IMG/VR virus record: IMGVR_UViG_3300025536_000010 | Span: 170,887-234,886 of that record | Length of the DNA stretch: 64,000 nt | Direction: 5' to 3' (one strand) | Position numbers and translations under genes: made by a program | Part shown: in pieces, positions 1 to 64,000 of the stretch | How positions within the stretch are numbered: the stretch's first letter is position 1 | Layout: every line of letters starts with the position of its first letter | Notes under the pieces: generated by a model | What the model was told of the DNA's origin: nothing | Seen by the model: only the letters and a program-made list of their open reading frames with translations | Database searches by the model: none

Positions 1-1503
1 CCGCGTCGTGTTGTAGTGGCCTTCGCTCTTACCGACCAGGATGTCCCACTTCTCTTGGTTGGCGTAGTGCATCGGCATGATGATCTGCGGGACGTGGTAG
101 CCCGCAAACGTCCAGCGCCGCTCCGGGTAGGCGTGAACCCAACGACCCATGCGCGGGTTGACCGGCTGCCGGCACATCGAGCAGACCACGCCTGGGCACT
201 CCTCGCAGATGTCTCGGTGCCACTTCCCGATCATCCCCCATAGATCCCAGTTCTCGGATGGGATGTTCCAGTGCCCGCAGCCGCCGCGCAGACACTTAAT
301 CATCCACTCGGCCTGGCTGCTGTCCTGCCACAGCGACTCCATCGTATTGTCGAGCGACTTCGGCGTGCCGGCGTACTGCTTCAAGGCCCAGGGTGAGCCG
401 GACAGCGTCTCGTGGATGATTTGCAGGAAGTCATGATTCATGTCCTGCACTTCGTCGATGACGTTCTTGTCGGCCGGGATACCGCGGGTACGCTCGGCGT
501 CGAGGAACGCATAGGAGAAGTACATCGCGCTGCCGTTGATGAAGCTGCGCTGGAGGATCTGGTTGGTCGTCTTCTTGCCGGTGAAGAGGCGGTGGACCGG
601 CGAGTTGTCGATGAACTCCCGAACGTAGTTGTGGGAGAAGCGCCGGATCATCTCGAACAGCGGCGTGACGTAGAGCGTCGAGAAGTAGGGGATGGAGTTG
701 GAGAAGACCACGCCCTGAGCAGCCAGTGAGGTCGAGTTGTGGGACACGACCTTGCCGAGGATGAAGTTGTGGTCTTCTTCGACCTCGATGTCGACGGTGT
801 TGGCCTGACCGTCTTCGTAGTTAGCCCGCACGCGCTCCCAGGCCAGTTCGCCGCATTTCCCCTGCACCGCCAGATAGTCGCCTCGATAGATGTGGCGGAC
901 CATCAGGAACTGTTCAATGTGGTTGTCCGCGTCCCGGGCCAGCAGGCGGTGGTCAGGGGTCACACGGACCTTGAAGCCCGACTCGGTCACCAGGCAGTTG
1001 ACATCTTTGACGCCCGACTGCCAGACTTTGGTGACCTTGCGGGGTGTGAAAGTCTTCCGCGCGTCGGAGAAGGAAATAACAATGTCGCCGACCTTGAGGC
1101 TCTTGGCCGGTACACGCTGCCCGTCCGCCAGCAAAACGAGTTCATTCTCGTCCATGCACTTCGATACCTGCCGCCCCGTTTTGAGGAGCGTGGTGCGGGC
1201 CATGCGCGTGCGGAAGAAGGGCTCGAAGGGGAAGTAGTTGTTCAGCTTGTAGGGCTTGCCCTTGAGCTTGAGCAGCAGCGGTAAGATCGGACGGAGGGAA
1301 ACGCAGTTCCCCTTGCGCAGGAAGTGGCGGGCCAGGACAAGTTTCTTGGTGGCCTCGTCCTCGAAGCCAGTAAGCTCGGGCAGGCTGTCGTAGCCGACCG
1401 GACCAGCCCGGAGGAGAACGGACTTCATCCGTTCTTCCTGCTCAGCCATCCTGACTTCGTTCTCACCGTCAACAGTAAGCTGGTTTTCTGCGTCATAGTT
1501 CAT
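1..1503 (-). CDS. terL: Terminase large subunit, 5' part (runs off the left edge), intein-containing
   Basis: Absent from the ORF track because there is no stop in the window. Manual translation from ATG 1503 is open to base 1: LLKTGRQVSK|intein|STS (Walker A), VIDEVQD (Walker B), YAGTPK (coupling motif), then a Cys-rich segment as in gpA-like terminases. Start codon uncertain. Confidence 0.85.
   Translation of the reverse strand, partial: MNYDAENQLTVDGENEVRMAEQEERMKSVLLRAGPVGYDSLPELTGFEDEATKKLVLARHFLRKGNCVSLRPILPLLLKLKGKPYKLNNYFPFEPFFRTRMARTTLLKTGRQVSKCMDENELVLLADGQRVPAKSLKVGDIVISFSDARKTFTPRKVTKVWQSGVKDVNCLVTESGFKVRVTPDHRLLARDADNHIEQFLMVRHIYRGDYLAVQGKCGELAWERVRANYEDGQANTVDIEVEEDHNFILGKVVSHNSTSLAAQGVVFSNSIPYFSTLYVTPLFEMIRRFSHNYVREFIDNSPVHRLFTGKKTTNQILQRSFINGSAMYFSYAFLDAERTRGIPADKNVIDEVQDMNHDFLQIIHETLSGSPWALKQYAGTPKSLDNTMESLWQDSSQAEWMIKCLRGGCGHWNIPSENWDLWGMIGKWHRDICEECPGVVCSMCRQPVNPRMGRWVHAYPERRWTFAGYHVPQIIMPMHYANQEKWDILVGKSEGHYNTTR
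736..1158 (-). mobile_element. Mini-intein (141 aa, no homing endonuclease) inserted in the terminase Walker A motif
   Basis: Starts CMDENELVLLADG (block A), contains VTPDHRLL (block B TxxH), ends VDIEVEEDHNFILGKVVSHN followed by Ser. Removal restores GRQVSKST. Confidence 0.92.
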
Positions 1504-1516
1504 GAGGAGGACTTCC

Positions 1517-1741
1517 TTGTCTCAAAAGCAGCGCCGTCACCGCGGCAAGGCGGATGATACCTTTCTGCCGCAGCGTGGGCAAGGTGCAGAGGATGAGGGG
1601 GCGGACTGGATCGTCGGCTGCATCGTCGTCCTGCTCGAAGGCGCCTGCGGCCTGGTGATGGCGATTGCCCGCCCCCTCTGGGATCTGGTACGCTTCGTGT
1701 GCTGGGACGCCTGGCGCACGGAGCCTAAACGCAAACCCTAA
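1517..1741 (+). CDS. Small putative membrane protein
   Basis: GAGGAGG 6 nt before TTG 1517; hydrophobic stretch WIVGCIVVLL. Confidence 0.45.
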   Translation: MSQKQRRHRGKADDTFLPQRGQGAEDEGADWIVGCIVVLLEGACGLVMAIARPLWDLVRFVCWDAWRTEPKRKP

Positions 1742-1755
1742 CACGGAGGCCACGC

Positions 1756-1971
1756 ATGGCTGTGTCCCGTTCGGCCCTGGACTTCCTGCGGCGCAAAGGT
1801 CTGGTCACTGATATGCTGCGACCTGGCCCACGTCTCAACGTGAGCCAGCTGCTCGTTCACACCGTTCCCATTCCTTCGCCGCCCAAGCCCTTGCCGCACC
1901 TGTTGACGGGCTTCGAGGGCGACCCGCCACCCGACCGGGGCATGTCCAGGCCGTGGCCCGGACAACCGTAG
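1756..1971 (+). CDS. Hypothetical protein
   Basis: GGAGG RBS, fits the gene packing. Confidence 0.5.
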   Translation: MAVSRSALDFLRRKGLVTDMLRPGPRLNVSQLLVHTVPIPSPPKPLPHLLTGFEGDPPPDRGMSRPWPGQP

Positions 1972-1985
1972 AGGTCGGAGGATTG

Positions 1986-2165
1986 ATGTCAAAGCACAAT
2001 GGGGACGGTATGCTCGTCCCCAAGTTCATCGGCGGGCTCATGGTCGTGGGCGTCCTCTGGACGGTCCTCACCGGAGCCCTGTGGCACTGGGTCGTTGTCG
2101 GGGTCGTGACTGTCATGACGCTGGCCGTGGCTAAAGCTGCCACACCGCCCAAGAAAGGTAAATGA
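1986..2165 (+). CDS. Small two-helix membrane protein
   Basis: GGAGG RBS; two hydrophobic segments and a basic C-terminus; ATGA overlap with the next gene. Confidence 0.6.
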   Translation: MSKHNGDGMLVPKFIGGLMVVGVLWTVLTGALWHWVVVGVVTVMTLAVAKAATPPKKGK

Positions 2166-2623
2166 TGACCATTACCGAGTTGGTGATTGCGGCACTGGCG
2201 ACCTGGGAGATAATCGAGATCTGGCGGCACGGTAGTATCTTCGCCGACCGGCGGGCCTACGCCCAGGCCGAAGGCTACGGACACTTCCTACGGCGGCTGC
2301 TCGATTGCGGCTTCTGCCTGAGCCCGTGGGTCGCCTTCCTGCTCGTGCTGTGCCCGCTGACGCTGTCCCTGGCGGTCGACCCACCACGGCACTGGTTGGC
2401 TGGCTCGGTGTGGGCGTTCTTCCTGTTGTGGCGTTACGCCGTCTACGCCTTTGCCGTTGCTCGGCTCGCCAACCTCGGTAATGATCTCACGCACTCGTGG
2501 TGCCGCACACCAGACACCAAGAAGCAGATCGCCGCGCAGTTCGCGGGCGATGATTCAAAAGCCACTTTAGAGGAGAGGCCGCATGGACCAGCAACCGATG
2601 CAAACGGAGAAGACCACGTTTGA
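2162..2623 (+). CDS. Membrane protein with CxxC motif (DUF1360-like)
   Basis: LLDCGFCLSPWVA motif between hydrophobic helices. Confidence 0.6.
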   Translation: MMTITELVIAALATWEIIEIWRHGSIFADRRAYAQAEGYGHFLRRLLDCGFCLSPWVAFLLVLCPLTLSLAVDPPRHWLAGSVWAFFLLWRYAVYAFAVARLANLGNDLTHSWCRTPDTKKQIAAQFAGDDSKATLEERPHGPATDANGEDHV

Positions 2624-2999
2624 CATGGCCGTTATGGCCAAGCTCAAAAACGCCGCCGACAGCGTGTTGACCGAGCACCCAGAGGTTGACTGCGTCTGTG
2701 CGGTCGTCTCCTGGAAGGGCAACCTCAACGACGCTGGCATCAAACACGGCATCTGGGTCGGTGACCAAGGGCCAGTCGGTACGGCCGAGGGCATTTTCGG
2801 CAGCATGTACCAACTAATAAAGATGTTCGACGAGCAGGCCACGAGGGCCGTGAAATACGTCGAGCATGTCCGCGAAAAAGTTGAGGTTCTGGGAACAGAA
2901 CTGAGGAACCGCCATGAAGAACTCGAAGCGGTCAAAGCAGAAATCGCAAAGTGCAAAGCCCAAGTTCAGTCTGACGCCGGAGGAACAAAAACCACTTGA
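2583..2999 (+). CDS. Hypothetical protein with C-terminal coiled coil
   Basis: GAGGAG RBS, typical codon usage. Confidence 0.65.
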   Translation: MDQQPMQTEKTTFDMAVMAKLKNAADSVLTEHPEVDCVCAVVSWKGNLNDAGIKHGIWVGDQGPVGTAEGIFGSMYQLIKMFDEQATRAVKYVEHVREKVEVLGTELRNRHEELEAVKAEIAKCKAQVQSDAGGTKTT

Positions 3000-3564
3000 G
3001 GACTTACTCAAGGACCACGGCGTCAAGAACTGGGACTTCCTCATCGTCGGTGACGGCTCCGGGTCGAACTGGAACCGTGAGGCGGGCTGGGGCGCAGTCA
3101 GTATCGAAAAAATCACAATGGAACGTCTCGTGTGGACCGGGACGATGAACAAGGGCACGGTCAACTTCGCAGAGATGATGGCTTACCAGCAGCCACTCAG
3201 CTGGCTGGCCGCCCGCGAAGAAGATCGCCGCGCCAAGCGCGCGGTGAAGTACCGGGCCTACCAGGTCCACATCTTCACGGACAGTGACTACTGCCGGCAA
3301 ACCGGCAACAGCAAGAACCGCCTCGTGGCCAAGAACGGGGCGTTGTGGGCGGCGTTCGATAGTTACGTTCGGCAGGGCTTCGTGCTCAACTGGCACTGGA
3401 TACCGCGCGGCAGCGTGGCCCTGAACTCCTACTGTGACAGGCTGTCGAAACTGGCAAGGCTCCTGATGAAAAAGTATAATCTCCAGGAGAAGCTAGAAAC
3501 GGAACACTCCTGCGGGGGTGTACCGCGGACAGTCTACGACATCAACCCGTCCGAGGCGGGGTAG
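2914..3564 (+). CDS. rnhA: Ribonuclease HI-like protein
   Basis: IVGDGSG..AGWGAV, TVNFAEM, IFTDSDY, KNGALW, WHWIP, N..CDRLSK match the RNase HI D-E-D-D pattern. True start may be slightly downstream. Confidence 0.8.
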   Translation: MKNSKRSKQKSQSAKPKFSLTPEEQKPLEDLLKDHGVKNWDFLIVGDGSGSNWNREAGWGAVSIEKITMERLVWTGTMNKGTVNFAEMMAYQQPLSWLAAREEDRRAKRAVKYRAYQVHIFTDSDYCRQTGNSKNRLVAKNGALWAAFDSYVRQGFVLNWHWIPRGSVALNSYCDRLSKLARLLMKKYNLQEKLETEHSCGGVPRTVYDINPSEAG

Positions 3565-3572
3565 GAGGGTGC

Positions 3573-4073
3573 GTGATAATCAACGAGGGCCGATTGGAGG
3601 TGCGCTGGTATCGCCCGTCCGACATGGTACAGCTTGTTGGGCTGCATCAATGCTGCCTACCCAAGGAAGGTTGGACGAGCAAGGATTTCTGGAAGTTCGT
3701 CCATAAGGCCGGCACGACCAACATCCTCAAAGTGCTGTCCGACGACCAGGGCAAGATCGTATACGGTACGCTGCTGTACACCCTTGGCCCCGGTGAGTGC
3801 CGTCTCCGGCGTGTCTGTGTTTGGCCCGACTACCGCCGCCGCGGTCTGGGCACTTTCATGGTCCACACGACCATGACGAGCCCACGCAGTTCGCTCAAAA
3901 ACCGCAACTTCGTCGCCAAGGTCAAAGAAGCCGACGTCACGGCCCAGCTGTTTTTGCGAAAGCTGGACTTCACGTTCAACGCAAAGGAGGCGCGCGCTCA
4001 AGACGACGAAGGCAAGGACTACTATGTCTTTCGCTTCAAAAAGCCCGAGTTTGCTGCCCTAGCAACCGGGTGA
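3573..4073 (+). CDS. GNAT acetyltransferase (RimI-like)
   Basis: VWPDYRRRGLGT acetyl-CoA motif; VKEADVTAQLFLRKLDF. Confidence 0.8.
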   Translation: MIINEGRLEVRWYRPSDMVQLVGLHQCCLPKEGWTSKDFWKFVHKAGTTNILKVLSDDQGKIVYGTLLYTLGPGECRLRRVCVWPDYRRRGLGTFMVHTTMTSPRSSLKNRNFVAKVKEADVTAQLFLRKLDFTFNAKEARAQDDEGKDYYVFRFKKPEFAALATG

Positions 4074-4097
4074 CGGTATCGTTCAGACAGGTCTGTA

Positions 4098-4958
4098 ATG
4101 ACGACCACAGTCAAAGTACGAACCCACACCGCCCACATCGTCGAGTTCGAGGACAAAGAGTACGAGGTCAGCCTGCAACCGGACTCGTGCGTTGATGTCC
4201 AAGTGAAACGTCTCGCGGACGGGTCGCTGGTGATCGGTTACCTCGTCCAAGACACCGACTGTCAACACCCGCTCAACGACTGCGACGGCTCCGGCAAGAT
4301 CTACCGCCGCTACCGCGACGCTCCGCGCGAAGAGAAGGCGCAGTTCTACACGGAGATGGCCGTCGACGAATACGGTGAGAAAACTGGTAAGCCCAACCCG
4401 TACGCCGTGCTGCTCGACGTTTACATCCACTCTGGCGAGGTCTGGCGGGTCCACGGCTCAGGAAAGTATTTCCCGGACGAGCGCTGGGACGTCAGCAACA
4501 CAGCTGGCGTTTGGGTGCCAGACGAGTCCTGCGTCCAGCATATCGAATTGACAGCTGCACAACAGGTACTCGGCGACCGAGGTAAAATCCTCTTCGGTGT
4601 ACCGGGACGCTTCGGCAGCTACGGTTGGGAAGTCGGCACGAGACGGAAAATCGGGCTCAAAAGCCCGTTCAACGCGCTCCGCTCGGCTGTCGAATCCGGC
4701 TGTCATGTTGTGTTCCTCATTTCCTACGGCACGGAGTTTCGTGCTGCCGCTCGGCAAGAGGCCATCCGATGCGCTACCTCGGCGGTCGAAGAGTACAACA
4801 AATGGCTCTCTGGCGACTGCTGGGGCGTCTGCATTGACACTTTCGACGAGGACGGCGAGCCGAACGATAACGACTCCTGCTGGGGTTATATCGGCCAGGA
4901 GTACGCCGAGGAGGAACTTACCTTGGAGATGGAACACAGAGGCAAGCCAACGCCATAG
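4098..4958 (+). CDS. Hypothetical phage protein
   Basis: 286-aa ORF with typical codon bias; DSCWGYIG C-terminal motif. Confidence 0.7.
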   Translation: MTTTVKVRTHTAHIVEFEDKEYEVSLQPDSCVDVQVKRLADGSLVIGYLVQDTDCQHPLNDCDGSGKIYRRYRDAPREEKAQFYTEMAVDEYGEKTGKPNPYAVLLDVYIHSGEVWRVHGSGKYFPDERWDVSNTAGVWVPDESCVQHIELTAAQQVLGDRGKILFGVPGRFGSYGWEVGTRRKIGLKSPFNALRSAVESGCHVVFLISYGTEFRAAARQEAIRCATSAVEEYNKWLSGDCWGVCIDTFDEDGEPNDNDSCWGYIGQEYAEEELTLEMEHRGKPTP

Positions 4959-4967
4959 GAGGAGCCT

Positions 4968-5390
4968 GTGGTAAAAAAGAAAAAAGCGTTAGCCGTCAAA
5001 CTCGTGCCCGTCCCAAAGGCGTTCATGGAACAGGTAGAGAAAGCCTACTCGGCCGATACCATCGGCGGCCGTGAGCGCCTGCGTGATGTCTTTTTCTACC
5101 AAGGGCTGATGCGCACCACCACGAGTGTCATCTCCGGCGGCGAACGATCCACCGAGGCCACAACCTGGGAGGTCGTGCCGGCCGAGAAATTCAAAGGCAC
5201 GATCCTCAGCTACGCCGACATGCAGCGGCACGCCGACAACGGCACCTGGACATACGAGGGGATGCGCGTCCGCCTGGGTGAGGACTGGTGCGTCCTCACC
5301 CGCGAGATCCGTTTCGTCCTCGACAAGAAAGCGGCCATGCCCGGCGGCGCAGACAACCCGGCACGAGGTAAACCGCAAGGACTGTTCTAA
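4968..5390 (+). CDS. Hypothetical protein
   Basis: AGGAGG RBS before GTG. Confidence 0.65.
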   Translation: MVKKKKALAVKLVPVPKAFMEQVEKAYSADTIGGRERLRDVFFYQGLMRTTTSVISGGERSTEATTWEVVPAEKFKGTILSYADMQRHADNGTWTYEGMRVRLGEDWCVLTREIRFVLDKKAAMPGGADNPARGKPQGLF

Positions 5391-5401
5391 CGAGAGACGT
5401 C

Positions 5402-5620
5402 ATGAGCCGACAGCACCTGATAGAGTGTGAGAAGCTGCTGGAAGAGTTCGTCGAGAACATCGACGACACTGGCGGGCTCGGCGAAATGAAACCGGGTGTA
5501 TTCGCGCCCCTGGCCGATCCATCCTGGTCGGACCTGGGTGACCTGTACATCCGGGCGTGCAAGGCTCTCGGCCGGGAGCCAGTGATCGAGCGAATAGAGG
5601 AAGACGATGGCGACGGTTAG
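5402..5620 (+). CDS. Hypothetical protein
   Basis: Packing and codon bias. Confidence 0.6.
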   Translation: MSRQHLIECEKLLEEFVENIDDTGGLGEMKPGVFAPLADPSWSDLGDLYIRACKALGREPVIERIEEDDGDG

Positions 5621-5867
5621 CTGGGGTAACGACCAGCATACGCACTTCGTCGGCCGCAACGGTTGTTTCAAATGCTCCGGCATTACCGTACAGACGACCG
5701 ATGGCGATAATCTGCTTGGCCTCGAACCGCTCACCAGCCGCGGCTTCACAGGTCGCTGCTGTATTGAAATCCCGGCGAGCGCCATCGACGGGCTGATTGC
5801 AGCGCTACAAGAAGCCAAGAGGGAGCTACAACCATGCGTTCCGGCACAAACCGCACCCAGGCGTTGA
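5607..5867 (+). CDS. Hypothetical protein
   Basis: Overlap-coupled with neighbours. Confidence 0.55.
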   Translation: MATVSWGNDQHTHFVGRNGCFKCSGITVQTTDGDNLLGLEPLTSRGFTGRCCIEIPASAIDGLIAALQEAKRELQPCVPAQTAPRR

Positions 5868-6061
5868 GCCTGGCCCTGGCCAACGCCAAAACGGACGACA
5901 AACCCCGTTACGTCTGGATGTGGGACGGCGTATACTGGGTCGAGCGTGAGCCGCCCAAGGCTGCCTGGGCTGGAACAAATCTGGAAACGGTCACGGTCGT
6001 CAACCCCGAAGGCACGACCGAGACGTTTGACCCGCAGAAACATGGAGAGAAACAATGCTGA
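5834..6061 (+). CDS. Hypothetical protein
   Basis: GGGAG RBS; coupled to dcd. Confidence 0.55.
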   Translation: MRSGTNRTQALSLALANAKTDDKPRYVWMWDGVYWVEREPPKAAWAGTNLETVTVVNPEGTTETFDPQKHGEKQC

Positions 6062-6750
6062 CCGGCAAGCAGATCGAGCGCGAGGTGGAGCGAGGCCGCA
6101 TGACCATCTGGCCGTGGAATCCAAAACAGCTGAACCCCAACAGTTACAACTTGTGTTGGGATGCCCATCTCAAGATCTACAAGAAGACGGAGCCGTTGCT
6201 CCGTTGGTATGAAACGCTGGAGAACCTGCGCCAGCGCGGGGCGATGACGACGCTCGAAATGTACACGCTGGCGGGACCGAAACCGATCCTCGAACCGCTC
6301 AACATGCGTACGAAGGAGGAAACGGTCGACCTGCTGATTCCGCCGGACGGCTTGACTCTTTTCCCGGAGATGCTCTACCTGGCCGCGACCGTCGAGTTCG
6401 CCGGCTCGGACTGGTTCATCCCGGAACTGCACGGCCGCTCGTCAATGGGCCGCCTGGGCGTCTTCGTTCACGTCACGGCCGGCTTCGGAGACTGTGGGTT
6501 CTCTGGGCACCCCGAACACACAGACGCCTACGGTGCGCACCAGCAAGACACCCGCGCACAGTGGACCCTCGAAGTCGTGGCTGTCCACCCCATCCGCGTC
6601 TACGCCGGCGTGCAAGTATGCCAAATCTGTTTTGCAAAGCCCGTGCAAGACGCGGACCTTGGAGATCTGCCGCGCTACAGCGGCAAGTACGTCGCCGACC
6701 GCGGCCCGAAGGCGTCCAACCTGTGGAAGGATTTCCTCGAACACGATTAA
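6055..6750 (+). CDS. dcd: dCTP deaminase (dCTP deaminase/dUTPase family)
   Basis: QLNPNSYNL, GRSSMGRLG, TAGFGDCGFSG, WTLEV, VCQICF, YSGKY. Confidence 0.9.
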   Translation: MLTGKQIEREVERGRMTIWPWNPKQLNPNSYNLCWDAHLKIYKKTEPLLRWYETLENLRQRGAMTTLEMYTLAGPKPILEPLNMRTKEETVDLLIPPDGLTLFPEMLYLAATVEFAGSDWFIPELHGRSSMGRLGVFVHVTAGFGDCGFSGHPEHTDAYGAHQQDTRAQWTLEVVAVHPIRVYAGVQVCQICFAKPVQDADLGDLPRYSGKYVADRGPKASNLWKDFLEHD

Positions 6751-6785
6751 CATATAACGTGCAACAGGAGCCGTAACGAGGTACA

Positions 6786-7157
6786 ATGCCACCAGAAAAC
6801 CGCAAACGCAGGCAACCGAAGAAAACAGGGCCTGACACAAGTACCTGGTCGGAAGCCGACAAGGCTGCCTACGCTAAGAAGAAGGCCCTGGAGACACCGA
6901 TTGCCGAGATGGCCCTCCAGGTGCGTGTTATCAACACGTTGGAGGACAACGGCGTCATCATGTGCAGTGACCTCATGAAACAGACCTACGAGGTGCTCAT
7001 GGGGATGAAAAACTTCGGGGACAAAACGCTGACTGAGGTCCGGGACGCCATCAAGGCCCTGGGCCTCGACCCGCCCACCTGGGCCAAACCCCCGAAGCCA
7101 GTGAAGCTCCCCAGGGCCAAGAGCCAGGGGAACGCGATTTTCGGCGACATGTGGTAA
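6786..7157 (+). CDS. Stand-alone RNA polymerase alpha-subunit C-terminal-domain protein
   Basis: PIAEMALQVRVINTLEDNGV..DL..T...LMGMKNFGDKTLTEV...LGL is the alpha-CTD HhH pattern. Confidence 0.85.
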   Translation: MPPENRKRRQPKKTGPDTSTWSEADKAAYAKKKALETPIAEMALQVRVINTLEDNGVIMCSDLMKQTYEVLMGMKNFGDKTLTEVRDAIKALGLDPPTWAKPPKPVKLPRAKSQGNAIFGDMW

Positions 7158-7159
7158 CT

Positions 7160-7564
7160 ATGAACACGAAAACGATGACGGCCGAGCAGCTGCTCGACGT
7201 CTCCACCCGCAGCAGCATGTTCGCAGAGGTGCAGCAGGAGATCCTTGCTCGTCTCGAAGCCTGGGACGAAAGCGCGAAGGACTACAACAACAAGATGGTG
7301 GAGTCCTTCTCGCGCTGCGCCAGTTTTGCGGTCTGCTCCCTGGCCGGCGCGCACCGTATGCCGCGCATGACCAAGGCGCAAATCCGCGAGTTCACAAATC
7401 TGCTTTTTGACTTCTTCTGTCGCGTCTGCCAGGAGCCGCAAGGAAAAAAGGACGAGCCCGAGCCTTTCGATATGATCCAGCAGGTATTGCAAGAATGGCA
7501 CGGAGTCAACCTGGCGACCTCTGCAAGAAGTGCGGCAAGCCCGTCCCCAGAAACGAAGCCCTGA
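7160..7564 (+). CDS. Hypothetical protein
   Basis: Packing and codon bias. Confidence 0.6.
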   Translation: MNTKTMTAEQLLDVSTRSSMFAEVQQEILARLEAWDESAKDYNNKMVESFSRCASFAVCSLAGAHRMPRMTKAQIREFTNLLFDFFCRVCQEPQGKKDEPEPFDMIQQVLQEWHGVNLATSARSAASPSPETKP

Positions 7565-7683
7565 TCTACGCGGGCCTGCACGAGGACTGTTTCGTCCCCA
7601 ACCACGGCGGGACGAAGACAGGGACCGTCGTGCGCGCCAACAAACTACCGTCCCGCAAGGGGCGCTGTCCCAACGACACCTGA
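7495..7683 (+). CDS. Small putative zinc-finger protein
   Basis: CKKCG...HEDC. Confidence 0.5.
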   Translation: MARSQPGDLCKKCGKPVPRNEALIYAGLHEDCFVPNHGGTKTGTVVRANKLPSRKGRCPNDT

Positions 7684-7692
7684 AAGGAGCGT

Positions 7693-9093
7693 TTGATGCT
7701 GAGTGAGACGTACCAAGCGTGTGTGAACCTGGAGATGACCCACAGTGCCCTGGTGCTTACGCGCCACGACCGCGAAACCGGGCAATCCTATGTCATCGGC
7801 ATCCTCCTGGTCCCCACCGCCGACTACGCCGAACACCTGACCAACATCGGCAAGATCATGGCGCAGCCGAAGTCGCCCGAGGTCATTGCGGACGAACTCC
7901 GCGCGGCCGGCTACCCGGTGCTGCGCTACAACACCGTCAACCGCGAGAACCCCTGTTCCGAAATCTTCATAGGCTGGCATCAGTACGGACGCTCCCGCCG
8001 TGGTTCTTCGTCCTACCTACATACTGCCGAGCGGGCCGACAACGCGCCCAAGGATACCTTCGGCATCAAGACCACCTTCCCGCCGATCAAGGAAACGCAG
8101 CTGGTGGAGATGGACTTCGCCGGTGCCGAGTTGGGCGAGTTTGCGCGCAACGTCAAGGCAACCGCAGCGGGCGATTACCCAAGCAACCAGATCTTCATCT
8201 GCCAGAACTGCGGCAAGAACTACGTCTACGGCCAGGCCAAGGAAGCCATCCACCGCGAGTTGGGGCAAGCAGGCAGACCGATTGCTTTCTGCTGCGCGTT
8301 TTGCCAGCGTGACTACCTCCAGAAGCGCGGCCGGATGCCCGCGGTCGGTGCCGAGATTCCGCTCGGCAAACCCGAGGTCTGTAACCTGCGTGCTGCTGTC
8401 GGCCTCAAGCTGACCATCAACTACAAGGACAGCATCGTGGTCGGCGACGAGATCTGCCTCGCGGATGAAGCAGACGTGCGCCAGCTGTTGAACGCCCACG
8501 GCGTCGGCGCCGAGGACATTGAGAAGCTACTCAAGGATCGCACGCTCGACCTGGCCGACAAGGTGCTGCACTTGGACTACGACACGTTCGGGACGGAGAA
8601 ATGGGCGAAGTCGATCAAGGCCCACCTGGACAAGGCCAAAGCCGAGGGCTTGATGCCGCAGGCATTGTTCAGTATCGACAGCATCAGTGTCAGGGCCGCG
8701 GGCGAGCCCATTGTGGCGGACCCAACTCCCGAGCAGTCGGCGAACTTCTTCAAGCAGGCGGCAGCTGCGGCGCACTGGGGGTACTTCGTCAAAGAGCTAG
8801 TCCAGAGTGCGCACAACGGGCTCATGGACGCTCGCGCAGTGAGCATCAACGGGCGGACGATCAAGGAAAACCCAGGCCGTACCGAAAACGAGGCGGACTT
8901 CTGGACAGTCGAAGGCGAGACGCGCTACGAGTTCCAAGATATTGCAAGCGCGGTCTACCACTGTCTCAGCCACCCAGGGAAGGGGTATCTCAATCTGTGG
9001 GCGCTCAAGTACGGCCGCGACGCCAGTGCAGCGGAGGCGCACGTCTTAACGGCACAGATCGGGGACGTGGTGGTGACCGGCGGCAGGCGCTAG
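7693..9093 (+). CDS. Hypothetical multidomain protein with a Cys cluster
   Basis: AAGGAG RBS; CQNCG...FCCAFCQ. Confidence 0.7.
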   Translation: MMLSETYQACVNLEMTHSALVLTRHDRETGQSYVIGILLVPTADYAEHLTNIGKIMAQPKSPEVIADELRAAGYPVLRYNTVNRENPCSEIFIGWHQYGRSRRGSSSYLHTAERADNAPKDTFGIKTTFPPIKETQLVEMDFAGAELGEFARNVKATAAGDYPSNQIFICQNCGKNYVYGQAKEAIHRELGQAGRPIAFCCAFCQRDYLQKRGRMPAVGAEIPLGKPEVCNLRAAVGLKLTINYKDSIVVGDEICLADEADVRQLLNAHGVGAEDIEKLLKDRTLDLADKVLHLDYDTFGTEKWAKSIKAHLDKAKAEGLMPQALFSIDSISVRAAGEPIVADPTPEQSANFFKQAAAAAHWGYFVKELVQSAHNGLMDARAVSINGRTIKENPGRTENEADFWTVEGETRYEFQDIASAVYHCLSHPGKGYLNLWALKYGRDASAAEAHVLTAQIGDVVVTGGRR

Positions 9094-9288
9094 GAGGGCG
9101 AAGCCTGAGCGCGTGCGAGGCGCGCTCCCGGCGTCGGGGGCGGGAGCGCGCTGAACCTAAAAGCCATATACGAGGAGCCTGCGGCTCTGTCGCCGATGTG
9201 TTGAGGGAAGCCCGCCGTGGTTAAGCGCGACGCTCCCTTGACCCCTTAATAACTTCTTGGGCTCGCGCAGCGCAGCCCAGGAGAGATT

Positions 9289-9355
9289 TATAATAAGTAG
9301 GCTAGCTACTTAGCCTAAGATGTGCCCCAGGTATTAGGCTAACTGTTAGCCTAAT
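9289..9355 (+). promoter_or_regulatory. AT-rich region with TATAAT and two TAGGCTA-N5/6-TAGCCTA palindromes (operator or origin candidate)
   Basis: TATAAT 9289-9294; palindromes 9298-9317 and 9333-9355 (ATTAGGCTAAC-T-GTTAGCCTAAT). Confidence 0.6.
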
Positions 9356-9365
9356 GGAGGTTTAC

Positions 9366-9851
9366 ATGGCTGTAACGTCGGCTTTTTTGCGAAAACAGGT
9401 GCGGGCGGCCAAAAACGCTGCCATGATGGCCGCCCGCGCCAGGCGTCGTACGGAAGCATGGGGTTGTAAGATCCGCTGGCCCCCGTACGAGACGGAGTTC
9501 GAGATCCAGGCTCATCTATACGCTGAACTTCGCGCCCTCGGCTTCCGTGTACGCGGCAACATCATGTCGGCCGACAACAACTTCCTCGACCTCGTCGTGT
9601 TCGACGACGCGAATAACGTCATTGCCCTGATCGAGGTCAAGAAAGAGATTCACAAGCACGACTGGGATGACCCCATATTCATGAAGGCGTTGCGCGCACA
9701 GGTGCAGCGTTATTGTGACCTCGGCGGCCCGGTTCACCTGATTGTCGGCATGAAGAAGGCCGAGGCGTTCTTGGCCAAGATTCGCCGTAACGGCGGCAAG
9801 CTGCCCACGAAAGCGTGGGGGGCGGCGTGTTTGCGTCAGGAGACGCCATGA
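9366..9851 (+). CDS. PD-(D/E)xK restriction-endonuclease-like protein
   Basis: E..IQ..LY..L...GF, FLDLVVFD, LIEVKK, QVQRY. Confidence 0.7.
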   Translation: MAVTSAFLRKQVRAAKNAAMMAARARRRTEAWGCKIRWPPYETEFEIQAHLYAELRALGFRVRGNIMSADNNFLDLVVFDDANNVIALIEVKKEIHKHDWDDPIFMKALRAQVQRYCDLGGPVHLIVGMKKAEAFLAKIRRNGGKLPTKAWGAACLRQETP

Positions 9852-10777
9852 GCTTACACGAGCACGATTTGATCTACCGCATCACCGAAGTACGCGGTGC
9901 CGAGCGGTATAACGCTCAGCGGCGGGCCGTATTGACCGGAGCGTTCCGCAGTACGGGTTGGACGCGGGAGGGCAACAAGAGCATCATCGCGTCCATGAAC
10001 TCGCTGCGCCGTCTCTGGCAGAAGCGGCTGGCCGATCTCAAAGCCGCCGCTTGGGGTCCGCTGGCCAAGGAGAGCCACCACTGTTTCATGCGGAACTGTC
10101 CGCCTTTCGGCGTGCTCACGCACAAGATCACCAGCAAGCCCTGCAAGCGCACCCGCGTCTGCCCGTTCTGCTACGCCCGGCAGACGGTCCTGGAGATGTT
10201 CCTGTTCTTCGAGCGGGAACTGTACGGCGGCACCGACCCAGCGTCGCGGGTCGCCCGTCTGGAAGGTCGGCAGCTGGTGGAGGTTCACGTTGACCGCGCC
10301 TGCGACCTGCGGCCATTTCCCGGCGAGGCGCGCGGACCCAAGATTCTCGACTACGGTCGGCGCCTGCGGGTCCGCGTCTTGAACGAGCATCGCCAGGACG
10401 AGCTGCGCCTGTGCGGGGCCAAGACCGGAGCGGTGCTCTACCGCCTGGAGCCGTTCACGAGTAAGCTACGGTTGGTCCGCAGCGGTATCCTGCTCACTTC
10501 GCAGGCGGTGCCGGATTATTTCGGCACCAAGTACGGCCCCAACGACAAGATCATCAAGTACGACCGCGTCGACAAGCACCTGCTCGCTGAGGTCGTCGGC
10601 CGCGTCTGCCGCTATCCGCGGCAGATGCTGATCGCCCCGGCCGAGGACGTCGTGGCGCTGTTGCGCGGCTTGCAGAACGCGCGCCTCCTGTCGTTCTACG
10701 GAGGCACGCCGAAACCCCAAAAGCCAGTTTTGGAGGAAGCAGACGATGGCGAAGAAGAAGGCACGGAAGAAGTCTGA
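9848..10777 (+). CDS. Hypothetical protein resembling a degenerate rolling-circle Rep (zinc motif kept, HUH absent)
   Basis: CKRTRVCPFCYAR, EVVGRVCRYP, LQNARLLSFYG; function inferred only. Confidence 0.45.
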   Translation: MSLHEHDLIYRITEVRGAERYNAQRRAVLTGAFRSTGWTREGNKSIIASMNSLRRLWQKRLADLKAAAWGPLAKESHHCFMRNCPPFGVLTHKITSKPCKRTRVCPFCYARQTVLEMFLFFERELYGGTDPASRVARLEGRQLVEVHVDRACDLRPFPGEARGPKILDYGRRLRVRVLNEHRQDELRLCGAKTGAVLYRLEPFTSKLRLVRSGILLTSQAVPDYFGTKYGPNDKIIKYDRVDKHLLAEVVGRVCRYPRQMLIAPAEDVVALLRGLQNARLLSFYGGTPKPQKPVLEEADDGEEEGTEEV

Positions 10778-11081
10778 GGCATTCGTGCCTGAGAAGGTTG
10801 AGCCCGAAGGCGGTGTGAAAGAGGCCCTTGATCTGGTCGACACCATCGACCGGATCATCGACGAGGACATCGACGGAGAAACCTATTCCAAAGGTGAGGA
10901 TTTCTTCGGCGGCGTCTCCTCGCGCGCCGAAGACATCGGGGCCACCATCGAACGGACCAACAAGGTAAGTCCGGCACAGAAGCAAGCTCTCGACAACATG
11001 CTGGCCGGCGTCCGCAAATGGCTGCACACCGACCGGGACGACAGTCCCTCACGGACGCGGAGCCAGCGCAGGAGAAGGTGA
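10746..11081 (+). CDS. Hypothetical protein
   Basis: GGAGG RBS. Confidence 0.65.
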   Translation: MAKKKARKKSEAFVPEKVEPEGGVKEALDLVDTIDRIIDEDIDGETYSKGEDFFGGVSSRAEDIGATIERTNKVSPAQKQALDNMLAGVRKWLHTDRDDSPSRTRSQRRRR

Positions 11082-11085
11082 ATTT

Positions 11086-11583
11086 ATGGCCGAAGAGATC
11101 ACGAGCCCGCCGTTCCCGAACATGGTGTCGGGCGGTGGCTTGTACGACAAGCTGCGGGAACTCCGCGAGTGGGTCGAGGGCTACCGCGAAGCCCTTAATG
11201 ACGAAGCCGGCCAGGCCGTCATTCCCGCCGTGGCTGAGTTCCCCGAGAAGAAGATGTACGTCCAGTACCAGCCGGTGCCGGTCCAGTTTTACCACTGGAG
11301 CCATCTGCGCCAGATCCGGCGGGAGTGGGACATCTTGCTCCAGAACTACGAGGACGCCTGGAACTGCAAACCGTGCATCCGCCAGCGTGTCATGCTGGTC
11401 CAGCAGGCCGCCCTGCTGCTTAACGGCGCGTTCATGGACCCGGAGACGCGCGAGGCCAAACAGCAGGCAGAGCAGGAGCGCATGCAGCGCTCTTTCGAGC
11501 GGTTGATGGCCCACTATAAAAACATCATGGACCCCGATGACGAAGAAGAGACGCAAGACCGAAAGAAGAAGCGGCGAGGCTGA
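11086..11583 (+). CDS. Hypothetical protein
   Basis: Codon bias and packing. Confidence 0.65.
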   Translation: MAEEITSPPFPNMVSGGGLYDKLRELREWVEGYREALNDEAGQAVIPAVAEFPEKKMYVQYQPVPVQFYHWSHLRQIRREWDILLQNYEDAWNCKPCIRQRVMLVQQAALLLNGAFMDPETREAKQQAEQERMQRSFERLMAHYKNIMDPDDEEETQDRKKKRRG

Positions 11584-12142
11584 GGACTACTTCGGCTTCC
11601 TGGAGGAAGAGTCGGCGCCGCTGCCGCACCAGCGGCGCAAGTACCTGCGGATGCACGAGTGGCCCGAGGAGGCGCCGATCCTCACCGCCGACGACATCTG
11701 CTACAACTTCACGACCGACTCCGGTCGCCGCGACCTCATGGAGTGGTTGGAGGCGGCGTTCGCCCCACGTCACGACCGAGACGGTGTGACGCTGGTCGGC
11801 TACTGGCGCAGCAAGCCTTTCCGCCGGGCGACCAAGATGGTTCAGCGTGTCCTTGCTGAGTACACGGGCCGCGAGCGTTGTGACCTGTGGTTCTTCTGCG
11901 AAAAAAGCTACCGCGACCAACTGCCTGGTTACAGGTGGATCGCTGCGGTCTGGAACGAAGCCATGAGCCGCCTTGGGTACGACATACCCGAGAAGCAGCG
12001 GCGTGTCTCCGAAGAAGGCAGAATGTGGGGAGTTAAATGTGTTGATCCTCGTAAAGAGCGCAAGCCCAGACAGGGGCCTCGTTGCCTGGATGATCGCCCA
12101 GTCCGTCGCAAGCAGCCGGTTCACCGCCACGGTAAGCATTGA
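11537..12142 (+). CDS. Hypothetical protein
   Basis: Codon bias and packing. Confidence 0.55.
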   Translation: MTKKRRKTERRSGEAEDYFGFLEEESAPLPHQRRKYLRMHEWPEEAPILTADDICYNFTTDSGRRDLMEWLEAAFAPRHDRDGVTLVGYWRSKPFRRATKMVQRVLAEYTGRERCDLWFFCEKSYRDQLPGYRWIAAVWNEAMSRLGYDIPEKQRRVSEEGRMWGVKCVDPRKERKPRQGPRCLDDRPVRRKQPVHRHGKH

Positions 12143-12626
12143 CGCCAAGGACATACCGTTGCGCTATCGCCACCGGGCGGCCATCAAGATCGAATACGTC
12201 CGCCTGCGTCGCCGTAAGGATTACTGCGGGCAGCACCCTGGTCCCTGCCTGGCCCTGTTCCGCCGGCACCGTAAGAGTAGTTGTCTCGAAGGCACGGACT
12301 GGGTCGCGTTCAACGACCTGCTCAATGACGTCCTCGACGCCCTGGGCGTCGACGCCGACGTTTTCTCGTTCAACCGCGAGTCCATGTGCTCGCGCTACTA
12401 CATTCGTCGCGGCACGCGGCGGTTGACGAACTACCTGTCGGACTCTGTGATTCGTTCTGGGAGGCCGATCTATTTTTGGCGAGAGAACTACCTCGCCGAC
12501 TTCGAGGACTGGTGCGATAAAGAGGCCCCGGCCTCGACGTACCCCGACGACACGCCCGGCTATTACGCCAAGACGTTGGCAGAAGAGGAGGCTTGCCGTG
12601 CCCAGGAAGAGACAGCGTACGCATAA
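12039..12626 (+). CDS. Hypothetical protein
   Basis: GGGGAG before GTG 12039. Confidence 0.55.
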   Translation: MLILVKSASPDRGLVAWMIAQSVASSRFTATVSIDAKDIPLRYRHRAAIKIEYVRLRRRKDYCGQHPGPCLALFRRHRKSSCLEGTDWVAFNDLLNDVLDALGVDADVFSFNRESMCSRYYIRRGTRRLTNYLSDSVIRSGRPIYFWRENYLADFEDWCDKEAPASTYPDDTPGYYAKTLAEEEACRAQEETAYA

Positions 12627-13158
12627 CGAGTGGTTCTTCCCTGTGGAGCGCGGCGGACGCAAGTCCTGCACGCACTGCAAGGCGAAACTGGAGCCGGGTG
12701 AGTGGATCTGGTCGTGGTGCGAATACCGCAACGCCAAGAGACATAGCATCCGCGACGTCTGCAAAGCGTGCTGGCCAGCACTCCGCGAGGATCTGCTGCG
12801 GCACGAACGGCAATGCCCGGAGAACTGTACAATCAACCTGGAGATCCGTGGGGCTCCCAAGCCTGCGTGGATGACACTGCGGGAGGTGTGCGATGCCGCC
12901 GTTGAAGATATTCCCGGAGGATCTGGACAAATCCAGTGTGCGGGAAAGCCGTGTGTGGGTGAAAGAGAACCGGCGCGACGGTTGCCGGTGCCCAGCATGC
13001 CGGCAAGTGGTAGCAGAACGGAAGCGGCATTTGCACCACTCGATGGCCCGAGCGCTGCTGCTGATCTTCTGGTACTTTCAACGGAACCCCGGCAAGAACT
13101 GGTTGCATGTGGAGAGTTACCTCAAGCATCTGCCGGTCAGTCGGGCGCTTCGTGGTGA
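12598..13158 (+). CDS. Putative zinc-finger protein (3' end overlaps the next gene)
   Basis: GAGGAGG RBS; CTHC...CKAC. Confidence 0.5.
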   Translation: MPRKRQRTHNEWFFPVERGGRKSCTHCKAKLEPGEWIWSWCEYRNAKRHSIRDVCKACWPALREDLLRHERQCPENCTINLEIRGAPKPAWMTLREVCDAAVEDIPGGSGQIQCAGKPCVGEREPARRLPVPSMPASGSRTEAAFAPLDGPSAAADLLVLSTEPRQELVACGELPQASAGQSGASW

Positions 13159-13429
13159 CTTTGCCAAGCTGCGGTTCTGGGGGTTGATCGAGAAGCGCCC
13201 AGGCGCGAAGGACGACGGCAACCCCAGCAGCGGTTACTACGCGATCACCGCGAAAGGGAAGAAGTTCGTCCGTAACGAGATCTCGGTGCCGCCGTACTTC
13301 TGGATGTTCAACGGGAAGTGCCGCGGGTTCGCTCAGGACGAGGAAGAGGTGTACATTAAAGACGTGCTCCAGAAGAAGTTTTTCAACTACGACAAGTTGA
13401 TGAACAACGAGGGACTCGATACCGGCTGA
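12893..13429 (+). CDS. Hypothetical protein, zinc ribbon plus winged-helix-like C-terminus
   Basis: GGGAGG RBS; CRCPAC; KLRFWGLIE...GYYAITAKGKKF. Confidence 0.65.
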   Translation: MPPLKIFPEDLDKSSVRESRVWVKENRRDGCRCPACRQVVAERKRHLHHSMARALLLIFWYFQRNPGKNWLHVESYLKHLPVSRALRGDFAKLRFWGLIEKRPGAKDDGNPSSGYYAITAKGKKFVRNEISVPPYFWMFNGKCRGFAQDEEEVYIKDVLQKKFFNYDKLMNNEGLDTG

Positions 13430-13437
13430 GGTGAAGC

Positions 13438-13908
13438 ATGCTGACCAAAACAGAAGTAGAGGCCCTGGCCAGGAAGTGGCGCCCGTCCTTGCCCAGGGAC
13501 TGGCGCACCGAATACTGGGAGAACCTCGGCTGGCACTTCCGGTTCGTCAACGGCCGCGTCTGCATCAGTTACCATCAGTACCAGGGTGACCAGGGTTTCC
13601 ACGCGATGATCTCCGACATCGGTGGCCCTGTCGGCAGCAGCAGCGGCGACTGGCACGACTCGACGTCCTATGCTACGCCGCGCGAGGCTGCCCTGGCAGC
13701 AGCCAAGAACGTCGCGGCCTATATCAAGAAGCGGACGGAGGAATTCGGTATCCTCCGCAAAGAAATCACGGACGCTCTGGAGTCGATTCGCAGCAACCGG
13801 CCCGACCAGCCGCTGCTGTTCCCGGACGATCCTGAGCCCAATACTGACGGCCCCTATGGACCAGAACACGATGAACCACGGCGTCGTAAGCCACGCGGAC
13901 GTCGCTAA
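13438..13908 (+). CDS. Hypothetical protein
   Basis: GAGGTG RBS. Confidence 0.6.
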   Translation: MLTKTEVEALARKWRPSLPRDWRTEYWENLGWHFRFVNGRVCISYHQYQGDQGFHAMISDIGGPVGSSSGDWHDSTSYATPREAALAAAKNVAAYIKKRTEEFGILRKEITDALESIRSNRPDQPLLFPDDPEPNTDGPYGPEHDEPRRRKPRGRR

Positions 13909-14449
13909 GTTCGGTGGGCGCTTCGATGCCCGTTACTTGCTCATGTGCAAGGAACACGAAGCGCTCTACGACGAACTGGTGGCGCAGTTGACCAAGGAAG
14001 AGTTGTGCGACCTGGCCCAGCGCTTGCCCTACAACCAGCAGATCGCCGACGTGCTGCGGCCACGGGGCGTAGTTGCGAACCACCAGAGTTCGTTCATGCG
14101 CTGGCTCCTCGGTGAGCCCGCTGAGAGCGGGTCTTACATGTCGGCGACTTGGCGCCCGCCCAGGCCGCCACTACCGGGGCAGCCGAAGCGCGTGCTGGCC
14201 GTCTACTGTGCTGCGGCGGCGCAGTATACGGCTAGCATCATGCTGGAACGTGTCCTGGCACTGTCCCAGCAGAAGAAGTTGATCCTGGACGACTTGCTGG
14301 CCCTGATGAATTTCGGGGCGGGTAAGGATCTGGTAAGGCTGCGCGAAGCCATGAAGCGTGGCGGGAAAGAGAAACTCGAAGAGGTGAAGCCTGGCGGATC
14401 TGCACTGAATCAGCCAGGAGACGGCGCTGCCGGAGAAACGTCAACATGA
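13856..14449 (+). CDS. Hypothetical protein
   Basis: Likely ATG 13856 inside the longer ORF; ATGA overlap with the next gene. Confidence 0.55.
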   Translation: MDQNTMNHGVVSHADVAKFGGRFDARYLLMCKEHEALYDELVAQLTKEELCDLAQRLPYNQQIADVLRPRGVVANHQSSFMRWLLGEPAESGSYMSATWRPPRPPLPGQPKRVLAVYCAAAAQYTASIMLERVLALSQQKKLILDDLLALMNFGAGKDLVRLREAMKRGGKEKLEEVKPGGSALNQPGDGAAGETST

Positions 14450-15102
14450 GCAGGCGCGCTGGTCCAGTGCGTACGACTGACTACGCAGAGGTCCATTCAT
14501 TCGATGAGGCCGTCGTTTTCTTGAATGGTAAGCAGCGACGGCAGATTAGCGTCTCGACGCGGCAGGGCTACGAGATTTACGTCATCGTGACGGGCCGCGA
14601 CGAGGACGGTGCCGTTTGGGAGGCCGGTATCGAAGCTGCCGGCGCGATTATCCTGCGCTACCGAGCAGACGGAAGCTACAAGGCCAGTATGCGGAACAAA
14701 GACAAACGGCGTTTCGCTACGGCTTACACGCGGGACCGTCTGAATCAGTTTGCGCCGCACGGGGTACGTTACCACCTGCTGCGCAATGGTACGTTGCTGC
14801 ACACGCTCATCGGCAGCGGTTCGTGCGAGGATTGTGAAGACAAATGGTATAACCTACTAGGATACCAGGAGGACGCCATGCCAAGAAGTAACCGGCCTGT
14901 CAACGGAGTGCCGATTGTGCAGCCGGTGCCTGATGCGCTGAGGCACGCTGAGGCGCATGCCGCGGCACCGGCATCGGTGCCGGATTACGAACATCGCTAC
15001 AGTAACGGCGTCGTAGTCGTTAAGTTGCACGGCTGCGCCGTGACCGTTAGCGGTGTGCTACCGGACCACGGCGTTAGCGTTACGAGAGAGGTTGGGCGCT
15101 AA
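14446..15102 (+). CDS. Hypothetical protein (paralog of 15530-16210)
   Basis: Y..DGS...T..T..RLNQF.P shared with 15530; internal RBS plus in-frame ATG at 14878. Confidence 0.6.
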   Translation: MSRRAGPVRTTDYAEVHSFDEAVVFLNGKQRRQISVSTRQGYEIYVIVTGRDEDGAVWEAGIEAAGAIILRYRADGSYKASMRNKDKRRFATAYTRDRLNQFAPHGVRYHLLRNGTLLHTLIGSGSCEDCEDKWYNLLGYQEDAMPRSNRPVNGVPIVQPVPDALRHAEAHAAAPASVPDYEHRYSNGVVVVKLHGCAVTVSGVLPDHGVSVTREVGR

Positions 15103-15104
15103 TC

Positions 15105-15521
15105 ATGTGGAGTCTGGAAAGTCTACGCCGGATCAACCAACAGGCGGCGAACAAAGCGCACCGCCTCAAGAAGAAGCCTCGTAGCTTCACGGTCGAGCAG
15201 CTGCGGCACGCCATCGCCAATCGGGGTGAGGGTGTTGCCGTGCCCAGCCTCGGCAGTTTTACCCCGGACGGCTGGGTGGACACATTGGAGGCGAAGCGGG
15301 CCTGGCGGATGGTCGACAAGAGTTGGCAGGAGAAGCGTGATGGCCCCGCCATGACCATCCGCGAGATGCTGGAGTGGATGCTGGATCTCACACGCCAGAA
15401 CCCCAAACACGCCTTCGCCGTGGTCGACGAGGGGCCGTTCCAGCTGCATGTCAGCGCCTTCTTGCCCGAGGAGAAACTACAGGGCCACCAGGTCCACGAG
15501 GATGACGGCAACCCTGATTAG
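15105..15521 (+). CDS. Hypothetical protein
   Basis: Codon bias; AFAVVDEGPFQLHV. Confidence 0.65.
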   Translation: MWSLESLRRINQQAANKAHRLKKKPRSFTVEQLRHAIANRGEGVAVPSLGSFTPDGWVDTLEAKRAWRMVDKSWQEKRDGPAMTIREMLEWMLDLTRQNPKHAFAVVDEGPFQLHVSAFLPEEKLQGHQVHEDDGNPD

Positions 15522-15529
15522 GAGCCGCC

Positions 15530-16210
15530 TTGGCCGCTAACCATCCGTACGCCGGCATCTCTGCATGCCACTTTATCAACTCGAAGGCGGACATCCACAG
15601 CTACGAGGATTGCGTCAGATTTTTGGGCGATGAATGCACCAAGAAGCTCGCCTCCAACATGCTCGTCTGTAGCGGGCCGCGGCACCTCTGTAACCCGCTG
15701 TGGTGTCACGTCCGTCTGTACGAGACGAACATCATCACTTACTGGCGGGACGGTTCGTTCATCGTCGACCACGGTGGCCACATCACGGCTACCACGGTGA
15801 CGCGCCTCAACCAGTTCGGGCCGCATCTGGTGCATTTCTATCGCCACCGCAACAGGCTCTGGGTGAGCGGCGTGGAGTGCGGTCACGCGCGACAGGCTTT
15901 GCGCGTCGAACGGCGTGAAGACGGCTCGCAATTTGTTGCTCGCGCGGAGCCGGTGGAGCGCCCCGGCATCTTCGTTGGGGCGCCGCCAATACCTGTGGCG
16001 GACTTGACGCCCGTGGTGGTTGGCACTCCAATGCGCGTGAAGTTTACGGCAGAGGGTGGCTTCGTGGCCACCTACAGTGAAGGACCGGACGACGGGCGCG
16101 ATTTGGACGCCTGTGTCCAGCAAGCCCTGGGTCGCCTGTTGGGCGGCAACGGGGACGGCTCAAGTTTGACAGGAGAACTACACAATGGCGAAGATCATCA
16201 CCAACGGTAA
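15530..16210 (+). CDS. Hypothetical protein (paralog of 14446-15102)
   Basis: AGGAG RBS; LYETNIITYWRDGS...TATTVTRLNQF. Confidence 0.65.
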   Translation: MAANHPYAGISACHFINSKADIHSYEDCVRFLGDECTKKLASNMLVCSGPRHLCNPLWCHVRLYETNIITYWRDGSFIVDHGGHITATTVTRLNQFGPHLVHFYRHRNRLWVSGVECGHARQALRVERREDGSQFVARAEPVERPGIFVGAPPIPVADLTPVVVGTPMRVKFTAEGGFVATYSEGPDDGRDLDACVQQALGRLLGGNGDGSSLTGELHNGEDHHQR

Positions 16211-16535
16211 GCAGCAGCTGGAAGCGGAGAAGGCCCTCAAGACGGAGGTGAGGGAACTCACCGGGGCGATCAAGGGCAAGAATACCGCGATCAAAGCGCT
16301 GGAGAAGGAGCTTATCCTGAACAAGAAGGCGGTTGGCAAAACCATCGCCGAGAAGGAGAAGCTGTCCGTTATTTTGCTGGGTAAGATGTCGGCTGTCCAG
16401 AACCACCATCAGGACATCGAAGACACCATCGACCAGTGGGCCGACGACAAGCTCAAGCCGGCGCAGGCGCTGCGGAAGATCCGCGGCATCAGTGCCAAGC
16501 TGGGCAGGTTGTGCAAGTCCGTCGTCCCCGGTTAG
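16185..16535 (+). CDS. Basic coiled-coil hypothetical protein
   Basis: AGGAG RBS. Confidence 0.65.
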   Translation: MAKIITNGKQQLEAEKALKTEVRELTGAIKGKNTAIKALEKELILNKKAVGKTIAEKEKLSVILLGKMSAVQNHHQDIEDTIDQWADDKLKPAQALRKIRGISAKLGRLCKSVVPG

Positions 16536-16591
16536 GACTGGCGTCTTGATCGCCCTTCGGTAACAATGCGTGCGACGCATGGAGGTGTCGC

Positions 16592-16783
16592 ATGTTACCT
16601 GAACCATCCAAGCCTGGAGTCCAGCTGTGCATGAAGTGCGGCTGGAAGTTCATCAGTCCTGACCCGGAGCGTATCCGTCGCTGTCAGGACTGCAAGAAAC
16701 ACGAAGAACTGTACGAACCGCCCTCGGGGAGGCTAGTCCTCACCGAGGGCATCGTACACATCCTCTGGGAGTTCCAGCAGTGA
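16592..16783 (+). CDS. Small zinc-ribbon protein
   Basis: GGAGG RBS; CMKCG..F......RRCQDC. Confidence 0.65.
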   Translation: MLPEPSKPGVQLCMKCGWKFISPDPERIRRCQDCKKHEELYEPPSGRLVLTEGIVHILWEFQQ

Positions 16784-17835
16784 GCGTCGTACGCAAGATC
16801 ATCGTCCTGGGTGACGTTATTCTCGACCGTACGGTTTTCTGCCGTATCAAGGGCCTCTCGCCTGAAAACCAAAATATCTTCGACGTCGAAGAGAAGCACG
16901 GCGACAACGCCCTGGGTGGGGCTGGCAACGTCGCTGCCAACTGCTTCGGGCTGTTCGGGCAGAAAGACGGTCAGTCGGTGCTACCGCTGTTCCTGGTCGC
17001 GGCCGACGATGCTGGCAGGGAGATTACCTGCCTGTTGAACTGTCTGCATGTGGAGTACGGCCTGGACCGTTACTACGGCGGCGTGACAGCGGAGAAGATT
17101 CGCTACGTCACCAGCAGTGGTCAGCTGCTGCGCATCAGCCGCGAGGGGTCTGGCGATCTGTCGAGCGGCTACTGGTCCAGCAGCAAGTCCAGTCTGAGCC
17201 TGCGGTTGAACGTGGAGATCCAGGAGCCTGTCCGGCCGGTCGTTTGCCTCGTCGACTACGACAAGGGTTATTTCCGCAGCCCATTGGTTACGGAGATCAT
17301 GGTCAAGCTGATCGGCGCGCAGTGCCCGATCATTGTGGACCCCGGTCGGCACGGTCATTGGGAGCGGTATAACCTGGCCACGGTCATCAAGGCCAACGTC
17401 AAGCAGGCCCAGGCGCACTACGAATCGCATCGGGACAGCCGTGCCGACCTGTGCCCGCCGCTCGACTCCCCGGAGAAGTTCGACCCGAACGAATACGAGT
17501 GTGACTCGTTCTACCGCTCCGTGGCCCACCGGCTGCAACGGCTGCTGGACGACACCAAGGTCAACTACGAGCACATGGTTCTGACGCTGGGGGCCGGCGG
17601 TTTGGCGCACTTCACGCCCAACGGGGAAGTGCAGCTGATGCGTGAGCCGCCTTGTGACATTATCGACGTCACTGGGGCCGGCGATACCGTAATGGCCGCG
17701 CTGGCCGTGGGTATGGCGGAGTACGGGCACGACGCGGGGAACATGGCTGCCAACTGCCGGTTCGCGCTCAAAGCAGCCAACGTCGCCGTCCGGCGGCGCG
17801 GGACGACGGTCGTTCACAGAAAAGACGTGGAGTGA
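16780..17835 (+). CDS. HldE/RfaE domain I-like PfkB sugar kinase (heptose-7-phosphate kinase-like)
   Basis: IIVLGDVILDR, LGGAGNVAAN, T.EKIRY....QLLRI, DYDKG, IIVDP, DVTGAGDTVMA. Confidence 0.85.
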   Translation: MSVVRKIIVLGDVILDRTVFCRIKGLSPENQNIFDVEEKHGDNALGGAGNVAANCFGLFGQKDGQSVLPLFLVAADDAGREITCLLNCLHVEYGLDRYYGGVTAEKIRYVTSSGQLLRISREGSGDLSSGYWSSSKSSLSLRLNVEIQEPVRPVVCLVDYDKGYFRSPLVTEIMVKLIGAQCPIIVDPGRHGHWERYNLATVIKANVKQAQAHYESHRDSRADLCPPLDSPEKFDPNEYECDSFYRSVAHRLQRLLDDTKVNYEHMVLTLGAGGLAHFTPNGEVQLMREPPCDIIDVTGAGDTVMAALAVGMAEYGHDAGNMAANCRFALKAANVAVRRRGTTVVHRKDVE

Positions 17836-18371
17836 TGGAACCCGCACGTTTCACGAACAATTACCCAGGCCCTTACTGGGACATGACCTGGCAGCGTTGG
17901 GCCTATCGGGACGCCCTGGACTGGGCCAAGAAAAACAAGCGGACCATCGTGGTCTGCAACGGCTGCTTCGACTTGCTGCACATCGGCCACCTGCGCGTCT
18001 TTCAGGCGGCGCGCGAGGTGGACCCCGGCAACACGTTCGTCGTCGCTGCGGCAAACGACGACGCCACGGTCAAGAAGCTCAAGGGTAAGAGTCGGCCCTT
18101 CCTCACCTTGGAGCAGCGCCTGCACTTCCTCTACGCCATCCGCTTCGTCGACTTCGCAGTCGGCTTCTGGGAGGACACACCGGAGAAACTGCTCCAGTTC
18201 ACGGAGCCAGACTACCTGGCCAAGGGTGAAGAATACAAGGGTCGTGCCGAAGACATCCCTGGCTACCTATACGCCAAGAAAGGTATGCTGTGGGTGCCGA
18301 TGGAGATTGGCTGTCACACCACCGACCTCGCCCTCAAGATCGCTACCGCGACAAGGAAGTCCCTCGGATAA
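17832..18371 (+). CDS. HldE/RfaE domain II-like nucleotidyltransferase (heptose-1-phosphate adenylyltransferase-like)
   Basis: NGCFDLLHIGH, NDDATVKKLKGKSRP, EDTPEKLL...PDYLAKGEEY. Confidence 0.88.
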   Translation: MMEPARFTNNYPGPYWDMTWQRWAYRDALDWAKKNKRTIVVCNGCFDLLHIGHLRVFQAAREVDPGNTFVVAAANDDATVKKLKGKSRPFLTLEQRLHFLYAIRFVDFAVGFWEDTPEKLLQFTEPDYLAKGEEYKGRAEDIPGYLYAKKGMLWVPMEIGCHTTDLALKIATATRKSLG

Positions 18372-18390
18372 CTACAACTGACATCGAGGA

Positions 18391-18609
18391 GTGACTCCTG
18401 TGCGAGTAAAATGTCGCAGTGGTTTGGCGCTGACGATCCCGTGCCACCACACAGTCTTTACGCCGGTCGGTGATTACCAGGAGGGTGATGTTGTCGACCC
18501 CACTACGGTAGATTTCGAGGCCGACCGTGCTCCGGTCGTCCTGGAGCCCGGCCGGCGCATCATCGTCGACAATAAGGTAGAGGTCGTCGAGACAGTTCGG
18601 ACGGCCTGA
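18391..18609 (+). CDS. Hypothetical protein
   Basis: Fills the gap; start uncertain. Confidence 0.5.
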   Translation: MTPVRVKCRSGLALTIPCHHTVFTPVGDYQEGDVVDPTTVDFEADRAPVVLEPGRRIIVDNKVEVVETVRTA

Positions 18610-18634
18610 TGGCTAAAAGCCACTTTTGAGAACT

Positions 18635-19738
18635 ATGGCACACGACACCCTCTGGCTCTCCGACGCGCACCTGCGCAACCGGAGAGGCGACGAGCAGTTC
18701 GCCCTGCGGCAGTGCATCACGGCCGCGAAGAAACATAAAGTCAAGCAGGTCATCGCCACGGGTGACCTGACCGACCGGCAGACCAACCGTTCTTTGCCCA
18801 TCTCCTTCTGGATGAAGCAGATTGACCGGCTCGAAGAAGCCGGTATCGCTTTCTGGTTCCTCCAGGGCAATCACGACGAAGACGAGCCGCCCTGGCTCTC
18901 GGCGCACCGGCACGCCAAGCACCTGCACAACCGCAGCGTTCAGGTCGGCCCCTACACTGGCTTCGGCCTCGACTTCCAGCCTTTCGGCAAACTGCAAGAG
19001 GTGCTGCCCGAGTTGCCGGCGGAGGCCAACCTGCTCATCTGCCACCAGGCGTGGAGCGAGTGGATGCACTTCGATGACGTCCCCCAGGGGGATTTCGCGC
19101 AGGTGCCGGGACACTTCTCGCACGTTTTCTCCGGGGACTACCACCGCAAGAAGGTGGATAAGTGCAAAAATGCAGACGGCGACAAGATGATCTGCGCCTC
19201 CGTGGGGGCGACCTGCGCTCAGAAGATCGACGAACCCCACGAGCACTACTACTGCCTGATCGGCGACGATGGCCAGCTGCGTTTCGAGAAGCTGCACAGC
19301 CGCGTCTATATCGAGTGGCCAGTCATGAACCGACCGGACGACCTGGATCAGTTCATGGAGGAGTACGACTCGGAACTGGCCAGGGCGGAGCAGCATGCTG
19401 CCGCCAACGACTACCCGGAGACGCTGGTCCGTCCCTACCTGCGCGTCACCTACAGCCACAAGCTGAACGACGCCGTCGCCCGTGTCACGAAGGCAGTTGG
19501 GGAGCGAGCAATCCTTTACTGGAAAGAGATCCCGCCCGAGGACAAGCAGCCGACCAAAAACAAGCCTGCCAAGGTCGGTAAGGAAGAAGCGGTCACACCT
19601 CTGAGCGTACTCGCCCAGGAGGTCGACAAGGAGAAGGAGCCCGAGGTTTTTGAACTCTGCACCCGGCTGCTCCAGGCCCCTGCGACCTTCAAAGAGGAGT
19701 TTGCCCGCTGGAAGGCCGAACGACTGCTGGAGGGGTGA
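18635..19738 (+). CDS. sbcD: SbcD/Mre11-like metallophosphoesterase nuclease
   Basis: SDAH, GDLTD, GNHD, CHQ, GDYH motifs; upstream of sbcC. Confidence 0.88.
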   Translation: MAHDTLWLSDAHLRNRRGDEQFALRQCITAAKKHKVKQVIATGDLTDRQTNRSLPISFWMKQIDRLEEAGIAFWFLQGNHDEDEPPWLSAHRHAKHLHNRSVQVGPYTGFGLDFQPFGKLQEVLPELPAEANLLICHQAWSEWMHFDDVPQGDFAQVPGHFSHVFSGDYHRKKVDKCKNADGDKMICASVGATCAQKIDEPHEHYYCLIGDDGQLRFEKLHSRVYIEWPVMNRPDDLDQFMEEYDSELARAEQHAAANDYPETLVRPYLRVTYSHKLNDAVARVTKAVGERAILYWKEIPPEDKQPTKNKPAKVGKEEAVTPLSVLAQEVDKEKEPEVFELCTRLLQAPATFKEEFARWKAERLLEG

Positions 19739-20085
19739 TGTTCGCTTGCAAGATCCTGAAATCGGCGACCATAACGGTTGAGGACGCTCACGCCGATTTT
19801 CGCGTTATCGCAAAACGATTTATCTCGCTGCCATTCCCAGCGTACGAGGGGCTTACCCTGGATTTTCAGAAGCCAGGACAGGACGAGCCGATGCTTCTCG
19901 TTACCTGCGAACACGTCTGGTGGTTCGTCGCCATGAGTCGGTTCGACATCGAAGACAATAGCGGGGAGTCGGTGGTGTTCGACACCACAGAGCAGGCTGA
20001 CGCCTGGTTCGCCGCGAACGGCTGGACCGACGTTAGCTGGAGCAAACTTGAACCGAGGACGCGCCTTGCACCACCTCCTAGTTAA
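19735..20085 (+). CDS. Hypothetical protein
   Basis: GTGA overlap with sbcD. Confidence 0.55.
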   Translation: MMFACKILKSATITVEDAHADFRVIAKRFISLPFPAYEGLTLDFQKPGQDEPMLLVTCEHVWWFVAMSRFDIEDNSGESVVFDTTEQADAWFAANGWTDVSWSKLEPRTRLAPPPS

Positions 20086-20104
20086 GAAGCAGGGCGGTCT
20101 AACC

Positions 20105-20404
20105 GTGGAGCGCAAGTTCAGCGAGTTCCACCAGACCGTCCACGTCTGCGTGCCGCGCCGCGGATTCGGTGGGCCGAGCAGCCCAGGCACGAGCATCTTC
20201 GTCACGGTCAACCGTGACAAGGACTTTTTGCGGCGGCGCGACACGGAGAACCCCAAATGGGGGAAGGCAACCGTCAATTGGTGCGCCTGCGGCAACACCG
20301 ACCGGAAGACGGCGTTCCTGATGACACGCGCACTCAACCTCGCCATCTTCATCGCGCAGGCGATGGACAACGGCGAGTTCGACAAGGAGAAGCTCAATGG
20401 CTAA
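20105..20404 (+). CDS. Hypothetical protein
   Basis: Packing; start uncertain. Confidence 0.55.
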   Translation: MERKFSEFHQTVHVCVPRRGFGGPSSPGTSIFVTVNRDKDFLRRRDTENPKWGKATVNWCACGNTDRKTAFLMTRALNLAIFIAQAMDNGEFDKEKLNG

Positions 20405-20957
20405 GAACAAGTTTTTGGTTGAACGTATCGAGCACCTCGAAGCGGTCGCGGAGGAGAATGAGGTGCTGCGCGGGCAACTCCAGGAGTTGGCCGAGAACTT
20501 GAACGTCGGCGCGGAGAAGGTCGAAGCGCTGGAGGAGGCGACCCGGTCGCTCAAGATGCGCTTGGATGACCTGACCGAGCAGCACGAGGAACTGGTGCTG
20601 TCTATTCACGGCAACGCCAAGAAAGAAAAGCCGTATACATGGGAGGACGAAGACGAAGACCCTGGCGAGAATCGGACCTATCTCGACGAGGATGAGGACG
20701 AAGACTCGGACGAAATCGCTGACGAAGACTCGGACGAGGATGAGCCCGAGCACTACATTATCGTGAACCCATGCAAGCCCGGCACCAAGGGCTTCACCAC
20801 TTACTTCCAGGGTCTTCGGCTGGGTGAGGAGCGCTGGACTCGCAATATGGACTCGGCCAAGCGCTACTACGACGAGGCGGAAGCGGAGGCGCAGAGGAAG
20901 CGCCTTCTCAAGAAGAACGGCAAGAGGCTCGAACTCCAGCCCGGCTACGGAGACTGA
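20397..20957 (+). CDS. Coiled-coil/acidic hypothetical protein
   Basis: AAGGAG RBS. Confidence 0.65.
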   Translation: MAKNKFLVERIEHLEAVAEENEVLRGQLQELAENLNVGAEKVEALEEATRSLKMRLDDLTEQHEELVLSIHGNAKKEKPYTWEDEDEDPGENRTYLDEDEDEDSDEIADEDSDEDEPEHYIIVNPCKPGTKGFTTYFQGLRLGEERWTRNMDSAKRYYDEAEAEAQRKRLLKKNGKRLELQPGYGD

Positions 20958-20960
20958 CCC

Positions 20961-23108
20961 ATGCACTTCCGCAAGCTACACTTCAAGAACGCCTGCCGGT
21001 TCGAGGACTTTCAGGTGGACCTCAAGAAGGGGTCCGTGGGGGTCTTCGGCAAGAACGGCATCGGTAAGAGCACCCTGCTCAACTTCATGTACGCCATACC
21101 CACAAATGACTTCTCGCGCTTCGAGGGGGTCAAGACGGACTGCATCCGCTACGGCGCACCGGAGAAGGCGGAGAGCTTTCTCTACGGCGAGATCGAGCAC
21201 AACGATCACCTGCTGTGCATCAAGCGGAACTTCAAGCCCACCAAGAACAACCCTGGCACGGTGCTGGTGGTCGACGGCGGTAAGGAGATCACTGACGCCA
21301 ACAAGGCCGAGGAAGAGATCGGCAAGATCCTGGGCGTCGACAAGAAGATGCTCGGGCTCTACGCTTTCAAGACCCAGGACCGCATCTACGACTTCCTGAC
21401 GACCACGCCGACCGAGCGAGCCAAGGCATTTGCCGTCCTGTGCCGCACGGAGGTCTGCGAGGAGATGTGGGACTTCCTGGGCGAGTTCCTCAACAAGGAC
21501 AGCGAGATCAACGCCGTTATCGTCGACAACTCCGACGAACTGCTGGCCGAGATCGCGGCGCTCAAGGGCCAGATCGAGGAACTGGATGCCTCGATCAAGC
21601 AGGAAGAGGAGCGGCTGCTCAACTCCAAAAGCGAGGCATCGGCCCGGGACATCCTCAAGAAGCAGGACCGTAAGGAGGATCTGCTCGGGCAGCAGGAGCG
21701 CTTGCAAGCCAGTCTGGAAGAAAGCCAGGTAACGCTGGCCGAGAAGCAGGAGCGCCTGGCTAAGAGCGAGCGTGTGCGCAAGAAGCGCGCCGAGGACGTC
21801 GAAAGTCTTTGCGTAGCCGCGGACGACGCCAAAGCCGCGCTCAAGGCGTGGGACGCCTACAAGAAGTACCGTGCGCGCCGTAAGGCCCTCAACGTGGAAG
21901 CCGAGGCCCTGGACCGCGAGGAGGAGGAGAATAAGCCGCCGGTGCAGCCGAAGGACTACGGCAAGCACGATCTGGACGCACTGCGCAAACAGGTGGTCGA
22001 TATGGAGTCTGCTTTGGACAGGGCCAAAGCCGTTGTCGCCAAGTTCCAAAGCCAAAAGATCGTGGCTTGCCCGACTTGTAACACGCCGGTCACGGATCTG
22101 GCAGATCACCTGAACGAACAGCGCAAGATCGTCCTGGAGTACCCCAAGGAGGTCGAGCGTCTGGATACCATCGTTGAAACGATGACGGTCTACGACAACA
22201 AGGTTCGCAAGTACGAGAAGTGGTCGGCCGGGTTCGAGGCACGGCGCAAAGCCAACCAGGATGCCCGGGCTGCCCTCAAGGGCATCAATACGCCGGACGG
22301 CGACGAGGCTGATCTCAACAAGGTCATCGAACAGTACCAGGAAGCTGTCCAAGCGCTCACGGAGATTGTTGGCAAGGTCGAGAACACACGCCGCGCCGTG
22401 ACGACTGCGGAGGCTGCGCAGGAGGCTACGCAGAAACGATTGGCCGAGGTGGCCGAAGGCGTCGTGGAGAACACGGTCGACGCGGCCAAGGTGGAGCGGG
22501 CCAGGGAGCGCTTGGAGGAGCATATCGCGTCGGGTAAGAACATCGCACGCATCCAGGGCGAGTGGAAGGGCGTGCAGGCGCAGATCGAAAGCAAGGAGGA
22601 AGACCTGCGCAAGCTGCGCAACCGTCTCAAGCGCAGCAAGAAGGTACGGGCTGTGGCCCGGGTGGCCGAGCGGGTGCGGGACGTCTTGCACCGCGACCGG
22701 CTGCCGCGGCGCGTGGCTGCTACCAACCTGTCACGCATGGAGGGTGACATCAACGAGGGCCTGGGTTACTTCGGCGATCCGTTCTGGGTGGAGTCCGACG
22801 AGAGCCTCCAGTTCACGGCGCACAAACCGGGTGAACCGCCACAACCGGCTCTACGGTTGTCGACCGGGCAGAAGGTCGTGTTGGCGATGGCGTTCTGGCC
22901 TGCGGTGGGCTCGCTCTGGCAGCAGGATCTCGGTATGCTGGCCTTGGATGAGCCGACTGCCAATCTGGACGAGGAGAACCGGAAATTCCTCAGTCAGGCC
23001 CTGGGCGCCATGTCGGCCAAATGCCGCGGGCGGCGGCAACTCATTCTCGTGACGCACGACCCAAACCTGGCGAACTCCTTCGACCAGGTTATCAAACTGG
23101 AGACGTAG
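20961..23108 (+). CDS. sbcC: SbcC/Rad50-like SMC ATPase
   Basis: GKNGIGKST, Q-loop, coiled coil with CPTC zinc hook, LSTGQ signature, LALDEPTANLD, VTH. Confidence 0.92.
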   Translation: MHFRKLHFKNACRFEDFQVDLKKGSVGVFGKNGIGKSTLLNFMYAIPTNDFSRFEGVKTDCIRYGAPEKAESFLYGEIEHNDHLLCIKRNFKPTKNNPGTVLVVDGGKEITDANKAEEEIGKILGVDKKMLGLYAFKTQDRIYDFLTTTPTERAKAFAVLCRTEVCEEMWDFLGEFLNKDSEINAVIVDNSDELLAEIAALKGQIEELDASIKQEEERLLNSKSEASARDILKKQDRKEDLLGQQERLQASLEESQVTLAEKQERLAKSERVRKKRAEDVESLCVAADDAKAALKAWDAYKKYRARRKALNVEAEALDREEEENKPPVQPKDYGKHDLDALRKQVVDMESALDRAKAVVAKFQSQKIVACPTCNTPVTDLADHLNEQRKIVLEYPKEVERLDTIVETMTVYDNKVRKYEKWSAGFEARRKANQDARAALKGINTPDGDEADLNKVIEQYQEAVQALTEIVGKVENTRRAVTTAEAAQEATQKRLAEVAEGVVENTVDAAKVERARERLEEHIASGKNIARIQGEWKGVQAQIESKEEDLRKLRNRLKRSKKVRAVARVAERVRDVLHRDRLPRRVAATNLSRMEGDINEGLGYFGDPFWVESDESLQFTAHKPGEPPQPALRLSTGQKVVLAMAFWPAVGSLWQQDLGMLALDEPTANLDEENRKFLSQALGAMSAKCRGRRQLILVTHDPNLANSFDQVIKLET

Positions 23109-23110
23109 CC

Positions 23111-24088
23111 ATGTCCACCGCCGCGCTCGACTGCGTGAACATCTTGCGTCTGCACACAGACGACGAGGGCGTGGTGTGGTTCGGCGACGATTACCAGTTG
23201 GCTATCAACAGTGAAACCAGAGCGTCAGACTTTTTCGAGTCTGACGCTCTGGGTATCGAACTCAAACACGTCCGTAAGGTGCGGCTGCTAGGCACACGGG
23301 CTAACGCCCCGCTTATCGTCCGCCTGGCGCAGACACGCTGTCGTGACCACAACGTCCAGATTCAACTCGGCTCGCCGGCTTTGGTGCCAACCAGGGCAGC
23401 ACGCGGCGACCCAACTACTGTGTTGCAGTATCTGTGGCAGCCCAGCTACAGCAGCACCTGCCCCGGCATGTGGCACGCTTTCGCTGAACACGACTTCCCT
23501 GGCTACTTGATGCTCAGCGAGTTGCGGGAGAAGCAAGCTGCTTGCCTTGGGGTCGGCAGCTTCCAGGAAGTGCCCGACGTCGTGAAACGCACCGCTCGCT
23601 ACCACCCAGCCTGGCCAGCAGTCACGTTCGTCCCTTGGCTGGATCACAACTGGGCCTGTCGGCTGCTTTGCGAGATTATCGACCCTCGTTGGTTCATCCA
23701 CCCGCAACGACCAGACCGGCCGTCCAGACTGTTCAATCATCTGGGCCTCACGCCGCGGAACATGGGCGCGTTTCTCCAGCAGGGCTTCCCGGACCCGCAC
23801 TACTACCAGGCTACCACAGCACTGCGCTGCTGGTACAATCGAGGCATGCCTCAGAGCCGTAGTGGTCCGGGGAGTTTCCTCTGGCGTGCCTACCTGTCGA
23901 CCGACAACCAGGTCAAAGGTCTGCTGCGCGGTACGCAGCAACTGGTGCGGCTGATCCAGTCGGTGTGGTTGCAAACAGTCGTCCGACCGCACCCTGAATT
24001 CCGGTTTCAACCAATCAAGTTTTTCAAAGATCCAGCCGAAGCGGAGGCGTTCGAGCAGCACCGAGCGTCTTGTAAACCAGTGGAATGA
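23111..24088 (+). CDS. IS110-transposase/Nop-domain-like protein, apparently catalytically inactive
   Basis: HPAWPAVTFVPWL...ACRLLCEIIDPRWF...SRLFNHLGLTP matches the IS110 C-terminal pattern LL.EI.D..RF...L..Y.GL.P; the N-terminal RuvC-like part lacks the DEDD residues. Confidence 0.6.
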   Translation: MSTAALDCVNILRLHTDDEGVVWFGDDYQLAINSETRASDFFESDALGIELKHVRKVRLLGTRANAPLIVRLAQTRCRDHNVQIQLGSPALVPTRAARGDPTTVLQYLWQPSYSSTCPGMWHAFAEHDFPGYLMLSELREKQAACLGVGSFQEVPDVVKRTARYHPAWPAVTFVPWLDHNWACRLLCEIIDPRWFIHPQRPDRPSRLFNHLGLTPRNMGAFLQQGFPDPHYYQATTALRCWYNRGMPQSRSGPGSFLWRAYLSTDNQVKGLLRGTQQLVRLIQSVWLQTVVRPHPEFRFQPIKFFKDPAEAEAFEQHRASCKPVE

Positions 24089-24100
24089 GCGGTTGCCCTG

Positions 24101-24109
24101 TGGTAAAAT
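24101..24109 (+). promoter_or_regulatory. Extended -10 promoter element upstream of the RAMP-like gene
   Basis: TGGTAAAAT (TGnTAnAAT) ending 38 nt before ATG 24148. Confidence 0.5.
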
Positions 24110-24147
24110 ATACCCACGTCAACCGTCGCACAGAGGGAAGGGAAGCC

Positions 24148-24672
24148 ATGCGGGAACTAACCGTACGGATACGGTTTCGGGAACACTGTATTGGTAACGC
24201 CAAGGAGGCCAACGGGGGCTACCGGCTACTGCTGCCGCGGAACCCGTTTGGGCGTATCGTTTTTCCGGCCAGTTGGCACCGATCCAATCTCAGGTTCGCC
24301 GCGCAACTGCTTGGGCGACACCAGGACGAGGCCCAGAAGATCCTCTGGGACGTAGAGGTTGACGGCTACGTCCGCAAAGGCGGCTGGTTCAAACGGCAGT
24401 ACCAAACCAACGACGGTAGGCCGCGCCATGCCCTGCACGAGGCGTTTTTGCCGGGGCAGGTGGTCGGTATCAACTGCGTGGTGCCGGCGACCATCCCCGA
24501 CGACGATTTCATCAGCCTGATGAACATCGCGGGGCGTTACAAGGGTTTGAGCCCGCACGGCCCTGGTCAGTTTGGCTTTTTCGAGGTCGAGAGCGTCCGA
24601 CCGCGCCGGGCGGCGCAGCCGGGCGAAGGAGAGCAGCATGACGAAGGGGTGAAACAATGGAAGCACGTCTAG
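24148..24672 (+). CDS. Stand-alone RAMP-superfamily (Cas7/Csm3-like) protein, 174 aa
   Basis: LTVRIRFREHCIG (first strand plus Gly), GRIVFPASWHRSNLRFAA (P.S..R..LR helix), HEAFLPG, LMNIAGRYKGLSPHGPGQFGFFEV (Gly-rich loop plus last strand). Confidence 0.65.
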   Translation: MRELTVRIRFREHCIGNAKEANGGYRLLLPRNPFGRIVFPASWHRSNLRFAAQLLGRHQDEAQKILWDVEVDGYVRKGGWFKRQYQTNDGRPRHALHEAFLPGQVVGINCVVPATIPDDDFISLMNIAGRYKGLSPHGPGQFGFFEVESVRPRRAAQPGEGEQHDEGVKQWKHV

Positions 24673-24795
24673 CTGCCAACTAGACGTGCCTCCATAGCGG
24701 TGACGGCTTGTTCCGGTGTGCTGGTGGAACCATAAGCCTGTTCTAACTATACCCCGCCGCCACCCCAGTTTCAACTCTATTCCAGTTTTTGGAGT
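24663..24795 (+). ncRNA. Candidate structured RNA between the RAMP and helicase genes
   Basis: Perfect 10-bp stem GCACGTCTAG/CTAGACGTGC (24663-24689); second bulged stem ATAG..ACGGCTT-GTTCC/GGAAC..AAGCC.GT..CTAT (about 24694-24750). Confidence 0.35.
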
Positions 24796-24804
24796 GGCGA
24801 AGCT

Positions 24805-26373
24805 ATGCGCAAGAAGATCACCGTCCTGCGGACGGATGACAAGATCGTCGTCGAACCGACCACGCGCCGCGTACGAGCGCTGATCGAGCAAGACCTCACC
24901 TACATCGAAAAGAGCTTCTTTCACGGCTACGAGCGCAAGAAGCGGCTCAAACACGGCCTGCCGCCTTTCGAGGAAATCGAGTGGCAGTGTTACGGTGAGG
25001 ATCACAAGGGCAGGCTCTCCACGTCCTGGGGCTTCTGCGAGCGCATCGTGGACCTGCTGGAGAAGGACGGCTACCCGGTCGAGGTGCGCTGGGCTACCAA
25101 GGGCAACCAGGAGGAGGCTGCGCAGCGCGCCGAGACGGTCTACAAGCCTCGCTGGGACCGCATCGAGCAGCTGGAAGCGGATGGCTTCAAGTTCCGCTAC
25201 AAACAGCGGAAGGCCCTCAATCTAATAGCCACTTTTGAGAACGGCCGCATCTCGTGCCCCCCTGCCTGGGGCAAGGGCACCCTTATCATGCTGGCCAGTG
25301 TCCTCTTCCCCAAGGCCAAGATTGCCGTGGTCACCGACCGCGTCGACGTTCTCCAGACCCGGCTCTATCCCGAACTGGCCATGAATCTACCCTCGGTAGG
25401 TATCGTGGGTGGGGGCATGCGCCGCAAGGGTCGGCGAGTCATGTGCTACACCGCAGACAGCCTGCACCACTGCCCGAACGACGTGGACTTTGTGTTCGTG
25501 GACGAGGGCCACGAGGCGTGTGCCGACAAGTTCGCGGAGTCGATGGGCAAGTTCAGTAAAGCCAGGATCTGGATGTTCTCGGCAACCTGGGATATGCGCC
25601 TGGACAACAAGGACATCCGTGCCGAGGCGATGGCTGGCAAGATCCGCCTGCACGTCCCGTACCAGAAGGCCGTCGAACACGGCATGGTCGTCCCAGTCGA
25701 GGTCATCTGGGACGACGTCATCATGGACGAAAACCCGTGCTCGGGTCTGGACGGCGTGGACAAGGATCGGGCTGGCATCTGGGCCAACGACTATCGCAAC
25801 AAGCTGATCGCCAAGAACAGCGGCCTGTACGGCCCGGAGGTCCAGGAACTTATCACCTGCAAGACGCTCGAACACGCTCTGCACCTCAAAAAGATTTTGC
25901 CGGGTCACGTCCTGGTCTACTCAGGACAGCAACTCAAGGACCGGGACATCCGCTGGTTTCGTGACTGCGGCCTCATCGACGACACCTGGCGGCCGATGAC
26001 GATGGAGAAGCGTAAGCGGCTGACCAAACGCTTCGAGCGCGGTAAGCTCAAGAAGGCCATCGCCACCACGGTTTGGAACGTGGGTGTGAACTTCAAGCAG
26101 CTGGCCGTCGTCAACCGGGCGGACGCGGGCGGTTCGCCGATCAACGACACACAGATCCCTGGACGCGGCGCGCGTATCGACGACGTCTCGGGTAAGAAGA
26201 AGCTCTGTGCCATCATCCACGATTACAAGGACCAGTTCGACACAGGCACGCGGATGAAAGCCGAGCGCCGAGGAAAGTCTTATGACGCCAACGAGTGGCG
26301 TCAGCATCACCCAAAGAAGGAGAAGCGGTCGCTGTTGCGGCAGCTGATGGAATGGGGGAACCCACTCAAATGA
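24805..26373 (+). CDS. Superfamily 2 (DExH) helicase
   Basis: CPPAWGKGT, VDEGH, SAT, IATTVWNVGVN, QIPGRGAR. Confidence 0.9.
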   Translation: MRKKITVLRTDDKIVVEPTTRRVRALIEQDLTYIEKSFFHGYERKKRLKHGLPPFEEIEWQCYGEDHKGRLSTSWGFCERIVDLLEKDGYPVEVRWATKGNQEEAAQRAETVYKPRWDRIEQLEADGFKFRYKQRKALNLIATFENGRISCPPAWGKGTLIMLASVLFPKAKIAVVTDRVDVLQTRLYPELAMNLPSVGIVGGGMRRKGRRVMCYTADSLHHCPNDVDFVFVDEGHEACADKFAESMGKFSKARIWMFSATWDMRLDNKDIRAEAMAGKIRLHVPYQKAVEHGMVVPVEVIWDDVIMDENPCSGLDGVDKDRAGIWANDYRNKLIAKNSGLYGPEVQELITCKTLEHALHLKKILPGHVLVYSGQQLKDRDIRWFRDCGLIDDTWRPMTMEKRKRLTKRFERGKLKKAIATTVWNVGVNFKQLAVVNRADAGGSPINDTQIPGRGARIDDVSGKKKLCAIIHDYKDQFDTGTRMKAERRGKSYDANEWRQHHPKKEKRSLLRQLMEWGNPLK

Positions 26374-27134
26374 AGCGCAAACCCAAGAGTGCCTCGTCTA
26401 CCCCAACGGCCTCGGCGCGCAAGCGCGCTGAGGTGCAGCCAGAAGAATGGCGCGAGTTGACAGACGAAGCCAAAGCTGTCCGCGCCGCTTATAAGTCTGA
26501 GCGGACGCGCTGGGAGTCGTTCAAGGCCGGTGAGCCTGTGGACTACTCGGTGCCACGCCGGTACAACGGCACGCCGCCGCTCAAGGTCGACGGCGAGTTG
26601 GAGATCGAAAAGGGCGCGGTGAACGTCTGGCAGCGGCTGGCGAACTTTTTCCTCGAAGAGGAGATCGACGCTGCCTCCTACATCACCGTGTTGTTCGACG
26701 GTTTAATGGGCAAACTGAAAAAGGTGGACAAACGCGCACCGGAGCCGCCGCAGTTGTTGGCCAAGGAGTATCAAGAGATCTGGCATCAGAACAAGGACGC
26801 CGTCATCGAACGTATTCGCGTGTCGCTGTTGATCGAGAAGAACCGGGCCGAGCAGCGGTTCTCCTCGCTGCGCTTCGGTGGGCGTGCCGCCAAGGACGCT
26901 TGGGCGAGTGTCCTCACGGACTCGTCTATGGAGTTGTCCCCTTTGTTCCGGTACTGTATCGCTTCGCGTATTGGTGGTAACAGGTTCGGACGTATCGCGG
27001 CTCACTACGAGTCGCGTGCTGTCATGCAGTTCGAGCGTTACCGCCCGTTCTACAGAAAGCAGTGGAAGGCCCTACTGCCGAAGGGTTTTGCCAAGCGGTC
27101 GCGGGTGCTGTACCCGCAACTCGTCATGCGGTGA
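26370..27134 (+). CDS. Hypothetical protein in the replication cluster
   Basis: ATGA-coupled to the helicase. Confidence 0.7.
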   Translation: MKRKPKSASSTPTASARKRAEVQPEEWRELTDEAKAVRAAYKSERTRWESFKAGEPVDYSVPRRYNGTPPLKVDGELEIEKGAVNVWQRLANFFLEEEIDAASYITVLFDGLMGKLKKVDKRAPEPPQLLAKEYQEIWHQNKDAVIERIRVSLLIEKNRAEQRFSSLRFGGRAAKDAWASVLTDSSMELSPLFRYCIASRIGGNRFGRIAAHYESRAVMQFERYRPFYRKQWKALLPKGFAKRSRVLYPQLVMR

Positions 27135-27159
27135 TCGGCCCAAATTGAAAGGGTGTGCT

Positions 27160-28878
27160 GTGGAGAAGACTAACGAAAAAACCAAAAAGCAAGTAATCGA
27201 ACGGCGAGCCACGCTTGACGAGGCCAAGACCGACGAGATGCTGGCTGTGCTGATCCGCAACCAAGAGGCGTTCGAGAACGTCCAGGACATTTTCCAGCAA
27301 AAGCACGCGCGGTATCTGGGCGACGACAAGAGCTTGCTTTGGAAGGCGGTCAAAAAGTACCACGCAGATCACGAGGCCATGCCTAACAAGGGCGCGCTCA
27401 TAGCGGATCTGCACCAGGCGATCCGGGACAACCCTAACAACCTCGACGAGGAGGGTCGGGCGAAACTAGACGAGTTCGTCGAGTACGCTTTCGACGACAA
27501 AGAGCACGGCAAGAACATTTCCAAGTCGGCGGTCCACTGTAGGGTGGCCATCGAGACGTGCAAGAAATACCTGGAGGAGTTCAACCTCGGCGAGTTGCGC
27601 GACATGCTCGTCAAGGATGGCACGGTGCCCATTGACGCCGTGGAGGTCATGGAGCAGAAGCGGGCCGAACTCGACCAGGCCCTGTCACTGACCGACGTCG
27701 ATGTCGGCGTGCCGTTCCCAGCGGGTTGGGACACCCGCGAGCGCGTGCAGCTGTTCAGCACGGGCTGTGAAACCCTGGATCACTTTTTGGGCGGCGGCTG
27801 GCGTGCGCCAGAGATCATCCTGTTCATGGGACCGTATGGCTCGTGCAAGACCACCCTGGTCTGCCACTCCGTTGGCAGGCTGATCGAGGAGTGCCAAAAG
27901 GCGCACGATAAGGCCCTCAAGCGCTGGCAGAAAAAAGGGTCGATCAAGGGCAAGGAGCCGAAGCGCCCGGTGGTCGTGCTGGTGTTTACCGAAGGCAGCA
28001 AGGACGACTACCGCATCCGTATCCTGTCACACATGGCCCGCGTACTGTGGAAGCGCCTGGCTACCATGCGGTCGCTCAAGGCCCTGTCCAAATCCAAGAA
28101 GCCGGGTGCGGTGGTGTCTGAGGGGGTGGAGATCGGCACCGAGTACGAGAAGGAATTGTACGCTGGTGTGAAAAAGGAAGGCTACAAATGCGAGCAGGTG
28201 CGGGTTGCCGAGGCCGTCGCCTTGGCTAACCAGTACCTGGTGCTGATCGACTGCACCGACAGTGAGGACACGCCACACAAAATCGGTCGCGGCGGCATTC
28301 CCGAGGTCGCACACGTCCTGCGGAACTATTTCCGCAAGAACAAGATGCTGCGACCCCGCGCGATCTGGATCGACCACCTTTCAGCCCTGGCTGATCGCAT
28401 GGCCGAAGCCAGTTCTACCGACGACGAGAAGCTCCACCTGATTCTCAAGCGCATGCCACGACAGGCGGCGGATAAGCTGTCCAAGCCGTTCAAGTGCCCG
28501 GTAGCGCTGCTGCATCAGTTGTCGGGCGAGGCTAACCAGCGCTCGGTGGCCTCGCGCTATCACCACTCGGATGGTGCCGGCTCGAAGCAGATCGGCGAGT
28601 ACGTCGATTTTGCCATTGTTACAGGCCCGCCCAACAAGCAGGGCCTGTGCCAGTGGGCGTGTACCAAACACCGACGCGAGCCGGCGACCAACGAACGTGT
28701 CGTGCAGATCCTTGGGCAGTTCAACACGCTCATGGACGTCACGACGTTGTACCACGTCGACCCCTCTAACGGGATCACTGCGCGGTCAGAGTTCGACGCG
28801 CACGAGGCCCACGCCAAAATGAGTAAGGGCGGCAAGGGTAAGGGGGACGACGACGACGGCATCGACCTTCAAATGTAA
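27160..28878 (+). CDS. dnaB: DnaB-like replicative helicase
   Basis: LDHFLGGGW, GPYGSCKTT, VFTE, IWIDHL, LLHQLS, KHR; directly upstream of primase. Confidence 0.85.
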   Translation: MEKTNEKTKKQVIERRATLDEAKTDEMLAVLIRNQEAFENVQDIFQQKHARYLGDDKSLLWKAVKKYHADHEAMPNKGALIADLHQAIRDNPNNLDEEGRAKLDEFVEYAFDDKEHGKNISKSAVHCRVAIETCKKYLEEFNLGELRDMLVKDGTVPIDAVEVMEQKRAELDQALSLTDVDVGVPFPAGWDTRERVQLFSTGCETLDHFLGGGWRAPEIILFMGPYGSCKTTLVCHSVGRLIEECQKAHDKALKRWQKKGSIKGKEPKRPVVVLVFTEGSKDDYRIRILSHMARVLWKRLATMRSLKALSKSKKPGAVVSEGVEIGTEYEKELYAGVKKEGYKCEQVRVAEAVALANQYLVLIDCTDSEDTPHKIGRGGIPEVAHVLRNYFRKNKMLRPRAIWIDHLSALADRMAEASSTDDEKLHLILKRMPRQAADKLSKPFKCPVALLHQLSGEANQRSVASRYHHSDGAGSKQIGEYVDFAIVTGPPNKQGLCQWACTKHRREPATNERVVQILGQFNTLMDVTTLYHVDPSNGITARSEFDAHEAHAKMSKGGKGKGDDDDGIDLQM

Positions 28879-28880
28879 CT

Positions 28881-29951
28881 ATGGCTAAGCCACTGAATAA
28901 GGCTCTGTACTGCCGCCTCAAGCGCCTGTTCGGTTCGGTCAAAATCTCGATGACCGGGCAGGCGCACAAGCACAGTCAGGGTCGAGGACACGAAGACGAG
29001 AAGACGCTCATCTTCGAGCAGGACGGGGAGTATTATCAGGTCTGCTGCCCGTACTGTAGCGACACGCGCCACCGACTCTACGTCAACCACATGTTCGGCA
29101 AGACCGATGCGTGGGGTCGGAGAATGAACTTCGTGGCTTACTGTTTCAACGAAGGCTGTCTTTACAAACCTGAGAACCGTGCTGACTTCGTTGACAACCT
29201 GGAAGACCTGGGGCAGTTTCTTAAAGAGGCTAGCGTGCGCCAGGGCGTCGTCCTGCCCGAAGAAGCTCGCGCGGTGCTGTGGCCTGGCCCGTGCAAGCTG
29301 CTGACGCGCCTGGAGGCAGATCACCCGGCCAGGGCTTACCTAGAAAGCCGCAACTTTGACCCGGACGAGATCACCAAGAAGTTCGAGGTTTGCTACTGCA
29401 CCGACAGTCACATGTTCCTGGCACGCAACCGTCTCGTCATACCAATCATCGAGAAGGGAGAACTGCGCGGTTGGCAGTGCCGCTACGTCGGGGAGTTGGC
29501 CTGGAAGGACAAAAACAAAAAGAAGGAGTTGCCGCCCAAATACTTCTCCTGCCCGAACTCGCAGTTCCGTTCGCGCTGCGTTTACAACTGGGAGCGCATG
29601 AAGCAGTGGCAGACGGGGGTGATTGTCGAAGGCCCCACTGACGTTTGGAGTTTTGGGAGCATGGCCGGGTGCATATTCGGCAACACCATGACCGAATGGC
29701 AGAAGAAGAAAGTGCTGTCCGTGTTTCGCAGCAGGACGCTCATCTTGTTGCTCGACCCGGATCAGTTCGAGGCGCGGCGGACCAAACAGCTGATCGCGTT
29801 CTTCGAGCGGCGCATGTCGGGCCGCTTTGCCGCTGTGAAGCTGCCCGAGGGCACCGACCCTGGTTCGTTAGGGCGCGACTTCCTCAAGGAGTACGTCCGC
29901 GAGGAGGCTGGGGCCAAGGGTGTGAAGGTCATCTACAAGAAGGTGGCGTGA
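28881..29951 (+). CDS. DNA primase (zinc finger plus TOPRIM)
   Basis: CPYC..CFNEGC, YLESR, RLVIP, PKY, IVEGPTD, LDPD, DPG. Confidence 0.9.
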   Translation: MAKPLNKALYCRLKRLFGSVKISMTGQAHKHSQGRGHEDEKTLIFEQDGEYYQVCCPYCSDTRHRLYVNHMFGKTDAWGRRMNFVAYCFNEGCLYKPENRADFVDNLEDLGQFLKEASVRQGVVLPEEARAVLWPGPCKLLTRLEADHPARAYLESRNFDPDEITKKFEVCYCTDSHMFLARNRLVIPIIEKGELRGWQCRYVGELAWKDKNKKKELPPKYFSCPNSQFRSRCVYNWERMKQWQTGVIVEGPTDVWSFGSMAGCIFGNTMTEWQKKKVLSVFRSRTLILLLDPDQFEARRTKQLIAFFERRMSGRFAAVKLPEGTDPGSLGRDFLKEYVREEAGAKGVKVIYKKVA

Positions 29952-29988
29952 CGGTTACTAACTGCGTGTGCTAAGGATCGGAGTAAGT

Positions 29989-32900
29989 ATGGACGGAGAG
30001 AAAAAGAAAGCCAAACTGCGCCGGCGCATCCGCATGCTGGAAAGAGAGGAGCGCAAAAAGCATAAGCGGCTGCTCAACGCGGTAGTCGGCAAGTCTGGCA
30101 TGTGGCCTTTGAACGCCCCGGGGATGCCTCCCCCGGGGCCTGATTTTCTCAGGGTCGCTCAGGGCCTGGGCGATCAGACGGAATACGCCAAGCAAACCAA
30201 GACGAGGGAGGGCGTCTATAAGCCTGGCGACAAACTGGAGGAACTGTACCGGCGGGCGCTGCGCGAGGTCGGCTTCTCCATCGACGTCAAAATCCGCGAG
30301 GGCACCTATGGTCCGGTGACGTTCGTGCCTGGACACATCTGGGGCCAGTATTCGGAAGAGTGGCAGCGGTCGATCCTGGAGCCTAACTACGAGCCCCCCA
30401 AGATCGACGGCCCCCACCCGGCCGAAGTGTTTGTCCTGGGTAAGATGCCCTGGCGCGAAGAGACAATCGAGGGCCGTAACCTGATCGGGGCTACCGGCGA
30501 AATCCTCATCGACCTGATCGCTAAGCTGCGCGTCCGCGGTGCGCAGAAATGGTACGTCAGCAATCTTGTGAAGTTCATGCCGCCCGACGACACCAGCGTC
30601 CTCAAAGCGGGCTGGATACACGATTGCATGCCGCTCCTGCATCAGGAACTGCGGATCGTGCGGCCCAAGTACATTCTCTGCCTGGGCGCGGACGCCTCGA
30701 AGTGGCTGCTCGGCGACAAGTTCAACGTCAGCTACATGGCGGGGCGCGTCGTCCCCTATACCTACCCTATCCATTTGACGTACGACCACGAGCCTGAACA
30801 CCACACGGCGCACGTCATGACGGTGTTGCACCCTGCGGAAGTCTCCCGCGAGCCCGCCAAGGCCCGCATCCTGGAGAGCAACTTCCGGCGCTTCGCGTAC
30901 CTGATCGAGGGCCACAACCTCGACATTGAGGAACAGGGACTGGACCACAGGGTCTGCAACACGCTCGAAGACGCCGAGGAGTGGGTGCAGGAGGTCAACG
31001 CCTACTTCGCCGACAAGCCGAAGCGCTTACGGCTCGTGGGGATCGACGCCGAATGGCAGGGGCAGCACCCGATCAACAAGGGTAGCTACGTCCGCACGAT
31101 CCAGATCGCGTGGGACGAGAAAAAGTCGATGTGCTTCGTGATCTCGCACCCGGGCGGCAAATGCGCGTTTCGGGACCGAGACGGCAAACCGGCGGTCAAG
31201 CGCCTGGTCAGGCTGCTCAACGAGTTCATGGAGGACAAGCGTGCTTGCGGCCACTTCTTTGTCTCTGACTTGGAGTGGCTGCATCATCTGGGGTTCGATC
31301 CAATCAAGCACTGTCCGGTGCCGCTCTACCCGAACAAGAAAGGCAAGCTGGCCTGGGAGCGGCTGCGGAACGGTGAAGGTTGGCTCGACAGCGCCTACAT
31401 GAACCACGCTGTCGAGGAGACGGCACCGCTGGGGTTGGAAATGCTGACGATGCGCTACACTAGCGCACCGCGGTACGACATTGCACTCGAAGATGCCGTG
31501 AAGGAGTATTGCAAGAAACAAGGCATCAAGCGCGAGGCTCTGGAGGGCTACGGCGATATACCGGACAAGGTGCTGGTGCCGTACGCCAACTACGATGCCG
31601 ACGTGACGCTGCGCATCGTCAAGAACTTGCTGGAACTTCTCGACTCGGACTACGAAGGCAACTGCGCCTGGGAGCCGTTCTGGGAGTCGATGATTATCCA
31701 AAAACCGATTTTGAGAATCCACAAGAACGGCATCTGTGTCGACCGTGGCCGCGTGGACGATCTCACCAAAAAGTTCGTCACGGCGCGTTACGCCCAGGAA
31801 GAGAAGATCCAGACCTGGGCGCGCTGGACGGAGACGGAAGAGTGCGCGGCGTTCAACGTCCGCTCGAACCAGCAGGTTCGTGAGTTCCTGTTCGGCGAGA
31901 AGTACAACGGCAAGCGGGACGAGCGCGGCAAGCCGATCCGCCTGCGCCCCGAGGGTGCGCGCTGTTTGAATCTGGAACCGTTGCTGGACACCAGCAAACC
32001 GCCTCGGCGGTGGAAAGACCTCAAGGAGCGTGGTCTGGACCGCGATGCCACGCCTGGCACTGGCAAGATGATCCTGGGCATCATGGCGCAGGAGAATCTG
32101 AACGTGGCGGACCAGATCAACATGGTCCGCGACTATCGGTTCCTGGATCAGGTTTTGAAGTCGATCCTGCGGCACCCCAAAGTGGACGAGGACGACCACT
32201 GGATCGAGAACGAGGACGGCTTTTTGGAGTACGAAGCAGGCTTGGCCGCTTGCATCGACAACGACGGTCGGGTGCGTACGCACATCTACCCGACAGCGGA
32301 AACGGGTCGGTGGAAACACTCCCGGCCGAACCTAGCTAACATCAGCAAGAGCCGCGACCCCGACTACGTCCGCATGCTGGGCGGCGAGAAGGTGAACGGC
32401 AAATGGGTCGGCGGGCTGTACACGCACAAGCTGCGCAGCGTCCTCAAAGCTGCCCCCGGGTACTGTCTTATCGAGTTCGACTACAAGGGCGCCGAACTAT
32501 ACGGTATGTCCTTGATGGCTGGCTCGAAGAAGATGATGGAGCACTGCGAGCGCGCTAACACCTACGAGGAGGAGGGCTACAGCCGGAAGGGCAAGAAAGC
32601 CAAACCGGATCACAAATGCAAGGACGGCAAAAAGGGCTGCGAGTTGTGCGGCTACCCGTCGCCGGAATACTACGACATCCACTCGAACGTCGCCAAGCTG
32701 GCGTTCCAGCTGGAGTGTCACCCGAGCAAGTTCGGCCTGGATCAGATCGGCAAATCGCACTTCCGCACGCTGGCGAAGAATGTGATCTTCGGCATCGCCT
32801 ACGGTCGTGGGGCCAAAGCCATCGCGCTCCAGGCCAAGGAGCAGGGCGTCAACGTCACCGTCGAGCAGGCCCAGATGGTCATCGACGCCATTTTCGAGAT

Positions 32901-33381
32901 GTACCCGGAGTTGGTCCCGTTCTTCGACGAGGCCAAGCAGCGAGCGCTCAACGAGAAGTGGTTATGCCACTGCTTCGGTCGCTACCGGCGCTTTCCCACG
33001 ACTTCGGACTACAAGATGGAGGGTGAGTTCGAGCGGCAGGCGATGAACTTCCCGATCCAGGGCATGATCGCGTCCGCTGTGGATCGCGGCCTGGCTTTCC
33101 TGGACGACAAGATTGACGAGCTTGGCCTCCAGGACGATATTCGTCTGTTGTTGCAGATGCACGACGCCGGCCTGGTGGAGTGCAAGTACGAATTGGTCCC
33201 GTACGCCAAGAAGCTCATCAACTGGGCGATGGTCGACATGGTCGAGATCTGGCCTACGGATCTGGCCGGAGAAATGCGCGGCGACGGTCCCTACCACCTG
33301 GGCCTGGACTTCGCCGTCGAGCAGCACTGGGGCGAGAAGATCCCCAAGGACAAGTACGCTGAACTAGGAATCCCGGTATGA
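29989..33381 (+). CDS. polA: Family A DNA polymerase with N-terminal uracil-DNA-glycosylase-like domain and 3'-5' exonuclease
   Basis: UDG-like block (LGKMP..G..G, SNLVKF.P, HPA); IDAE, YANYDAD exonuclease motifs; TGRW..SRPNLANI; DYKGAEL; RTLAKNVIFGIAYG; QMHD. Confidence 0.93.
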   Translation: MDGEKKKAKLRRRIRMLEREERKKHKRLLNAVVGKSGMWPLNAPGMPPPGPDFLRVAQGLGDQTEYAKQTKTREGVYKPGDKLEELYRRALREVGFSIDVKIREGTYGPVTFVPGHIWGQYSEEWQRSILEPNYEPPKIDGPHPAEVFVLGKMPWREETIEGRNLIGATGEILIDLIAKLRVRGAQKWYVSNLVKFMPPDDTSVLKAGWIHDCMPLLHQELRIVRPKYILCLGADASKWLLGDKFNVSYMAGRVVPYTYPIHLTYDHEPEHHTAHVMTVLHPAEVSREPAKARILESNFRRFAYLIEGHNLDIEEQGLDHRVCNTLEDAEEWVQEVNAYFADKPKRLRLVGIDAEWQGQHPINKGSYVRTIQIAWDEKKSMCFVISHPGGKCAFRDRDGKPAVKRLVRLLNEFMEDKRACGHFFVSDLEWLHHLGFDPIKHCPVPLYPNKKGKLAWERLRNGEGWLDSAYMNHAVEETAPLGLEMLTMRYTSAPRYDIALEDAVKEYCKKQGIKREALEGYGDIPDKVLVPYANYDADVTLRIVKNLLELLDSDYEGNCAWEPFWESMIIQKPILRIHKNGICVDRGRVDDLTKKFVTARYAQEEKIQTWARWTETEECAAFNVRSNQQVREFLFGEKYNGKRDERGKPIRLRPEGARCLNLEPLLDTSKPPRRWKDLKERGLDRDATPGTGKMILGIMAQENLNVADQINMVRDYRFLDQVLKSILRHPKVDEDDHWIENEDGFLEYEAGLAACIDNDGRVRTHIYPTAETGRWKHSRPNLANISKSRDPDYVRMLGGEKVNGKWVGGLYTHKLRSVLKAAPGYCLIEFDYKGAELYGMSLMAGSKKMMEHCERANTYEEEGYSRKGKKAKPDHKCKDGKKGCELCGYPSPEYYDIHSNVAKLAFQLECHPSKFGLDQIGKSHFRTLAKNVIFGIAYGRGAKAIALQAKEQGVNVTVEQAQMVIDAIFEMYPELVPFFDEAKQRALNEKWLCHCFGRYRRFPTTSDYKMEGEFERQAMNFPIQGMIASAVDRGLAFLDDKIDELGLQDDIRLLLQMHDAGLVECKYELVPYAKKLINWAMVDMVEIWPTDLAGEMRGDGPYHLGLDFAVEQHWGEKIPKDKYAELGIPV

Positions 33382-33842
33382 ACTCGCTATCGGAATCGCA
33401 GATATTTGTGCTGCGCAACCTGGCGCGCGGTCGCCCTGCTGGCGACCGCGTGGAGACGCGCTACGGAGGTTTGCACCGCACTCTGCAAACCCTGCTCGGG
33501 TACGGCTACGTTGAGATGATCGAACGACGGGTGCCGCTCAAGGGCAAGTCTGGGGCGTTTGACCGGGCGAAGGATTATGTCCTTACCGCTGCCGGCAAGG
33601 AGGTAGTAACTATCTGCGGTTTGGTGCCACGCCTGCTGCTGCCAAAACCGAAGGTGGCGGTTAAATACGGCACCTGCTCGAAGTGCGGTCGGCGTTTCGC
33701 TGTCTACCGCGCGCGGGTGTCTGGTGACTGGGCGATCCGCCGGCACGTCCGGGAGCGTGGCGGCGGCACCCTGTTCACCGAACCGTGTCGGGGTAGTGGG
33801 TTGGCGCCCAGCAGCCCGGTGAGCCCAGCACGGTATCCGTGA
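33378..33842 (+). CDS. Hypothetical protein (winged-helix-like plus zinc ribbon)
   Basis: L...GYVE...YVLTAAG; CSKCG...H...C. Confidence 0.55.
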   Translation: MNSLSESQIFVLRNLARGRPAGDRVETRYGGLHRTLQTLLGYGYVEMIERRVPLKGKSGAFDRAKDYVLTAAGKEVVTICGLVPRLLLPKPKVAVKYGTCSKCGRRFAVYRARVSGDWAIRRHVRERGGGTLFTEPCRGSGLAPSSPVSPARYP

Positions 33843-33851
33843 CTACCGACT

Positions 33852-33880
33852 TTGAAGCCGCGCGCGGGTCGCGGTAAAAT
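33852..33880 (+). promoter_or_regulatory. Sigma70-type promoter
   Basis: TTGAAG-17 bp-TAAAAT. Confidence 0.6.
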
Positions 33881-33909
33881 CGTGTCTCTGGAGTCGATCT
33901 TGGAGTATC

Positions 33910-34533
33910 ATGGAACCGAACTACACCACCACGGACATCGAAGCGCGAGCCGTAGCGGCCCGCGAGGCCCACCGTGACTACATCGCAGACCTGGAAACCA
34001 AGTACCACCAGCGCTGCGACTGGCGCAAGGAACGAAAAATCTTGCCCATCGGAGTTTGCGGTTACGGTCGGGCCGGCAAAGATACCGCTGCGGAGTACCT
34101 GTGCGCCCACACGGACATGCAGTACCCCATGTCAGCGTCTTGGGTGGTGTTGCCGATGATCGCCCACATGATCGGCATCCCGAAGGAAGAAGCGTGGAAG
34201 GTTAGGCATGACCACCGAGAGTTCTGGATCGCGGCGTGCCACGCCGTTCGCGGTCGGGACTACGGCTTCCTGGTACGCATGTGCCTGGGAGCCGGGGATA
34301 TTGCAGTCGGCATACGGGGCCGACTGGAACTGGATGAAGTTGCTCGAACCGGGGTGGTCGGTATGACGCTCTGGATCGACAACCCGCGAGTCAAACCGGA
34401 CATTACCGTGGAGTACGGCCCTGATGATTGTGACATCATGGTGCCCAATCACGGTAGCCGGCTTGACCTGTATGCCCGCTTGCATAAGTTACTGAGGCTT
34501 CTGCACAGCGGGGCGTTCACGAAGATCTATTAG
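33910..34533 (+). CDS. Deoxynucleoside monophosphate kinase-like P-loop protein
   Basis: IGVCGYGRAGKDTAAEYL, GIR...E, CDIMVPNHG. Confidence 0.75.
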   Translation: MEPNYTTTDIEARAVAAREAHRDYIADLETKYHQRCDWRKERKILPIGVCGYGRAGKDTAAEYLCAHTDMQYPMSASWVVLPMIAHMIGIPKEEAWKVRHDHREFWIAACHAVRGRDYGFLVRMCLGAGDIAVGIRGRLELDEVARTGVVGMTLWIDNPRVKPDITVEYGPDDCDIMVPNHGSRLDLYARLHKLLRLLHSGAFTKIY

Positions 34534-34553
34534 ATGAAGGAAGGACAAAACTC

Positions 34554-36725
34554 ATGGCAACGAAACGTTTGGCAGCACGCAAGCCCGCCGATTACGACAG
34601 CCGCGTCCACGGGCGCCGCGAGACGAACATTCCCCAGGACGACCACACCATCAACGAGGGCATCTGCCCCGTCAACCTGCTGCGCCCGCGGTACGATGAC
34701 GGCCCCATGTACTTCATCCCGTTCAAGCACCCCAGCTACGAAGACCCGGAGAACATGCTCCAGCCGGGCCGTACTGCCCCGGAACCGGGTGCTTACTCGC
34801 ACTGGCTGATCCGTATGGAGGTCGCGGCTTACATCGGCTTGCCGGACTGCACGAAGCACAGCTTCAACCTGCGCCACCCGGCCGACAAGGAGGCCAAGAA
34901 GGGCAACCCCTACCGCGAGTTGTACTTCGCCGCTGCCCAGGCGCACGATAACGGTCAGTTCGGGAACGGCAAGAAATGGGACAGCAGCTGGAACAAGTTC
35001 CTCAAGGGGAGCAAGAAGTCCGGCGGTGCAGCGCTGTCCCGTCCCACTGCCAAGTATTTCGTCCAGGGCGCCGTGTTCTGCAACGGCGACCGCGACTACA
35101 TGGAAGGCGACCGCGAGTTGCCGTTCGGTTTGGCCCAGGGTGACGACCTGACGGTCATTCAGATCCCGGTGTCCGCCGGCCAGGGTATCATCAAGCTGCT
35201 GGACATCGAGAAGGACCAGTACGAAGGCAACGGCGAAGACGATCCTTCGGCCCCGTTCAAGTGGGGTGATCCGACTGGTCGGTTCAAGAAGAAGGCGCGC
35301 ACCATCTCCGGCTGCAAGGTCTTCTGCATCTACAACCCGAAGAAGACCAAGATCAAGCAGGACACCTCGTTCAGCGGGGAGTTCAAGGAGATCCAGGGCT
35401 ACGAGGCCGCCATCAAGGAAGCCTACAAGGCCGGCGGGCAGGTGCTGTTCGACGGCAACTTGGAAACCAAGCAGGTCGATTTCATCTTCGAGCACGCGCA
35501 GTTCTGGTTCGACGACGAAGACAGCGGCACCAAGGGGCTGTTGCGCATCGCACCCGTGGAACAGCAGGCGCTGTGGGTCGCCCAGGCGTTCAAGTCGGCT
35601 CCGAAGCTGATTGCCTTCGCCTGGTCCGAGCAAGAGGGCCTCATGACCGACGAGGTCAAGGCCGTCTTGGCGGCGCGTGTCAGCGCTGTCGTCCCCGGCG
35701 AGGACGACGACGATGACGACGATGAGGACGATGAGACGCCGAAGCGCAAGGTGAAGAAAGACCCGAGCGCCAAGGCCGGCAAGAAGGCCAAGCCCGAGGC
35801 CGACGACGAAGATGATGATGAAGACGACGAGGAGGAAACCTCGAAGAAGGGCAAGAAGCCTGCCAAGGGCAAGAAGGCCAAGGACGAGGAAGACGAGGAA
35901 GACGAGTTCGAGGACGACGAAGACTCGGACGACGACTCGGACGACGACGAAGAGGAGGACGAGAAGCCGGCCAAGAAGGGTAAGAGCAAGAAGGCCAAGG
36001 ACGACGACGAGGACGACGACTCCGACGACGAAGAGGAGGACGACGACTCCGACGACGAAGACGACTCCGACGAGGACGACGACTCCGACGACGAAGAGGA
36101 GGACGACGACTCCGACGACGAAGAGGAGGACGACGACTCCGACGACGAAGACGACTCCGACGAAGAGGAGGACGAGAAGCCGGCCAAGAAGGGTAAGAGC
36201 AAGAAGCCCGCGGCCGAGGACGACGAAGAGGAGGAGGACGACGACTCCGACGACGAAGACGACGAAGAGGAGGAGGACGACGACTCCGAGGACGACGACT
36301 CCGACGACGAAGACGACGAAGAGGAGGAGGACGACGACGAAGACGACGAGAAGCCGGCCAAGAAGGGTAAGAAGCCTGCGGCCAAGGACGACGACGAAGA
36401 GGAGGACGACGAAGACGACGAAGAGGAGGACGAGGACGACGACAAGCCGACCAAGAAGGGCAGCAAGGACAAGAAGCCCGCTGCCAAGGTCGGGAAGAAG
36501 CCCGAAGCCAAGGCCGAGAAGCCGGCTGCCAAGAAGGGCAAGGGCAAGAAGGGCGACGAGGAGGACTACTTCGGCGATAGCGACGCCGGCAAGGCCGCTA
36601 GCAAGTCCGCGAAGGCCGCCAAGGCCGCCAAGGACAACTCGGCCAAGCGCGGGTCGGCACCGAAGAAGGAAGCTCCCAAGCCTCCGGCGAGCAAGGGCGG
36701 TAGCGCCAAGCGCAAGCAGAAGTAG
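34554..36725 (+). CDS. Probable ssDNA-binding/recombination mediator protein with a roughly 340-aa D/E/K low-complexity tail
   Basis: Position between polA and recA, strong codon bias, own terminator, acidic tail; the fold is not recognised directly. Confidence 0.55.
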   Translation: MATKRLAARKPADYDSRVHGRRETNIPQDDHTINEGICPVNLLRPRYDDGPMYFIPFKHPSYEDPENMLQPGRTAPEPGAYSHWLIRMEVAAYIGLPDCTKHSFNLRHPADKEAKKGNPYRELYFAAAQAHDNGQFGNGKKWDSSWNKFLKGSKKSGGAALSRPTAKYFVQGAVFCNGDRDYMEGDRELPFGLAQGDDLTVIQIPVSAGQGIIKLLDIEKDQYEGNGEDDPSAPFKWGDPTGRFKKKARTISGCKVFCIYNPKKTKIKQDTSFSGEFKEIQGYEAAIKEAYKAGGQVLFDGNLETKQVDFIFEHAQFWFDDEDSGTKGLLRIAPVEQQALWVAQAFKSAPKLIAFAWSEQEGLMTDEVKAVLAARVSAVVPGEDDDDDDDEDDETPKRKVKKDPSAKAGKKAKPEADDEDDDEDDEEETSKKGKKPAKGKKAKDEEDEEDEFEDDEDSDDDSDDDEEEDEKPAKKGKSKKAKDDDEDDDSDDEEEDDDSDDEDDSDEDDDSDDEEEDDDSDDEEEDDDSDDEDDSDEEEDEKPAKKGKSKKPAAEDDEEEEDDDSDDEDDEEEEDDDSEDDDSDDEDDEEEEDDDEDDEKPAKKGKKPAAKDDDEEEDDEDDEEEDEDDDKPTKKGSKDKKPAAKVGKKPEAKAEKPAAKKGKGKKGDEEDYFGDSDAGKAASKSAKAAKAAKDNSAKRGSAPKKEAPKPPASKGGSAKRKQK
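35700..36560 (+). repeat. Coding low-complexity tandem repeats (GAC/GAA/GAG runs; DDDSDDEEE and EKPAKKGK units)
   Basis: Repeated gacgacgactccgacgacgaagaggag and gagaagccggccaagaagggtaag. Confidence 0.9.
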
Positions 36726-36746
36726 TCGTTTTCTCGTTTAACGAAC

Positions 36747-36780
36747 AGGCGGACCCGTCCTTCGGGGCGGGTCCGCTTTT
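36747..36780 (+). terminator. Rho-independent terminator
   Basis: GGCGGACCCGTCC-TTCG-GGGCGGGTCCGCT followed by Ts. Confidence 0.85.
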
Positions 36781-36798
36781 CGTCTAGGAGGGTATCCG

Positions 36799-38535
36799 AT
36801 GGTTACGAAGAAGAAGTCACGCCTCAAGCCTCGCAAACCGCCGCAGATCGGCCGTCAGTTGGCGGACGACGTTGAGGAGGAGCGGGAGGCGCGTAAAGTG
36901 TCGCCCAGTGAAGCCGCCGAGGCCGAGGAAGACTATTTTGGAGACGATGCGCCGGCACCGAAATCCAAGAAGAAGGCGGACACCGTTGACACAGAAGATG
37001 TCTCTGGCGACGGTGACGACCGCGAAGACGAGCCGATGGTGAAGCCGCGTCGGAAGAAGGTGCGCGGCGAGGACGGTAAGATCCTCGTCAAGGCGGCCGG
37101 CAAGGGTGTGTCCGTGCCCATGAAGCGAATCGTCTGTCTCGACACACGCAAGCTGTCGAAGAAGGACGAGATCAAGCTGGCCAACTGGCAGGGGCGGACG
37201 CGGGGCAAGGCCCTGGACGCTTTTTTCCGTGGCCAGGTTGCCGAGACGCGCAAGAAGTTTGGACACTCGTCTGTCCACATCGGCGACGAGGTCAAGAATC
37301 TGATCGTTGGTATTCCCATGTTCGGCGGTCGTGGGCCGGACGCTGCCAAATACCCAGGCTGTCTGCCGATGGAGTTCGTCATCGCGCAGGATTGTTTCCC
37401 GCTTGGCTTGGTGTGGCAGCTGGTCGCCAAGCACGGTGTCGGTAAAAGCGGCTTGCTGGCTGAGTTTGGTCGCTGGTTCTACCTGGCCGGCGGCGGTATG
37501 AACTTGTGCGAGGCCGAGGACAAGTTCAACCCTAACTGGTACGAGAGTATCATGGGGAGCGAGTTTTTCCCCAGCCTGGTGCCTCTTTTTCACTGCAAGT
37601 CCGTCGAGGACTGGCAGCGTAAACTGTCGGGCGCGATCAAGTCGGCCAAGAGTCAGTGTGTCGGCACCAAAGAAAACCCAGGGCCAGGGCGCACGGTGCC
37701 GATCATGTTCGGCATCGACTCGATCATGGGTAAGCAGTCCGAAGAGACGCAGGAGCAGATCTTCGGTACGAGCGAACTTGGCATCGAAGGGCGCAGGAAA
37801 GGTAAGGGTGCTCCCAAGAGCAAGCCCGGACTCGGCCACGGCAGTCGCGGTTTCCCCATCGAAGCGCAGGTTATCACCCGCTACATGCGGTCGGTGCCTG
37901 GGCGGATCGAGGGTTGGCCGTTCTCGTTGGTCCTGGTCAATCACCTGCGCATCAAGACGGACGAAGCCGGTAACCTGGAGCGGTCCAAGGCCGGCGGCGA
38001 GCAGGTCAACTTTCAAGAGTCGTTCGAGTTGGAACTCAAGAAAGTTGGCGGACACAAGAAGAAGATCGAGTCGGCCGATTTTGACGGGTTCCCTTTGCAA
38101 ATCAGCTGCGAGAAGAACTCGTTCGGGCCGACCCACCGTTCGATACAGACTCGCGTTCTCTGGTGGGACGAAGAGAACGAGGAGACGGGCGCGTGGGAAC
38201 AGAGGACCGTGTGGGACTGGGACTGGTCTACGATCCACTTGTTGCATAGTATCAAGAATGGGGAGCGGGCCAGCCCGCGTCTCAAGCAAGCCCTCAAGGA
38301 CATCGAGTTCCATCTCGACTGCCCGGAGTCGGGCGAGGTCAATAACACGGCCTGGTCGAAAGACCTGGGCATGACCAAAGACGATGCGATGTCCTGGAGC
38401 GAAGTCGGTGCCCTGATCCGCGAAGATCCGAAGCTGATGGCCAGGCTGCGCAAGGCTCTGCGGATCAACCCGCGGCCCCTTCTCCAGGGGGATTACCTGG
38501 CGCAGCTGGACACTATCAGTGAGGATCTGCCGTGA
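36799..38535 (+). CDS. recA: RecA/UvsX-like recombinase with a long charged N-terminal extension
   Basis: FPLG, AKHGVGKS, EAE, GIDSI, LVNHLR, AGGEQVNF, EKNSFG. Confidence 0.88.
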   Translation: MVTKKKSRLKPRKPPQIGRQLADDVEEEREARKVSPSEAAEAEEDYFGDDAPAPKSKKKADTVDTEDVSGDGDDREDEPMVKPRRKKVRGEDGKILVKAAGKGVSVPMKRIVCLDTRKLSKKDEIKLANWQGRTRGKALDAFFRGQVAETRKKFGHSSVHIGDEVKNLIVGIPMFGGRGPDAAKYPGCLPMEFVIAQDCFPLGLVWQLVAKHGVGKSGLLAEFGRWFYLAGGGMNLCEAEDKFNPNWYESIMGSEFFPSLVPLFHCKSVEDWQRKLSGAIKSAKSQCVGTKENPGPGRTVPIMFGIDSIMGKQSEETQEQIFGTSELGIEGRRKGKGAPKSKPGLGHGSRGFPIEAQVITRYMRSVPGRIEGWPFSLVLVNHLRIKTDEAGNLERSKAGGEQVNFQESFELELKKVGGHKKKIESADFDGFPLQISCEKNSFGPTHRSIQTRVLWWDEENEETGAWEQRTVWDWDWSTIHLLHSIKNGERASPRLKQALKDIEFHLDCPESGEVNNTAWSKDLGMTKDDAMSWSEVGALIREDPKLMARLRKALRINPRPLLQGDYLAQLDTISEDLP

Positions 38536-39101
38536 AGGAGCACCCCTTCAAAAAGATGAGCCGCGGCTACCAGGAGCGTGCTGCTGCCGAGGAAGTGCGG
38601 CAGTACGAAGAGTCGCGGATCGCTTACCTTCTCAAAGCCCTGAATATGCCGAAAGCGGCGTCCAGGCTCCGCGAGGAGGAACATCGCCACTCGGGGGACG
38701 TCCGGCTTACTTGCCGGGCGTTCAACGAGCGCTACACCTCGTTCCCCGTTCTTTTGGGTACGTCCATCCTGGGCGGGGTTAAGTTGCACCTCGACAAGAC
38801 CGCGCTCCTACCGGCGCTGTTTCGGCAGTTCGACCAGGCTCCGTTTGTGCGAGCCTACGAGGACTTCTTCGAGCAGCACCAAGGCGACGCGGAAGGTAGG
38901 GTTCTCGGCCTCGTGTTCCCGCGCAAGGGGATCAGGCAGGGGCTGATAATCCTCAACGAAGAACTGGAGGCGGTGCCCTACCACGGGCTCACCCTGGTTT
39001 ACAGCGGCGGTAACCGAAAGCACCCGTGCAAGCTGTACGTCAGGCCGTTTCAGTTGCTTGTCGAGGCGATCTATCGCAAGGGCCACGGTTGGCGGCCCTA
39101 G
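38532..39101 (+). CDS. Hypothetical protein (possibly a degenerate resolvase-like fold)
   Basis: GTGA-coupled to recA; VLGLVFPRKG. Confidence 0.6.
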   Translation: MKEHPFKKMSRGYQERAAAEEVRQYEESRIAYLLKALNMPKAASRLREEEHRHSGDVRLTCRAFNERYTSFPVLLGTSILGGVKLHLDKTALLPALFRQFDQAPFVRAYEDFFEQHQGDAEGRVLGLVFPRKGIRQGLIILNEELEAVPYHGLTLVYSGGNRKHPCKLYVRPFQLLVEAIYRKGHGWRP

Positions 39102-39223
39102 CGCTGGGAGACGTTCTCCCAAAAACTGGTTTTTAGACATGGCCCAGAAGGGCAGGGCGTGGTACGCTTACCTCAAGAGGTGGCAGACACGCACCAACAC
39201 TCACGACGAAGGAGACAACAAGA

Positions 39224-40177
39224 ATGTCCGACAACACCACCGCCGTAGCCCCCATCGACAAGAAGCGTCTGGCCATCTTCAAGGACATGACGGAGGCCAC
39301 CCAGGAAGTCGCCCGCGATTTCGAGGGCAAGCTCTCCAAGGGCGCGACCGGCTTGGTCATGATCCAGTACGACGTCGGTTCGCGGCTGGCCGACATCATC
39401 GCCGACGAGGGGACGTACGGTGCCGGTGCCGTCAAGCAGCTGTCTCTCTACCTGGGCATCCCCGGCGGCGAGACGACCCTCTACAACCTGCGGAATTTCG
39501 CGCAGGAGTTCGATAAGGAGTTCGTGCGCCAGTGGACCTCGAAGTCGATGGCCGGCGGCGGTCACCTGGCGATGGCGCACTGGTTCCAGATCATGAAGCT
39601 CAAGAGCAAGGAGAAGCAGGAGAAGCTCTTGAACCGCACGCTCAAGGAATCCTGGAGCGCCAACGACCTGGAAAAGGAAGTCCGCGCCGGCAGCGGCGGC
39701 AAGACCAAGAACGTCCGTGGCGGCGGGCGTAAGCCACAGACGCCGACGAGCCCGATGGCCGGGCTCCAGAAAGCGTTCTCGGTGGCTCAGCAGCTGAACA
39801 GGCTGGAGCCGGTGCTGCTGGAGTCGGTCTTCGACAAGATTGACTCCCTCGAACCGGACAAGGTGACGGACACCTTGCTGGAGAAGCTGGAGACGACCCG
39901 CGATCAGGTGGCGGAAACCCAGGAGACGTCGGGCGAAATGCTGACGCACCTGGAGAAGAACATCAAGCGCGTCACCAAGATCCTCGAAAAGCAGAAGGCT
40001 GCCGCCGAGGAAGCGGGCGACGAGGACGAAGATGCGGGCGAAGAGGCGCCCAAGAAGAAAAAGAAGAAGCCCGCCTCGGCGTCGAGCAACGGCAAGGCCG
40101 AGTCCAACGGCCACGTCGACGGCGCCAAGAAGAAGAAAAAGAAGAAGAAGCTCCGCCCGGTTGCGGCCGAGGCGTAA
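39224..40177 (+). CDS. DNA-binding protein with a DUF1016(YhcG)-N-like domain and poly-Lys tail
   Basis: YG.GAV.QLS..L...G...L.N.R.FA..F; L..AH...I; WS..DLE; KKKKKKKK. Confidence 0.6.
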   Translation: MSDNTTAVAPIDKKRLAIFKDMTEATQEVARDFEGKLSKGATGLVMIQYDVGSRLADIIADEGTYGAGAVKQLSLYLGIPGGETTLYNLRNFAQEFDKEFVRQWTSKSMAGGGHLAMAHWFQIMKLKSKEKQEKLLNRTLKESWSANDLEKEVRAGSGGKTKNVRGGGRKPQTPTSPMAGLQKAFSVAQQLNRLEPVLLESVFDKIDSLEPDKVTDTLLEKLETTRDQVAETQETSGEMLTHLEKNIKRVTKILEKQKAAAEEAGDEDEDAGEEAPKKKKKKPASASSNGKAESNGHVDGAKKKKKKKKLRPVAAEA

Positions 40178-40293
40178 CCGAGTAACTTCTTGAGGACAAC
40201 TGCGGGTGTACGGGGCAGGCTGCCAGACACCTTGCCGGGCCGTCGTGGCTTCCGTGAACCGGCACCCGCAGTTTTTGCTCACGGACGGGCTCC

Positions 40294-41100
40294 ATGTTCA
40301 GCGTCAACATCCTGTTTTATGGCAACACTCCTGGTTTGGTTGTTCGTTGCCTTTTGTCTGTCATACACCACGCAGACTGGTCTTTGATCGCCGAGGTCAG
40401 GCTCGGCCTCAACGCGGTATCGGAATGGTCGCGCCGGCTTATCATGGACGAGATCAAAAGCGTGCCGGTGCCCTGCACGATCTACCAGGAGCGCGATAAC
40501 AGGAACGTTGGCAAGTACCCGTTGATGCGCAGGATGTTCTATGACGGGCCGCCGTTGGCGGCAGACCGCGTAATGTGGTTCGATGACGACAGCTACCTCA
40601 ACGGTGGTCGGGCTTGGTGGAAAACCGCCAGCGCGGTCGCACAACAGGCTGACATGGTCGGCTCGGTTTACAGGCTGCCCAAGGGCTTCCGCGGCAACCA
40701 GCCGCAGGCTATCGCAGCCCAGCCCTGGTACACTGGCAAGCCGGTGGAACGTCCTCACCAGCCGTCGTTCTGTACTGGCGGCTGGTGGATTATCAAAACA
40801 GAGATTCTCAAGCGCTGGGACTGGCCACACCCGGCTTTGTTTCACAACGGCGGCGACTCCATGCTGGGAGAGTTGTGCCGCCAGCAAGGTTATGTGGTCA
40901 AGCATTGGCGCGAGGGCGTTGCCATCAACGCGGACAATGCCGGGCGCGAGTCCAAGGCAGAGCGGCGAGGCTTGTCGACGCCGTGGGTCTGGACGGACTG
41001 GCGGCCAGATAAGCCGGACGATCTCAGCCACCACGATTTTGAGTGTGTCTACAACGGTTTCCGTTTGCCGTTAGGCCCGCCGCCGTGTCTGCTGGGCTAG
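40294..41100 (+). CDS. Glycosyltransferase (GT-A fold, family 2-like)
   Basis: N.GK, VMWFDDDSY (DxD), FCTGGWW, GGDSMLG. Confidence 0.75.
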   Translation: MFSVNILFYGNTPGLVVRCLLSVIHHADWSLIAEVRLGLNAVSEWSRRLIMDEIKSVPVPCTIYQERDNRNVGKYPLMRRMFYDGPPLAADRVMWFDDDSYLNGGRAWWKTASAVAQQADMVGSVYRLPKGFRGNQPQAIAAQPWYTGKPVERPHQPSFCTGGWWIIKTEILKRWDWPHPALFHNGGDSMLGELCRQQGYVVKHWREGVAINADNAGRESKAERRGLSTPWVWTDWRPDKPDDLSHHDFECVYNGFRLPLGPPPCLLG

Positions 41101-41110
41101 GAGGACTAGC

Positions 41111-41551
41111 GTGCTCTGCAACCACACCTGGATCGACGTCCGTCCGCATCTGCTCTCCGGCGAACAGCCAGTGTTCATGATGCAGCGTCCTCTGGCCCAC
41201 GGACATAGCGCCAAAGGTGGCTTGTTCAATACGGCCGAGATTGCCAAGGTTGGAGAGCATTGGGTGCCGCACGGCCCAGTCCTCGACGTCGAGGATGTGC
41301 AGTGGGGCATTACCAAGGTAGGCGACCTGGTGCGCGTCCCGGTGTTCGCCTACAAGACGCAGCACTTAGCCCCGGCGTCGATCTGGGGCCTGGGCCTCCA
41401 GATTGGCCTGGCGGCCGTGGTGCATTTGCGTAAACATACAACCGATATTCCACGGGCGGCGATGCTCGTGCTGGGGCACGAGTGCATGGACTTACGTCCT
41501 GCGGAGGAAGCCTATCGCTGCTTCGTGGGCATTGCGTTGCAAACCAAGTAA
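41111..41551 (+). CDS. Hypothetical protein
   Basis: GGAGGA RBS before GTG. Confidence 0.6.
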   Translation: MLCNHTWIDVRPHLLSGEQPVFMMQRPLAHGHSAKGGLFNTAEIAKVGEHWVPHGPVLDVEDVQWGITKVGDLVRVPVFAYKTQHLAPASIWGLGLQIGLAAVVHLRKHTTDIPRAAMLVLGHECMDLRPAEEAYRCFVGIALQTK

Positions 41552-41557
41552 GGAGAC

Positions 41558-42073
41558 TTGACCGTGACCCAGCCGATGGCTCAGCCACAACAGCCGATGC
41601 ACCCCTCCCAGCAGCTGGCCCAGCAGATGCAGGAAGCGCCTCACCAGGCCCCCGTTGCTCCGCGCCAGGTGCGCAAACGGGTTGACATCCCGGCCCTGGT
41701 TGTCGAAATGGATGACTGGTTGACGGCCCTCAAACGCGCCGTCGCCGGCTATACGGCCCTGAGCCTGTCCTTGGCGTCTGCCCAGGGGCATATCCCCGAA
41801 GGGGACCGGCGCAAGGGCCTGCCGATTCTGGAGTTCAAAAGCAGCGTCGACGGGCAGACTCCCATTGTCTGCTGCGCCGACCTGCGGAAGGTCAACCCGG
41901 AGTACCTCCAGCACGTCATGGTGCCGCTCATCAACGCCCAGGCGGCCGACATACTGGAAGCCTTCGACGAAATGAGCACGCGGATCGAGATGGCTCGACC
42001 GATGCTTTACAAGATGCTGGGGTTCGACGCCAACGGGCAGCCCTTGCCACCGCAGCAGGCGGACGCCGCCTGA
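41558..42073 (+). CDS. Hypothetical protein with Q/P-rich N-terminus
   Basis: AAGGAG RBS. Confidence 0.65.
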   Translation: MTVTQPMAQPQQPMHPSQQLAQQMQEAPHQAPVAPRQVRKRVDIPALVVEMDDWLTALKRAVAGYTALSLSLASAQGHIPEGDRRKGLPILEFKSSVDGQTPIVCCADLRKVNPEYLQHVMVPLINAQAADILEAFDEMSTRIEMARPMLYKMLGFDANGQPLPPQQADAA

Positions 42074-42118
42074 GACGGCCTCTAGGGGCGGGCAGCGGCC
42101 CGCCCCTGCGGAGGTTCC

Positions 42119-42793
42119 ATGACCAATAACGCTGCACCGGCGCACACGCCGGAAGACCCGTTCGATAAGCTAGACCCAAAAGACGGGTTCCACGTCATCT
42201 ACCTCGAAACCCACGGTTCCGTGTCCTTGCACGTTCACGCTTATGCTGGCGGCGAACTGTACAATATCACCGACGACATCGACCCGGCTAATGCCAGCCT
42301 CGAACTCGTCAGCCTGCCCGACACGGACGAGAACTGCGGACAACTCAAGCGGTTGCATGACGTCGCCGATGCCGTAGCCCGGTATTTCACCCTGGGCGGT
42401 AGCTGGCGTGAACTGGACATGACTCTGAAAAAGATGGAGAAGGTGCTGGTGGGCGGCATCGTCTTCCCTGGCTACCACTTCACCGTGTCCAACTATTTCG
42501 GGGACGAGGGGTGGCAGCACATCTTCACGAAGGACTGCGGCCTGAACCCGGACGGCACGCACCCGGCGGTCGTCTGGGAACAGCCGACGCAGAATGAAGC
42601 AGGCGGGCTGGTGGGCGGCTGGATCAACCACAGCACGCTGGAGAACATCACCAAACAGCAGGAAGAAGATGGCTGGGGAGAAACGGAGGCGGAAGAAGAA
42701 GCCGAGGAAGCTGACGAAGCCGTTCCACGCCAGCTACAACATCGGCCAAATAACGGCACTCAGGGACAGCCTGTTCAAGATCCTGAGTCATGA
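42119..42793 (+). CDS. Hypothetical acidic protein
   Basis: GGAGG RBS. Confidence 0.65.
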   Translation: MTNNAAPAHTPEDPFDKLDPKDGFHVIYLETHGSVSLHVHAYAGGELYNITDDIDPANASLELVSLPDTDENCGQLKRLHDVADAVARYFTLGGSWRELDMTLKKMEKVLVGGIVFPGYHFTVSNYFGDEGWQHIFTKDCGLNPDGTHPAVVWEQPTQNEAGGLVGGWINHSTLENITKQQEEDGWGETEAEEEAEEADEAVPRQLQHRPNNGTQGQPVQDPES

Positions 42794-43640
42794 GTTTGTC
42801 GAGCCTGGGCTGGTCCCGGAGGCGGCACTGTTTGACCGTCTGGTGCAGATCGTCTGGGAGGCCCTGCCTGGCGATCTGGACAAGGACGTTATCGAGGACT
42901 CGTTGCGCCACCTCGTCGGCATTCATCCGACCAAGGCGCTCTACCTCGAAACGTGCTGGCGGTTAGCCGGTAACCTGCCCAGGTTGGCTCTGCGGCGTGC
43001 TGTACCGCCTTGGCACGCTCAGCGGGTCCGCGAATGGGTGCCGATGGTCGTCACAGGCTGCCGACGCTGTCTCAGCGACCGGGGCGACCGTGGTGCTCTG
43101 TTCTCGTTTCGTATTCTGGGCGGTACGCCCTGTCCGCGTATCGTCCAGAAATGGTTGTCGTTTAAGGTCTGCCGCATCCTGGCGAAAAACACTGGGTTCA
43201 ATCCGCGGCAGCACCGCACACGCTATCCTTTCACAGACCCCCGGCAGCTTGTCGGCCTGCGTCTCTACGGCCTGGTCGAGCCCGACTTGTGCAGTAGGGA
43301 ACCGGGGTTCGAGATCCCTTTGGCTCCGCATCCCAAGAGCAACGTCATCCAGCCGTCCCCGCGCGTGTTCCCGGCTACCGTGCGCGAGTACAACATAATC
43401 ATGGTCAAACGGACGTTCCGTTGCGACCCTGGCTACGGGTGCCCGGAAGGGTTCCCTATGACGTTCCCGTGCCAGCTATGCCCGGTGGGCTTCCTGCGCT
43501 GTAAGGCGGGCAAGCACCGCAAGGACTGGCGGCGGCGGGCGTGTACGCAGTGCGAACGGAAAGACGCTTTCTTCGACGACGAACTGTCCAAGGAGATGTG
43601 CGTTGACTGCTTCAACAAGCAAGCCTATCGGAGACAATGA
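42669..43640 (+). CDS. Hypothetical protein with C-terminal Cys clusters
   Basis: CQLC..C, CTQC..CVDC; ATGA-coupled to the ligase. Confidence 0.65.
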   Translation: MAGEKRRRKKKPRKLTKPFHASYNIGQITALRDSLFKILSHEFVEPGLVPEAALFDRLVQIVWEALPGDLDKDVIEDSLRHLVGIHPTKALYLETCWRLAGNLPRLALRRAVPPWHAQRVREWVPMVVTGCRRCLSDRGDRGALFSFRILGGTPCPRIVQKWLSFKVCRILAKNTGFNPRQHRTRYPFTDPRQLVGLRLYGLVEPDLCSREPGFEIPLAPHPKSNVIQPSPRVFPATVREYNIIMVKRTFRCDPGYGCPEGFPMTFPCQLCPVGFLRCKAGKHRKDWRRRACTQCERKDAFFDDELSKEMCVDCFNKQAYRRQ

Positions 43641-44815
43641 TGGCAAAGGCACCACGCATCAAGACGAAAGACACCGAGGTCAGGGCATGCCCGCGCGGGG
43701 TACTGCCTGTCCTCTACAAGAAGACGACTGGCGGCCGAGTGCAGTCCTGGGAGATTTGGGTCACCAGGCTCAAGTCGAACGGCTACGGCAAGATGTACAC
43801 CCGGTACGGCCTGGTCGACGGTCAGCAGCAGGAGATCCAAGAGATCATCTCCGAGGGTAAGAACGAAGGCCGCGGGAACGCCACCACGCCTTATGAGCAG
43901 GCTTGCCTGGAGGCAGCGGCGCGTTGGGACAAGCAGCGCAACCGTAAGGGCTACGCCGAAGACCCAACTGGCGCGGCCTCAGCAGCGATTCGTTCCGTGT
44001 CGCCCATGCTGGCCCAGAAGTTCCAGGACCACGAGAAGAAGGTGAACTGGGACACGGCCCTGGCGCAGCCCAAGCTGAATGGTTTCCGCTGCATCGTTCG
44101 AGTGGTGGAGGGCAAGCTGGTGGCGTTCAGCCGCGAGAACCAGGTTCTGGAGGTGCCGCACGTCCTCCAGGCCCTGCGCAAGCCCATGCTGAATGAGGGC
44201 ATCATGGCCGTGGATGGTGAACTATACACCCACGGCATGTCTCTCAACGTGATCTCCTCGGCCTGCAAGAAGCTCTCCAAGCTGACCGAGCAGATCCAGT
44301 ACAACATCTACGACACCGTCACGGACGAGGCGTACGCGAAGCGCATCAAAGACCTGCATCTCAAGCTGTGCTTCGGCGGAGATGCCAGGGTTATCCAGAT
44401 GGTGGAGACGGTCAAGGTGCGCACCCGGGACGAACTGATGACCGCCCAGGCCGAGTTCGTTGGGCAGGGTTACGAGGGGGCCATGCTGCGGCACGGGGAC
44501 GCTGGCTACGAGTCGGGACGGCGGTCGTCGTACCTGCTCAAGGTCAAGACCTTCCTGGACGCCGAGTTCAAAGTGGTGGACTACAAATACGGGCGTGGCA
44601 AGATGGCCAAGGTGCCCATCTTCACCTGCGTCACGGACGAGGGCCACCACTTCGACGTGCTGCCGCAGGGTACGATGGAGGAGCGGCACGAACTGGGCGA
44701 GAAAGCTGGTAGCCTGCTCGGCAGTATGCTGACGGTCAAGTACCAGGAGATGACGAAGACGGCCGAGCCGGTCCCGTTCCATCCGGTCGGGATCGGCTTC
44801 CGGGAGGAGGGCTAG
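43637..44815 (+). CDS. ATP-dependent DNA ligase with WGR-like N-terminal domain
   Basis: PMLA, QPKLNGFRC, VDGELY, IYD, YEGAMLR, LLKVK. Confidence 0.92.
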   Translation: MMAKAPRIKTKDTEVRACPRGVLPVLYKKTTGGRVQSWEIWVTRLKSNGYGKMYTRYGLVDGQQQEIQEIISEGKNEGRGNATTPYEQACLEAAARWDKQRNRKGYAEDPTGAASAAIRSVSPMLAQKFQDHEKKVNWDTALAQPKLNGFRCIVRVVEGKLVAFSRENQVLEVPHVLQALRKPMLNEGIMAVDGELYTHGMSLNVISSACKKLSKLTEQIQYNIYDTVTDEAYAKRIKDLHLKLCFGGDARVIQMVETVKVRTRDELMTAQAEFVGQGYEGAMLRHGDAGYESGRRSSYLLKVKTFLDAEFKVVDYKYGRGKMAKVPIFTCVTDEGHHFDVLPQGTMEERHELGEKAGSLLGSMLTVKYQEMTKTAEPVPFHPVGIGFREEG

Positions 44816-44816
44816 T

Positions 44817-45605
44817 ATGCCTCAGAAAACTGTCCCGGTGTCTTTCTTGAAGGATCATCCGCGGCAGCGTGAAGTGTTTGGGGTGCCGTCTCCAGAAGAA
44901 ATCGAGAGGCTGGCTGCCTCGATCAACCGTCGCGGCCTGGACTACCCGCTAGAGATACTGCCAGACGGCACCATCATCAAGGGACATCGCAGGCGTCTTG
45001 CTGCGCAGTCGCTGGGTTGGAAAGACGTCCCGGTCAAGATACTGCACGAACTTGCCGACGATCCGGTAGCCGCGTCTAGGTTGTTTCTGAGCGACAACTT
45101 TGACAGGCAGCAGCTTACGCCTTTGCGGCGGGCTAAGTGTATCGTGTCTCTCATGGAGTTGGAGATCGGCAAGTTAGTCGAGCGGTTCAACGCCAATAAG
45201 AAAGAGCAACTCAAAGAGAGCGTGGCGAAGCAACTGCACACCAGCCGGCGGACAGTGGATCGTTACTTGCTGGCTCTGCGGACCCCGTTCGAGGTCCAGG
45301 AGGCGTTCGACCGTAACAAGCTCAGCCTGGTCCAGGTCGGTAAAATCGCCATGATGTCGAAGGCTGTTCAAAACGCTATCGCGGCTCGGCTCGCGCTTGG
45401 CGAACCTCCGCGGGTTGTCTACGCAGATACGGTGGAGGACACGTCGCCATACAAGGCTATCGCGTCGTTGTTGGTTGCCGTGAACAAGGCCAGGGACGTA
45501 ATCGGCGACCAGGTGCTGGACAATGCTAAGTTGCAAAAGTACCGTGGCCGCCTTCGGGTGGCCAGGGGCTACATCGACGGACTCATCAAAGGTCAAGCGT
45601 GTTAG
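44817..45605 (+). CDS. ParB-like N-terminal domain plus HTH protein
   Basis: LAASI..RGL..PL.I....IIKGHRRR.AA..LG; DN..RQQLTP; VAKQL..SRRTVDRYL. Confidence 0.85.
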   Translation: MPQKTVPVSFLKDHPRQREVFGVPSPEEIERLAASINRRGLDYPLEILPDGTIIKGHRRRLAAQSLGWKDVPVKILHELADDPVAASRLFLSDNFDRQQLTPLRRAKCIVSLMELEIGKLVERFNANKKEQLKESVAKQLHTSRRTVDRYLLALRTPFEVQEAFDRNKLSLVQVGKIAMMSKAVQNAIAARLALGEPPRVVYADTVEDTSPYKAIASLLVAVNKARDVIGDQVLDNAKLQKYRGRLRVARGYIDGLIKGQAC

Positions 45606-45642
45606 CGAAAAGGCTAAAGCTGGCCAATAAGGAGGCGGTTTA

Positions 45643-45963
45643 ATGATGCCTCAAGGACACTTCCTACCCTGGAAGGACGTCACGGATATGCAGCTATGGT
45701 TGCTGCGCGGCCCGTGGTGCAGCGACGGTTCGGTCGCTTTGCTGTTGGCTTTTGGCCTTATCGAGAGGCTACCGGAGAACGACTGGCGGGCAGCCAGCCA
45801 TATCTGGCAGACCACGGAAAAGGGCAAAAGGCTTCTGGAAATCAACCGCGGTCGTGCGGTTGAGTTGCAGCCTGATCTTGAGAAGCTGGAGATGCAAAAC
45901 CGTATCGAGAAGCTGGAACTCAGTTTCGGCCGAGCGTTGGTGGAGGAGGCCCTGCATGCCTAG
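45643..45963 (+). CDS. Hypothetical protein
   Basis: AAGGAGG RBS. Confidence 0.6.
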   Translation: MMPQGHFLPWKDVTDMQLWLLRGPWCSDGSVALLLAFGLIERLPENDWRAASHIWQTTEKGKRLLEINRGRAVELQPDLEKLEMQNRIEKLELSFGRALVEEALHA

Positions 45964-46444
45964 CGTGCTGTTTCCCTGGGTCAGGAAACTGACCCTGGCC
46001 ATGCAGGGTACTTTGTTGACTTGCGTGCGTGGACCGGATGGTATCCGCAAGGACCATCCGGTCAAACAGTTCATCCGGGTCTACCGGCGGGCCATCCTGC
46101 GTGGGGCCAAGCCGGTGCCCGGTGATTTCATGACAGCCCAACCGTTCCTGCATGTCGACGAGGCGATGGCGCGGGGTATCGTCCCCGCCGCCCCGCGCTG
46201 GGGTAGTGCCGATTACTACCTGGCTATTCAGGAGTGGTGGGAGAAGAACGTCGACGACTTGCCGCATCACTGGTTGCTGCATTTCTGCCACTGTGCGGAG
46301 ATTGTCGGCTGTTATCACCCGGATTCGTATGCTCGCAGGTTCTGGTTCGTGGTCTACGAAGGGATCGTGAAGTCTTTCCACATGATCCCCGAATCCAAAG
46401 AAGCACTGGACCAGCGCCTGCGTGAGCGTGGAGGCCCATACTGA
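45956..46444 (+). CDS. Hypothetical phage protein
   Basis: GGAGG RBS; RGPDG, LPHHWLLHFCHCAEIVG.YHPD. Confidence 0.65.
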   Translation: MPSVLFPWVRKLTLAMQGTLLTCVRGPDGIRKDHPVKQFIRVYRRAILRGAKPVPGDFMTAQPFLHVDEAMARGIVPAAPRWGSADYYLAIQEWWEKNVDDLPHHWLLHFCHCAEIVGCYHPDSYARRFWFVVYEGIVKSFHMIPESKEALDQRLRERGGPY

Positions 46445-46573
46445 TGATGGCCACTGGTTGACGGAGAAAACTTAGTTTGCTTGACCAGTGGGGTCCGTTA
46501 GGGTATGAAAGAGGAGCCTGCCGGTTGGCCCCGGCAGGCTCAAACACACTAACCTCTTGTGGGAGAGGTCAGC

Positions 46574-47020
46574 ATGCTCTCGTACTCTATACCTCCGCAG
46601 TCAGCATTTCAACAGTTATCTCCGGCAACTCGACTTAGTTGGGTGGCGGGTCTTATCGAAGGCGAAGGTTACATTAGTATCGGTGGTCGTCGCGGTAGCC
46701 GCGGTGGTCGCTGCCGCTTGTACCTGCGTGTCGGTGTCCGTATGACGGACGAAGACGTAATTCGCCGACTTGCCGATGCTGTCGGTCGTGGGACCGTTCA
46801 CGGCCCGTACCCGAACGGTAAGGGTTGTAAGATCGTGTGGGTGTGGTCGTGGCAGGGTGACGAGGCTAGCGCTTGGGTTACTAAGTGCCTGTCGCCGCTG
46901 CTGTGTAGTAGGCGTAGGCGGCAGATCGTCAAGGTACTCGCCGAAGTAGCTACGTCTATCGAGAATGCCAACGAACCTGGCCTTCATCGGCAAAGATCCT
47001 TGCTGCCTGACTTCTTTTAA
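46574..47020 (+). CDS. Free-standing LAGLIDADG homing endonuclease
   Basis: WVAGLIEGEGYISI, VRMTDEDVIRRL....G.G. Confidence 0.85.
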   Translation: MLSYSIPPQSAFQQLSPATRLSWVAGLIEGEGYISIGGRRGSRGGRCRLYLRVGVRMTDEDVIRRLADAVGRGTVHGPYPNGKGCKIVWVWSWQGDEASAWVTKCLSPLLCSRRRRQIVKVLAEVATSIENANEPGLHRQRSLLPDFF

Positions 47021-47030
47021 GGAGAGCGTC

Positions 47031-47513
47031 ATGGGGCGCGAGCGGTACAGTCCGCAGGAGCAGCAGTTCTACAGACTCTACTTGAACAGTCCGGCGTGGC
47101 GGGCTCGCCGGAAATCAAGAATCGCTAAAGCCGGTGGTCGTTGTGAGTGGACCGTCGACAATTTCAACGGCCCTCCAGTACGCTGCGCAAGAACGCGGTA
47201 CTTGTGCGTCCACCACAACACTTATGAACGTCTTGGCGCTGAGCAGGATGGTGACCTGGATGTGTATTGTTGGGCGCATCACATGTTGGAGCACCTGCTA
47301 TGGAAGCGCTGCGTCCGCTGCGCGCAGCCGTGCCTAGAAAACGACGGCCTGGCCGAGCGCTGGTTGACCATCACCCTGCGGGCGATGGGTATCAACCTCG
47401 ACGCCGGTCAGGTCGCGTGGAGAGGTCTGCCGACCAAGGAGTTTCTCCTGGACCAGATCGGCAGCATCTGTTTTACTTGCGAGGAACAACTGGGGCCTCG
47501 CGTCAAGGAGTAA
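47031..47513 (+). CDS. HNH-like endonuclease
   Basis: YLNSPAWR.RR...A..RCE, VHHNTYERLG.E..DL...C..HH. Confidence 0.75.
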   Translation: MGRERYSPQEQQFYRLYLNSPAWRARRKSRIAKAGGRCEWTVDNFNGPPVRCARTRYLCVHHNTYERLGAEQDGDLDVYCWAHHMLEHLLWKRCVRCAQPCLENDGLAERWLTITLRAMGINLDAGQVAWRGLPTKEFLLDQIGSICFTCEEQLGPRVKE

Positions 47514-47515
47514 GC

Positions 47516-48535
47516 ATGGGTAAGCTGGTACAACCGAAAGTGTTTCTGGTGGGCTACACAGGCGTCGACGCCGAAGGGCTCAAGGCGTACCTGGAGTACA
47601 CCGGCCAGCAGGACTTCCTGGAGTCCTGGCAGAAGGCCCGCGACCTGGGCCTGTCGGACGGTGAGTGTCTGTGTTCGCTGTACGCCAAGATGTGCTACAA
47701 GACGCTCATCCTGGGCAAGAACGACAACATCAAAAGGGTCAGGGACATTCAGGACAACCTGACGGGCACCTTCGACACCGCCCACGGCTCGGTCTTCGAG
47801 CACCTGCAACTCAACTTCGTGGTGACCGACTGCTCGCGGGTTTACACGCACGAGCAGGTGCGCCACCGGCCAGGATGGGCCTACTCGCAGACCTCGGGCC
47901 GCTACTGCCGTGGCGAGAGCCTCGACATCGTGACGGACCCGATCCTGTCGGCGATCCAGGATGACTTGAACCGCCACGCCAGCAACCTGGAAACCGCGTA
48001 CAAGGCGTGGTGCGACCGCATGGGCCTCAACGGCTTTGCGCGTCTTCGTGCGGCATTGGAGTCGCGGGCGGATAAAAACTACCCACTCCACGACGCCGAC
48101 TTGGTGGTGGAGGCGCAGCGGCTCGGCATGCGCCCCAATGCGAAGACCGGAGAACTCGAAGTGCCGATGGACCGGGCCAAGAAGGTCACCTCGGCCCTGC
48201 GTCGCTACCTGCCCAACGGACAGGCCAACGAAATGGGCATGTCCTGCAACATCCGGGCGCTGCGGCACACCATCGCCATCCGCACCCAGCGCTTCGCCGA
48301 GTGGGAGATCCGGGTAATTTTCAACCAGGTCTACCAGCTAATCAAACAGAAGTTCCCCGCGATGGTCGCAGACGGGCAGGAGTTCGTGTACGATGGCCTG
48401 CTGGAGATCGCGGGGATGCGGATGCAGCCCTACGAGATGAAGGCCGGCGACCCGGGGGCGCTGCGCTTCTACACCTCCGATCAGCTGGCCACGGAACTCG
48501 ATACCCGGACGGCCACCGCAGGATTACCGGAATGA
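47516..48535 (+). CDS. thyX: FAD-dependent thymidylate synthase
   Basis: HGSVFEH, THEQVRHR, SQTSGRY, R..LP, NIRALRH, AEWEIR. Confidence 0.93.
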   Translation: MGKLVQPKVFLVGYTGVDAEGLKAYLEYTGQQDFLESWQKARDLGLSDGECLCSLYAKMCYKTLILGKNDNIKRVRDIQDNLTGTFDTAHGSVFEHLQLNFVVTDCSRVYTHEQVRHRPGWAYSQTSGRYCRGESLDIVTDPILSAIQDDLNRHASNLETAYKAWCDRMGLNGFARLRAALESRADKNYPLHDADLVVEAQRLGMRPNAKTGELEVPMDRAKKVTSALRRYLPNGQANEMGMSCNIRALRHTIAIRTQRFAEWEIRVIFNQVYQLIKQKFPAMVADGQEFVYDGLLEIAGMRMQPYEMKAGDPGALRFYTSDQLATELDTRTATAGLPE

Positions 48536-49251
48536 ACCGTTTGACTTTGGACATGGGCTACCCACTCGACGCGCGGCACGATTGGGTACGCCTGGCGGCT
48601 GCTTACCAGCAGGCCAAACCGTTTCCGCATGTCGTCATCGACGACTTTCTTGAGCGCCGTTTAGCCCTGGAAACCGCCAGGGCGTTACGGCGGATCAAGG
48701 AGCCGTTCTGGCAGAACGAGGACCACGATGACCAGGTCTTCAAGTTCTGGTGCGACAACCCGGAGGCTGTGCCGCAGCCCGGCCGGGACTTGCTCTACTG
48801 GTTCAACTCGGGCACCATGCTGGCCATCGCGGAAAAGCTGACCAATATCCGTGGCTTGCTGCCCGACCTGGACTATCACGGCGGCGGCGTTCACCGCACC
48901 AAGCCTGGTGGGCGCCTGTCGGTCCACTGCGACTACAACGTCCACCCGGTCACGCAGCTGCACCGGCGCGTCAACGCTCTCTACTTCCTGAACGAGACGT
49001 GGCGGCCGGAGTGGGGCGGTCAGCTGGAGTTGTGGTCCGCGGACATGAAACAGTGCGTGCAAAAGATCGAGCCGGTGCTAAATCGGCTGGTCCTTTTCAC
49101 GATCACCGACACGGCGTTTCATGGGGTGCCAGCGCCGGTCGATGCCCCAGTGGATCGCTACTCTCTGGCCCTGTACTACTTCACGGCCGACAGGCCCGAG
49201 TCCGAGAAGTCGGACCCGCACATGGCCCTGTGGCAGCAGCCGCAGGCGTGA
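48532..49251 (+). CDS. 2OG-Fe(II) oxygenase
   Basis: PFPHVVIDDFL, GGGVH, HCD (HxD), WGGQLELW, FHG, RYS. Confidence 0.9.
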   Translation: MNRLTLDMGYPLDARHDWVRLAAAYQQAKPFPHVVIDDFLERRLALETARALRRIKEPFWQNEDHDDQVFKFWCDNPEAVPQPGRDLLYWFNSGTMLAIAEKLTNIRGLLPDLDYHGGGVHRTKPGGRLSVHCDYNVHPVTQLHRRVNALYFLNETWRPEWGGQLELWSADMKQCVQKIEPVLNRLVLFTITDTAFHGVPAPVDAPVDRYSLALYYFTADRPESEKSDPHMALWQQPQA

Positions 49252-49257
49252 ACTCTC

Positions 49258-49288
49258 TTGTCTCGGAAGCGGTGATACGGTATCACCG
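49258..49288 (+). promoter_or_regulatory. Putative promoter overlapped by a perfect palindrome (operator)
   Basis: TTGTCT-17-TATCAC; CGGTGATAC-G-GTATCACCG at 49270-49288. Confidence 0.5.
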
Positions 49289-49339
49289 TCTTATTGAACC
49301 TACCACGACGGTAGGCGGTCACCAATGAGGAGAATCGTT

Positions 49340-49453
49340 ATGGCGAAGAAAGCACCGGCCAGCGCGTCAGCCCCGAAGGGCGGCAAGGGAAGCAAGGGCA
49401 CCAAGCCGACGACGAAGGGGAGCAAGGGGGGTAAGGGCGGTAAGGGCAAGTAA
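49340..49453 (+). CDS. 37-aa Lys/Gly-rich peptide
   Basis: GAGGAG RBS; MAKKAPASASAPKGGKGSKGTKPTTKGSKGGKGGKGK; below the ORF-track cutoff. Confidence 0.7.
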   Translation: MAKKAPASASAPKGGKGSKGTKPTTKGSKGGKGGKGK

Positions 49454-49487
49454 CCCAAAACTGCTGAACCCTGTAAGCTGGTCCAAG

Positions 49488-49521
49488 GAGGGGCCTGGAA
49501 CGTCCAGGCCCCTCTTCGTTT
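49488..49521 (+). terminator. Rho-independent terminator
   Basis: GAGGGGCCTGGA-ACG-TCCAGGCCCCTC-TTCGTTT. Confidence 0.7.
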
Positions 49522-49543
49522 ACCCAAGCAAGAAAGGATAGAC

Positions 49544-49861
49544 ATGAGCGAGACGACTACGCCTGTGACCAAACAGCGGACGCCTTCTGCCAGGGTCATT
49601 GCGGCCATGTGGCTCAAGCAGCAGATCGAGGAGGGCCTTTGCCCGGATGCCTTGACGGAGTGCTCCGGCTCGCGCGTGACCGAGCGGAAGATCAACAAGA
49701 TCCGCGAGCAGATGTTCAAGATCGCCGGTAAGGGCACCCTGGTGCGCATCGACCGCATCGTTGACGGTTTCAAGAACCCGAAGCCGGCCGACCCGAAGAT
49801 GGCCGAGCGTATGAAGGCCATGCACGCGGCGCGCAAGAACAAGAAGAAGGAAGAAGGCTGA
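49544..49861 (+). CDS. Basic hypothetical protein
   Basis: AAGGA RBS; strong codon bias. Confidence 0.65.
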   Translation: MSETTTPVTKQRTPSARVIAAMWLKQQIEEGLCPDALTECSGSRVTERKINKIREQMFKIAGKGTLVRIDRIVDGFKNPKPADPKMAERMKAMHAARKNKKKEEG

Positions 49862-49862
49862 C

Positions 49863-50384
49863 ATGCCCTTCGAGCCGCTCTACACGTCGACGGGCGCTGA
49901 GTTCAGCCAGTGCCAGGTTTACCGCTACACGCTTACGCGCTGGTGGGATCGGCTGGCCAAGCGGGGGCGTGTGTGCTGGGTCATGCTGAACCCCAGTACC
50001 GCTGACGCGCTCGTAGACGACCCCACCGTTCGTCGTTGTGCGCAGTTCTCGCACAGGTGGGGCTACGGCGGCATGATCGTGGTGAACATTTTCGGGTTGC
50101 GGGCGACCGACCCCAAGCATCTGCGCAAGGTTGCTGACCCTGTTGGCCCGGACAACGATTTTGCTGTCATCGCGGCGGCGACGGCTTGTGACCTGGTCAT
50201 GGCTGCCTGGGGGACTCACGGTGGGCTGAACAACCGTGGGTGCCAGGTTCATCGGAAGCTGGCTCGCACCCCGGGCCTAGAAGTCTACGCGCTGGGTGTC
50301 ACGAGCGGTGGTTTTCCCAAACACCCGCTCTACATCAAGGGCGACGTAGTGAAGGAACTTTTCCCGTATAAGAGCCATGCTTAG
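49863..50384 (+). CDS. DUF1643 family protein
   Basis: YRY.L.R.W, MLNPSTAD..DDPT.RRC, VN.F..RATDP, AAWG, PKHPLY. Confidence 0.88.
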   Translation: MPFEPLYTSTGAEFSQCQVYRYTLTRWWDRLAKRGRVCWVMLNPSTADALVDDPTVRRCAQFSHRWGYGGMIVVNIFGLRATDPKHLRKVADPVGPDNDFAVIAAATACDLVMAAWGTHGGLNNRGCQVHRKLARTPGLEVYALGVTSGGFPKHPLYIKGDVVKELFPYKSHA

Positions 50385-51354
50385 CGCTCTCAACTTCCCG
50401 TACCCACTGCCGGAGTTGAAACCGGAGTGGCGCACTTCGACCGTGGTACAGCTGGCCAAGGCGATCCTGGAGAACAAGGACTGGCCTGACATGCCGATCC
50501 TTGCTGACGCGCTCGAAGAAGCCGGTTGTATCGACCAGGGCGTCTTGGAACATCTGCGGGGCACCTGGCGAACCTGCTCGTGCTGCGACGGCAAAAAACG
50601 TGTGCCGTACGCCGCGAAGTACGAAAACGACGGCAGCACGACTGTCATGTCCTGGCGGGACTGCTACATGTGCGACGGGCGTGGCCAGGTTCCCGAGGAC
50701 ACACACGGCCCGTGTGCGGCGCCGTACCGCAACGGCTGCTGGCACGGCACCTGTTGGTTGGTTAGGCACCTGGCCGGAGTCTCGCAGATCCTGGTGGCGC
50801 GGTTCAAAGAGAGAACCGGAAGCGGCGAAGAAGTGGACCAGGAAGCCACCGCCATCAACCCGGGTGACTGGTTCGGCAAAACCTGGCAAGTTGTCGCCGC
50901 AGATTGCATGGACCCGCCACGGTACATCGTCGAAGCCGACACGCCCTCGGACGCCGAAGAGGAGTGGATCGACAGTGATTACGGTGCGCACTACCGTATT
51001 GAGCCGAACGATCCAGACTACCTGGACCCCGACCGCGTACATTTCACCGGGGCGGGGACAGCGTATGATGGCGAAAACATTATGATCTACGGCCAGGAGT
51101 TCGTCGCGCACGTCAGAGGCAGTATGCCTTTTGCGTGCCGCTACTTCGGGCCTGGCCTCCCCCACGAGGGGGTGTCCCCGCTGGTGTATCAGTACGGGGA
51201 GCAAGAGTGCGAGCATTGCGAGAAGAAGTGCTTTGCGTATGAACCGCTTGCTTTGCGGTTGCGTGGGCACTACTGCTCGCAGGCGTGCCACGATCTAGCG
51301 CACGCCGACCCGCAGGACGACGAGCACGGCCTGGAACAGTTTGAGGCTCGCTGA
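50377..51354 (+). CDS. Hypothetical protein with a Gemmataceae-type 'PILADALEEAGC' domain and zinc motifs
   Basis: PEWRTSTVVQLAKAI......MPILADALEEAGC....LEHLR. Confidence 0.7.
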   Translation: MLSALNFPYPLPELKPEWRTSTVVQLAKAILENKDWPDMPILADALEEAGCIDQGVLEHLRGTWRTCSCCDGKKRVPYAAKYENDGSTTVMSWRDCYMCDGRGQVPEDTHGPCAAPYRNGCWHGTCWLVRHLAGVSQILVARFKERTGSGEEVDQEATAINPGDWFGKTWQVVAADCMDPPRYIVEADTPSDAEEEWIDSDYGAHYRIEPNDPDYLDPDRVHFTGAGTAYDGENIMIYGQEFVAHVRGSMPFACRYFGPGLPHEGVSPLVYQYGEQECEHCEKKCFAYEPLALRLRGHYCSQACHDLAHADPQDDEHGLEQFEAR

Positions 51355-51425
51355 CGTCGCGTTAGAAAGAGGGGCTCTGGTAGAATAGCCCAAGAACGGT
51401 GTTTCTGTCCCAAGGAGGTTTGACC

Positions 51426-51644
51426 ATGAACGCAATCACTCACAAGTCGCTGACCGAGACGGAACGCAACCGCCTCACGGCCGCCCTGAACGCCAACGCG
51501 CACCAGGACAAGGCCATTTTCATTGGCCAGGCCGACACGTCGTTTATCGGCTTCGATCAGCCGGGCATGCGCGGCACGCACCCGGAGGAGGTCAGTGACG
51601 CGGAGGTCATCAACGCCATCAAGAGCGTGCCCTGCCACTACTAA
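51426..51644 (+). CDS. Hypothetical protein
   Basis: AAGGAGG RBS; upstream TGGTAGAAT at 51378-51386; downstream hairpin 51675-51697. Confidence 0.65.
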   Translation: MNAITHKSLTETERNRLTAALNANAHQDKAIFIGQADTSFIGFDQPGMRGTHPEEVSDAEVINAIKSVPCHY

Positions 51645-51738
51645 GCAACAGACGGATGCCAACCCGTTGTTCCTCGCCCCGGCGCCCAGCCGGGGCGGGT
51701 TCTCTAAACCACTTTTTAGATTTCACGGAGTAGCCGTC

Positions 51739-52410
51739 GTGACTCTCAACGCGCGTATGAGCCCCAGCGACAGTCGTCTGTACAACGTCGGCCGCGACGT
51801 TGCCTGGTGTTTCGGCCACGCTATCATGGAAGTCGCCAAGCGGTGCGAAGAGGGTCGCTGGGAGGCCCTTGTCAAGCTGGCGAAGGAGAAAGGCGTTACG
51901 GATGAGGAACTGGGTAAGGCGTGCCAGTGTCTCTGCGTCTTTGTCGAGACGCAGATGGACCAGCGGGAGAGCATGGCTCAAGGGCTGGCGCGCTGCGGCT
52001 TCCTCGATCTGAACGAGAACGCCCGTGTGATCGTTATGGCCCACTTGGGTACGATCATGCTCGGCATGCACTGGGCCGGCGTACGCGAGACGACCATCCA
52101 GGGCGTCGGCCCCACGCTTGGCTACCAGGGCCTGCGGCGTTACGGCCGACGCTGCGCTCTACTCATGCAGCTGCCGCCTTGGCGGCGCCGGCTCTATAAC
52201 TTCTGGACCAGGGCCAAGCGTGCCTGGCACACGTTGTTCCAGACCGGCCTCTATTCCGATTTCAACCACGGCGGGTCGAACCAACCGAATCACGCCGTCC
52301 CGCAGCGGCCTGTGGTCCGCAACCAGGTCCGCGATAAGTGCGAGGACGCCGCCGACCGCGCGTTGGCGTGCGAGGAAGAATCACGCGATGAACCAATCAC
52401 TGCTGGATAG
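51739..52410 (+). CDS. Hypothetical protein
   Basis: GGAG before GTG 51739. Confidence 0.6.
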   Translation: MTLNARMSPSDSRLYNVGRDVAWCFGHAIMEVAKRCEEGRWEALVKLAKEKGVTDEELGKACQCLCVFVETQMDQRESMAQGLARCGFLDLNENARVIVMAHLGTIMLGMHWAGVRETTIQGVGPTLGYQGLRRYGRRCALLMQLPPWRRRLYNFWTRAKRAWHTLFQTGLYSDFNHGGSNQPNHAVPQRPVVRNQVRDKCEDAADRALACEEESRDEPITAG

Positions 52411-52612
52411 CCGCACCTTGCTCATAGTCGCCGTGTCTGTCGTCTTGTTTTTTGGGCTGCGCCTGCTGGTAATGACCGTGCTGCTGACCCTGGCCAAACG
52501 CGGCAGGCCGCTCCGGTGTCCACACTGCTTGACGGTGCTGCGGCGCACGCCCTGCCTGACCCTGACCATGTGCAGTCAGTGCGGTCGTGTCTACGAGGTT
52601 GAACACCGATGA
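52388..52612 (+). CDS. Small membrane protein with zinc ribbon
   Basis: One hydrophobic helix; CPHC...CSQCG. Confidence 0.55.
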   Translation: MNQSLLDSRTLLIVAVSVVLFFGLRLLVMTVLLTLAKRGRPLRCPHCLTVLRRTPCLTLTMCSQCGRVYEVEHR

Positions 52613-53478
52613 TTGTGAACTACTGGCCGTCGTGGTTTCGGGCGCTTTACGGCGGCGACTGGCCGCTGGACTACTGCTGCGTGGATCTCGAAACCACTGG
52701 CTACCTGGCCACCCAGGACGTCATCACCCAATGGGGGCACTGTTTGGTCCAGGACGGCAAGGTGATCGACCAGATCTCGCTCGTTATCGACTGGACCGAA
52801 CATGCTGTCGTGCCGGATCACTGGCTCAGCAGCCGGCTCAACTGTTTGCGGCAGGGTATGGAGATCGGCGGCAAGAAGTGTCACATGTCCTACGCCCGCA
52901 TGAAACAGGAGGGTATGAAGCCGGACAAGGCGTTCAAATTCATCCTCCAGTTCACCGACACTATCAGGAAGAAAGGCATCCCGTTCGTCCTGCACGGTGG
53001 CGTGTTCGACGAGAAGATGCTCTGTGCCAACGTCCAGGGCTTCGTCAACCCGAACCTGGGTTTCACCCTGGGCGACAACGGCTGGATCGACACCGAGGGC
53101 GTCGAGAAAGCCAGCCAGGACGTTCACCAGATCCGGTTCCACCCGCAGAAGAATGACACGCTGCGGAAATACTGGCACCGAGTCAAGTACACGCGCGTCA
53201 ACGGGCTCAAGTCCAATCTGGACGACCACTGCTTCCGCAAGTACAAGTTCCAGGAGGAGCACGGCATCGAGCCCAAACAGATGCACGACGCCAAGGTGGA
53301 CTCGTTCTGTTGCCACCTGCTGATGGAGAAGTTCCGGGCCTTGATCCGGCCGACGCCGGAGACGCCGCCTTATCCAAGCGCGGATCACAAAGAGGCCAGG
53401 AAAGGCAAAACGATAGTCATGCCCCGCCCTGGGCCGCTCGTCGCGCTCAGTCGGGTGCGAGGACAAAGACGGACATGA
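52609..53478 (+). CDS. DEDDh 3'-5' exonuclease (DnaQ-like)
   Basis: VDLETTG, H...FD, IDT, HDAKVD. Confidence 0.85.
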   Translation: MIVNYWPSWFRALYGGDWPLDYCCVDLETTGYLATQDVITQWGHCLVQDGKVIDQISLVIDWTEHAVVPDHWLSSRLNCLRQGMEIGGKKCHMSYARMKQEGMKPDKAFKFILQFTDTIRKKGIPFVLHGGVFDEKMLCANVQGFVNPNLGFTLGDNGWIDTEGVEKASQDVHQIRFHPQKNDTLRKYWHRVKYTRVNGLKSNLDDHCFRKYKFQEEHGIEPKQMHDAKVDSFCCHLLMEKFRALIRPTPETPPYPSADHKEARKGKTIVMPRPGPLVALSRVRGQRRT

Positions 53479-53481
53479 TAC

Positions 53482-54252
53482 ATGAGCCTGTTCTATTCGG
53501 ACTTTTGGGGCTCGGCTCGCTCGCGGGCCAAGGCCGCCGCCGCCAGCGGTGTGCAACGTGCAAAAAAGAAATCTGGAAAGGCGAAGGCTACCGTCTCGTC
53601 GACGGCCTCGCCTACCACCAAGCCTGCGCCCCGAAACAAGCAACCGGACCCGCTGGAGGTGGTGGCGTGGTTCGTGGCCCATGTCCAGGCCCGTGACACG
53701 CCGATTTACCTGGGCATCGACCCAGGCGCCACGGGCGCGATTGGGATGCTGTGCGGCAAGCTGTACGCGGTCGTCGACATCCCCGTCTACCGGGTGAAGG
53801 TCAAACGTGTCCGGCACAACAACAAGAAGATCCGTGCTTTGACGGGCCGGAAAACCCGGACGGTCGACGGCTCGACGAGCAAGTTCGACTTTCCGGCAAT
53901 CTGTCGGCTGTTTCGCTTGTTCAAGCCGATCAAGAAAAAACTCATCGTCGTCCTCGAAGAGATTCCGCCGACGATGGGCAAGCGCGCACGCAAATACGTT
54001 GAGATCATGGTGAACCGCGCCTACGCGATCTGGCCGCTGTTTCTCTGCTCGAAAGGCTACACGGTCAAAGAGATCAAGCCTTCGGACTGGAAGAAGCGGA
54101 TGGACCTGTACGGCAAGGACAAGGAGGCGTCTCGCCGGCTAGCGCTCAAGATCTTCCCGATGGCGAACATCCAACGCAAGGAAGACACTGATCGGGCCGA
54201 GGCGCTGCTGATAGCTGAATGCGTACGAAGGATACATAATGGCAAAGCGTAA
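53482..54252 (+). CDS. RuvC-like Holliday junction resolvase
   Basis: LGIDPGATGAIG, VLEE, P..WKK, DRAEALLIA. Confidence 0.85.
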   Translation: MSLFYSDFWGSARSRAKAAAASGVQRAKKKSGKAKATVSSTASPTTKPAPRNKQPDPLEVVAWFVAHVQARDTPIYLGIDPGATGAIGMLCGKLYAVVDIPVYRVKVKRVRHNNKKIRALTGRKTRTVDGSTSKFDFPAICRLFRLFKPIKKKLIVVLEEIPPTMGKRARKYVEIMVNRAYAIWPLFLCSKGYTVKEIKPSDWKKRMDLYGKDKEASRRLALKIFPMANIQRKEDTDRAEALLIAECVRRIHNGKA

Positions 54253-55081
54253 ACCCGCCGACCATGTGCAGTTCGCTCAGTACGGCGATTGCGTCAAACT
54301 GTTCCAGGCGTCGACGAAAAAGTACGACCTCATCGTCGCCGACCCGCCGTACAACTTCGGGATGCCGTACGAGGCATACGACGACAACAAGTCCTACGAA
54401 GCCTACATGAAGTGGACCGATCAGTGGCTCGGGGCCGCCCTGAGCCGTCTTGCGCCGCACGGTAGCATGTTCATTTTCGTGCCCGACGAATGGGTCACGG
54501 AGATCGACTACAAATGCACGCATCACTACCAGCTGTACAAGCGGCGGCACATCCTCTGGGCTTTCACCTTCGGGCAGAAGGCTCACCGCAACTTCACGAG
54601 AAGCCACTGCCACATTCTCTACTACACCAAGACCAAGACGCGGTTCACGTTCAACGAGGACGCGGTCAAGGTGCCGTCGGCGCGGCAGCTGGTGTACAAC
54701 GACCCCAGGGCCGCCAAAGGCGGCAAACCGCCCGACGCGACCTGGATGCTGCTCAAGGAGCAGTTGGAGCCGTACATGACGCCGGACACAGACACCTGGC
54801 TCGTATCCAGGATCTGTGGTACTTACAAGGAACGCGAAAAGCACAGCCCGAACCAGATCCCGGTGCCGATCACCGCCAGGATCGTGCGAGCGTGTTCCAA
54901 CCCAGGTGACTGGGTTTGTGATCCGTTTTGCGGCACCGGCAGCAGCGGCGTGGCCTGTGCCGGCAACAGCAGGAACTGGGACGGTTTCGACGTGGGCAGG
55001 AACTGCGTCAAACAGTCGCAGCGACGGATCAACGAGGTAAGGAAACTCAATGGACTCGGCAAACTCGCAGCGCTCGTCTGA
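54239..55081 (+). CDS. DNA N6-adenine/N4-cytosine methyltransferase (beta class), orphan
   Basis: DPPY precedes DPFCGTGS. Confidence 0.9.
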   Translation: MAKRKPADHVQFAQYGDCVKLFQASTKKYDLIVADPPYNFGMPYEAYDDNKSYEAYMKWTDQWLGAALSRLAPHGSMFIFVPDEWVTEIDYKCTHHYQLYKRRHILWAFTFGQKAHRNFTRSHCHILYYTKTKTRFTFNEDAVKVPSARQLVYNDPRAAKGGKPPDATWMLLKEQLEPYMTPDTDTWLVSRICGTYKEREKHSPNQIPVPITARIVRACSNPGDWVCDPFCGTGSSGVACAGNSRNWDGFDVGRNCVKQSQRRINEVRKLNGLGKLAALV

Positions 55082-55178
55082 GCCGGCTACCGCCGGGGCC
55101 GCACTGCTGATTTGCGCTATCCTAGCGATGGGCGTGCTTATCACCGTGGCCGCGTTGGTCATAGTGGCCCTGTTGTAA
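55050..55178 (+). CDS. 42-aa single-helix membrane peptide
   Basis: AAGGA RBS; MDSANSQRSSEPATAGAALLICAILAMGVLITVAALVIVALL. Confidence 0.55.
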   Translation: MDSANSQRSSEPATAGAALLICAILAMGVLITVAALVIVALL

Positions 55179-55201
55179 AAAGTGGCTTTTGGGGACGCAT
55201 C

Positions 55202-56515
55202 ATGGTCAGGAAGAAAGTCAAGCAGCGTGAGGCAGCAGCCAAATCCAAGACCGTCAAGAAACGAGTCACCACGGCCGACCTGAGCAAGGCCCTCAAGGTC
55301 AAACCACTCCGAGCGGGCAGCCCGGCCTCGAAACTCGTCGATCCCGCGGACGGCCTGCCGCAAACGCCGATCCTGTCTTCGCGGGCGATGGGTATCGACG
55401 TCAACGACTATCAGATGCTGCCCCAGGCCGTACCGGACAACCTGTCGCCTGAGCAGCGGGCAATCAAGGAAGCTGGCAAGCTCGCTGACGACCTGCTCAA
55501 GCGCGAGGAATGGTCGCACGTTTTCCAGGCCATGAAGACGCTGCGCCAGGGCTACGCCGTGGTCTACCGCTGCCTGCAAGATCTCTGCGCCAAGCTGCAC
55601 GAAGACTTCGAGAAGCGTGGCGTGGAGATGCCTCTGGTGGAGGACTTCCTGATCCAGTACGCCATGTACGAGTCCTCCAAGCCGTTCACGGAACACCAGT
55701 GGATGGACAACGTCATCAACTCCTTCCTGCCCTGGCTGGCAACCGTGCTCGACGAACACACGGCTGCCGACGAGAAAGAGGCACAGGACCAACGCATCAA
55801 GGAGAACGAGGAGCGGCAGACGCGCCCAGTGCCCATCGGTTTCAAGCACACGCCAGAGCTTGAAGCTGCCATGCTGGAGCGGGACCGTAGCCTGGTCCTG
55901 GTCGGCTGGAAGCCGGCTATCTTGTGGTTGCTGGACCAGGTCTGCTCGCACGCCCTCCTCAGTAAGGACGAGCAGGTTTACCAGGTGGTGCGGTTCATGG
56001 ATAGCGCACCCAAGGGCAAAGACCAGCATTCTCGTCTCATCCGCCTGGGTGGTAACGCCTGGCGCGGTTGTGCCGACTCGGACAAGAAGCTGGCGATGTG
56101 TATGGGCAGCTATGTCGCCGACCGCATTTCCGCCCAGCCCGATCTGTTCATCGTCGACCATCTGCCCAGCGCCTATACGGCTGGCTTCGTCGGCAGGCCC
56201 GAAGCAGCCAGGGCGGGCGACGCCCACCGCCGGTTTCACAAATGGTGCGAGAAGGCTGCCTGTGCTTTCCTCGGCTGTGTTTGCGTTCCCGAACGCGGCA
56301 CGCCCGACATCACCGACCCGGCGTTTGAGCAACTTCGCACCTTCGCTACTTTGCGTCCGGTCATCGTGCAGGACGAAGCGGAGGATCTGGAACCCAACAA
56401 GTACCGAATCATCATTGGGCACGCGGCAACTGTGCTCGATGTCGAGAAGGACGTGATCGAGTCCTACGGGCGGACCATATTGCTGCCCGCAGGCCGTAGT
56501 ACCATCGAAGGATAA
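55202..56515 (+). CDS. Hypothetical protein, possible degenerate DnaB/RecA-fold C-terminal domain
   Basis: SLVLVG with no GKT; PDLFIVDHL resembles Walker B. Confidence 0.6.
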   Translation: MVRKKVKQREAAAKSKTVKKRVTTADLSKALKVKPLRAGSPASKLVDPADGLPQTPILSSRAMGIDVNDYQMLPQAVPDNLSPEQRAIKEAGKLADDLLKREEWSHVFQAMKTLRQGYAVVYRCLQDLCAKLHEDFEKRGVEMPLVEDFLIQYAMYESSKPFTEHQWMDNVINSFLPWLATVLDEHTAADEKEAQDQRIKENEERQTRPVPIGFKHTPELEAAMLERDRSLVLVGWKPAILWLLDQVCSHALLSKDEQVYQVVRFMDSAPKGKDQHSRLIRLGGNAWRGCADSDKKLAMCMGSYVADRISAQPDLFIVDHLPSAYTAGFVGRPEAARAGDAHRRFHKWCEKAACAFLGCVCVPERGTPDITDPAFEQLRTFATLRPVIVQDEAEDLEPNKYRIIIGHAATVLDVEKDVIESYGRTILLPAGRSTIEG

Positions 56516-56517
56516 CC

Positions 56518-57186
56518 ATGACAGCAAAAATCTTTGTCGGCTTTCGTACGCGGCCGGTGGAGGACTTCAAGGAATTCATGCCGAAGTTCTCCGCCTCCCG
56601 CGTTTTGACGGACCCCAAGAAAATCGAGGCCGACATCCAGGCCAAGGCCGAGATGTTCGTTTCGACCTGCAAGGACGCGCCGTACACCGGGACGTTCGAC
56701 GAGGTCTTCCTGGTGGACCGCCGGAAGAAGAAAGTGCTCCAGTGGCTCTACCCGCCCAAGGACAGTGACAAGCCGCGCATCTGCGTCAGCGTCCGTAACT
56801 ACCTGCTCAAGGCGTACCCGACCGCCTGGGACTGGGATACGCACGGTAAGAGGCCGGAGGTCGTCTTCCTCGGGTTCAACCCGAGATTGTTTTTGAAGAT
56901 GCTCGGCCTGGAGTGTTCTCTGCCGGGCGTTGGTAAACCCTTGCCGCCGAAACTGTGGTACAGTAACTCGGACCACAGAGACATCGAGGAGGCGGTGCTG
57001 CCCAAGGACTTCGAGAAAGTCTTGACCCTGGACACCGTCATCAAGCGCCGCCGCCCGCTTGATCCCGAGGCGGCCAAGAAGTGGGACGAACACGTCAAGG
57101 ACTGGCCCGGCCCCGGGCAAGTTCCCAGGAAGGACGTCGAGATCGCCATCGAACTTGCTGCGCAGTTAGGGTTCCTGTCGGAGTAG
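56518..57186 (+). CDS. Degenerate 3'-5' exonuclease-like protein
   Basis: IFVGFRT in place of DIET; DPKKI...P.TG; FLGFN; terminal KDV. Confidence 0.5.
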   Translation: MTAKIFVGFRTRPVEDFKEFMPKFSASRVLTDPKKIEADIQAKAEMFVSTCKDAPYTGTFDEVFLVDRRKKKVLQWLYPPKDSDKPRICVSVRNYLLKAYPTAWDWDTHGKRPEVVFLGFNPRLFLKMLGLECSLPGVGKPLPPKLWYSNSDHRDIEEAVLPKDFEKVLTLDTVIKRRRPLDPEAAKKWDEHVKDWPGPGQVPRKDVEIAIELAAQLGFLSE

Positions 57187-57211
57187 TAGCGACGCAGGCA
57201 CGGAGGCCGCG

Positions 57212-57979
57212 ATGCACGAGAAGTACAAGCAACCGCAGGGGGATGGCTGTTTCACCGCCCACGGCCCGTCCGTGGACAGCAAAGGGCTGCTCAAAAAGTA
57301 TCCCTTGCGCTTGGGGGCAGCAGCGGCGCTGGGCGACGTACTGGACGAGTACGTCTTTTTCACGCCTGCGTCGTTGTACCTGCACGGTTACTTCTGCGAC
57401 GCCCCGCTTATCGACTTCGTATGGGAGATGGGCGGTGACGTGCGCTTGTACCATCGTCGGTTTAACCGGCCGATTTTCCGCGGTCTGGAGACGCGCGACG
57501 GTGACAAAGACTGGAACCATGTCCTGTGGGCGATCAAGCGCGAGTTCTGGGCTAACTTCAACGATTTCCTCATCAGCACGGTGCTGTCGTTCCGCGAGGC
57601 TACGCCGCCGCACCTGTCGATGTTTGCCGAGCAAGAGGTTACGATTCTGGACCCGCTGGCCGTCGACCGGACGGTACTCTACCGGGCCGACTTGCCCATG
57701 CTGGTTGTGTCGGCCTTCTGCGTGAACGGTAGTTTGGGGCGGACCAGCTTCGTGGAGGGCAAGAGCGCCCTGATGGACCCGCCGCAGCTGGCACAGTGGC
57801 CAGCAGACGGTGAAGTGTTGGCCTACGCCGACGCGCTGTTCCGCGGCAAGGGTAACCCGGTGAACGCGAGACTCAACTACCGCAACGCACAGGAGGCTAA
57901 GGCCAGGTATGCTAATGAAACTGGAACTGGGCCGCGACTGCGCCCTGGAGATTCACGAGAACAAAGAAGGCGAAACTGA
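57212..57979 (+). CDS. Hypothetical protein
   Basis: GGAGG RBS. Confidence 0.65.
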   Translation: MHEKYKQPQGDGCFTAHGPSVDSKGLLKKYPLRLGAAAALGDVLDEYVFFTPASLYLHGYFCDAPLIDFVWEMGGDVRLYHRRFNRPIFRGLETRDGDKDWNHVLWAIKREFWANFNDFLISTVLSFREATPPHLSMFAEQEVTILDPLAVDRTVLYRADLPMLVVSAFCVNGSLGRTSFVEGKSALMDPPQLAQWPADGEVLAYADALFRGKGNPVNARLNYRNAQEAKARYANETGTGPRLRPGDSREQRRRN

Positions 57980-58244
57980 GGCCATGACTTTCCTGCCGGA
58001 GTTTACCACTCCCAAGGGGCAGCTGGTCCTGGGTTACTGCACGGTGTACAACGATGACGGCACCAAGCTGGACTCGTTCGAGCTTGTGGCGTCGGGGGCG
58101 ACCGGCAAGGTCACCAAAAGAACTCGGTCGAAGCCCGCCAAGGCGTGGGTCGACATGACCGAGGACGAGCGCAAGGCCAAATCCGAGGACGAGCACAAAG
58201 TCAAATCCAAGGACGAGGCCGAAGACGAGGAAGACGATTCATGA
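57909..58244 (+). CDS. Hypothetical protein
   Basis: Codon bias; ATGA overlap with the next gene. Confidence 0.6.
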   Translation: MLMKLELGRDCALEIHENKEGETEAMTFLPEFTTPKGQLVLGYCTVYNDDGTKLDSFELVASGATGKVTKRTRSKPAKAWVDMTEDERKAKSEDEHKVKSKDEAEDEEDDS

Positions 58245-58918
58245 GCAAAAACAAGGCTGAGGACAAGCAGGCGCAGGCTTGGGAGTTCTGGCAGGCATCG
58301 TTAAGCCCCGCAGCGCGAAAGGCGCTGGACGAGCCCGAACCACCTGCCCTGCCGGTAAGCTCGCCCGCGGCCAGCGCGGACGACGAGGAAGACGCTTACG
58401 CCGAACTCTGCGAGCGGCTCAGCGTCCAGGCCCGCGAAGCCCTCGATCAGGCCGAGCCGGCAGCACCGTCATCGCCCGACACCATCGAGCGCCCGGACCA
58501 GCTGCTGGCCCGTCCGTGCCTGGTCGAGAGCCCAAACGGCGATTGGGCCACGCTGCGCGTGTTCAAGACGATGGAGGGCTTGGCCAGGCGCATCGGCGAC
58601 CTGGAAGGTTCCGACACGGTTGTTTGGGCCGTGTTCGGTGTGCCCATGCGGCTGACCAAAGGCCCGCAGCGGTATTTGCTGCTACCGGACGGCGAAAATG
58701 CGATAATGGTTCCCATGTACTCCGGTGGTCCGGTCAAAAAAGTCGAGGCCAGCCTGCTCGAAGGGTTGGAGATGCAGGAGGACGGATTCATCGGCCCGTA
58801 TGAGCTAGCGAACACGAAAGTCGTCTCTGCCAAACTGGAGAACCAGCAGCCGGCCCCTGCCAAGGGCAAGGAGAGCAGTGACGACGATGATGACGATGAC
58901 GATGATGACGACAACTAA
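58241..58918 (+). CDS. Hypothetical protein with poly-Asp tail
   Basis: ATG 58241 coupled to the previous stop. Confidence 0.65.
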   Translation: MSKNKAEDKQAQAWEFWQASLSPAARKALDEPEPPALPVSSPAASADDEEDAYAELCERLSVQAREALDQAEPAAPSSPDTIERPDQLLARPCLVESPNGDWATLRVFKTMEGLARRIGDLEGSDTVVWAVFGVPMRLTKGPQRYLLLPDGENAIMVPMYSGGPVKKVEASLLEGLEMQEDGFIGPYELANTKVVSAKLENQQPAPAKGKESSDDDDDDDDDDDN

Positions 58919-58989
58919 AAAACGTCGGCATTTGAGTCACAATATATGACGGGCGGCCCGTTAGACTACGGGTCCGCCCGCTCATCGTT

Positions 58990-59028
58990 ACACCAGGAAC
59001 GCCTGCGGTGGGTGTCCTGGTGTTTTTT
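58990..59028 (+). terminator. Rho-independent terminator preceded by a second long hairpin
   Basis: ACACCAGG...CCTGGTGT-TTTTT. Confidence 0.75.
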
Positions 59029-59064
59029 CTGTCCGGTGTGCTGTATCGAAAGGAGCTATGCGCT

Positions 59065-61086
59065 ATGACCACAACCAAGACTGGCAAGCTCGACTTCAAC
59101 GCCTTGGGCACGAGCCCCGAACATCAAACCTGGAAGAAGCATCGTGAACTTCTCCTCAACGTGAGCGGCGACGCTGCGGGGTTCCGTGGCTGCATCGCCC
59201 TCGGCTTGCTCGTGCGGCGTGTCGTCGGTGAGGCCATGCTGTGGGGGAACAAGAAGTTCCTGCACAACGCGGATGTCGACTGGCTGAGCATCACCGACAT
59301 CCCCAGCGGGTTCTTCAAGATGCTGCGGCGTCGCCGCGAGGTCCACTGGGCGACTCGCCGGCAGGCGACCACACGCTTCGGCATGCCGGTTCTCAGTTTC
59401 GGCTCCGAAGGCAGCGCCGCCTGGGATTTCCGCAGCATGCCTTTCGACAGCGCCACGTTGTCGGACACGGTCGAGGGCGTGGACGTCCAGATCAACCACA
59501 GCCCCGACGTCCTCAGCCCGTCCGAGCATCCGCAACTCTTCCGCGCCTTGAACGCGCTCGAATGGGCCGCCACGTCCACAGCGTTCAGCTACCGGGGCAC
59601 CTGGCAGGCTGAGAAGGAGCACCTGTTCCAGACCCTTGGCAAGAAACTCTCCAACCCCGAGGACCGCTTGGTGGTCTTCGGGAACAACATCCTGATGAAC
59701 CATGTCGAGCGGCCCGACGTTTGGATGCCGAAGGCGTACCTGGGCTTCCCGCTCCAGCTGGCCGGCAAGCTCTACGATCGCGCCACGCGCCCGCTGGCCG
59801 GTGGCCCGCCGTACTTCTCCGACGATCTGCGTCGGTTGGCGGTCAAGACTATCAACGATCCCTACGTTGCCCCGTACGCGGGCCAGGTGGTGAAGATCGT
59901 CCGTGAGGTCTATCACGGGTTGCCGGCGGTTGCGCTCCACCTGGTCCTCAGCAACAACAAGAAGTACACACACGTCATTCGCTTCGGCCAGCAGGCGAAG
60001 ATCTTTCGCCAGCAGGGTGCGTATTTCAAAGCTGGTGAAGCGCTCGGGCAGGAGAACTTCATCCTGACGCCCGACTGGGAAAGCAAGAGTCCCTACACTC
60101 GCTGGGACAAGTGGCTGCCGCGCCTGCTCAGTCCGCACTTCGATGCCGGCATCAGGGTCTGGTTCGAGCGGCAGCTGGTTCAGTTCACGCCGGGCGTGAT
60201 CCACGCGCCTTCGGCCATCGCGGCGGTGGCGGCGCTGGGGAACGCCCTGGACGAGTCGCATCTGCTCTGGGACGTGTCGCCCAGCGAGCGCTACTTCAAC
60301 GCGACGTGTGACACCTACGTTTTCCCGACGATTCAGATCATGCGGTGGGACGACTTCCGGGGCACCTTGCCCGGCGGCGTCGCCTATGATCTGAACCCGG
60401 CCGATCCGCGGTTTCTCACGGTCGAAGAAGCCAGGCGGTTGCGTGCCGAGGCCAGGGTGCGCAAGCAGGAGGAGGACAGGATTCGTCAGGAGGAGGAGCG
60501 GGCACGCAGGGAGGAAGAGGAGGCGTGTCAGGCCATCCAGGACATGCGCGATCCGATTGCGGCTGAGGCTCGGCGGCAGCGCGAGGACGCGCTCAAGCTG
60601 GTGCGCCGGGATCAGAGTGAAGAAGAGGCGCGCCTGGCCGTGATTGCCGTTCAGAACGACCCGGTGGCGGTCGAGGCTGCGCGGCAGGCGGCGATGGCTC
60701 GGAAGCTGGTCAAGCTGGAGCCGGTCGAAGAGGAAGCGCGCCTGGCTGTGGCTGCCTGCCAGAACGACCCGGTGGCGGTCGAGGCTGCGCGGCAGGCGGC
60801 GATGGCCAGGGAGATGGTCAAGCGGGAGCCGGTCGAGGAGGTCGATACGGCGGACCTGCCGCTGGCTGGCACTGTCACCCGCGTCGGCGTTCACCGCGAC
60901 TGGTTCGACATGCGTGAGGCGGATGGTGTCCGGGTCCGGTTCACCATGAATGGTTTCACGTCGGTCTACGGGCCGCGCGGCGGTGTCAGCAGGAAGGGCG
61001 TTCATGATGAGCGTCTCGCCAGGGGCGCCGAGGTCAGCGTGATCTGCGGTGCCGACGAGAAGGCTCTTGAGGTCTATATTAAGTAA
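59065..61086 (+). CDS. Large hypothetical protein with internal 36-aa repeats
   Basis: AAGGAG RBS; about 673 aa. Confidence 0.75.
   Translation: MTTTKTGKLDFNALGTSPEHQTWKKHRELLLNVSGDAAGFRGCIALGLLVRRVVGEAMLWGNKKFLHNADVDWLSITDIPSGFFKMLRRRREVHWATRRQATTRFGMPVLSFGSEGSAAWDFRSMPFDSATLSDTVEGVDVQINHSPDVLSPSEHPQLFRALNALEWAATSTAFSYRGTWQAEKEHLFQTLGKKLSNPEDRLVVFGNNILMNHVERPDVWMPKAYLGFPLQLAGKLYDRATRPLAGGPPYFSDDLRRLAVKTINDPYVAPYAGQVVKIVREVYHGLPAVALHLVLSNNKKYTHVIRFGQQAKIFRQQGAYFKAGEALGQENFILTPDWESKSPYTRWDKWLPRLLSPHFDAGIRVWFERQLVQFTPGVIHAPSAIAAVAALGNALDESHLLWDVSPSERYFNATCDTYVFPTIQIMRWDDFRGTLPGGVAYDLNPADPRFLTVEEARRLRAEARVRKQEEDRIRQEEERARREEEEACQAIQDMRDPIAAEARRQREDALKLVRRDQSEEEARLAVIAVQNDPVAVEAARQAAMARKLVKLEPVEEEARLAVAACQNDPVAVEAARQAAMAREMVKREPVEEVDTADLPLAGTVTRVGVHRDWFDMREADGVRVRFTMNGFTSVYGPRGGVSRKGVHDERLARGAEVSVICGADEKALEVYIK
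60619..60840 (+). repeat. 108-bp coding tandem duplication (2 copies plus a degenerate upstream copy)
   Basis: EEEARLAV.A.QNDPVAVEAARQAAMAR..VK.EPV twice, starting at 60619 and 60727. Confidence 0.9.
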
Positions 61087-61104
61087 GCATTCCTTTCGGA
61101 GTCA

Positions 61105-61150
61105 GTGGTCCGGCGGCAGGAAGCCGCCGGCCCTGGCTTTCTTTTCTTTA
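61105..61150 (+). terminator. Rho-independent terminator
   Basis: CCGGCGGC/GCCGCCGG stem then a T-rich tract. Confidence 0.7.
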
Positions 61151-61240
61151 CCTATCGGCCTTCCGCCGCCTTACGCGGTGCGGTTAGAATACCGGCGTTG
61201 CTGATCGCTTGAACGGATGCACCGTGAGAAGGATCTCGCT

Positions 61241-62830
61241 ATGTCCAGGATGAGCCCAGGTTACGCTGCCTGGTGGGACGCTCCCAACACTGGTGGCGAC
61301 GACACCCCCGTTATTCGCCATGCCCCCGAAGACGGCAACTACCATCTGCCTGATTGGGACATGGTATCGAAGATGCGAGGCAGCCAGGTCGGTAAGTTCG
61401 CGGTTGTGCCGCGAGCACGCCGCGACGGCACCAGCACAGGTTTCGATGCTAGTGTTGCCGGGCCGGTCCACGTCGACCCTGACGCTCCAGACGGCGGCGT
61501 GATTTTCGACCCGACCTCCGTTGACCGGCGCACCATGAACCAGGCGGTCGCCACCAACTACTACCCTCATCAGGTCTTTTACAAGCTCGGCACGCCGGCC
61601 CCGCTCCTGGGGTACGGTCGCGGCCGTTTCTATGGTCACGAACAACAGTTCGTGGAGCCGCCCCGCGTGAACCCGCATCTGGGAGATCACGCTTATATCG
61701 TGCCCAAGGCGGCGGGGGATGGCGGACAACGCCTGACCGAAATCCCGACCATCGTGGGTAACGGGATGGCCCCCGCTCCGTACAACCCGCAGTTCCACGC
61801 TCAGGAGGAGCAACGAGTGAACCCTGCACCGCCGCTATCGTCTCTGCCGCCGATGGTCCACCAGCCTGTAGCCGGGCCTGCGGCTCAACCAGCGCCCATG
61901 CCAGCCCAGCCGCAGTACGCTCCTGCGGCTCCTGTGCCGCCCCAGCCGGTGCATCCCGGGCAGTATCAGCACCCCGGCAATCCCTACCAACAGCCCACGC
62001 AGCCCTACTACCCGCCCCCACCGCCGCCGGCCGATCCGGCCCTCATGGGTATGATGCACCAGTTGTTGGGCGGCATGACGGCTCTCCAGCAGCGCGTGGT
62101 GGCCGTGGAGCAGCGCGCTGCCGCTCCGCCGCAGCAGCCAGGCTACCCGCCGACAACCGGCGTGTCGGCGAACCCCATGCCGGTTGGTCCGCCGCCGGGT
62201 CTGGCAACCTTGCCCGTGGGCGCCGGCGGTCGTCCGCGCGGCGGCTACAACACCCAAAACGAGAACTTCGACGACGAAACCGCCAGGCCGATCCGCAAGC
62301 AGGTCATCCGCGACAAGCGCAGTCAGCGCATCATCGAAGAAGACCAGCAGGAAGAGGACGACGGCCAGCAGCAACAGCCGCAGCGCCCCGTGCGCCGGGC
62401 GCGGCCGAACAGCCTGGTGGAACACGATCAGGCCGAACGTCAGCAGACCGAGCGGCAGTACGAACGCTACCAGGAGCCTGGGGACGACCGCGTTATCACG
62501 GGCTTCGAGTCCCTGGAATTGCCGTTCGTCACCGGCCCCCTCGGCAACAAGGCCAAGCGGCGTGTCTTTCTGGAGATCCCTGGGGCTGGCAAGCACAGCG
62601 GGCACTTCCACGACATCATCGAGAGCGAACACTGCGTCGCTCTGGTCTACGACACGCGCTACGAGGACGGCACGCAGTATCTGCCGCCCGACATGGGCGA
62701 TACGCAACTCAAGCTGCACGTCCCCGATAAGAAGATCACCTACACGGTGAGCAGCATGGGGTTCCACTACTCGTTCGGCGTGTTCGACCAAATCGTTCTG
62801 GTCAAGCATGGCGTCGAGCCGTTAAACTAG
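61241..62830 (+). CDS. Pro/Gln-rich hypothetical protein with globular termini
   Basis: TAGAAT at 61185-61190 upstream; AAGGA RBS. Confidence 0.75.
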   Translation: MSRMSPGYAAWWDAPNTGGDDTPVIRHAPEDGNYHLPDWDMVSKMRGSQVGKFAVVPRARRDGTSTGFDASVAGPVHVDPDAPDGGVIFDPTSVDRRTMNQAVATNYYPHQVFYKLGTPAPLLGYGRGRFYGHEQQFVEPPRVNPHLGDHAYIVPKAAGDGGQRLTEIPTIVGNGMAPAPYNPQFHAQEEQRVNPAPPLSSLPPMVHQPVAGPAAQPAPMPAQPQYAPAAPVPPQPVHPGQYQHPGNPYQQPTQPYYPPPPPPADPALMGMMHQLLGGMTALQQRVVAVEQRAAAPPQQPGYPPTTGVSANPMPVGPPPGLATLPVGAGGRPRGGYNTQNENFDDETARPIRKQVIRDKRSQRIIEEDQQEEDDGQQQQPQRPVRRARPNSLVEHDQAERQQTERQYERYQEPGDDRVITGFESLELPFVTGPLGNKAKRRVFLEIPGAGKHSGHFHDIIESEHCVALVYDTRYEDGTQYLPPDMGDTQLKLHVPDKKITYTVSSMGFHYSFGVFDQIVLVKHGVEPLN

Positions 62831-62861
62831 ACCTATGGACTTCGCCCACAAGGAGAGCGGC

Positions 62862-63062
62862 ATGAGCATGGAAAAACGCGGCGTCACCGAGGATGATTCC
62901 CTGGTGACGGAGACGGTGGTGGCCGGCGGCATCACCCGCAAGGATATGCAGGAGGCCACGAAGGCCGCGCAGGACAAGGGTCACCAGTGCTGCGGCGGCA
63001 GCTGCGGCAGCGACCCTCTGAGCAAGCTGGCCGACGCTGTCAAGGATCAAAGCAAGAAGTAA
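62862..63062 (+). CDS. Small hypothetical protein upstream of the portal gene
   Basis: AAGGAG RBS; MSMEKRGV. Confidence 0.6.
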   Translation: MSMEKRGVTEDDSLVTETVVAGGITRKDMQEATKAAQDKGHQCCGGSCGSDPLSKLADAVKDQSKK

Positions 63063-63140
63063 CCTCCTTGGGAGCCGGGTAGCGCCTGCCCGGTTCTCTC
63101 ACATCCTTCCACGGACGACTTATCGACACGGAGGTCGGTC

Positions 63141-64000
63141 ATGAGCCAACTCGGGCTCCGCGGTCAGTTTTCCAGTTTCGGCGGGATGGGTGCCGGTACA
63201 AGCTACCCCAACCCATTCGACGACCTGGCTAGCCTGGCCATCCCGCAGAACTTCCGGTCGGCGCTCTACTGGTGCGAGTACGTCTTCTCGATGTTCGGGA
63301 CGTACCGCATGGCGATGGAGCGCATCATTTCTTACTTCCTCACCGACATCAGCATTCTCAACGCCAGCGAGGATGAGGAAGAGAAGTGGAAGTCGTTCCT
63401 GGGCGACATCGTCGACGCCAAGAGCGTGATCCAGAACAAGCTGCGGAATCGGATGTGCTACGGCAACAGCTTCTCTAGCGTGGTCGTACCGTTTCGCCGC
63501 TTCCTGTCCTGCCCCAAATGCGGCAACATGTTCCTGCTGCGCGAGGTCTACAACAACAAGGCCGCGTTCAACTTCCAGTGGCAAGAGCCGGAGTTTCACG
63601 CCAGCTGTCCGCACTGCAAAGTCGGCTCCGGCTATCGAGGTAAATGGAACGTCCGCGACGAGCAGGAAGACCTGGAGAAGAAACTCAAAATCAAGGTCTG
63701 GAACCCGCACGAGATCGAAATCCTCCACGATCCCTACACGGACGAGACGGCCTACCTCTGGCGCATACCCGAAGACTACAAGATGCAGGTCCGTAAGGGC
63801 CACCTGTTCCACCTGGAGCGCGCCCCCAAGGAGGTGTTGCAGGCGATCCATCACAACCAGTGGTATCGCTTCCACCCCGACGCTCTGTTCCACATGAAGG
63901 AGCCGACGCTCTCCGGTATCATCTGTCGCGGCTGGGGCTTGCCGCGCATCCTCAGCAACTTCCGCCAGATCTGGTATGTCCAGGTGCTGCGGCGCTTCAA
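63141..64000 (+). CDS. Probable portal protein, 5' part (runs off the right edge)
   Basis: GGAGG RBS; manual translation MSQLG..YPNPFDDL..WCEY..CYGNSF..CPKCG..CPHC..WNPHEI..FHMKEPTLSG..RGWGLP. YGN.F and FH.K....GWG.P resemble large-phage portals. Confidence 0.7.
   Translation, partial: MSQLGLRGQFSSFGGMGAGTSYPNPFDDLASLAIPQNFRSALYWCEYVFSMFGTYRMAMERIISYFLTDISILNASEDEEEKWKSFLGDIVDAKSVIQNKLRNRMCYGNSFSSVVVPFRRFLSCPKCGNMFLLREVYNNKAAFNFQWQEPEFHASCPHCKVGSGYRGKWNVRDEQEDLEKKLKIKVWNPHEIEILHDPYTDETAYLWRIPEDYKMQVRKGHLFHLERAPKEVLQAIHHNQWYRFHPDALFHMKEPTLSGIICRGWGLPRILSNFRQIWYVQVLRRF

Follow-up and report, generated by a model that had tools for sequence, protein, structure and literature searches.

Two adjacent genes of a large uncultured phage, here designated A and B, encode proteins with two different guide-RNA-binding folds, both apparently without catalytic activity, and behave as core genes at the end of an SbcD-SbcC operon with no guide array in their vicinity. 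We propose, with a probability of roughly 0.4, that A and B are inherited vertically and work as a pair that binds nucleic acid without cutting it, in the service of the phage's own replication or recombination. The DNA analysed, called the window below, is a stretch of 64,000 nt (positions 170,887-234,886 of IMGVR_UViG_3300025536_000010, a genome of 234,886 bp). It contains a block of the order SbcD-SbcC-A-B-spacer-helicase-p279-DnaB-primase-PolA, and gene A, gene B, spacer and helicase all lie on the + strand, within the interval 23111-26373 noted originally. The relevant features are as follows.

18626..19738, + strand: SbcD/Mre11-like phosphoesterase (Pfam Metallophos 2e-8; PHROG 100 'SbcD-like' 4e-11)
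20961..23108, + strand: SbcC/Rad50-like SMC ATPase (PHROG 77 'SbcC-like' 1.4e-45; Pfam AAA_15, SMC_N and AAA_23)
23111..24088, + strand: gene A, 325 aa, nuclease-dead Tas/IS110-like protein with RNase H/RuvC-like fold and Nop/Tnp homology
23217..23252: perfect inverted repeat of 15-16 bp within the coding sequence of gene A (hairpin scan)
24148..24672, + strand: gene B, 174 aa, minimal single-RRM RAMP of Cas7/Vipr type (AF2 model, Foldseek, homologue starts)
24663..24689, + strand: hairpin H1, perfect 10-bp stem, loop CTGCCAA (fold and hairpin scans)
24705..24738, + strand: hairpin H2, stems GGCTT+GTTCC / GGAAC..AAGCC, loop GGTGTGCTGGT (fold prediction)
24741..24804, + strand: AT-richer stretch with -10-like TTCTA/ACTATA, a third small hairpin and the helicase ribosome-binding site GGAG
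24805..26373, + strand: SF2 DExH helicase, 522 aa (P-loop GKGT, motif II DEGH)

Protein A had been predicted to be an inactive relative of IS110 and Nop-domain proteins, and both parts of this assignment stand. Its N-terminal domain (about aa 1-125) is RNase H/RuvC-like, with b1-b2-b3-a1-b4-a2-b5 topology in the AF2 model (pLDDT 92.9), and is followed by a long helix and a helical C-terminal domain. The first part of the latter (about aa 140-215), where Pfam, PHROG and NCBIfam matches coincide, is homologous to the Nop/Tnp domain of TIGR-Tas and IS110. The NCBIfam model TIGR_Tas_endo (NF052498) matches the window protein with E 0.017 (aa 157-214) and 77 of 136 members of family A (best 2.1e-9); all scores are nevertheless far below the curated cut-off of 100 bits, and because no member reaches it, family A is a distant sister family of Tas and not an equivalog. 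One member (P0074) matches Pfam Transposase_20 with 24.0 bits, above the gathering score of 21.3, and three of the 136 match the IS110 NCBIfam model; hhalign found nothing between family A and an alignment of the IS4321 group, a template of low diversity. The top PDB fold match is TIGR-TasR 9mty (Science 2025, PMC12045711), a weak one (E 0.14, prob 0.72). The domain order, RuvC-like and then Nop/Tnp, is that of IS110 recombinases and of Nop5/Prp31.

IS110 enzymes employ a DEDD tetrad and a catalytic serine, whereas family A lacks both, although the Transposase_20 domain is present in P0074. Column counts over 136 sequences did not find a conserved RuvC tetrad: D17 is kept in 58% and D100, without a second Asp, in 53%, and invariant G61 and variable T62 occupy the expected Glu position. 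Likewise, no conserved Ser follows the LGLTP motif in alignments of 45 and 136 sequences. Judging from these unconserved positions, no catalysis is expected, and the RuvC site of Nop5 is dead as well (PMC11213020). Unlike IS110, a mobile element, gene A has no element ends or second copies; in about 100 loci it is a single-copy gene with a fixed position between SbcC and B. Family A comprises 1040 clusters at 50% identity, with lengths of 270-353 aa, mostly about 300-330, among the 150 clusters listed. In its size of about 325 aa and its phage origin, A resembles the dead TasR of stem-loop TIGR-Tas (PateTasR, 329 aa, and CsTasR; bioRxiv 10.64898/2026.09.09.750476). The inverted repeat inside gene A is the longest perfect hairpin of the window and probably does not belong to the module; across relatives gene A is no richer in long hairpins than SbcC, and their positions vary.

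Gene B lies in an open reading frame spanning 24085-24672. Because every homologue begins at MREL, its real start is ATG 24148, which is preceded by the ribosome-binding site GAGGGAAGGGAAG. The protein has no Pfam, PHROG, NCBIfam or PADLOC match within the E limits used (Pfam 0.1, later 1; others 0.1); at E <= 1, Pfam yielded chance-level matches alone, e.g. DUF6074 with E 0.19. Its AF2 model (pLDDT 89.6), in which the C-terminal tail (aa 160-174) is disordered and unconserved, gave 99 PDB matches with Foldseek at E <= 1e-3 (best 2.6e-6). Every one of the 50 matches listed is a class 1 CRISPR subunit of the Cas7 family (Csm3, Cmr4, and Cas7 of types I, III, IV and VII), and the original prediction of a RAMP is thereby borne out. 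Cas7 backbone subunits, including type IV Csf2, which works with the DinG helicase, and type VII Cas7, are the closest solved folds (TM about 0.55-0.6). The best BFVD match, a viral protein of 194 aa, is annotated as 'RAMP superfamily protein' (6.7e-7), and the viral RAMPs returned are 194-208 aa long. B differs from Cas7 subunits in being shorter, with a single RRM, and in having no conserved Csm3-type catalytic Asp: its b1-a1 loop, which we take to be the place of that residue in Csm3, contains no invariant acidic residue, and on this ground catalysis is not expected.

The second known relative of B is Vipr. Like Vipr of SUSP1 (PDB 36pp), B is a phage-encoded, stand-alone RAMP of about 20 kDa, and the RRM core, G-loop and thumb typical of VIPR are found in it. 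Alignment of the two families by hhalign (prob 83%, E 8.7e-6) extends over 36 columns, covers the helix-2/G-loop/last-strand region only and contains a common G-loop signature, AG-Y-GL--W-P--G-F-V. In this alignment D177 of SUSP1 Vipr, which reads G1, falls on an invariant Pro of B; the W178 column holds W in most relatives of B and H in the window protein, and the R179 column K in most relatives and G in the window protein. The GGY-reading residues H17 and R138 are outside the alignable region, and nothing in the secondary structure of B points to the helical bundle that is inserted in type II Vipr. The invariant polar and aromatic residues of B, among them W43, H44, N47, D68, H97, C110, S135-P136 and P139, are of the kind expected if B reads specific bases of a fixed ligand, as Vipr reads GGY.

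Both genes are located in a replication cluster, as had been stated, surrounded by SbcD, SbcC, a DnaB-like helicase, primase and PolA (Pfam, PHROG) as well as by a ligase and a UvsX-like ATPase. The SbcD/Mre11-like gene heads the upstream block and is syntenic in related loci. The SbcC stop codon is 2 nt upstream of the gene A start, and in relatives the two genes abut or overlap. The best PADLOC match of SbcC is LmuB (3.5e-30). The helicase, previously recognised as DExH/SF2, carries GKGT and DEGH motifs, matches Helicase_C and PHROG 16 'DNA helicase', is weakly similar to the C-terminal part of RecG and has no sequence relative in PDB; it is the first gene of the downstream replication block and directly follows B in nearly all relatives. 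The surrounding gene set is similar to that of T4-type recombination-dependent replication (gp46/47 Mre11-Rad50, UvsW SF2 helicase, gp41/61 helicase-primase). We know of no T4-type module with a RAMP or a Nop-domain protein.

The order SbcD-SbcC-A-B-helicase-p279-DnaB-primase-PolA is common to about 100 loci on contigs of large uncultured phages (up to 235 kb) from marine (TARA, marine-metagenome) and many other metagenomes, so that the gene-neighbourhood survey suggested earlier does recover a conserved A-B linkage. Because the whole nine-gene block is equally syntenic, adjacency of A and B alone is little informative. In most relatives -8 to +17 nt separate A from B, and most lineages show start/stop overlaps or gaps of 2-12 nt. 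Conservation within the block is highest for B, with a median identity of 49.8% (primase 42%, helicase 41%, A 30%, SbcC 29%). A is missing in a few relatives (L014, L039/L040 and L076) and B in one (L001), so neither protein strictly requires the other. Among 185,579 cellular genomes the B family is nearly lacking, its three matches all lying on MAG contigs. A and B thus behave like vertically inherited core genes and not like a mobile competition cassette, which speaks against the simplest form of the RNA-guided module originally predicted.

Arrays resembling vrRNA, TIGR or CRISPR were found neither in the 64-kb window nor in 690 kb of related loci, and in about 100 relatives the 3-10 kb around A/B contain no guide array. 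As claimed before, repeat scans detect no CRISPR array in the window. PADLOC gave no Cas match for A, B or p279, and among the directly adjacent genes no Cas5, Cas6 or large-subunit partner was recognised with Pfam, PADLOC or NCBIfam. Type IV CRISPR, in which a Cas7 filament and an SF2 helicase bind without cutting, can be likened to B and its helicase; class 1 systems, however, combine an array with a multi-subunit effector (Cas5, Cas7, large subunit) or adaptation genes, while B neighbours SbcCD, helicase, DnaB and primase. In VIPR systems the vipr gene is flanked by vrRNAs, in which a pentanucleotide (YNNGG, or NN with some other fixed trinucleotide) is repeated 9-16 times or more. None occur at gene B: period-5 scans for GGY and for any fixed trinucleotide stayed at shuffle level in the window (maximum 22/30, against 21-23 in shuffles) and in the 690 kb of relatives (at most 24, in A-rich stretches). 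The same scanner recovered all four SUSP1 vrRNAs, used as positive control, with 27-29 of 30. TIGR arrays, of dual-repeat (units about 36 nt) or stem-loop type, reside beside or inside tas, and gene A has none. Stem-loop units contain two 8-12-nt spacers plus box C/D; loops of H1 and H2 (3-12 nt) are too short for two such spacers, and TIGR-like units (arm + CTT + 22-60 nt + arm) are unenriched, occurring in 5 of 67 spacers between B and helicase against 6.1 in shuffles. TRF and direct-repeat scans of the window returned coding acidic repeats only, with no tandem or interspaced array, and TRF on the relatives' 690 kb returned nothing near A. Since the window covers only 27% of the genome, guides may be encoded farther away.

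The spacer between B and helicase (24673-24804) is 132 nt long and agrees with the hairpin-rich intergenic DNA of about 130 nt noted originally: it folds better than 200/200 dinucleotide shuffles (z = -2.7). The gene B stop codon is situated within the 5' arm of H1, and no U-tract follows H1 in the window. Most of the 67 distinct spacers have a hairpin of 10-17 bp at this position, with differing, covarying stems and related loops (CTGCCAA, GTGCCAA, GTGGCA, GGCGAA, TGACGAA). Related spacers also contain a recurring second hairpin with GT-rich loop (GTGTTTG, GTATG, TGTATT and similar), the covariation of H2 being judged by eye only because MAFFT failed to align it across clades. The AT-richer stretch probably provides the downstream block with its promoter and 5' leader; its ATTCTA/ATTTTA/ACTATA motif recurs at the corresponding place in relatives, and a sigma-70 consensus scan found no + strand promoter in it. 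A scan of the whole window with Rfam, whose library may hold no bridge-RNA family, gave no match at gathering threshold.

Our preferred explanation is that two guide-RNA-binding folds would have been fixed as core genes behind SbcD-SbcC for a task in DNA metabolism. B protomers may line up and coat a segment of single-stranded RNA or ssDNA, as Cas7 and Vipr do, and A, with its dead RuvC-like and Nop-type domains, may bind structured or branched nucleic acid in the manner of nuclease-dead TasR. Their joint role would be to mark or stabilise intermediates such as R-loops, primers or resected ends, which SbcCD and the downstream helicase would then process. Joint action of A and B, the nature of their ligand and a connection to replication or recombination are what we infer, the tie to SbcCD or replication coming from gene position; the replication/repair setting and the lack of a nearby guide array suggest that such "RNA-guided" folds may serve phage DNA metabolism. 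To our knowledge, all characterised members of both superfamilies use a dedicated guide RNA (Nop5, Prp31, IS110 and Tas; Cas7 and Vipr), so a guide-less role would be a first, and this counts against the preferred explanation, as do the invariant residues of B suggestive of base-specific recognition.

It is somewhat unlikely that A and B instead form a true RNA-guided, non-cutting DNA binder, a hybrid of VIPR and TIGR types with guides elsewhere in the 235-kb genome. In such a complex B would polymerise on the guide RNA, A would cap or read a structured handle and the helicase would be an accessory enzyme, silencing competing phages or satellites, or the host. Phage-borne RNA-guided proteins that bind DNA and repress transcription without cutting are known for both folds, namely dead TasR/TasA (bioRxiv 10.64898/2026.09.09.750476) and Vipr (bioRxiv 10.64898/2026.04.26.720920). 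The latter has one or two adjoining accessory genes, sometimes helicases, and helicase or nuclease genes accompany types III-V (same preprint); B, too, lies near a helicase, yet this one belongs to the next gene block. Known arrays flank or lie inside the effector gene, which is not the case here, but tas loci without arrays are common (6,685 arrays for 20,096 loci; bioRxiv 10.64898/2026.09.09.750476) and solo vrRNAs distant from vipr exist (bioRxiv 10.64898/2026.04.26.720920 and.720927). The G-loop of B carries the Vipr signature, with Pro in place of the G1-reading D177, and the A-B start/stop overlaps suggest co-translation. Against the hybrid stand the fixed place in a replication operon, the strict vertical inheritance and the highest conservation of the block, all unlike competition cassettes, and the near-absence from proviruses and cellular genomes: Vipr is a proviral or defence-island gene (VIPR being 56% proviral and 25% chromosomal; bioRxiv 10.64898/2026.04.26.720920), B a core gene on large viral metagenome contigs. 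Folds, catalytic inactivity of A, A-B linkage, structured spacer and helicase are as originally described; the RNA-guided ribonucleoprotein predicted from them is unproven, and the missing arrays speak against its simplest form. We also consider unlikely a third kind of phage ribonucleoprotein, built from a Tas-like Nop protein and a Vipr/Cas7-like RAMP on one shared RNA, either a guide encoded elsewhere in the genome or an origin or primer transcript. Such a complex would direct sequence-specific DNA binding without cutting, to control the phage's own replication or to silence rivals.

Improbable, in our view, is that the spacer itself provides the RNA partner, with B and/or A binding H1/H2 at the 3' terminus of the mRNA that encodes them in a Cas6-like or K-loop-like mode, or that the hairpins function in ssDNA form in a replication origin. 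Binding of this kind could process or stabilise the transcript, autoregulate it or control read-through into the helicase-polymerase block. Recurrence of H1 on the B stop codon with no consistent U-tract, a 20-fold enrichment of long hairpins in the spacer, a single occurrence of the H1 loop motif in the window and a length held near 100-195 nt (85 loci) in an otherwise gap-free operon would fit such a role. H1, however, persists in the locus without B, with an identical loop (CTGCCAA), and in L014, L039 and L076 without A; and some relatives (L002, L010, L051 and L110) have no spacer, B abutting the helicase. Moreover, structural neighbours of B are Cas7 and not Cas6, other intergenic regions of the phage also have strong, terminator-like GC hairpins, and cumulative GC skew does not turn at the spacer. 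The persistence of H1, and the position of the spacer, which divides A/B, tightly packed behind SbcCD, from the helicase block, also weigh against the simplest form of the module predicted earlier. Nor do we find it probable that A and B are functionally unrelated, being neighbours merely through tight operon packing and inheritance as a block. Their independent losses, the widely different evolutionary rates (median identity 30% for A and 50% for B) and the equal synteny of all nine genes are compatible with this, but the A-B overlaps and short gaps argue for a connection, and two guide-RNA-binding folds would hardly become adjacent by chance among about 300 genes.

The statement that no described system pairs these two folds holds for the TIGR and VIPR literature examined. 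Phage counterparts of both halves have by now been described, namely dead TasR repressors for A and Vipr for B. Descriptions of nuclease-dead Tas and of stand-alone phage RAMPs date only from 2025-2026 and present each as a self-contained, array-linked system of conflict between mobile elements. In the locus presented here both folds are adjacent, have no local array and behave as core genes of a replication/repair operon. The uncultured jumbo-phage lineage that carries them is very large, with over 1000 clusters at 50% identity. If no programmable guide is involved, guide-RNA machinery would have been co-opted for housekeeping, the reverse of the usual story; if a distal guide is used, the pair would be a new composite effector, and a ribonucleoprotein of the third kind would represent a living link between the TIGR/IS110 and VIPR/CRISPR lineages. 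Either way, A and B offer a concrete, small pair to test (174 + 325 aa).

The region 23111-26373 had originally been predicted to encode an undescribed RNA-guided, non-cutting module, composed of an inactive IS110/Nop-like protein (gene A), a stand-alone RAMP (gene B), a structured RNA and an SF2 helicase. Genes A and B, the spacer and the helicase are all located where they had been placed, in a stretch of the window with the following features:

18626-19738, + strand: SbcD-like gene
between the SbcD-like and SbcC-like genes, + strand: 186-aa ORF
20961-23108, + strand: SbcC-like ATPase gene
23111-24088, + strand: gene A
24085-24672, + strand: ORF containing gene B (start 24148, 174 aa)
24673-24804: 132-nt spacer between B and the helicase
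24805-26373, + strand: DExH helicase gene (P-loop GKGT, motif II DEGH)
downstream of the helicase, + strand, in this order: 279-aa ORF, DnaB-like helicase, primase and 1137-aa polymerase genes

The start of B was set at 24148 because all B homologues begin at MREL; it is preceded by a purine-rich ribosome-binding site. The SbcC-like ATPase matches the PADLOC model of Lamassu LmuB (3.5e-30). Assignment to Lamassu was rejected, as this match is weaker than that to the SbcC PHROG and an SbcD partner is present; given this partner, the LmuB score probably reflects shared SMC ancestry.

The folds proposed for both proteins are borne out. The A protein of the window matches no Pfam family; several profile libraries agree on its residues 140-215, and it is matched by PHROG 4285 "transposase" (E 0.05) and NCBIfam NF052498 "TIGR-Tas RNA-guided endonuclease" (E 0.017). 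For a divergent family member, P0074, the E-value is 3.7e-8 with NF052498 and 1.6e-5 with the IS110 model; with Pfam Transposase_20 it scores 24.0 bits, which exceeds the gathering score of 21.3 bits. When 136 family-A members were scanned singly, 77 matched the Tas model and three the IS110 model, and no further family was matched by more than one member. The NCBIfam Tas model is far more sensitive than the Pfam scan, which found Transposase_20 in just 2/136. Neither the profiles A1 and A3 nor P0074 itself have a match among PDB sequences. Comparison of family A with IS4321 by hhalign gave no match with the single sequence, nor with a 13-sequence alignment (Neff 1.7), but the template is too uniform for this to inform. 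A word-index search yielded only IS110 proteins at least 70% identical.

In the confident AlphaFold model of A (pLDDT 92.9), an N-terminal RNase H/RuvC-like domain with b1-b2-b3-a1-b4-a2-b5 topology is followed by a long helix and then by a C-domain made of helices. Among PDB folds its top match, TIGR-TasR (9mty), scores weakly (E 0.14) yet is specific, as both chains rank in the best four. Acidic positions of the RuvC tetrad are not conserved (D17 58%, D100 53%, an invariant Gly at the expected Glu), and no Ser follows the LGLTP motif. From these profile and fold matches, the unconserved tetrad and the missing Ser it follows that A is a Tas/IS110-like protein with a Nop domain and a dead nuclease. 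Of the proteins described so far, catalytically dead TasR repressors come closest, for example PateTasR with 329 aa (bioRxiv 10.64898/2026.09.09.750476). A FEN/5'-nuclease or NurA identity was rejected for lack of a conserved acidic cluster and of such fold matches. Within the coding sequence of A, an inverted repeat (23217-23252) pairs perfectly over 15-16 bp around a loop of 4-6 nt; no perfect hairpin of the window is longer. In other genes of family A, hairpins of 13-17 bp occur at variable positions. An intragenic tigRNA was rejected, since the 16-bp hairpin is no family-wide feature and long hairpins are about as dense in A (0.11/kb) as in SbcC (0.10/kb).

Gene B has no significant match in any profile library, and Pfam at E <= 1 gave chance-level matches alone. 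At E <= 1e-3, its AlphaFold model (pLDDT 89.6) has 99 matches in the PDB; the best 50 are, without exception, backbone subunits of Cas7 type (Csm3, Cmr4 and Cas7 of types I, IV and VII). The viral structure library gives stand-alone RAMPs of viruses, 194-208 aa long, as top matches. No conserved acidic residue is found at the position of the catalytic Asp of Csm3. The family-B profile weakly matches the PDB chain "SUSP1 Vipr protein". VIPR systems, described in preprints of 2026, comprise a phage RAMP of about 20 kDa, an accessory gene and vrRNAs with 9-16 YNNGG repeats, located on the flanks of the RAMP gene (bioRxiv 10.64898/2026.04.26.720920 and.720927). Profile-profile comparison of family B with Vipr, represented by the SUSP1 gene plus four more from phages, gave a probability of 83% (E 8.7e-6), limited to the helix-2/G-loop/last-strand region. 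The Asp with which SUSP1 Vipr reads the first G is aligned with an invariant Pro of B.

The order SbcD-SbcC-A-B-helicase-p279 (the 279-aa ORF product)-DnaB-primase-PolA is maintained across 21 viral and 80 metagenome loci, and the expected linkage of A and B is conserved with it. B is immediately preceded by A except in four loci (L014, L039/L040 and L076); in the A-less relatives, at least three in number (L014 5981-6001; L039; L076), it directly follows SbcC. B is absent from one relative, L001, where A is followed by a 198-nt spacer (L001 10972-11170). The helicase lies downstream of B wherever the contig extends far enough. SbcC and A abut or overlap, and A-B gaps mostly range from -8 to +17 nt. 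The window's own A-B gap (24089-24147) measures 59 nt, compared with 47-60 nt in the closest relatives and 2-12 nt or overlap in most others; its TGGTAAAATATAC stretch may serve B as an internal promoter.

Of the proteins in the block, B is conserved best, with a median identity to the window copy of 49.8%, followed by primase (42%), helicase (41%), A (30%) and SbcC (29%). Family A forms 1040 clusters at 50% identity in a 1.8-billion-protein library. Among 185,579 cellular genomes, B occurs on just three contigs, all from MAGs of unrelated phyla, and DNA and tblastn searches of 50,697 GenBank phages found neither A, B nor the pair. No isolate exceeds 27% identity in the polymerase, so there is no cultured relative. 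A and B are thus distributed like the core genes of a jumbo-phage lineage that is large and uncultured, rather than like a mobile cassette.

Several further features accompany the block. In this lineage the PolA-type polymerase includes a domain of the UDG family (PF03167 + PF00476; L001 16238-19669, L002 17505-20783). PfkB kinase and cytidylyltransferase genes, fused in L002, lie upstream in the same relatives and hint at nucleotide or DNA modification. A CsrA-family gene (PF02599) is located just upstream of SbcD in L002, a 228-kb relative (6115-6330, - strand). In the window, an extremely acidic 723-aa ORF without PHROG match (34554-36725) separates the polymerase block from a UvsX-like ATPase; it contains a long imperfect Asp/Glu-rich repeat tract (repeats 35680-36580) interspersed with KKGK motifs.

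The "structured RNA" of the original prediction proved to be a real and conserved element. None of 200 shuffles of the spacer folds as well as the spacer itself (z = -2.7); it is enriched 20-fold in hairpins whose stems reach 12 bp or more, and the loop motif of its first hairpin, H1 (24663-24689), is unique in the window. In 85 loci, with 67 distinct sequences, B and the helicase are set apart by a spacer of 80-220 nt (mostly about 100-195 nt); in some others, such as L002, L010, L047 and L110, about 8-34 nt or an overlap is found instead. In L086 (3540-4096) and L087 (3498-4022) the gap reaches 520-555 nt, which would accommodate an inserted small gene or a non-coding element of greater length. 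H1 opens the spacer on or just past the B stop codon, with stems of 10-17 bp that differ between loci, related loops (CTGCCAA, GTGCCAA, GTGGCA, GGCGAA, TGACGAA) and no consistent U-tract after it. Further along come another hairpin, whose loop is GT-rich, an ATTCTA/ACTATA motif and the ribosome-binding site of the helicase. The cross-clade MAFFT alignment of spacers was unusable; the H1 statistics take the loop as their anchor and are partly circular, stems of at least 7 bp having been pre-selected. Elsewhere in the window, a 260-nt intergenic region (9094-9353) has a very strong predicted structure (-125 kcal/mol), in which a repeated palindrome, TTAGGCTAA/TTAGCCTAA, forms two hairpins immediately ahead of the next gene; these may be operators or a small RNA.

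Guide arrays of every known kind were sought in the last 64 kb of the 234,886-bp IMG/VR contig (IMGVR_UViG_3300025536_000010, Ga0207952_1000023), which is the window, and in 690 kb of related loci. Period-5 scans for GGY, GG or G found none above chance. With any fixed trinucleotide, the window maximum of 22/30 equals that of shuffles (21-23), while identical code recovered all four SUSP1 vrRNAs with scores of 27-29; the maximum in the relatives was 24, in A-rich stretches. Searches for tandem and interspaced repeats in both sets yielded nothing but an acidic repeat within coding sequence. In the spacers, stem-loop-TIGR-like units with CUU at the base of the stem are not overrepresented, and no Rfam family reached the gathering threshold anywhere in the window.

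The tests that bear specifically on RNA-guided interference were negative or neutral: no local array was found, the RNA element is kept without A or B, and the distribution is not that of a mobile cassette. A guided silencer whose guides would be encoded distally is unlikely. That A and B bind the spacer RNA, or regulate through the spacer, would agree with the conservation of this structured element. However, B-less L001 and A-less L014, L039 and L076 act as natural "knock-outs", and all retain H1, with an identical loop in L001; moreover, terminator-like GC hairpins occur in other intergenic regions of the phage. The simplest reading of the spacer is an operon boundary, with a hairpin at the 3' end and, after it, a promoter with its leader; the spacer may still be an RNA or ssDNA ligand, and we consider the involvement of A and B with it quite improbable. 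Mere adjacency of the two genes seems equally improbable.

Because the tests of a guided module were negative or neutral, we favour, with a probability of about 0.4, that A and B would have been recruited as a non-cutting nucleic-acid-binding pair acting in the SbcCD-linked replication or recombination of the phage itself. As originally stated, the pairing of the two folds is apparently undescribed: the TIGR papers make no mention of a RAMP, nor the VIPR papers of an IS110 or Nop protein. Each half, the Tas-like A and the RAMP B, does now have a described counterpart; their combination, the absence of an array and their behaviour as core genes are unusual and deserve experiment.

Follow-up and report, generated by a model that had tools for sequence, protein, structure and literature searches.

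Gene content and conservation of the locus

The window, by which the whole analyzed stretch of DNA is meant, comprises the last 64 kb of a viral IMG/VR contig of 234,886 bp. The gene under study is an open reading frame on the plus strand of the window that runs from ATG 24148 to TAG 24670-24672 and encodes a protein of 174 amino acids, referred to below as the RAMP protein on the basis of its predicted fold (features and coordinates are collected in Table 1). The local gene order begins with an Mre11-like phosphoesterase, three small ORFs without a Pfam match and an SbcC/Rad50-like ATPase; it continues with a 325-aa protein, the RAMP protein, an SF2 helicase, a 254-aa protein, a DnaB-like helicase and a primase, and it ends with a PolA fused to a UDG domain. 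The RAMP gene is the last gene of a unit formed by the Rad50-like, TasR-like and RAMP genes, and lies directly before the gene for the XPB/UvsW-like helicase. The window contains neither cas genes nor arrays, and replication genes surround the RAMP gene, which bears out the original prediction of a RAMP that stands without cas partners.

Table 1. Features of the RAMP locus, with their positions in the window and the evidence for each.
Feature	Position	Strand	Evidence
SbcC/Rad50-like ATPase, heads the gene string	20961..23108	+	Pfam AAA_15, SMC_N, AAA_23; PHROG 77 at 1.4e-45
Upstream 325-aa gene, predicted TasR/IS110/Nop5 architecture	23111..24088	+	AF2, VIA-align, ESM Atlas
Extended -10-like match TGGTAAAAT, putative	24101..24109	+	sequence; inside the 59-nt gap behind the upstream gene
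Purine-rich ribosome-binding stretch GAGGGAAGGGAAG	24133..24145	+	read from the sequence
CDS of the 174-aa Vipr-like/Cas7-like RAMP protein	24148..24672, stop included	+	ORF, homologue alignment, AF2 model, RAMP matches
Beta-hairpin, residues 80-100 (strands 80-86 and 92-100)	24385..24447	+	model secondary structure, conservation
Gly-rich loop, residues 132-144, between helix 2 and the last strand	24541..24579	+	profile similarity to Vipr
Variable C-terminal tail, residues 155-174, likely disordered	24610..24669	+	pLDDT <50 at 163-174; not alignable among homologues
Perfect 10-bp hairpin, loop CTGCCAA, 5' arm includes the RAMP stop codon	24663..24689	+	sequence, fold, relatives
SF2 helicase of the XPB/UvsW kind, downstream	24805..26373	+	Pfam Helicase_C, PHROG 16, PDB profile, synteny

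Homologue searches show that the gene is real and conserved. In the public gene call it starts at ATG 24085, giving a protein of 195 aa whose reading frame overlaps the stop codon of the upstream gene; however, residues M1, R2 and E3 (start MRELTV) are invariant across 42 aligned homologues, and ATG 24148 is therefore taken as the true start. The gene had also been credited with a promoter of its own, an assignment that was not confirmed: a consensus promoter scan finds no sigma-70-type site on the plus strand upstream of the gene, and no -35 element accompanies the -10-like match. While the preceding gap measures 59 nt in the window, the RAMP gene in 11 of 19 relatives begins no more than 11 nt past the preceding stop, an arrangement that fits co-transcription, and in most relatives the gap is too short to hold a promoter; a private promoter is thus not a feature of the family.

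The hairpin at the stop codon marks the end of the Rad50-like/TasR-like/RAMP transcription unit. The region 24650-24804 folds better than its shuffles (z -3.7), and of 33 relatives more than 20 have a strong hairpin at the corresponding position; the stem sequences differ, and an A-run often precedes the hairpin. In one subclade GTGTAGCGG comes next after the hairpin; it looks regulatory, since in these loci it is found again ahead of the DnaB-like gene. The hairpin and GTGTAGCGG are read as a terminator and regulatory elements, respectively, and not as a guide. The 132-nt intergenic region 24673-24804 was considered as a dedicated guide RNA and rejected, as it is not periodic, the GTGTAGCGG element recurs, and the hairpin is explained as a terminator.

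Around the RAMP gene, all 26 IMG/VR loci retrieved with the family profile share one gene order, and so do other contigs. This order is kept even in the very divergent members P0380 and P0368, two of the three that were looked up, the third (P0388) having no helicase directly downstream of the RAMP gene. When relatives were sought from the side of the helicase, a single-protein query matched only the window's own contig; a helicase alignment query found the 68 loci of the helicase-anchored survey, about 40 of which carry the RAMP gene immediately upstream of the helicase. Five loci have the RAMP gene without the 325-aa gene, whereas in one subclade (L039-L041 and L043) the RAMP gene is missing and the 325-aa gene abuts the helicase; the presence of the RAMP gene is independent of that of the 325-aa gene. 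Most of the distant relatives likewise have no RAMP gene, and where it is present it lies next to the helicase. Since it is missing from lineages that keep the helicase, the RAMP gene is widespread but dispensable to the module, and its absence from L039-L041, L043 and most of the distant relatives is also an observation that speaks against a replication role. The RAMP protein equals the helicase in conservation, with 44–65% identity versus 35–62%, and is more conserved than the 325-aa protein. The RAMP gene belongs stably to a replication/recombination module found in a broad group of large (~150-235 kb) phages, so that the description of it as an orphan has to be given up. As a general matter, what lies next to a gene in a phage says little about its function, which likewise speaks against reading a replication role from the module.

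A word-indexed search returned 187 homologues with 50–66% identity, all of them unnamed, viral or metagenomic and without a Pfam domain, on contigs of up to ~236 kb. After clustering at 50% identity, an exhaustive profile search yields 219 representatives, of which 154 reach E<=1e-10; almost all have lengths of 150–200 aa. Residues 1-155 of the RAMP protein form the conserved core, while the tail varies and is modelled as disordered; across relatives the proteins have diverged to 25–65% identity. None of the family members listed comes from nr or UniRef, six NCBI-sourced members carry neither accession nor name, and tblastn finds no relative of the RAMP protein in GenBank phages; the ESM Atlas clusters of the family are 96–100% viral. 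Because of its absence from nr/UniRef the family could not have been part of the published VIPR survey. The match to RAMP/Cas7 sequence profiles that might have been expected did not materialize: the window protein has none in Pfam, NCBIfam, PHROGs or PADLOC, the last of these having no match for two neighbours either, and Pfam RAMPs matches none of 53 diverse family members at E<=1. The RAMP protein belongs to a separate family that has not been described before.

The two genes that flank the RAMP gene are of different kinds. The profile of the downstream helicase matches archaeal XPBII (1e-13) and T4 UvsW (3.6e-11) in the PDB. For the upstream 325-aa protein a sequence profile has no match in the PDB, and sequence pointers and Foldseek matches are weak; its AlphaFold2 (AF2) model (pLDDT 90.2, pTM 0.90) has a predicted RNase H/RuvC-like N-terminal domain and a helical C-terminal domain. 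VIA-align matches this model to TIGR-TasR (9mty_B, Z 10.8 over 240 residues), to TasH (Z 8.3, C-terminal half), to the IS110 recombinase ISCro4 (6.5) and to RuvC/YqgF resolvases (~6), and the ESM Atlas gives a TM of 0.66 to a Transposase_20 cluster. The relationship among TasR, IS110 and Nop5 has been described (PMC12045711). There are no conserved acidic residues in the N-terminal RuvC-like domain, and the 325-aa protein is therefore probably not an active RuvC nuclease.

Predicted fold and nearest relatives of the RAMP protein

The AF2 model of the RAMP protein, built on a 42-sequence alignment, is a single RRM predicted with high confidence (pLDDT 90.5, pTM 0.81) and has the topology beta1-alpha1-beta2-[hairpin]-beta3-alpha2-Gloop-beta4. 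In the model, strand 2-10 is followed by helix 41-55, strand 66-72, the hairpin (80-86 / 92-100), strand 105-112, helix 118-131, the loop 132-144 and strand 145-152. The hairpin is predicted to be inserted between RRM strands 2 and 3, which is the position of the thumb in RAMPs, and contains the near-invariant residues R83, H97 and E98. The G-loop has the family signature G-x-S-P ... G; among 53 diverse family members G133 and G143 are invariant and G129 is near-invariant. All of the RAMP motifs originally read from the sequence are present and fall on matching predicted elements: the first strand and then G16; P40.S42..R45..L48R49, at the start of the first helix; and E98....G103, followed by the second helix, the Gly-rich loop and the last strand. 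The model shows two features of the RAMP superfamily, an RRM (ferredoxin-like) core and a Gly-rich loop before the last strand, and the RRM/RAMP fold on which the original prediction depended is thus predicted.

Comparison of the model with 48,161 PDB representatives using VIA-align places CRISPR RAMPs exclusively in rows 1-44. The best matches are to Cmr4-like 6s6b_I (Z 11.3) and Csm3 9g9a_G (Z 11.1), with ~150 of 155 residues aligned, followed by gRAMP (Z 10.8), type IV Csf2 (8.5–8.9), type I Cas7 (6–8) and Cas6 (~6). In Foldseek, 108 PDB chains match at E<=1e-3, with Csm3, Cmr4 and type VII Cas7 at the head; the best BFVD matches are viral RAMP proteins, and the structural matches in the ESM Atlas agree with the RAMP assignment. 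A minimal RAMP/Cas7-like protein outside any CRISPR locus, with an RRM, a hairpin at the thumb position and a G-loop, is accordingly what the high-confidence model depicts, as had been proposed.

The Cas6 match bears on one alternative, namely a Cas6-like protein that binds or processes RNA, recognizing the hairpin directly behind its gene as well as similar hairpins and thereby influencing where transcripts of the replication module end. Such a role would account for the strong hairpin at or after the stop codon in the window and in the relatives that share it, Cas6 proteins are themselves RAMPs, and the H97-E98 pair is near-invariant. However, the Cas7-type matches are much stronger (Z 11 versus 6), the model contains a single RRM where Cas6 has two, no catalytic residues can be assigned, and the hairpin, often behind an A-run, is equally explained as a terminator; this alternative is considered improbable.

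Stand-alone phage RAMPs, named Vipr, were first described in 2026 and have been proposed to be ancestors of CRISPR RAMPs (VIPR preprints). Vipr, a minimal RAMP of phages, forms polymers along vrRNAs that contain 9-16 YNNGG repeats, and it silences double-stranded DNA (bioRxiv 10.64898/2026.04.26.720920,.720927). The tandem pentanucleotides of a vrRNA may also follow NNNGG, YNNNG or NNNNG, and they lie in flanking intergenic regions. Seven types of VIPR (Viral Interference Programmable Repeat) have been published, and five AFDB entries (X1U2U4, A0A2D6XG06, A0A1F4YLN4, A0A0F9A1L0 and A0A661D0E2) were named as the founding non-CRISPR RAMPs (VIPR preprints 2026). In the Vipr of Escherichia phage SUSP1, which serves as the reference (PDB 36pp; KT454805.2 28474-29061), the residues that read GGY are H17, R138, D177, W178 and R179 (VIPR preprints 2026). 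The closest characterised relatives of the protein studied here, the Vipr proteins, are guide-dependent DNA silencers and not replication factors, an observation that goes against a replication role.

The relation to Vipr is seen both in structure and in sequence. A search of AFDB (2.3 million clusters) ranks the founding Vipr entries 1, 2, 3, 6 and 12. Searched against the PDB, the family profile has SUSP1 Vipr (36pp_D) as its top match, at E 1.1 and, with a broader profile, at 0.018. Alignment of the family by hhalign to a Vipr type II profile (40 members, built from SUSP1 vipr, L007:2039-2626) gives a probability of 87.6% for the close family and of 94.3% (E 1e-7) for the broad profile, over 42 columns, the similarity being confined to helix 2, the G-loop and the last strand (~40 residues). 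In reciprocal HMM searches of six-frame ORFs from all loci the only matches outside the query family are to the other family (E ~1e-3). Because of the hhalign and reciprocal matches to Vipr, and because Pfam RAMPs does not match, the RAMP protein appears from its sequence to be a remote relative of Vipr that is nearer to Vipr than to CRISPR Cas7. Judged from the model, its nearest known relatives would be the phage Vipr proteins and then the type III Cas7 proteins (Csm3/Cmr4).

The relationship does not appear to extend to the readout of the guide. The counterpart of Vipr D177 is P136, a proline that all 42 close homologues share and that is near-invariant in the 53 diverse members; the position of R179 is not conserved in the family; that of W178 is W in most close homologues and H137 in the window protein; and H17 corresponds to N17 by manual register. 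By alignment, the GGY-reading residues of Vipr are not kept in the RAMP family.

A further alternative, the Cascade-poisoning mimic of the original prediction, can be weighed at this point. An anti-CRISPR decoy of this kind would imitate Cas7, either joining type I/III/IV complexes of the host or sequestering crRNA, and a Cas7-like fold in a phage that has no cas partners is what such a decoy would look like. Yet the gene resides in a conserved replication module and not in a variable accessory region, it is kept across relatives as diverged as those described above, the protein is closest to Vipr and not to any host Cas7 subtype, and there is no PADLOC match or anti-defence annotation. The context lends the idea no support, and it is regarded as highly improbable.

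Searches for a guide array

Arrays were sought in the 64-kb window of the 235-kb genome and, in relatives, within 3-10 kb on each side of the gene. By exact scan, the window contains no YNNGG run of at least 4 units, and a single NNNGG x4 lies within a CDS; a tolerant scan for GG periodicity of the 64-kb window remains at shuffle level. A base-agnostic column scan for arrays with at least two conserved columns at periods 4-7 is likewise at shuffle level in the window and in 19 of 20 related 20-kb loci, the remaining one being the canonical VIPR of locus L017 described below. As controls, the SUSP1 arrays score 20/20 and 29–35 of 30–36, and the L017 array scores 20/20. A period-5 scan of 72 further loci (519 kb) finds no array. 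In the window itself Rfam, a tRNA scan and TRF reveal no RNA family and no period-5 array, and the only interspaced repeat at periods of 18-120 is an acidic coding repeat at 35.9-36.4 kb; the 64-kb window thus holds no CRISPR-like or TIGR-like array. Repeats of 57 nt in locus L009 were examined as a candidate array and rejected as coding repeats ('MORN-like' by eye). A distant guide might lie outside the scanned 64 kb and the 3-10 kb flanks, and a non-periodic guide or a weak array with one conserved column (NNNNG) might escape such scans; this consideration too counts against a replication role.

Locus L017 is instructive. A genuine Vipr gene lies there at L017:1508-2200 (its match to the Vipr profile has E 1.6e-49) and is followed at 2240-3205 by ~12 vrRNAs with a common tail, a motif that is absent from the window. 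This canonical VIPR lies 8 kb upstream of the same phage's copy of the RAMP-family gene; as a single phage carries both, the two proteins are suggested not to be interchangeable. The gene in the window does not conform to the minimal vipr-vap operon layout, as it ends the Rad50-like/TasR-like/RAMP string with gaps of 59 and 132 nt on its two sides. The RAMP protein is not a canonical VIPR. The proposal of an ancestral or derived RAMP that uses a non-CRISPR RNA stands in part: such a protein matches the published description of Vipr, but no RNA partner was found.

It is against these results that the principal alternative must be weighed, in which the protein is the effector of a true VIPR-like system for RNA-guided DNA binding, with guides that are distant, non-periodic or written in a different repeat code, and which would silence competing elements or regulate the phage's own genes. 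In its favour, Vipr proteins are both the nearest structural relatives and the only ones to which sequence similarity can be detected, and the G-loop position of Vipr W178, after the S-P pair, holds an aromatic residue in most close homologues. VIPR types with a single vrRNA, as well as phage-borne orphan vrRNAs, have already been described (VIPR preprints 2026), and 171 kb of the genome lie outside the scanned window. On the other side stand the array scans, which detect the SUSP1 and L017 arrays and find none beyond the canonical VIPR of L017; the GGY-reading residues, which are not conserved; the lack of a vipr-vap two-gene layout and of long flanking intergenic regions; the separate and complete VIPR of L017, with its own Vipr; and a synteny fixed in a housekeeping module, unlike that of an accessory conflict system. 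On balance an effector of this kind seems rather unlikely, though it is the alternative to which most weight is given.

Proposed role and comparison with known systems

The reading that we tentatively prefer, with the chances somewhat against it even so, is that the stand-alone Vipr-like RAMP binds RNA or single-stranded nucleic acid and serves the replication/recombination module. Since no nucleic-acid partner was found, this function is deduced from the fold and the neighbourhood. Its ligand would be single-stranded nucleic acid, RNA being the likeliest, contacted through the surfaces customary in RAMPs (helix 1, G-loop and thumb hairpin); the protein may act as an oligomer and would lack the GGY-specific readout of Vipr. 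It might then serve the replication/recombination machinery, for example by holding an R-loop or primer RNA for the neighbouring helicase, and it would not be an array-guided silencer of competitors.

A more specific form of this proposal, unlikely and held with less conviction than the VIPR-like effector, is that the protein is an array-less relative of Vipr with a housekeeping role, one that coats R-loop or primer RNA at phage origins or at recombination intermediates. In that capacity it would work with the XPB/UvsW-like helicase and with the presumably nuclease-dead TasR/IS110/Nop5-like protein. If this were true, RAMPs (perhaps together with Nop-type RNA binders) would have had a part in viral DNA replication that preceded or accompanied their use in VIPR and CRISPR interference.

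Among solved structures the RAMP protein of the replication module is most like type III Csm3/Cmr4 (6s6b_I, 9g9a_G, 6ae2_B) and the Cas7 domains of gRAMP/Cas7-11, with Z 9.8–11.3 over 134-153 aligned residues and a Foldseek E of 2e-6. Unlike type III Cas7 it is found without Cas10, Csm or Cmr partners or a CRISPR array, and it is smaller, free of elaborations and, in the 53 family members compared, without a match to Pfam RAMPs. Nor is it a class 1 Cas7 as these are recognized, by cas genes with a CRISPR array and by curated Cas7 models, none of which is found in the 64-kb window. Type IV systems with Csf2 and DinG (7jhy_e, 8rc3_A, 8rc2_A) likewise have a RAMP on a mobile element beside an SF2 helicase gene and act without target cleavage; however, the helicase of the present locus is XPB/UvsW-like and not DinG, it belongs to the DnaB-like/primase/PolA string, and Csf1, Csf3, Cas6 and an array are all lacking.

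The neighbouring 325-aa protein has counterparts of its own. It shares a predicted layout of a RuvC-like plus a Nop-like domain with TasR of the TIGR-Tas systems and with IS110 bridge-RNA recombinases, but differs from them in having no significant sequence match and no conserved acidic residues, and in the absence of a TIGR-like array from the window.

With Vipr the protein has in common that it is a phage-encoded RAMP of ~150-230 aa, with a single predicted RRM, a hairpin predicted at the thumb position and a G-loop. It differs from Vipr in that its gene has neither a YNNGG/vrRNA array close by nor a vap partner, lacks long intergenic flanks and lies within a replication module. Stand-alone phage RAMPs were already known; what is new in this family is its distinct G-loop signature, the lack of an array nearby and its replication-module context. 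The family is large and yet invisible to surveys based on nr and UniProt, it has lost the GGY readout and an adjacent guide array, if it ever possessed them, and it is fixed beside a helicase in the replication module of large phages, near a protein that is built like the RNA-guided TasR and IS110 enzymes. The choice is between a new kind of guide and a role for RAMPs outside interference guidance, and both outcomes bear on the origin of RNA-guided systems.

RAMP gene boundaries and flanking elements

In public gene calls the RAMP gene, which encodes the window's minimal Cas7-like protein, begins at ATG 24085 (195 aa) and shares an ATGA overlap with the upstream stop codon. Judged by its homologues, the true start is 24148, and positions 24085-24147 lie outside the gene. 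At the other end a conserved hairpin is found at the stop codon; in relatives it often has an A-run on its 5' side, an arrangement that, seen from the opposite strand, would look like an intrinsic terminator. In one subclade of related phages (loci L016-L028) each locus has two copies of the 9-mer GTGTAGCGG (around 10540 and 12850), one downstream of the RAMP gene and the other immediately upstream of the DnaB-like gene.

Coordinates of features in the window and in the related locus L017
Feature	Position	Strand	Content
Intergenic repeats	9230-9353		TAGGCTA / TAGCCTA
PfkB-family kinase gene and adjoining cytidylyltransferase-like gene	16780-18371	+	
325-aa gene	23111-24088	+	RuvC-like and helical Nop-like domains
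Stop-codon hairpin of RAMP gene with the intergenic region after it	24663-24804		
Family A DNA polymerase fusion	29968-33381	+	N-terminal uracil-DNA glycosylase superfamily domain, 3'-5' exonuclease domain
723-aa protein	34554-36725	+	repeats 35880-36490
Complete canonical VIPR locus	L017:1508-3205 (IMGVR_UViG_3300016667_000797)		Vipr gene and vrRNAs

Related phages with a VIPR locus or without the RAMP gene

The L017 Vipr (230 aa; G-loop AGRLCGLGDFRPRFGGF) matches the type II profile, built around SUSP1 Vipr, with E 1.6e-49, and its gene is followed downstream by ~12 vrRNAs with YNNGG repeats, most of which end at the 3' side in GGGCCGCAAGGCTAG or a one-base variant (seven exact copies). The same phage also carries a RAMP-family copy, the VIPR locus lying 8 kb upstream of it. 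The RAMP gene is absent from the helicase-anchored loci L039-L041 and L043, where the 325-aa gene abuts the helicase gene directly; these phages (107-186 kb) form one subclade of the relatives and are natural 'knockouts' that could be set against RAMP-carrying relatives.

Other genes and repeats of the window

The AT-richer intergenic repeat region precedes a gene at 9354 and holds several copies of its heptamers in both orientations, which look like a putative set of operators or binding sites. The glycosylase-polymerase fusion is also present in relatives. Just upstream of a Mre11-like gene lies the kinase/cytidylyltransferase-like pair; bacterial HldE/RfaE-type sugar-nucleotide enzymes have the same two domains, whereas the window phage has separate genes. 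The 723-aa protein, for which no Pfam match was found, combines a long Asp/Glu-rich repeat region with Lys-rich stretches, and its repeat DNA consists of GAC/GAA/GAG triplet arrays with a perfect 63-nt duplication.

The gene upstream of the RAMP gene

The 325-aa protein belongs to a family of 86 proteins, all unnamed. Conserved acidic catalytic residues are lacking, and the surroundings of its gene hold no TIGR-like array. Its two-domain build (Z 10.8 to TasR) gives it an architecture like that of TIGR-TasR, IS110 recombinases and Nop5.

Follow-up and report, generated by a model that had tools for sequence, protein, structure and literature searches.

The locus and its gene

The window analysed here is a 64,000-nucleotide stretch of the IMG/VR virus record IMGVR_UViG_3300025536_000010, part of a 235-kb phage. 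The gene of interest lies in it among genes for an SbcC-like protein, helicases, primase, polymerase, ligase, ThyX, resolvase and methylase, that is, in a replication and DNA-modification module (Table 1). Its product, P0001, is a three-part chimera, conserved within a phage lineage whose members are large and uncultured, and two thirds of it consist of a second domain and a terminal zinc finger that follow an N-terminal Gemmataceae-type domain. The first 8 nt of the gene are also the last 8 nt of the upstream DUF1643 gene, which a related phage contig, L002, lacks at this point.

Table 1. Features of the locus, in window coordinates
Feature	Position	Strand	Description
Upstream DUF1643 gene	49863..50384	+	Pfam PF07799, E 4.5e-41
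Target gene, P0001	50377..51354	+	325 aa; net charge -26, pI 4.75
Gemmataceae-type domain, first part	50392..50562	+	residues 6-62; three helices, PILADALEEAGC motif, H59-L-R61
Zinc-knuckle insert	50563..50703	+	residues 63-109; C67xxC70xG and C96xxC99xGxG
Gemmataceae-type domain, second part	50704..50796	+	residues 110-140; H110, duplicated GCW motif (C121, C126), last helix
Acidic core domain	50815..51204	+	residues 147-276; hmmsearch envelope 147-276
Terminal zinc finger	51208..51288	+	residues 278-304; C278xxC281...C300xxxC304, TRASH/FCS-like spacing
Downstream 72-aa gene	51426..51644	+	homologous to a small protein encoded once per Gemmataceae-type genome
Perfect 9-bp GC-rich hairpin	51675-51697		after the 72-aa gene

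The first-pass annotation had quoted a pattern of a Gemmata-type domain, and we found both the pattern and its open reading frame, at exactly 50377..51354 on the plus strand, as described. The pattern is made up of F7-P8, L11-P12, PEWRTSTVV at residues 16-24, MPILADALEEAGC at 39-51, L57, H59-L-R61, GCW at 120-122 and a second CW at 126-127, and the cysteine motifs read C67-x-x-C70-D-G and C96-x-x-C99-D-G-R-G (translation with genetic code table 11 only). The frame has full-length relatives (E 1e-32); P0002, P0003 and P0251 are such relatives, the last of them 39% identical to P0001 over its full length. The overlapping minus-strand frame at 50335..51291 lacks comparable support. Scans of P0001 against Pfam, NCBIfam, PHROGs and PADLOC gave no family match; the sole row returned, TMEM240, scored 19 bits where the cut-off is 27, and we take it to be a chance match of a cysteine-rich protein. 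No relatives of P0001 were found in a collection of 50,697 phage genomes, where the closest DNA polymerase is at most 27% identical to that of this phage, and a literature search did not find a description of the domain.

Is the fusion a single accident of gene capture? Rather, it is a gene that phages of one clade share in synteny. The host-type and acidic domains occur together in 17 clusters (at 50% identity), and P0001 shows the order of this fusion family along with its invariant H59, C121, W122, C126, E186, Y256-x-G-P-G, C278, C281 and C304. The gene order ligase, ThyX, fusion, a protein of about 290 residues and N6/N4 methylase is common to the window and contigs L002 and L102, and the shorter contig L100 has the part from fusion to methylase only; the neighbour of about 290 residues is exonuclease-like. 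Another full-length relative lies on a viral contig of 219 kb.

The Gemmataceae-type domain and its insert

In a search of 5.8 billion sequences about 85 proteins matched residues ~6-62 at 45-60% identity, with E values down to 3e-9, and tblastn against genome contigs gave values down to 2e-15. Judged by these alignments, the similarity of the P0001 domain to Gemmataceae proteins is far beyond chance. The near-invariant columns common to P0001 and the host domains are W18, P40, I41, L42-L46, G50, C51, L57, H59, R61 and G120-C121-W122, and every block of the family signature, W-x-T-x-T-V...PILADAL-E/Q-x-A-G-C...L-x-H-x-R...H...G-C-W...L-x-G, is present in P0001. Residues 11-60 are modelled with pLDDT above 90. 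The conserved cysteines and histidines of the domain (C51, H59, H110 and C121/C126 in P0001) probably hold a structural zinc ion; C121, W122 and C126 do not vary among the 17 fusions.

The distribution of the domain narrows sharply from phylum to family. It was found in 66 of 81 sampled Gemmataceae genomes, in 40 of 151 genomes sampled at the class level, and in two of 201 sampled across the phylum, one of these being the query genome. Copies are numerous: Gemmata algarum has no fewer than 73 and Limnoglobus roseus no fewer than 89. The named best matches are Gemmataceae, Gemmata or Planctomycetes proteins, and of the 367 confirmed genome loci the best 80 come almost entirely from Gemmataceae, with a few from Isosphaeraceae; a few genome matches are labelled otherwise, e.g. 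as uncultured Alcaligenaceae or Alphaproteobacteria MAGs. These matches and copy counts bear out the first-pass statement that the family is greatly expanded in Gemmata-like Planctomycetota.

In bacteria the domain normally ends proteins of 200-300 residues, following a conserved N-terminal module, and the core motif begins 40-42 residues before the C-terminus in about 70 of 88 motif-bearing matches. P0001 lacks that module and carries the domain at its N-terminus. The family is unnamed and has neither a Pfam nor an NCBIfam model. Another short domain expanded in Gemmata, the 'repeat-companion domain' TIGR02996, has a similar ADxLEExG core. At E thresholds of up to 0.1-1, NCBIfam, TIGR02996 included, matched neither P0001 nor six host-type proteins, five of them bacterial and one encoded on a viral contig. 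Pfam likewise matched none of ten long open frames of host genomes with the domain at their end. The host genes of the family are mostly scattered singletons with uninformative neighbours. A single host protein, P0038, combines AbiEii with the Gemmataceae-type domain, and this AbiEii segment was all that NCBIfam and PADLOC returned for members of the host family. The domain is also found at 45 IMG/VR viral loci, some of them tandem arrays, and one domain-bearing viral contig of 112 kb has an Acb2/Tad1-type gene as well. The AbiEii fusion and the viral copies suggest a link between the host domain and conflict systems.

The first-pass annotation had described the domain as split by a CxxC...CxxC zinc segment, and the alignment with 86 host domains agrees: the 47-residue segment falls exactly between the HxR and His...GCW parts. 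The spacing from R61 to H110 is 48 residues in P0001, as opposed to a short loop of about 5-8 residues in the host family. Seven of the 17 fusions have long loops of this kind, as do about one in five viral-contig copies; since the loops in those seven fusion proteins hold a comparable CxxC...CxxC insert, the alignments make the insert a subfamily feature that extends beyond IMGVR_UViG_3300025536_000010. Its model is of low confidence (pLDDT about 50). The insert resembles the cysteine-rich domain of DnaJ in having one exact CxxCxGxG (C96-G103) and one CxxCxG (C67-G72), and relatives of P0001 have similar motifs. The DnaJ domain, however, has four motifs and two zinc centres, whereas the two motifs of P0001 are enough for one; P0001 also lacks the J domain and the DnaJ C-terminal domain, and Pfam DnaJ_CXXCXGXG (PF00684) gave no match to it at E up to 1.

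The acidic domain and terminal zinc finger

The C-terminal portion of P0001 (residues 140-325) is modelled with pLDDT 87 and pTM 0.79, so that the acidic domain is predicted with confidence to be folded. Its core matches, throughout its length and including INPGDWFGKTW and VEAD, a family of about 130 residues that exists mostly as stand-alone proteins of about 133 aa: positions 9-133 of the family profile align with residues 147-276 at E 6e-39 (whole library). An exhaustive search gave 405 clusters, and a Gimesia chilikensis protein is one member. Forty stand-alone members have a median net charge of -20 and a pI of 4.2. NCBIfam and PADLOC gave no match for the family.

Where do the stand-alone genes reside? 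In ten Planctomycetia genomes, 8 of 11 acidic genes follow a gene for an ArdC N-terminal domain in the same direction, at a distance of 2-6.5 kb downstream, and on metagenome contigs they are likewise linked to ArdC and adjoin recombinases. We found no coupling-protein gene beside the ArdC-linked elements on the same contigs, so these elements are not established as conjugative. No relatives of the acidic domain were found in 72,556 plasmids or 50,697 phage records. The phage genome itself has no gene for an ArdC N-terminal domain; its acidic copy is fused, and lies inside the replication module.

Among the 17 fusions, Glu186, Tyr230 and Tyr256 of the acidic core are invariant, and one Asp is invariant across the wider acidic family; on account of these invariant Glu, Asp and Tyr residues the core could be an enzyme. 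In the terminal zinc finger C278, C281 and C304 are invariant in the fusions and C300 is nearly so. The CxxC-18 residues-CxxxC spacing of this finger is like that of TRASH/FCS/MYM/YacG-type fingers, and the terminus can be laid on an FCS finger with an rmsd of 1.8 A over 34 residues, but superposition on FCS, TRASH and YacG fingers is weak (Z 2.1-2.6, far below significance) and the TRASH/zf-FCS Pfam models did not match P0001.

Searches by structure were uninformative for both halves of the protein. Foldseek against the PDB gave best E values of 2 and 7 with the two domain models, a wide fold search with VIA found generic helical repeats only (best Z 3.9 for the N-domain and 3.1 for the C-domain), and the ESM Atlas, searched by features and by shape, gave no informative cluster.

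The host

Gene content is the basis of our host assignment, and from it our best inference is that the phage infects a planctomycete, most likely a member of the Gemmataceae. A planctomycete host had been proposed in the first-pass annotation, and it is favoured by the distribution of the Gemmataceae-type domain, by the Gemmataceae homologues of the 72-aa gene and by the acidic-domain relatives in Planctomycetia. Among 151 sampled Planctomycetia genomes, 29 have a single-copy homologue of the 72-aa gene, and no fewer than 23 of these 29 either carry the domain or are part of the Gemmataceae sample. Two further genes had been offered as planctomycete-like. A stand-alone alpha-CTD is indeed present; for the GNAT, a word search found no relatives, and that gene therefore gives no taxonomic signal. 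A comparison of window positions 40001-60000 with 121 Gemmataceae genomes gave no spacer-like DNA match; the matches there are confined to conserved motifs, a methylase, a small gene and a poly-Asp repeat. The stretch is contained in one sequencing run, of a subsurface metagenome, which is probably its source.

The possibility that the phage infects some other group, the domain having come from a mobile or viral pool that seeded the Gemmataceae genomes, has in its favour the frequency of the domain on viral contigs, the want of a spacer-like match in positions 40001-60000 and the few genome matches with other labels (Alcaligenaceae, Alphaproteobacteria MAGs), but it is quite improbable given that the domain is extremely skewed to one family, that the 72-aa neighbour matches a single-copy gene of Planctomycetia, that relatives of the acidic domain occur in Planctomycetia and are absent from the plasmid and phage records searched, and that the odd labels sit on metagenome bins.

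What might the fusion protein do?

Neither the searches by family and fold nor the complex prediction assigned a function to P0001. The gene likely marks a host-manipulation protein, its mechanism being putative. Our tentative reading, which we hold to be a real possibility though short of an even chance, has three elements. The phage would infect a Gemmataceae-like planctomycete, and P0001 would probably be made together with the products of the surrounding replication genes. The host-type domain would then act as a docking module, bringing P0001 to whatever partner the host paralogues bind through their constant C-terminal domain. The acidic domain and zinc finger, in turn, would be the effector, blocking a host protein of nucleic-acid-directed defence or control. 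In a complex prediction for one pair, the N-terminal half of a host protein and the phage N-domain, the score was 0.27 against a mark of 0.32, a result that speaks neither for nor against binding.

The model for the effector role is the acidic anti-restriction proteins that other mobile elements carry. Ocr and ArdA are such proteins, and act as DNA mimics. The acidic family is similarly small and very acidic (net -20 in 134 aa). Its genes lie beside ArdC in integrated elements, as does the cargo of ArdC regions, and the phage copies are near a DNA methylase. The acidic domain has neither sequence nor fold similarity to any solved anti-restriction protein (best Z 3.1), and its anti-restriction role is putative. 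Its acidity and its adjacency to ArdC are circumstantial evidence for such an effector.

One might think that the host-type domain is sufficient by itself. If so, P0001 would be a decoy that competes with the host paralogues for a shared partner and thereby blocks their activity, and the acidic domain would add solubility or bulk. The P0001 domain does fall within the diversity of the host family, at 45-60% identity, and many viral contigs have the domain without an acidic domain, often in several copies. Against this, the acidic domain and terminal zinc finger are strictly conserved in all 17 fusions, a conservation which implies that they are under selection, and a single phage copy would have to compete with some 70-90 host paralogues. 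Mimicry or titration of the host family, which the first-pass annotation had suggested, is speculative, and we consider it unlikely. A comparably low probability attaches to the view that P0001 serves the phage's own replication and repair of DNA or its nucleotide metabolism, for example as an enzyme or as a zinc-dependent accessory, and that the domain it shares with the host is a structural module that does not target the host. The fixed place of the gene in related contigs, between ThyX and the exonuclease-like gene and near resolvase and methylase, is in keeping with such a housekeeping role, as are the invariant Glu186, Tyr230 and Tyr256 of the acidic core and the Asp that is invariant family-wide. 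Yet in bacterial chromosomes, where the acidic gene stands alone, its neighbours are ArdC and recombinases and it lies apart from any replication module, and no match to a nucleic-acid enzyme fold or family was found.

Could the host family instead bind toxins, as an immunity-like antitoxin, the phage copy neutralising an abortive-infection or polymorphic toxin? SUKH (SMI1/KNR4) immunity domains have reportedly been recruited by DNA viruses, and the host-type domain is like them: small, multiplied in bacterial genomes, sometimes as tandem arrays, and present in viral copies. It differs in being predicted as small, helical and probably zinc-stabilised. The tandem arrays of two genomes have SMI1_KNR4 and DUF2314 genes interspersed with those of the family, an Atlas cluster of the host family carries the automatic name SMI1/KNR4, and there is the one AbiEii fusion. 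But those two arrays were chosen for being arrays, only 1-2 of 7 SMI1_KNR4 genes in Limnoglobus lie near family genes, which is about the chance level, the SUKH models of Pfam and NCBIfam matched none of the host family proteins, and the singletons have ordinary neighbours; we regard an antitoxin as a poor prospect.

A wider extension of the docking reading is a long shot. The Gemmataceae C-terminal domain may be a bacterial 'box', a constant docking module stabilised by zinc, through which each cell connects some 70-90 variable proteins to one shared machine, and a lineage of planctomycete jumbo phages may have hijacked it, as arrays of look-alikes and as a fusion to an acidic anti-defence effector of a new class. 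In the ankyrin-PRANC/F-box-like proteins of poxviruses a constant small terminal 'box' is carried by many variable proteins. The likeness is by analogy only, a Gemmataceae box being found on variable host proteins and in viral copies that include arrays; there is no homology between the poxvirus proteins and the Gemmataceae domain. We know of no degradation or other machinery that binds the Gemmataceae-type domain. If true, capture of the 'box' would be the prokaryotic counterpart of what poxviruses have done with F-box/PRANC adaptors.

To our knowledge, the phages of Planctomycetota are almost unknown. Because the domain is strongly skewed to one bacterial family, it is a simple gene-content marker, by which this 235-kb phage and dozens of viral contigs may be assigned to Gemmataceae-like hosts. 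Three uncharacterised families are exposed as well: a multi-copy host domain, an ArdC-linked acidic protein from the mobile elements of planctomycetes and a phage-borne fusion of the two. Should the acidic domain prove to be an anti-defence effector, it would be novel, and would come from a phylum in which defence and counter-defence have hardly been studied.

A phage protein that carries a Gemmataceae-type domain

The frame encoding P0001 (see table) translates into 325 residues, in which the first-pass annotation had seen a Gemmataceae-type domain split by a zinc insert. All of the sequence elements it quoted are present, including the domain pattern and the two zinc motifs, C67xxC70DG and C96xxC99DGRG. 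With a word-indexed search, 92 relatives of P0001 were found among 5.8 billion proteins, including two nearly full-length proteins, P0002 and P0003 (coverage 94%). About 85 of the 92 align to residues ~6-62 alone, at 45-60% identity, and a few to the second half alone. The named proteins among those ~85 are all hypothetical proteins of Gemmataceae, Gemmata sp. or 'Planctomycetes bacterium'. In the relatives that match residues ~6-62 the host-type segment forms the final ~85 residues, and the core motif starts 40-42 residues from the protein end in ~70 of 88.

How widely is this domain distributed? In a scan that took a single genome per species (185,579 species), 367 loci were confirmed among the first 600 pattern matches. 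The best 80 of the 367 fall in Gemmata, Limnoglobus, Frigoriglobus, Fimbriiglobus, Urbifossiella and unnamed Gemmataceae/Planctomycetia bins, with a few in Singulisphaera and Isosphaera, plus four bins under other labels, which are probably wrong. At a cut-off of E <= 1e-8, profile-positive genomes number 66/81 for the family, 40/151 for the class and 2/201 for the phylum (one being the query genome), fewer candidates having been scored per genome in the two wider samples. Limnoglobus roseus PX52 (Gemmataceae) has at least 89 copies and Gemmata algarum at least 73, so that the great expansion proposed earlier is borne out. Those host genes that were viewed one by one are scattered, and their neighbours ordinary.

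The zinc motif had been placed before the final H...CW as an insertion. When P0001 is aligned with 86 host domains and phage relatives, 48 residues separate R61 from H110, versus about 5-8 in the host proteins, which agrees with that reading. A CxxC...CxxC segment occupies the site in 7 of 17 fusion proteins and is absent from the other 10; an independent insert of zinc type is found at the identical spot in P0029, a protein of host architecture from a 112-kb viral contig. The loop is thus a hot spot for such insertions. By a rough count, long spans occur in roughly 12 of 55 viral ORFs versus about 3 of 150 host matches, and viral contigs seem to carry loop insertions more often than host genomes do. 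The likeness to DnaJ is confined to the CxxCxGxG motif; the insert has two motifs whereas DnaJ has four, and P0001 has no profile match. Across the host family there is almost no variation at Cys51, His59, the His before GCW or the cysteine of GCW, which suggests a putative structural zinc site in the host-type domain. In the AlphaFold model three helices are confident (pLDDT >90, residues 11-60), and the insert is poorly modelled, with a pLDDT of ~50.

The acidic domain and terminal zinc finger

Residues 147-276 form a second domain, which the first-pass annotation missed. With residues 140-325 as query, 40 proteins of ~133 aa were found at 33-46% identity, and when 1.84 billion representatives were searched exhaustively by profile, 405 clusters were obtained, of which 242 reach E <= 1e-10; a protein of Gimesia chilikensis belongs to one of the clusters. 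The family is very acidic, with a median net charge of -20 and a pI of 4.2. Among 197 members examined, 131 stand alone, 36 have a C-terminal extension, 21 an N-terminal extension and 9 both; the host-type domain precedes the acidic domain in 17. Following the acidic core is C278xxC281...C300xxxC304, a finger whose cysteines show little or no variation across all 17 fusions and which bears a weak likeness to FCS, TRASH and YacG fingers. The model of residues 140-325 is confident (pLDDT 87, pTM 0.79). No solved fold like it was found (Foldseek best E 2; best Z 3.1 among 48,161 chains), and Atlas searches gave no informative match.

On metagenome contigs the stand-alone acidic gene lies 3' of an ArdC gene (ArdcN and MPTase-PolyVal domains) and 5' of an integrase/resolvase. 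A protein of ~311-313 aa directly follows ArdC in L003 and L004. The acidic profile finds one or two copies per genome in 23 of the 201 Planctomycetia genomes sampled; in ten of these 23, 8 of 11 copies lie 2-6.5 kb downstream of an ArdC N-terminal domain and are co-directional with it. Because no coupling protein was found on the contigs of ArdC-linked acidic genes, we speak of ArdC-linked integrated elements and not of conjugative leading regions. The ArdC-linked acidic gene set is an uncharacterised cargo of planctomycete integrated elements. The family was not found in 72,556 plasmids and GenBank phages, nor was ArdC found in the phage itself.

The phage and its gene order

CheckV rates the 234,886-bp IMG/VR virus record complete, and the window is its final 64 kb. 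GC is ~0.61 all along, and nearly every gene (open frames translated with genetic code 11) is on the + strand. The replication module comprises an SbcC-like protein, two helicases, primase, DNA polymerase, an ATP-dependent ligase, a ParB-like protein, ThyX, a 2OG-Fe(II) oxygenase, a DUF1643 protein, a Holliday-junction resolvase and an N6/N4 DNA methylase. No close relative exists among GenBank phages, the DNA polymerase being at most 27% identical to that of any of 50,697 records.

The window and the contigs carrying P0003 and P0184 share the order ligase, ThyX, fusion, ~290-aa exonuclease-like gene, methylase, ~440-aa gene; the shorter contig of P0251 matches from the fusion onward, and a further full-length relative of the fusion is encoded on a viral contig of 219 kb. 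Since the fusions are 27-40% identical, the fusion is old within the phage lineage. Next to the target, the window has two genes more than the related contig L002: the DUF1643 gene on the upstream side and a 72-aa gene on the downstream side. The DUF1643 gene is absent at the L002 counterpart site, and so looks like an insertion.

The GNAT called planctomycete-like in the first-pass annotation is a real acetyltransferase, but no relative sharing words with it, other than itself, was found among 5.8 billion proteins. The stand-alone alpha C-terminal domain noted there does exist, and is possibly a transcription take-over factor. A 42-aa frame consists of nearly all Lys, Gly, Ser and Thr; it may encode a basic peptide or be non-coding.

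Features of the window and of related loci
Feature	Location	Strand	Remarks
GNAT acetyltransferase	3573-4073	+	PF13508
RNA polymerase alpha C-terminal domain, stand-alone	6876-7055	+	in 126-aa frame; PF03118, E 8e-14
42-aa frame	49325-49453	+	
DUF1643 gene	49863-50384	+	E 4.5e-41; stop overlaps target start by 8 nt
Fusion gene (P0001)	50377..51354	+	
72-aa gene	51426..51644	+	perfect 9-bp GC-rich hairpin 3', 51675-51697
Small open frame	~52391-52612	+	one predicted membrane helix, then CxxC...CxxC
Similar small membrane and zinc-ribbon genes	L002 11712-12098; 12329-12544		position matches window ~52391-52612
ORF with poly-Asp tail	58145-58918	+	GAC/GAT repeat, 58879-58915
Stand-alone acidic genes, ~133 aa	L003 8001-8408; L004 2252-2650; loci in G368, G335, G327, G224, G411, G312, G436		
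Host tandem array L104	G384:C1:2980000-2996000		six domain genes/16 kb
Host tandem array L103	G002:C162:46000-62000		

The host

What does the phage infect? The product of the 72-aa gene has 40-57% identity to a small protein that 29 of 151 sampled Planctomycetia genomes encode in single copy, and of those 29 at least 23 also have the domain or are part of the Gemmataceae sample; the two proteins share the C-terminal end INAIKSVPCHY. At its 3' end the gene has ~80% DNA identity to many Gemmataceae genomes, and the same search also matched the methylase and, at up to 95% over 38 nt, the motif of the domain. The many matches to the poly-Asp repeat are spurious, reflecting a trivial repeat, and no spacer-like match was seen in the search, which covered window positions 40001-60000 and 121 Gemmataceae genomes. 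The planctomycete host suggested earlier is thus supported by the Gemmataceae skew of the domain and by the 72-aa gene in Planctomycetia genomes. An Isosphaeraceae or other Planctomycetia host is possible; a Gemmataceae-like host is the best inference, and a highly probable one. Only one public sequencing run, a subsurface metagenome and probably the source, contains the stretch.

Possible functions of the fusion

Several leads bear on function. In one host protein, P0038 (367 aa; 63.5-kb NCBI contig), an AbiEii nucleotidyltransferase toxin (PADLOC E 5e-92) is fused to a C-terminal Gemmataceae-type domain; one phage-like contig with the domain also has an Acb2/Tad1-type gene; and the acidic partner co-occurs with ArdC. 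Viral loci with the domain number 45, some in tandem arrays. Two large viral contigs, IMGVR_UViG_3300013121_000037 (112 kb; L089, L107, L116, L134) and IMGVR_UViG_3300026538_000054 (193 kb; L113, L145), have three to five copies each. The copies resemble host proteins in architecture; L145 has four in tandem, and several contain CxxC inserts. The 112-kb contig also encodes ART-PolyVal and a LexA-like repressor along with the Acb2/Tad1-type gene. In the two host arrays, L104 and L103, genes for SMI1_KNR4 (PF09346, E 5e-20 and 8e-9) and for DUF2314 lie among the domain genes, a pattern resembling poly-immunity loci; in Limnoglobus, linkage of SMI1_KNR4 to domain genes is not above chance.

Tentatively, and as one reading among several, we favour a host-interaction protein of two parts: the host-type domain would dock, and the acidic domain with its zinc finger would inhibit. 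The AbiEii fusion, the viral loci and arrays and the company of ArdC are leads in this direction. A complex predicted from the phage domain and the N-terminal half of a host protein scored 0.27 (mark 0.32), which speaks neither for nor against docking. Decoy, immunity-like and housekeeping roles remain as rivals. The protein families involved are undescribed; the theme, host-domain capture by phages, is already known. In practical terms, the finding can serve to mark the host of phages in a group that has hardly been studied.
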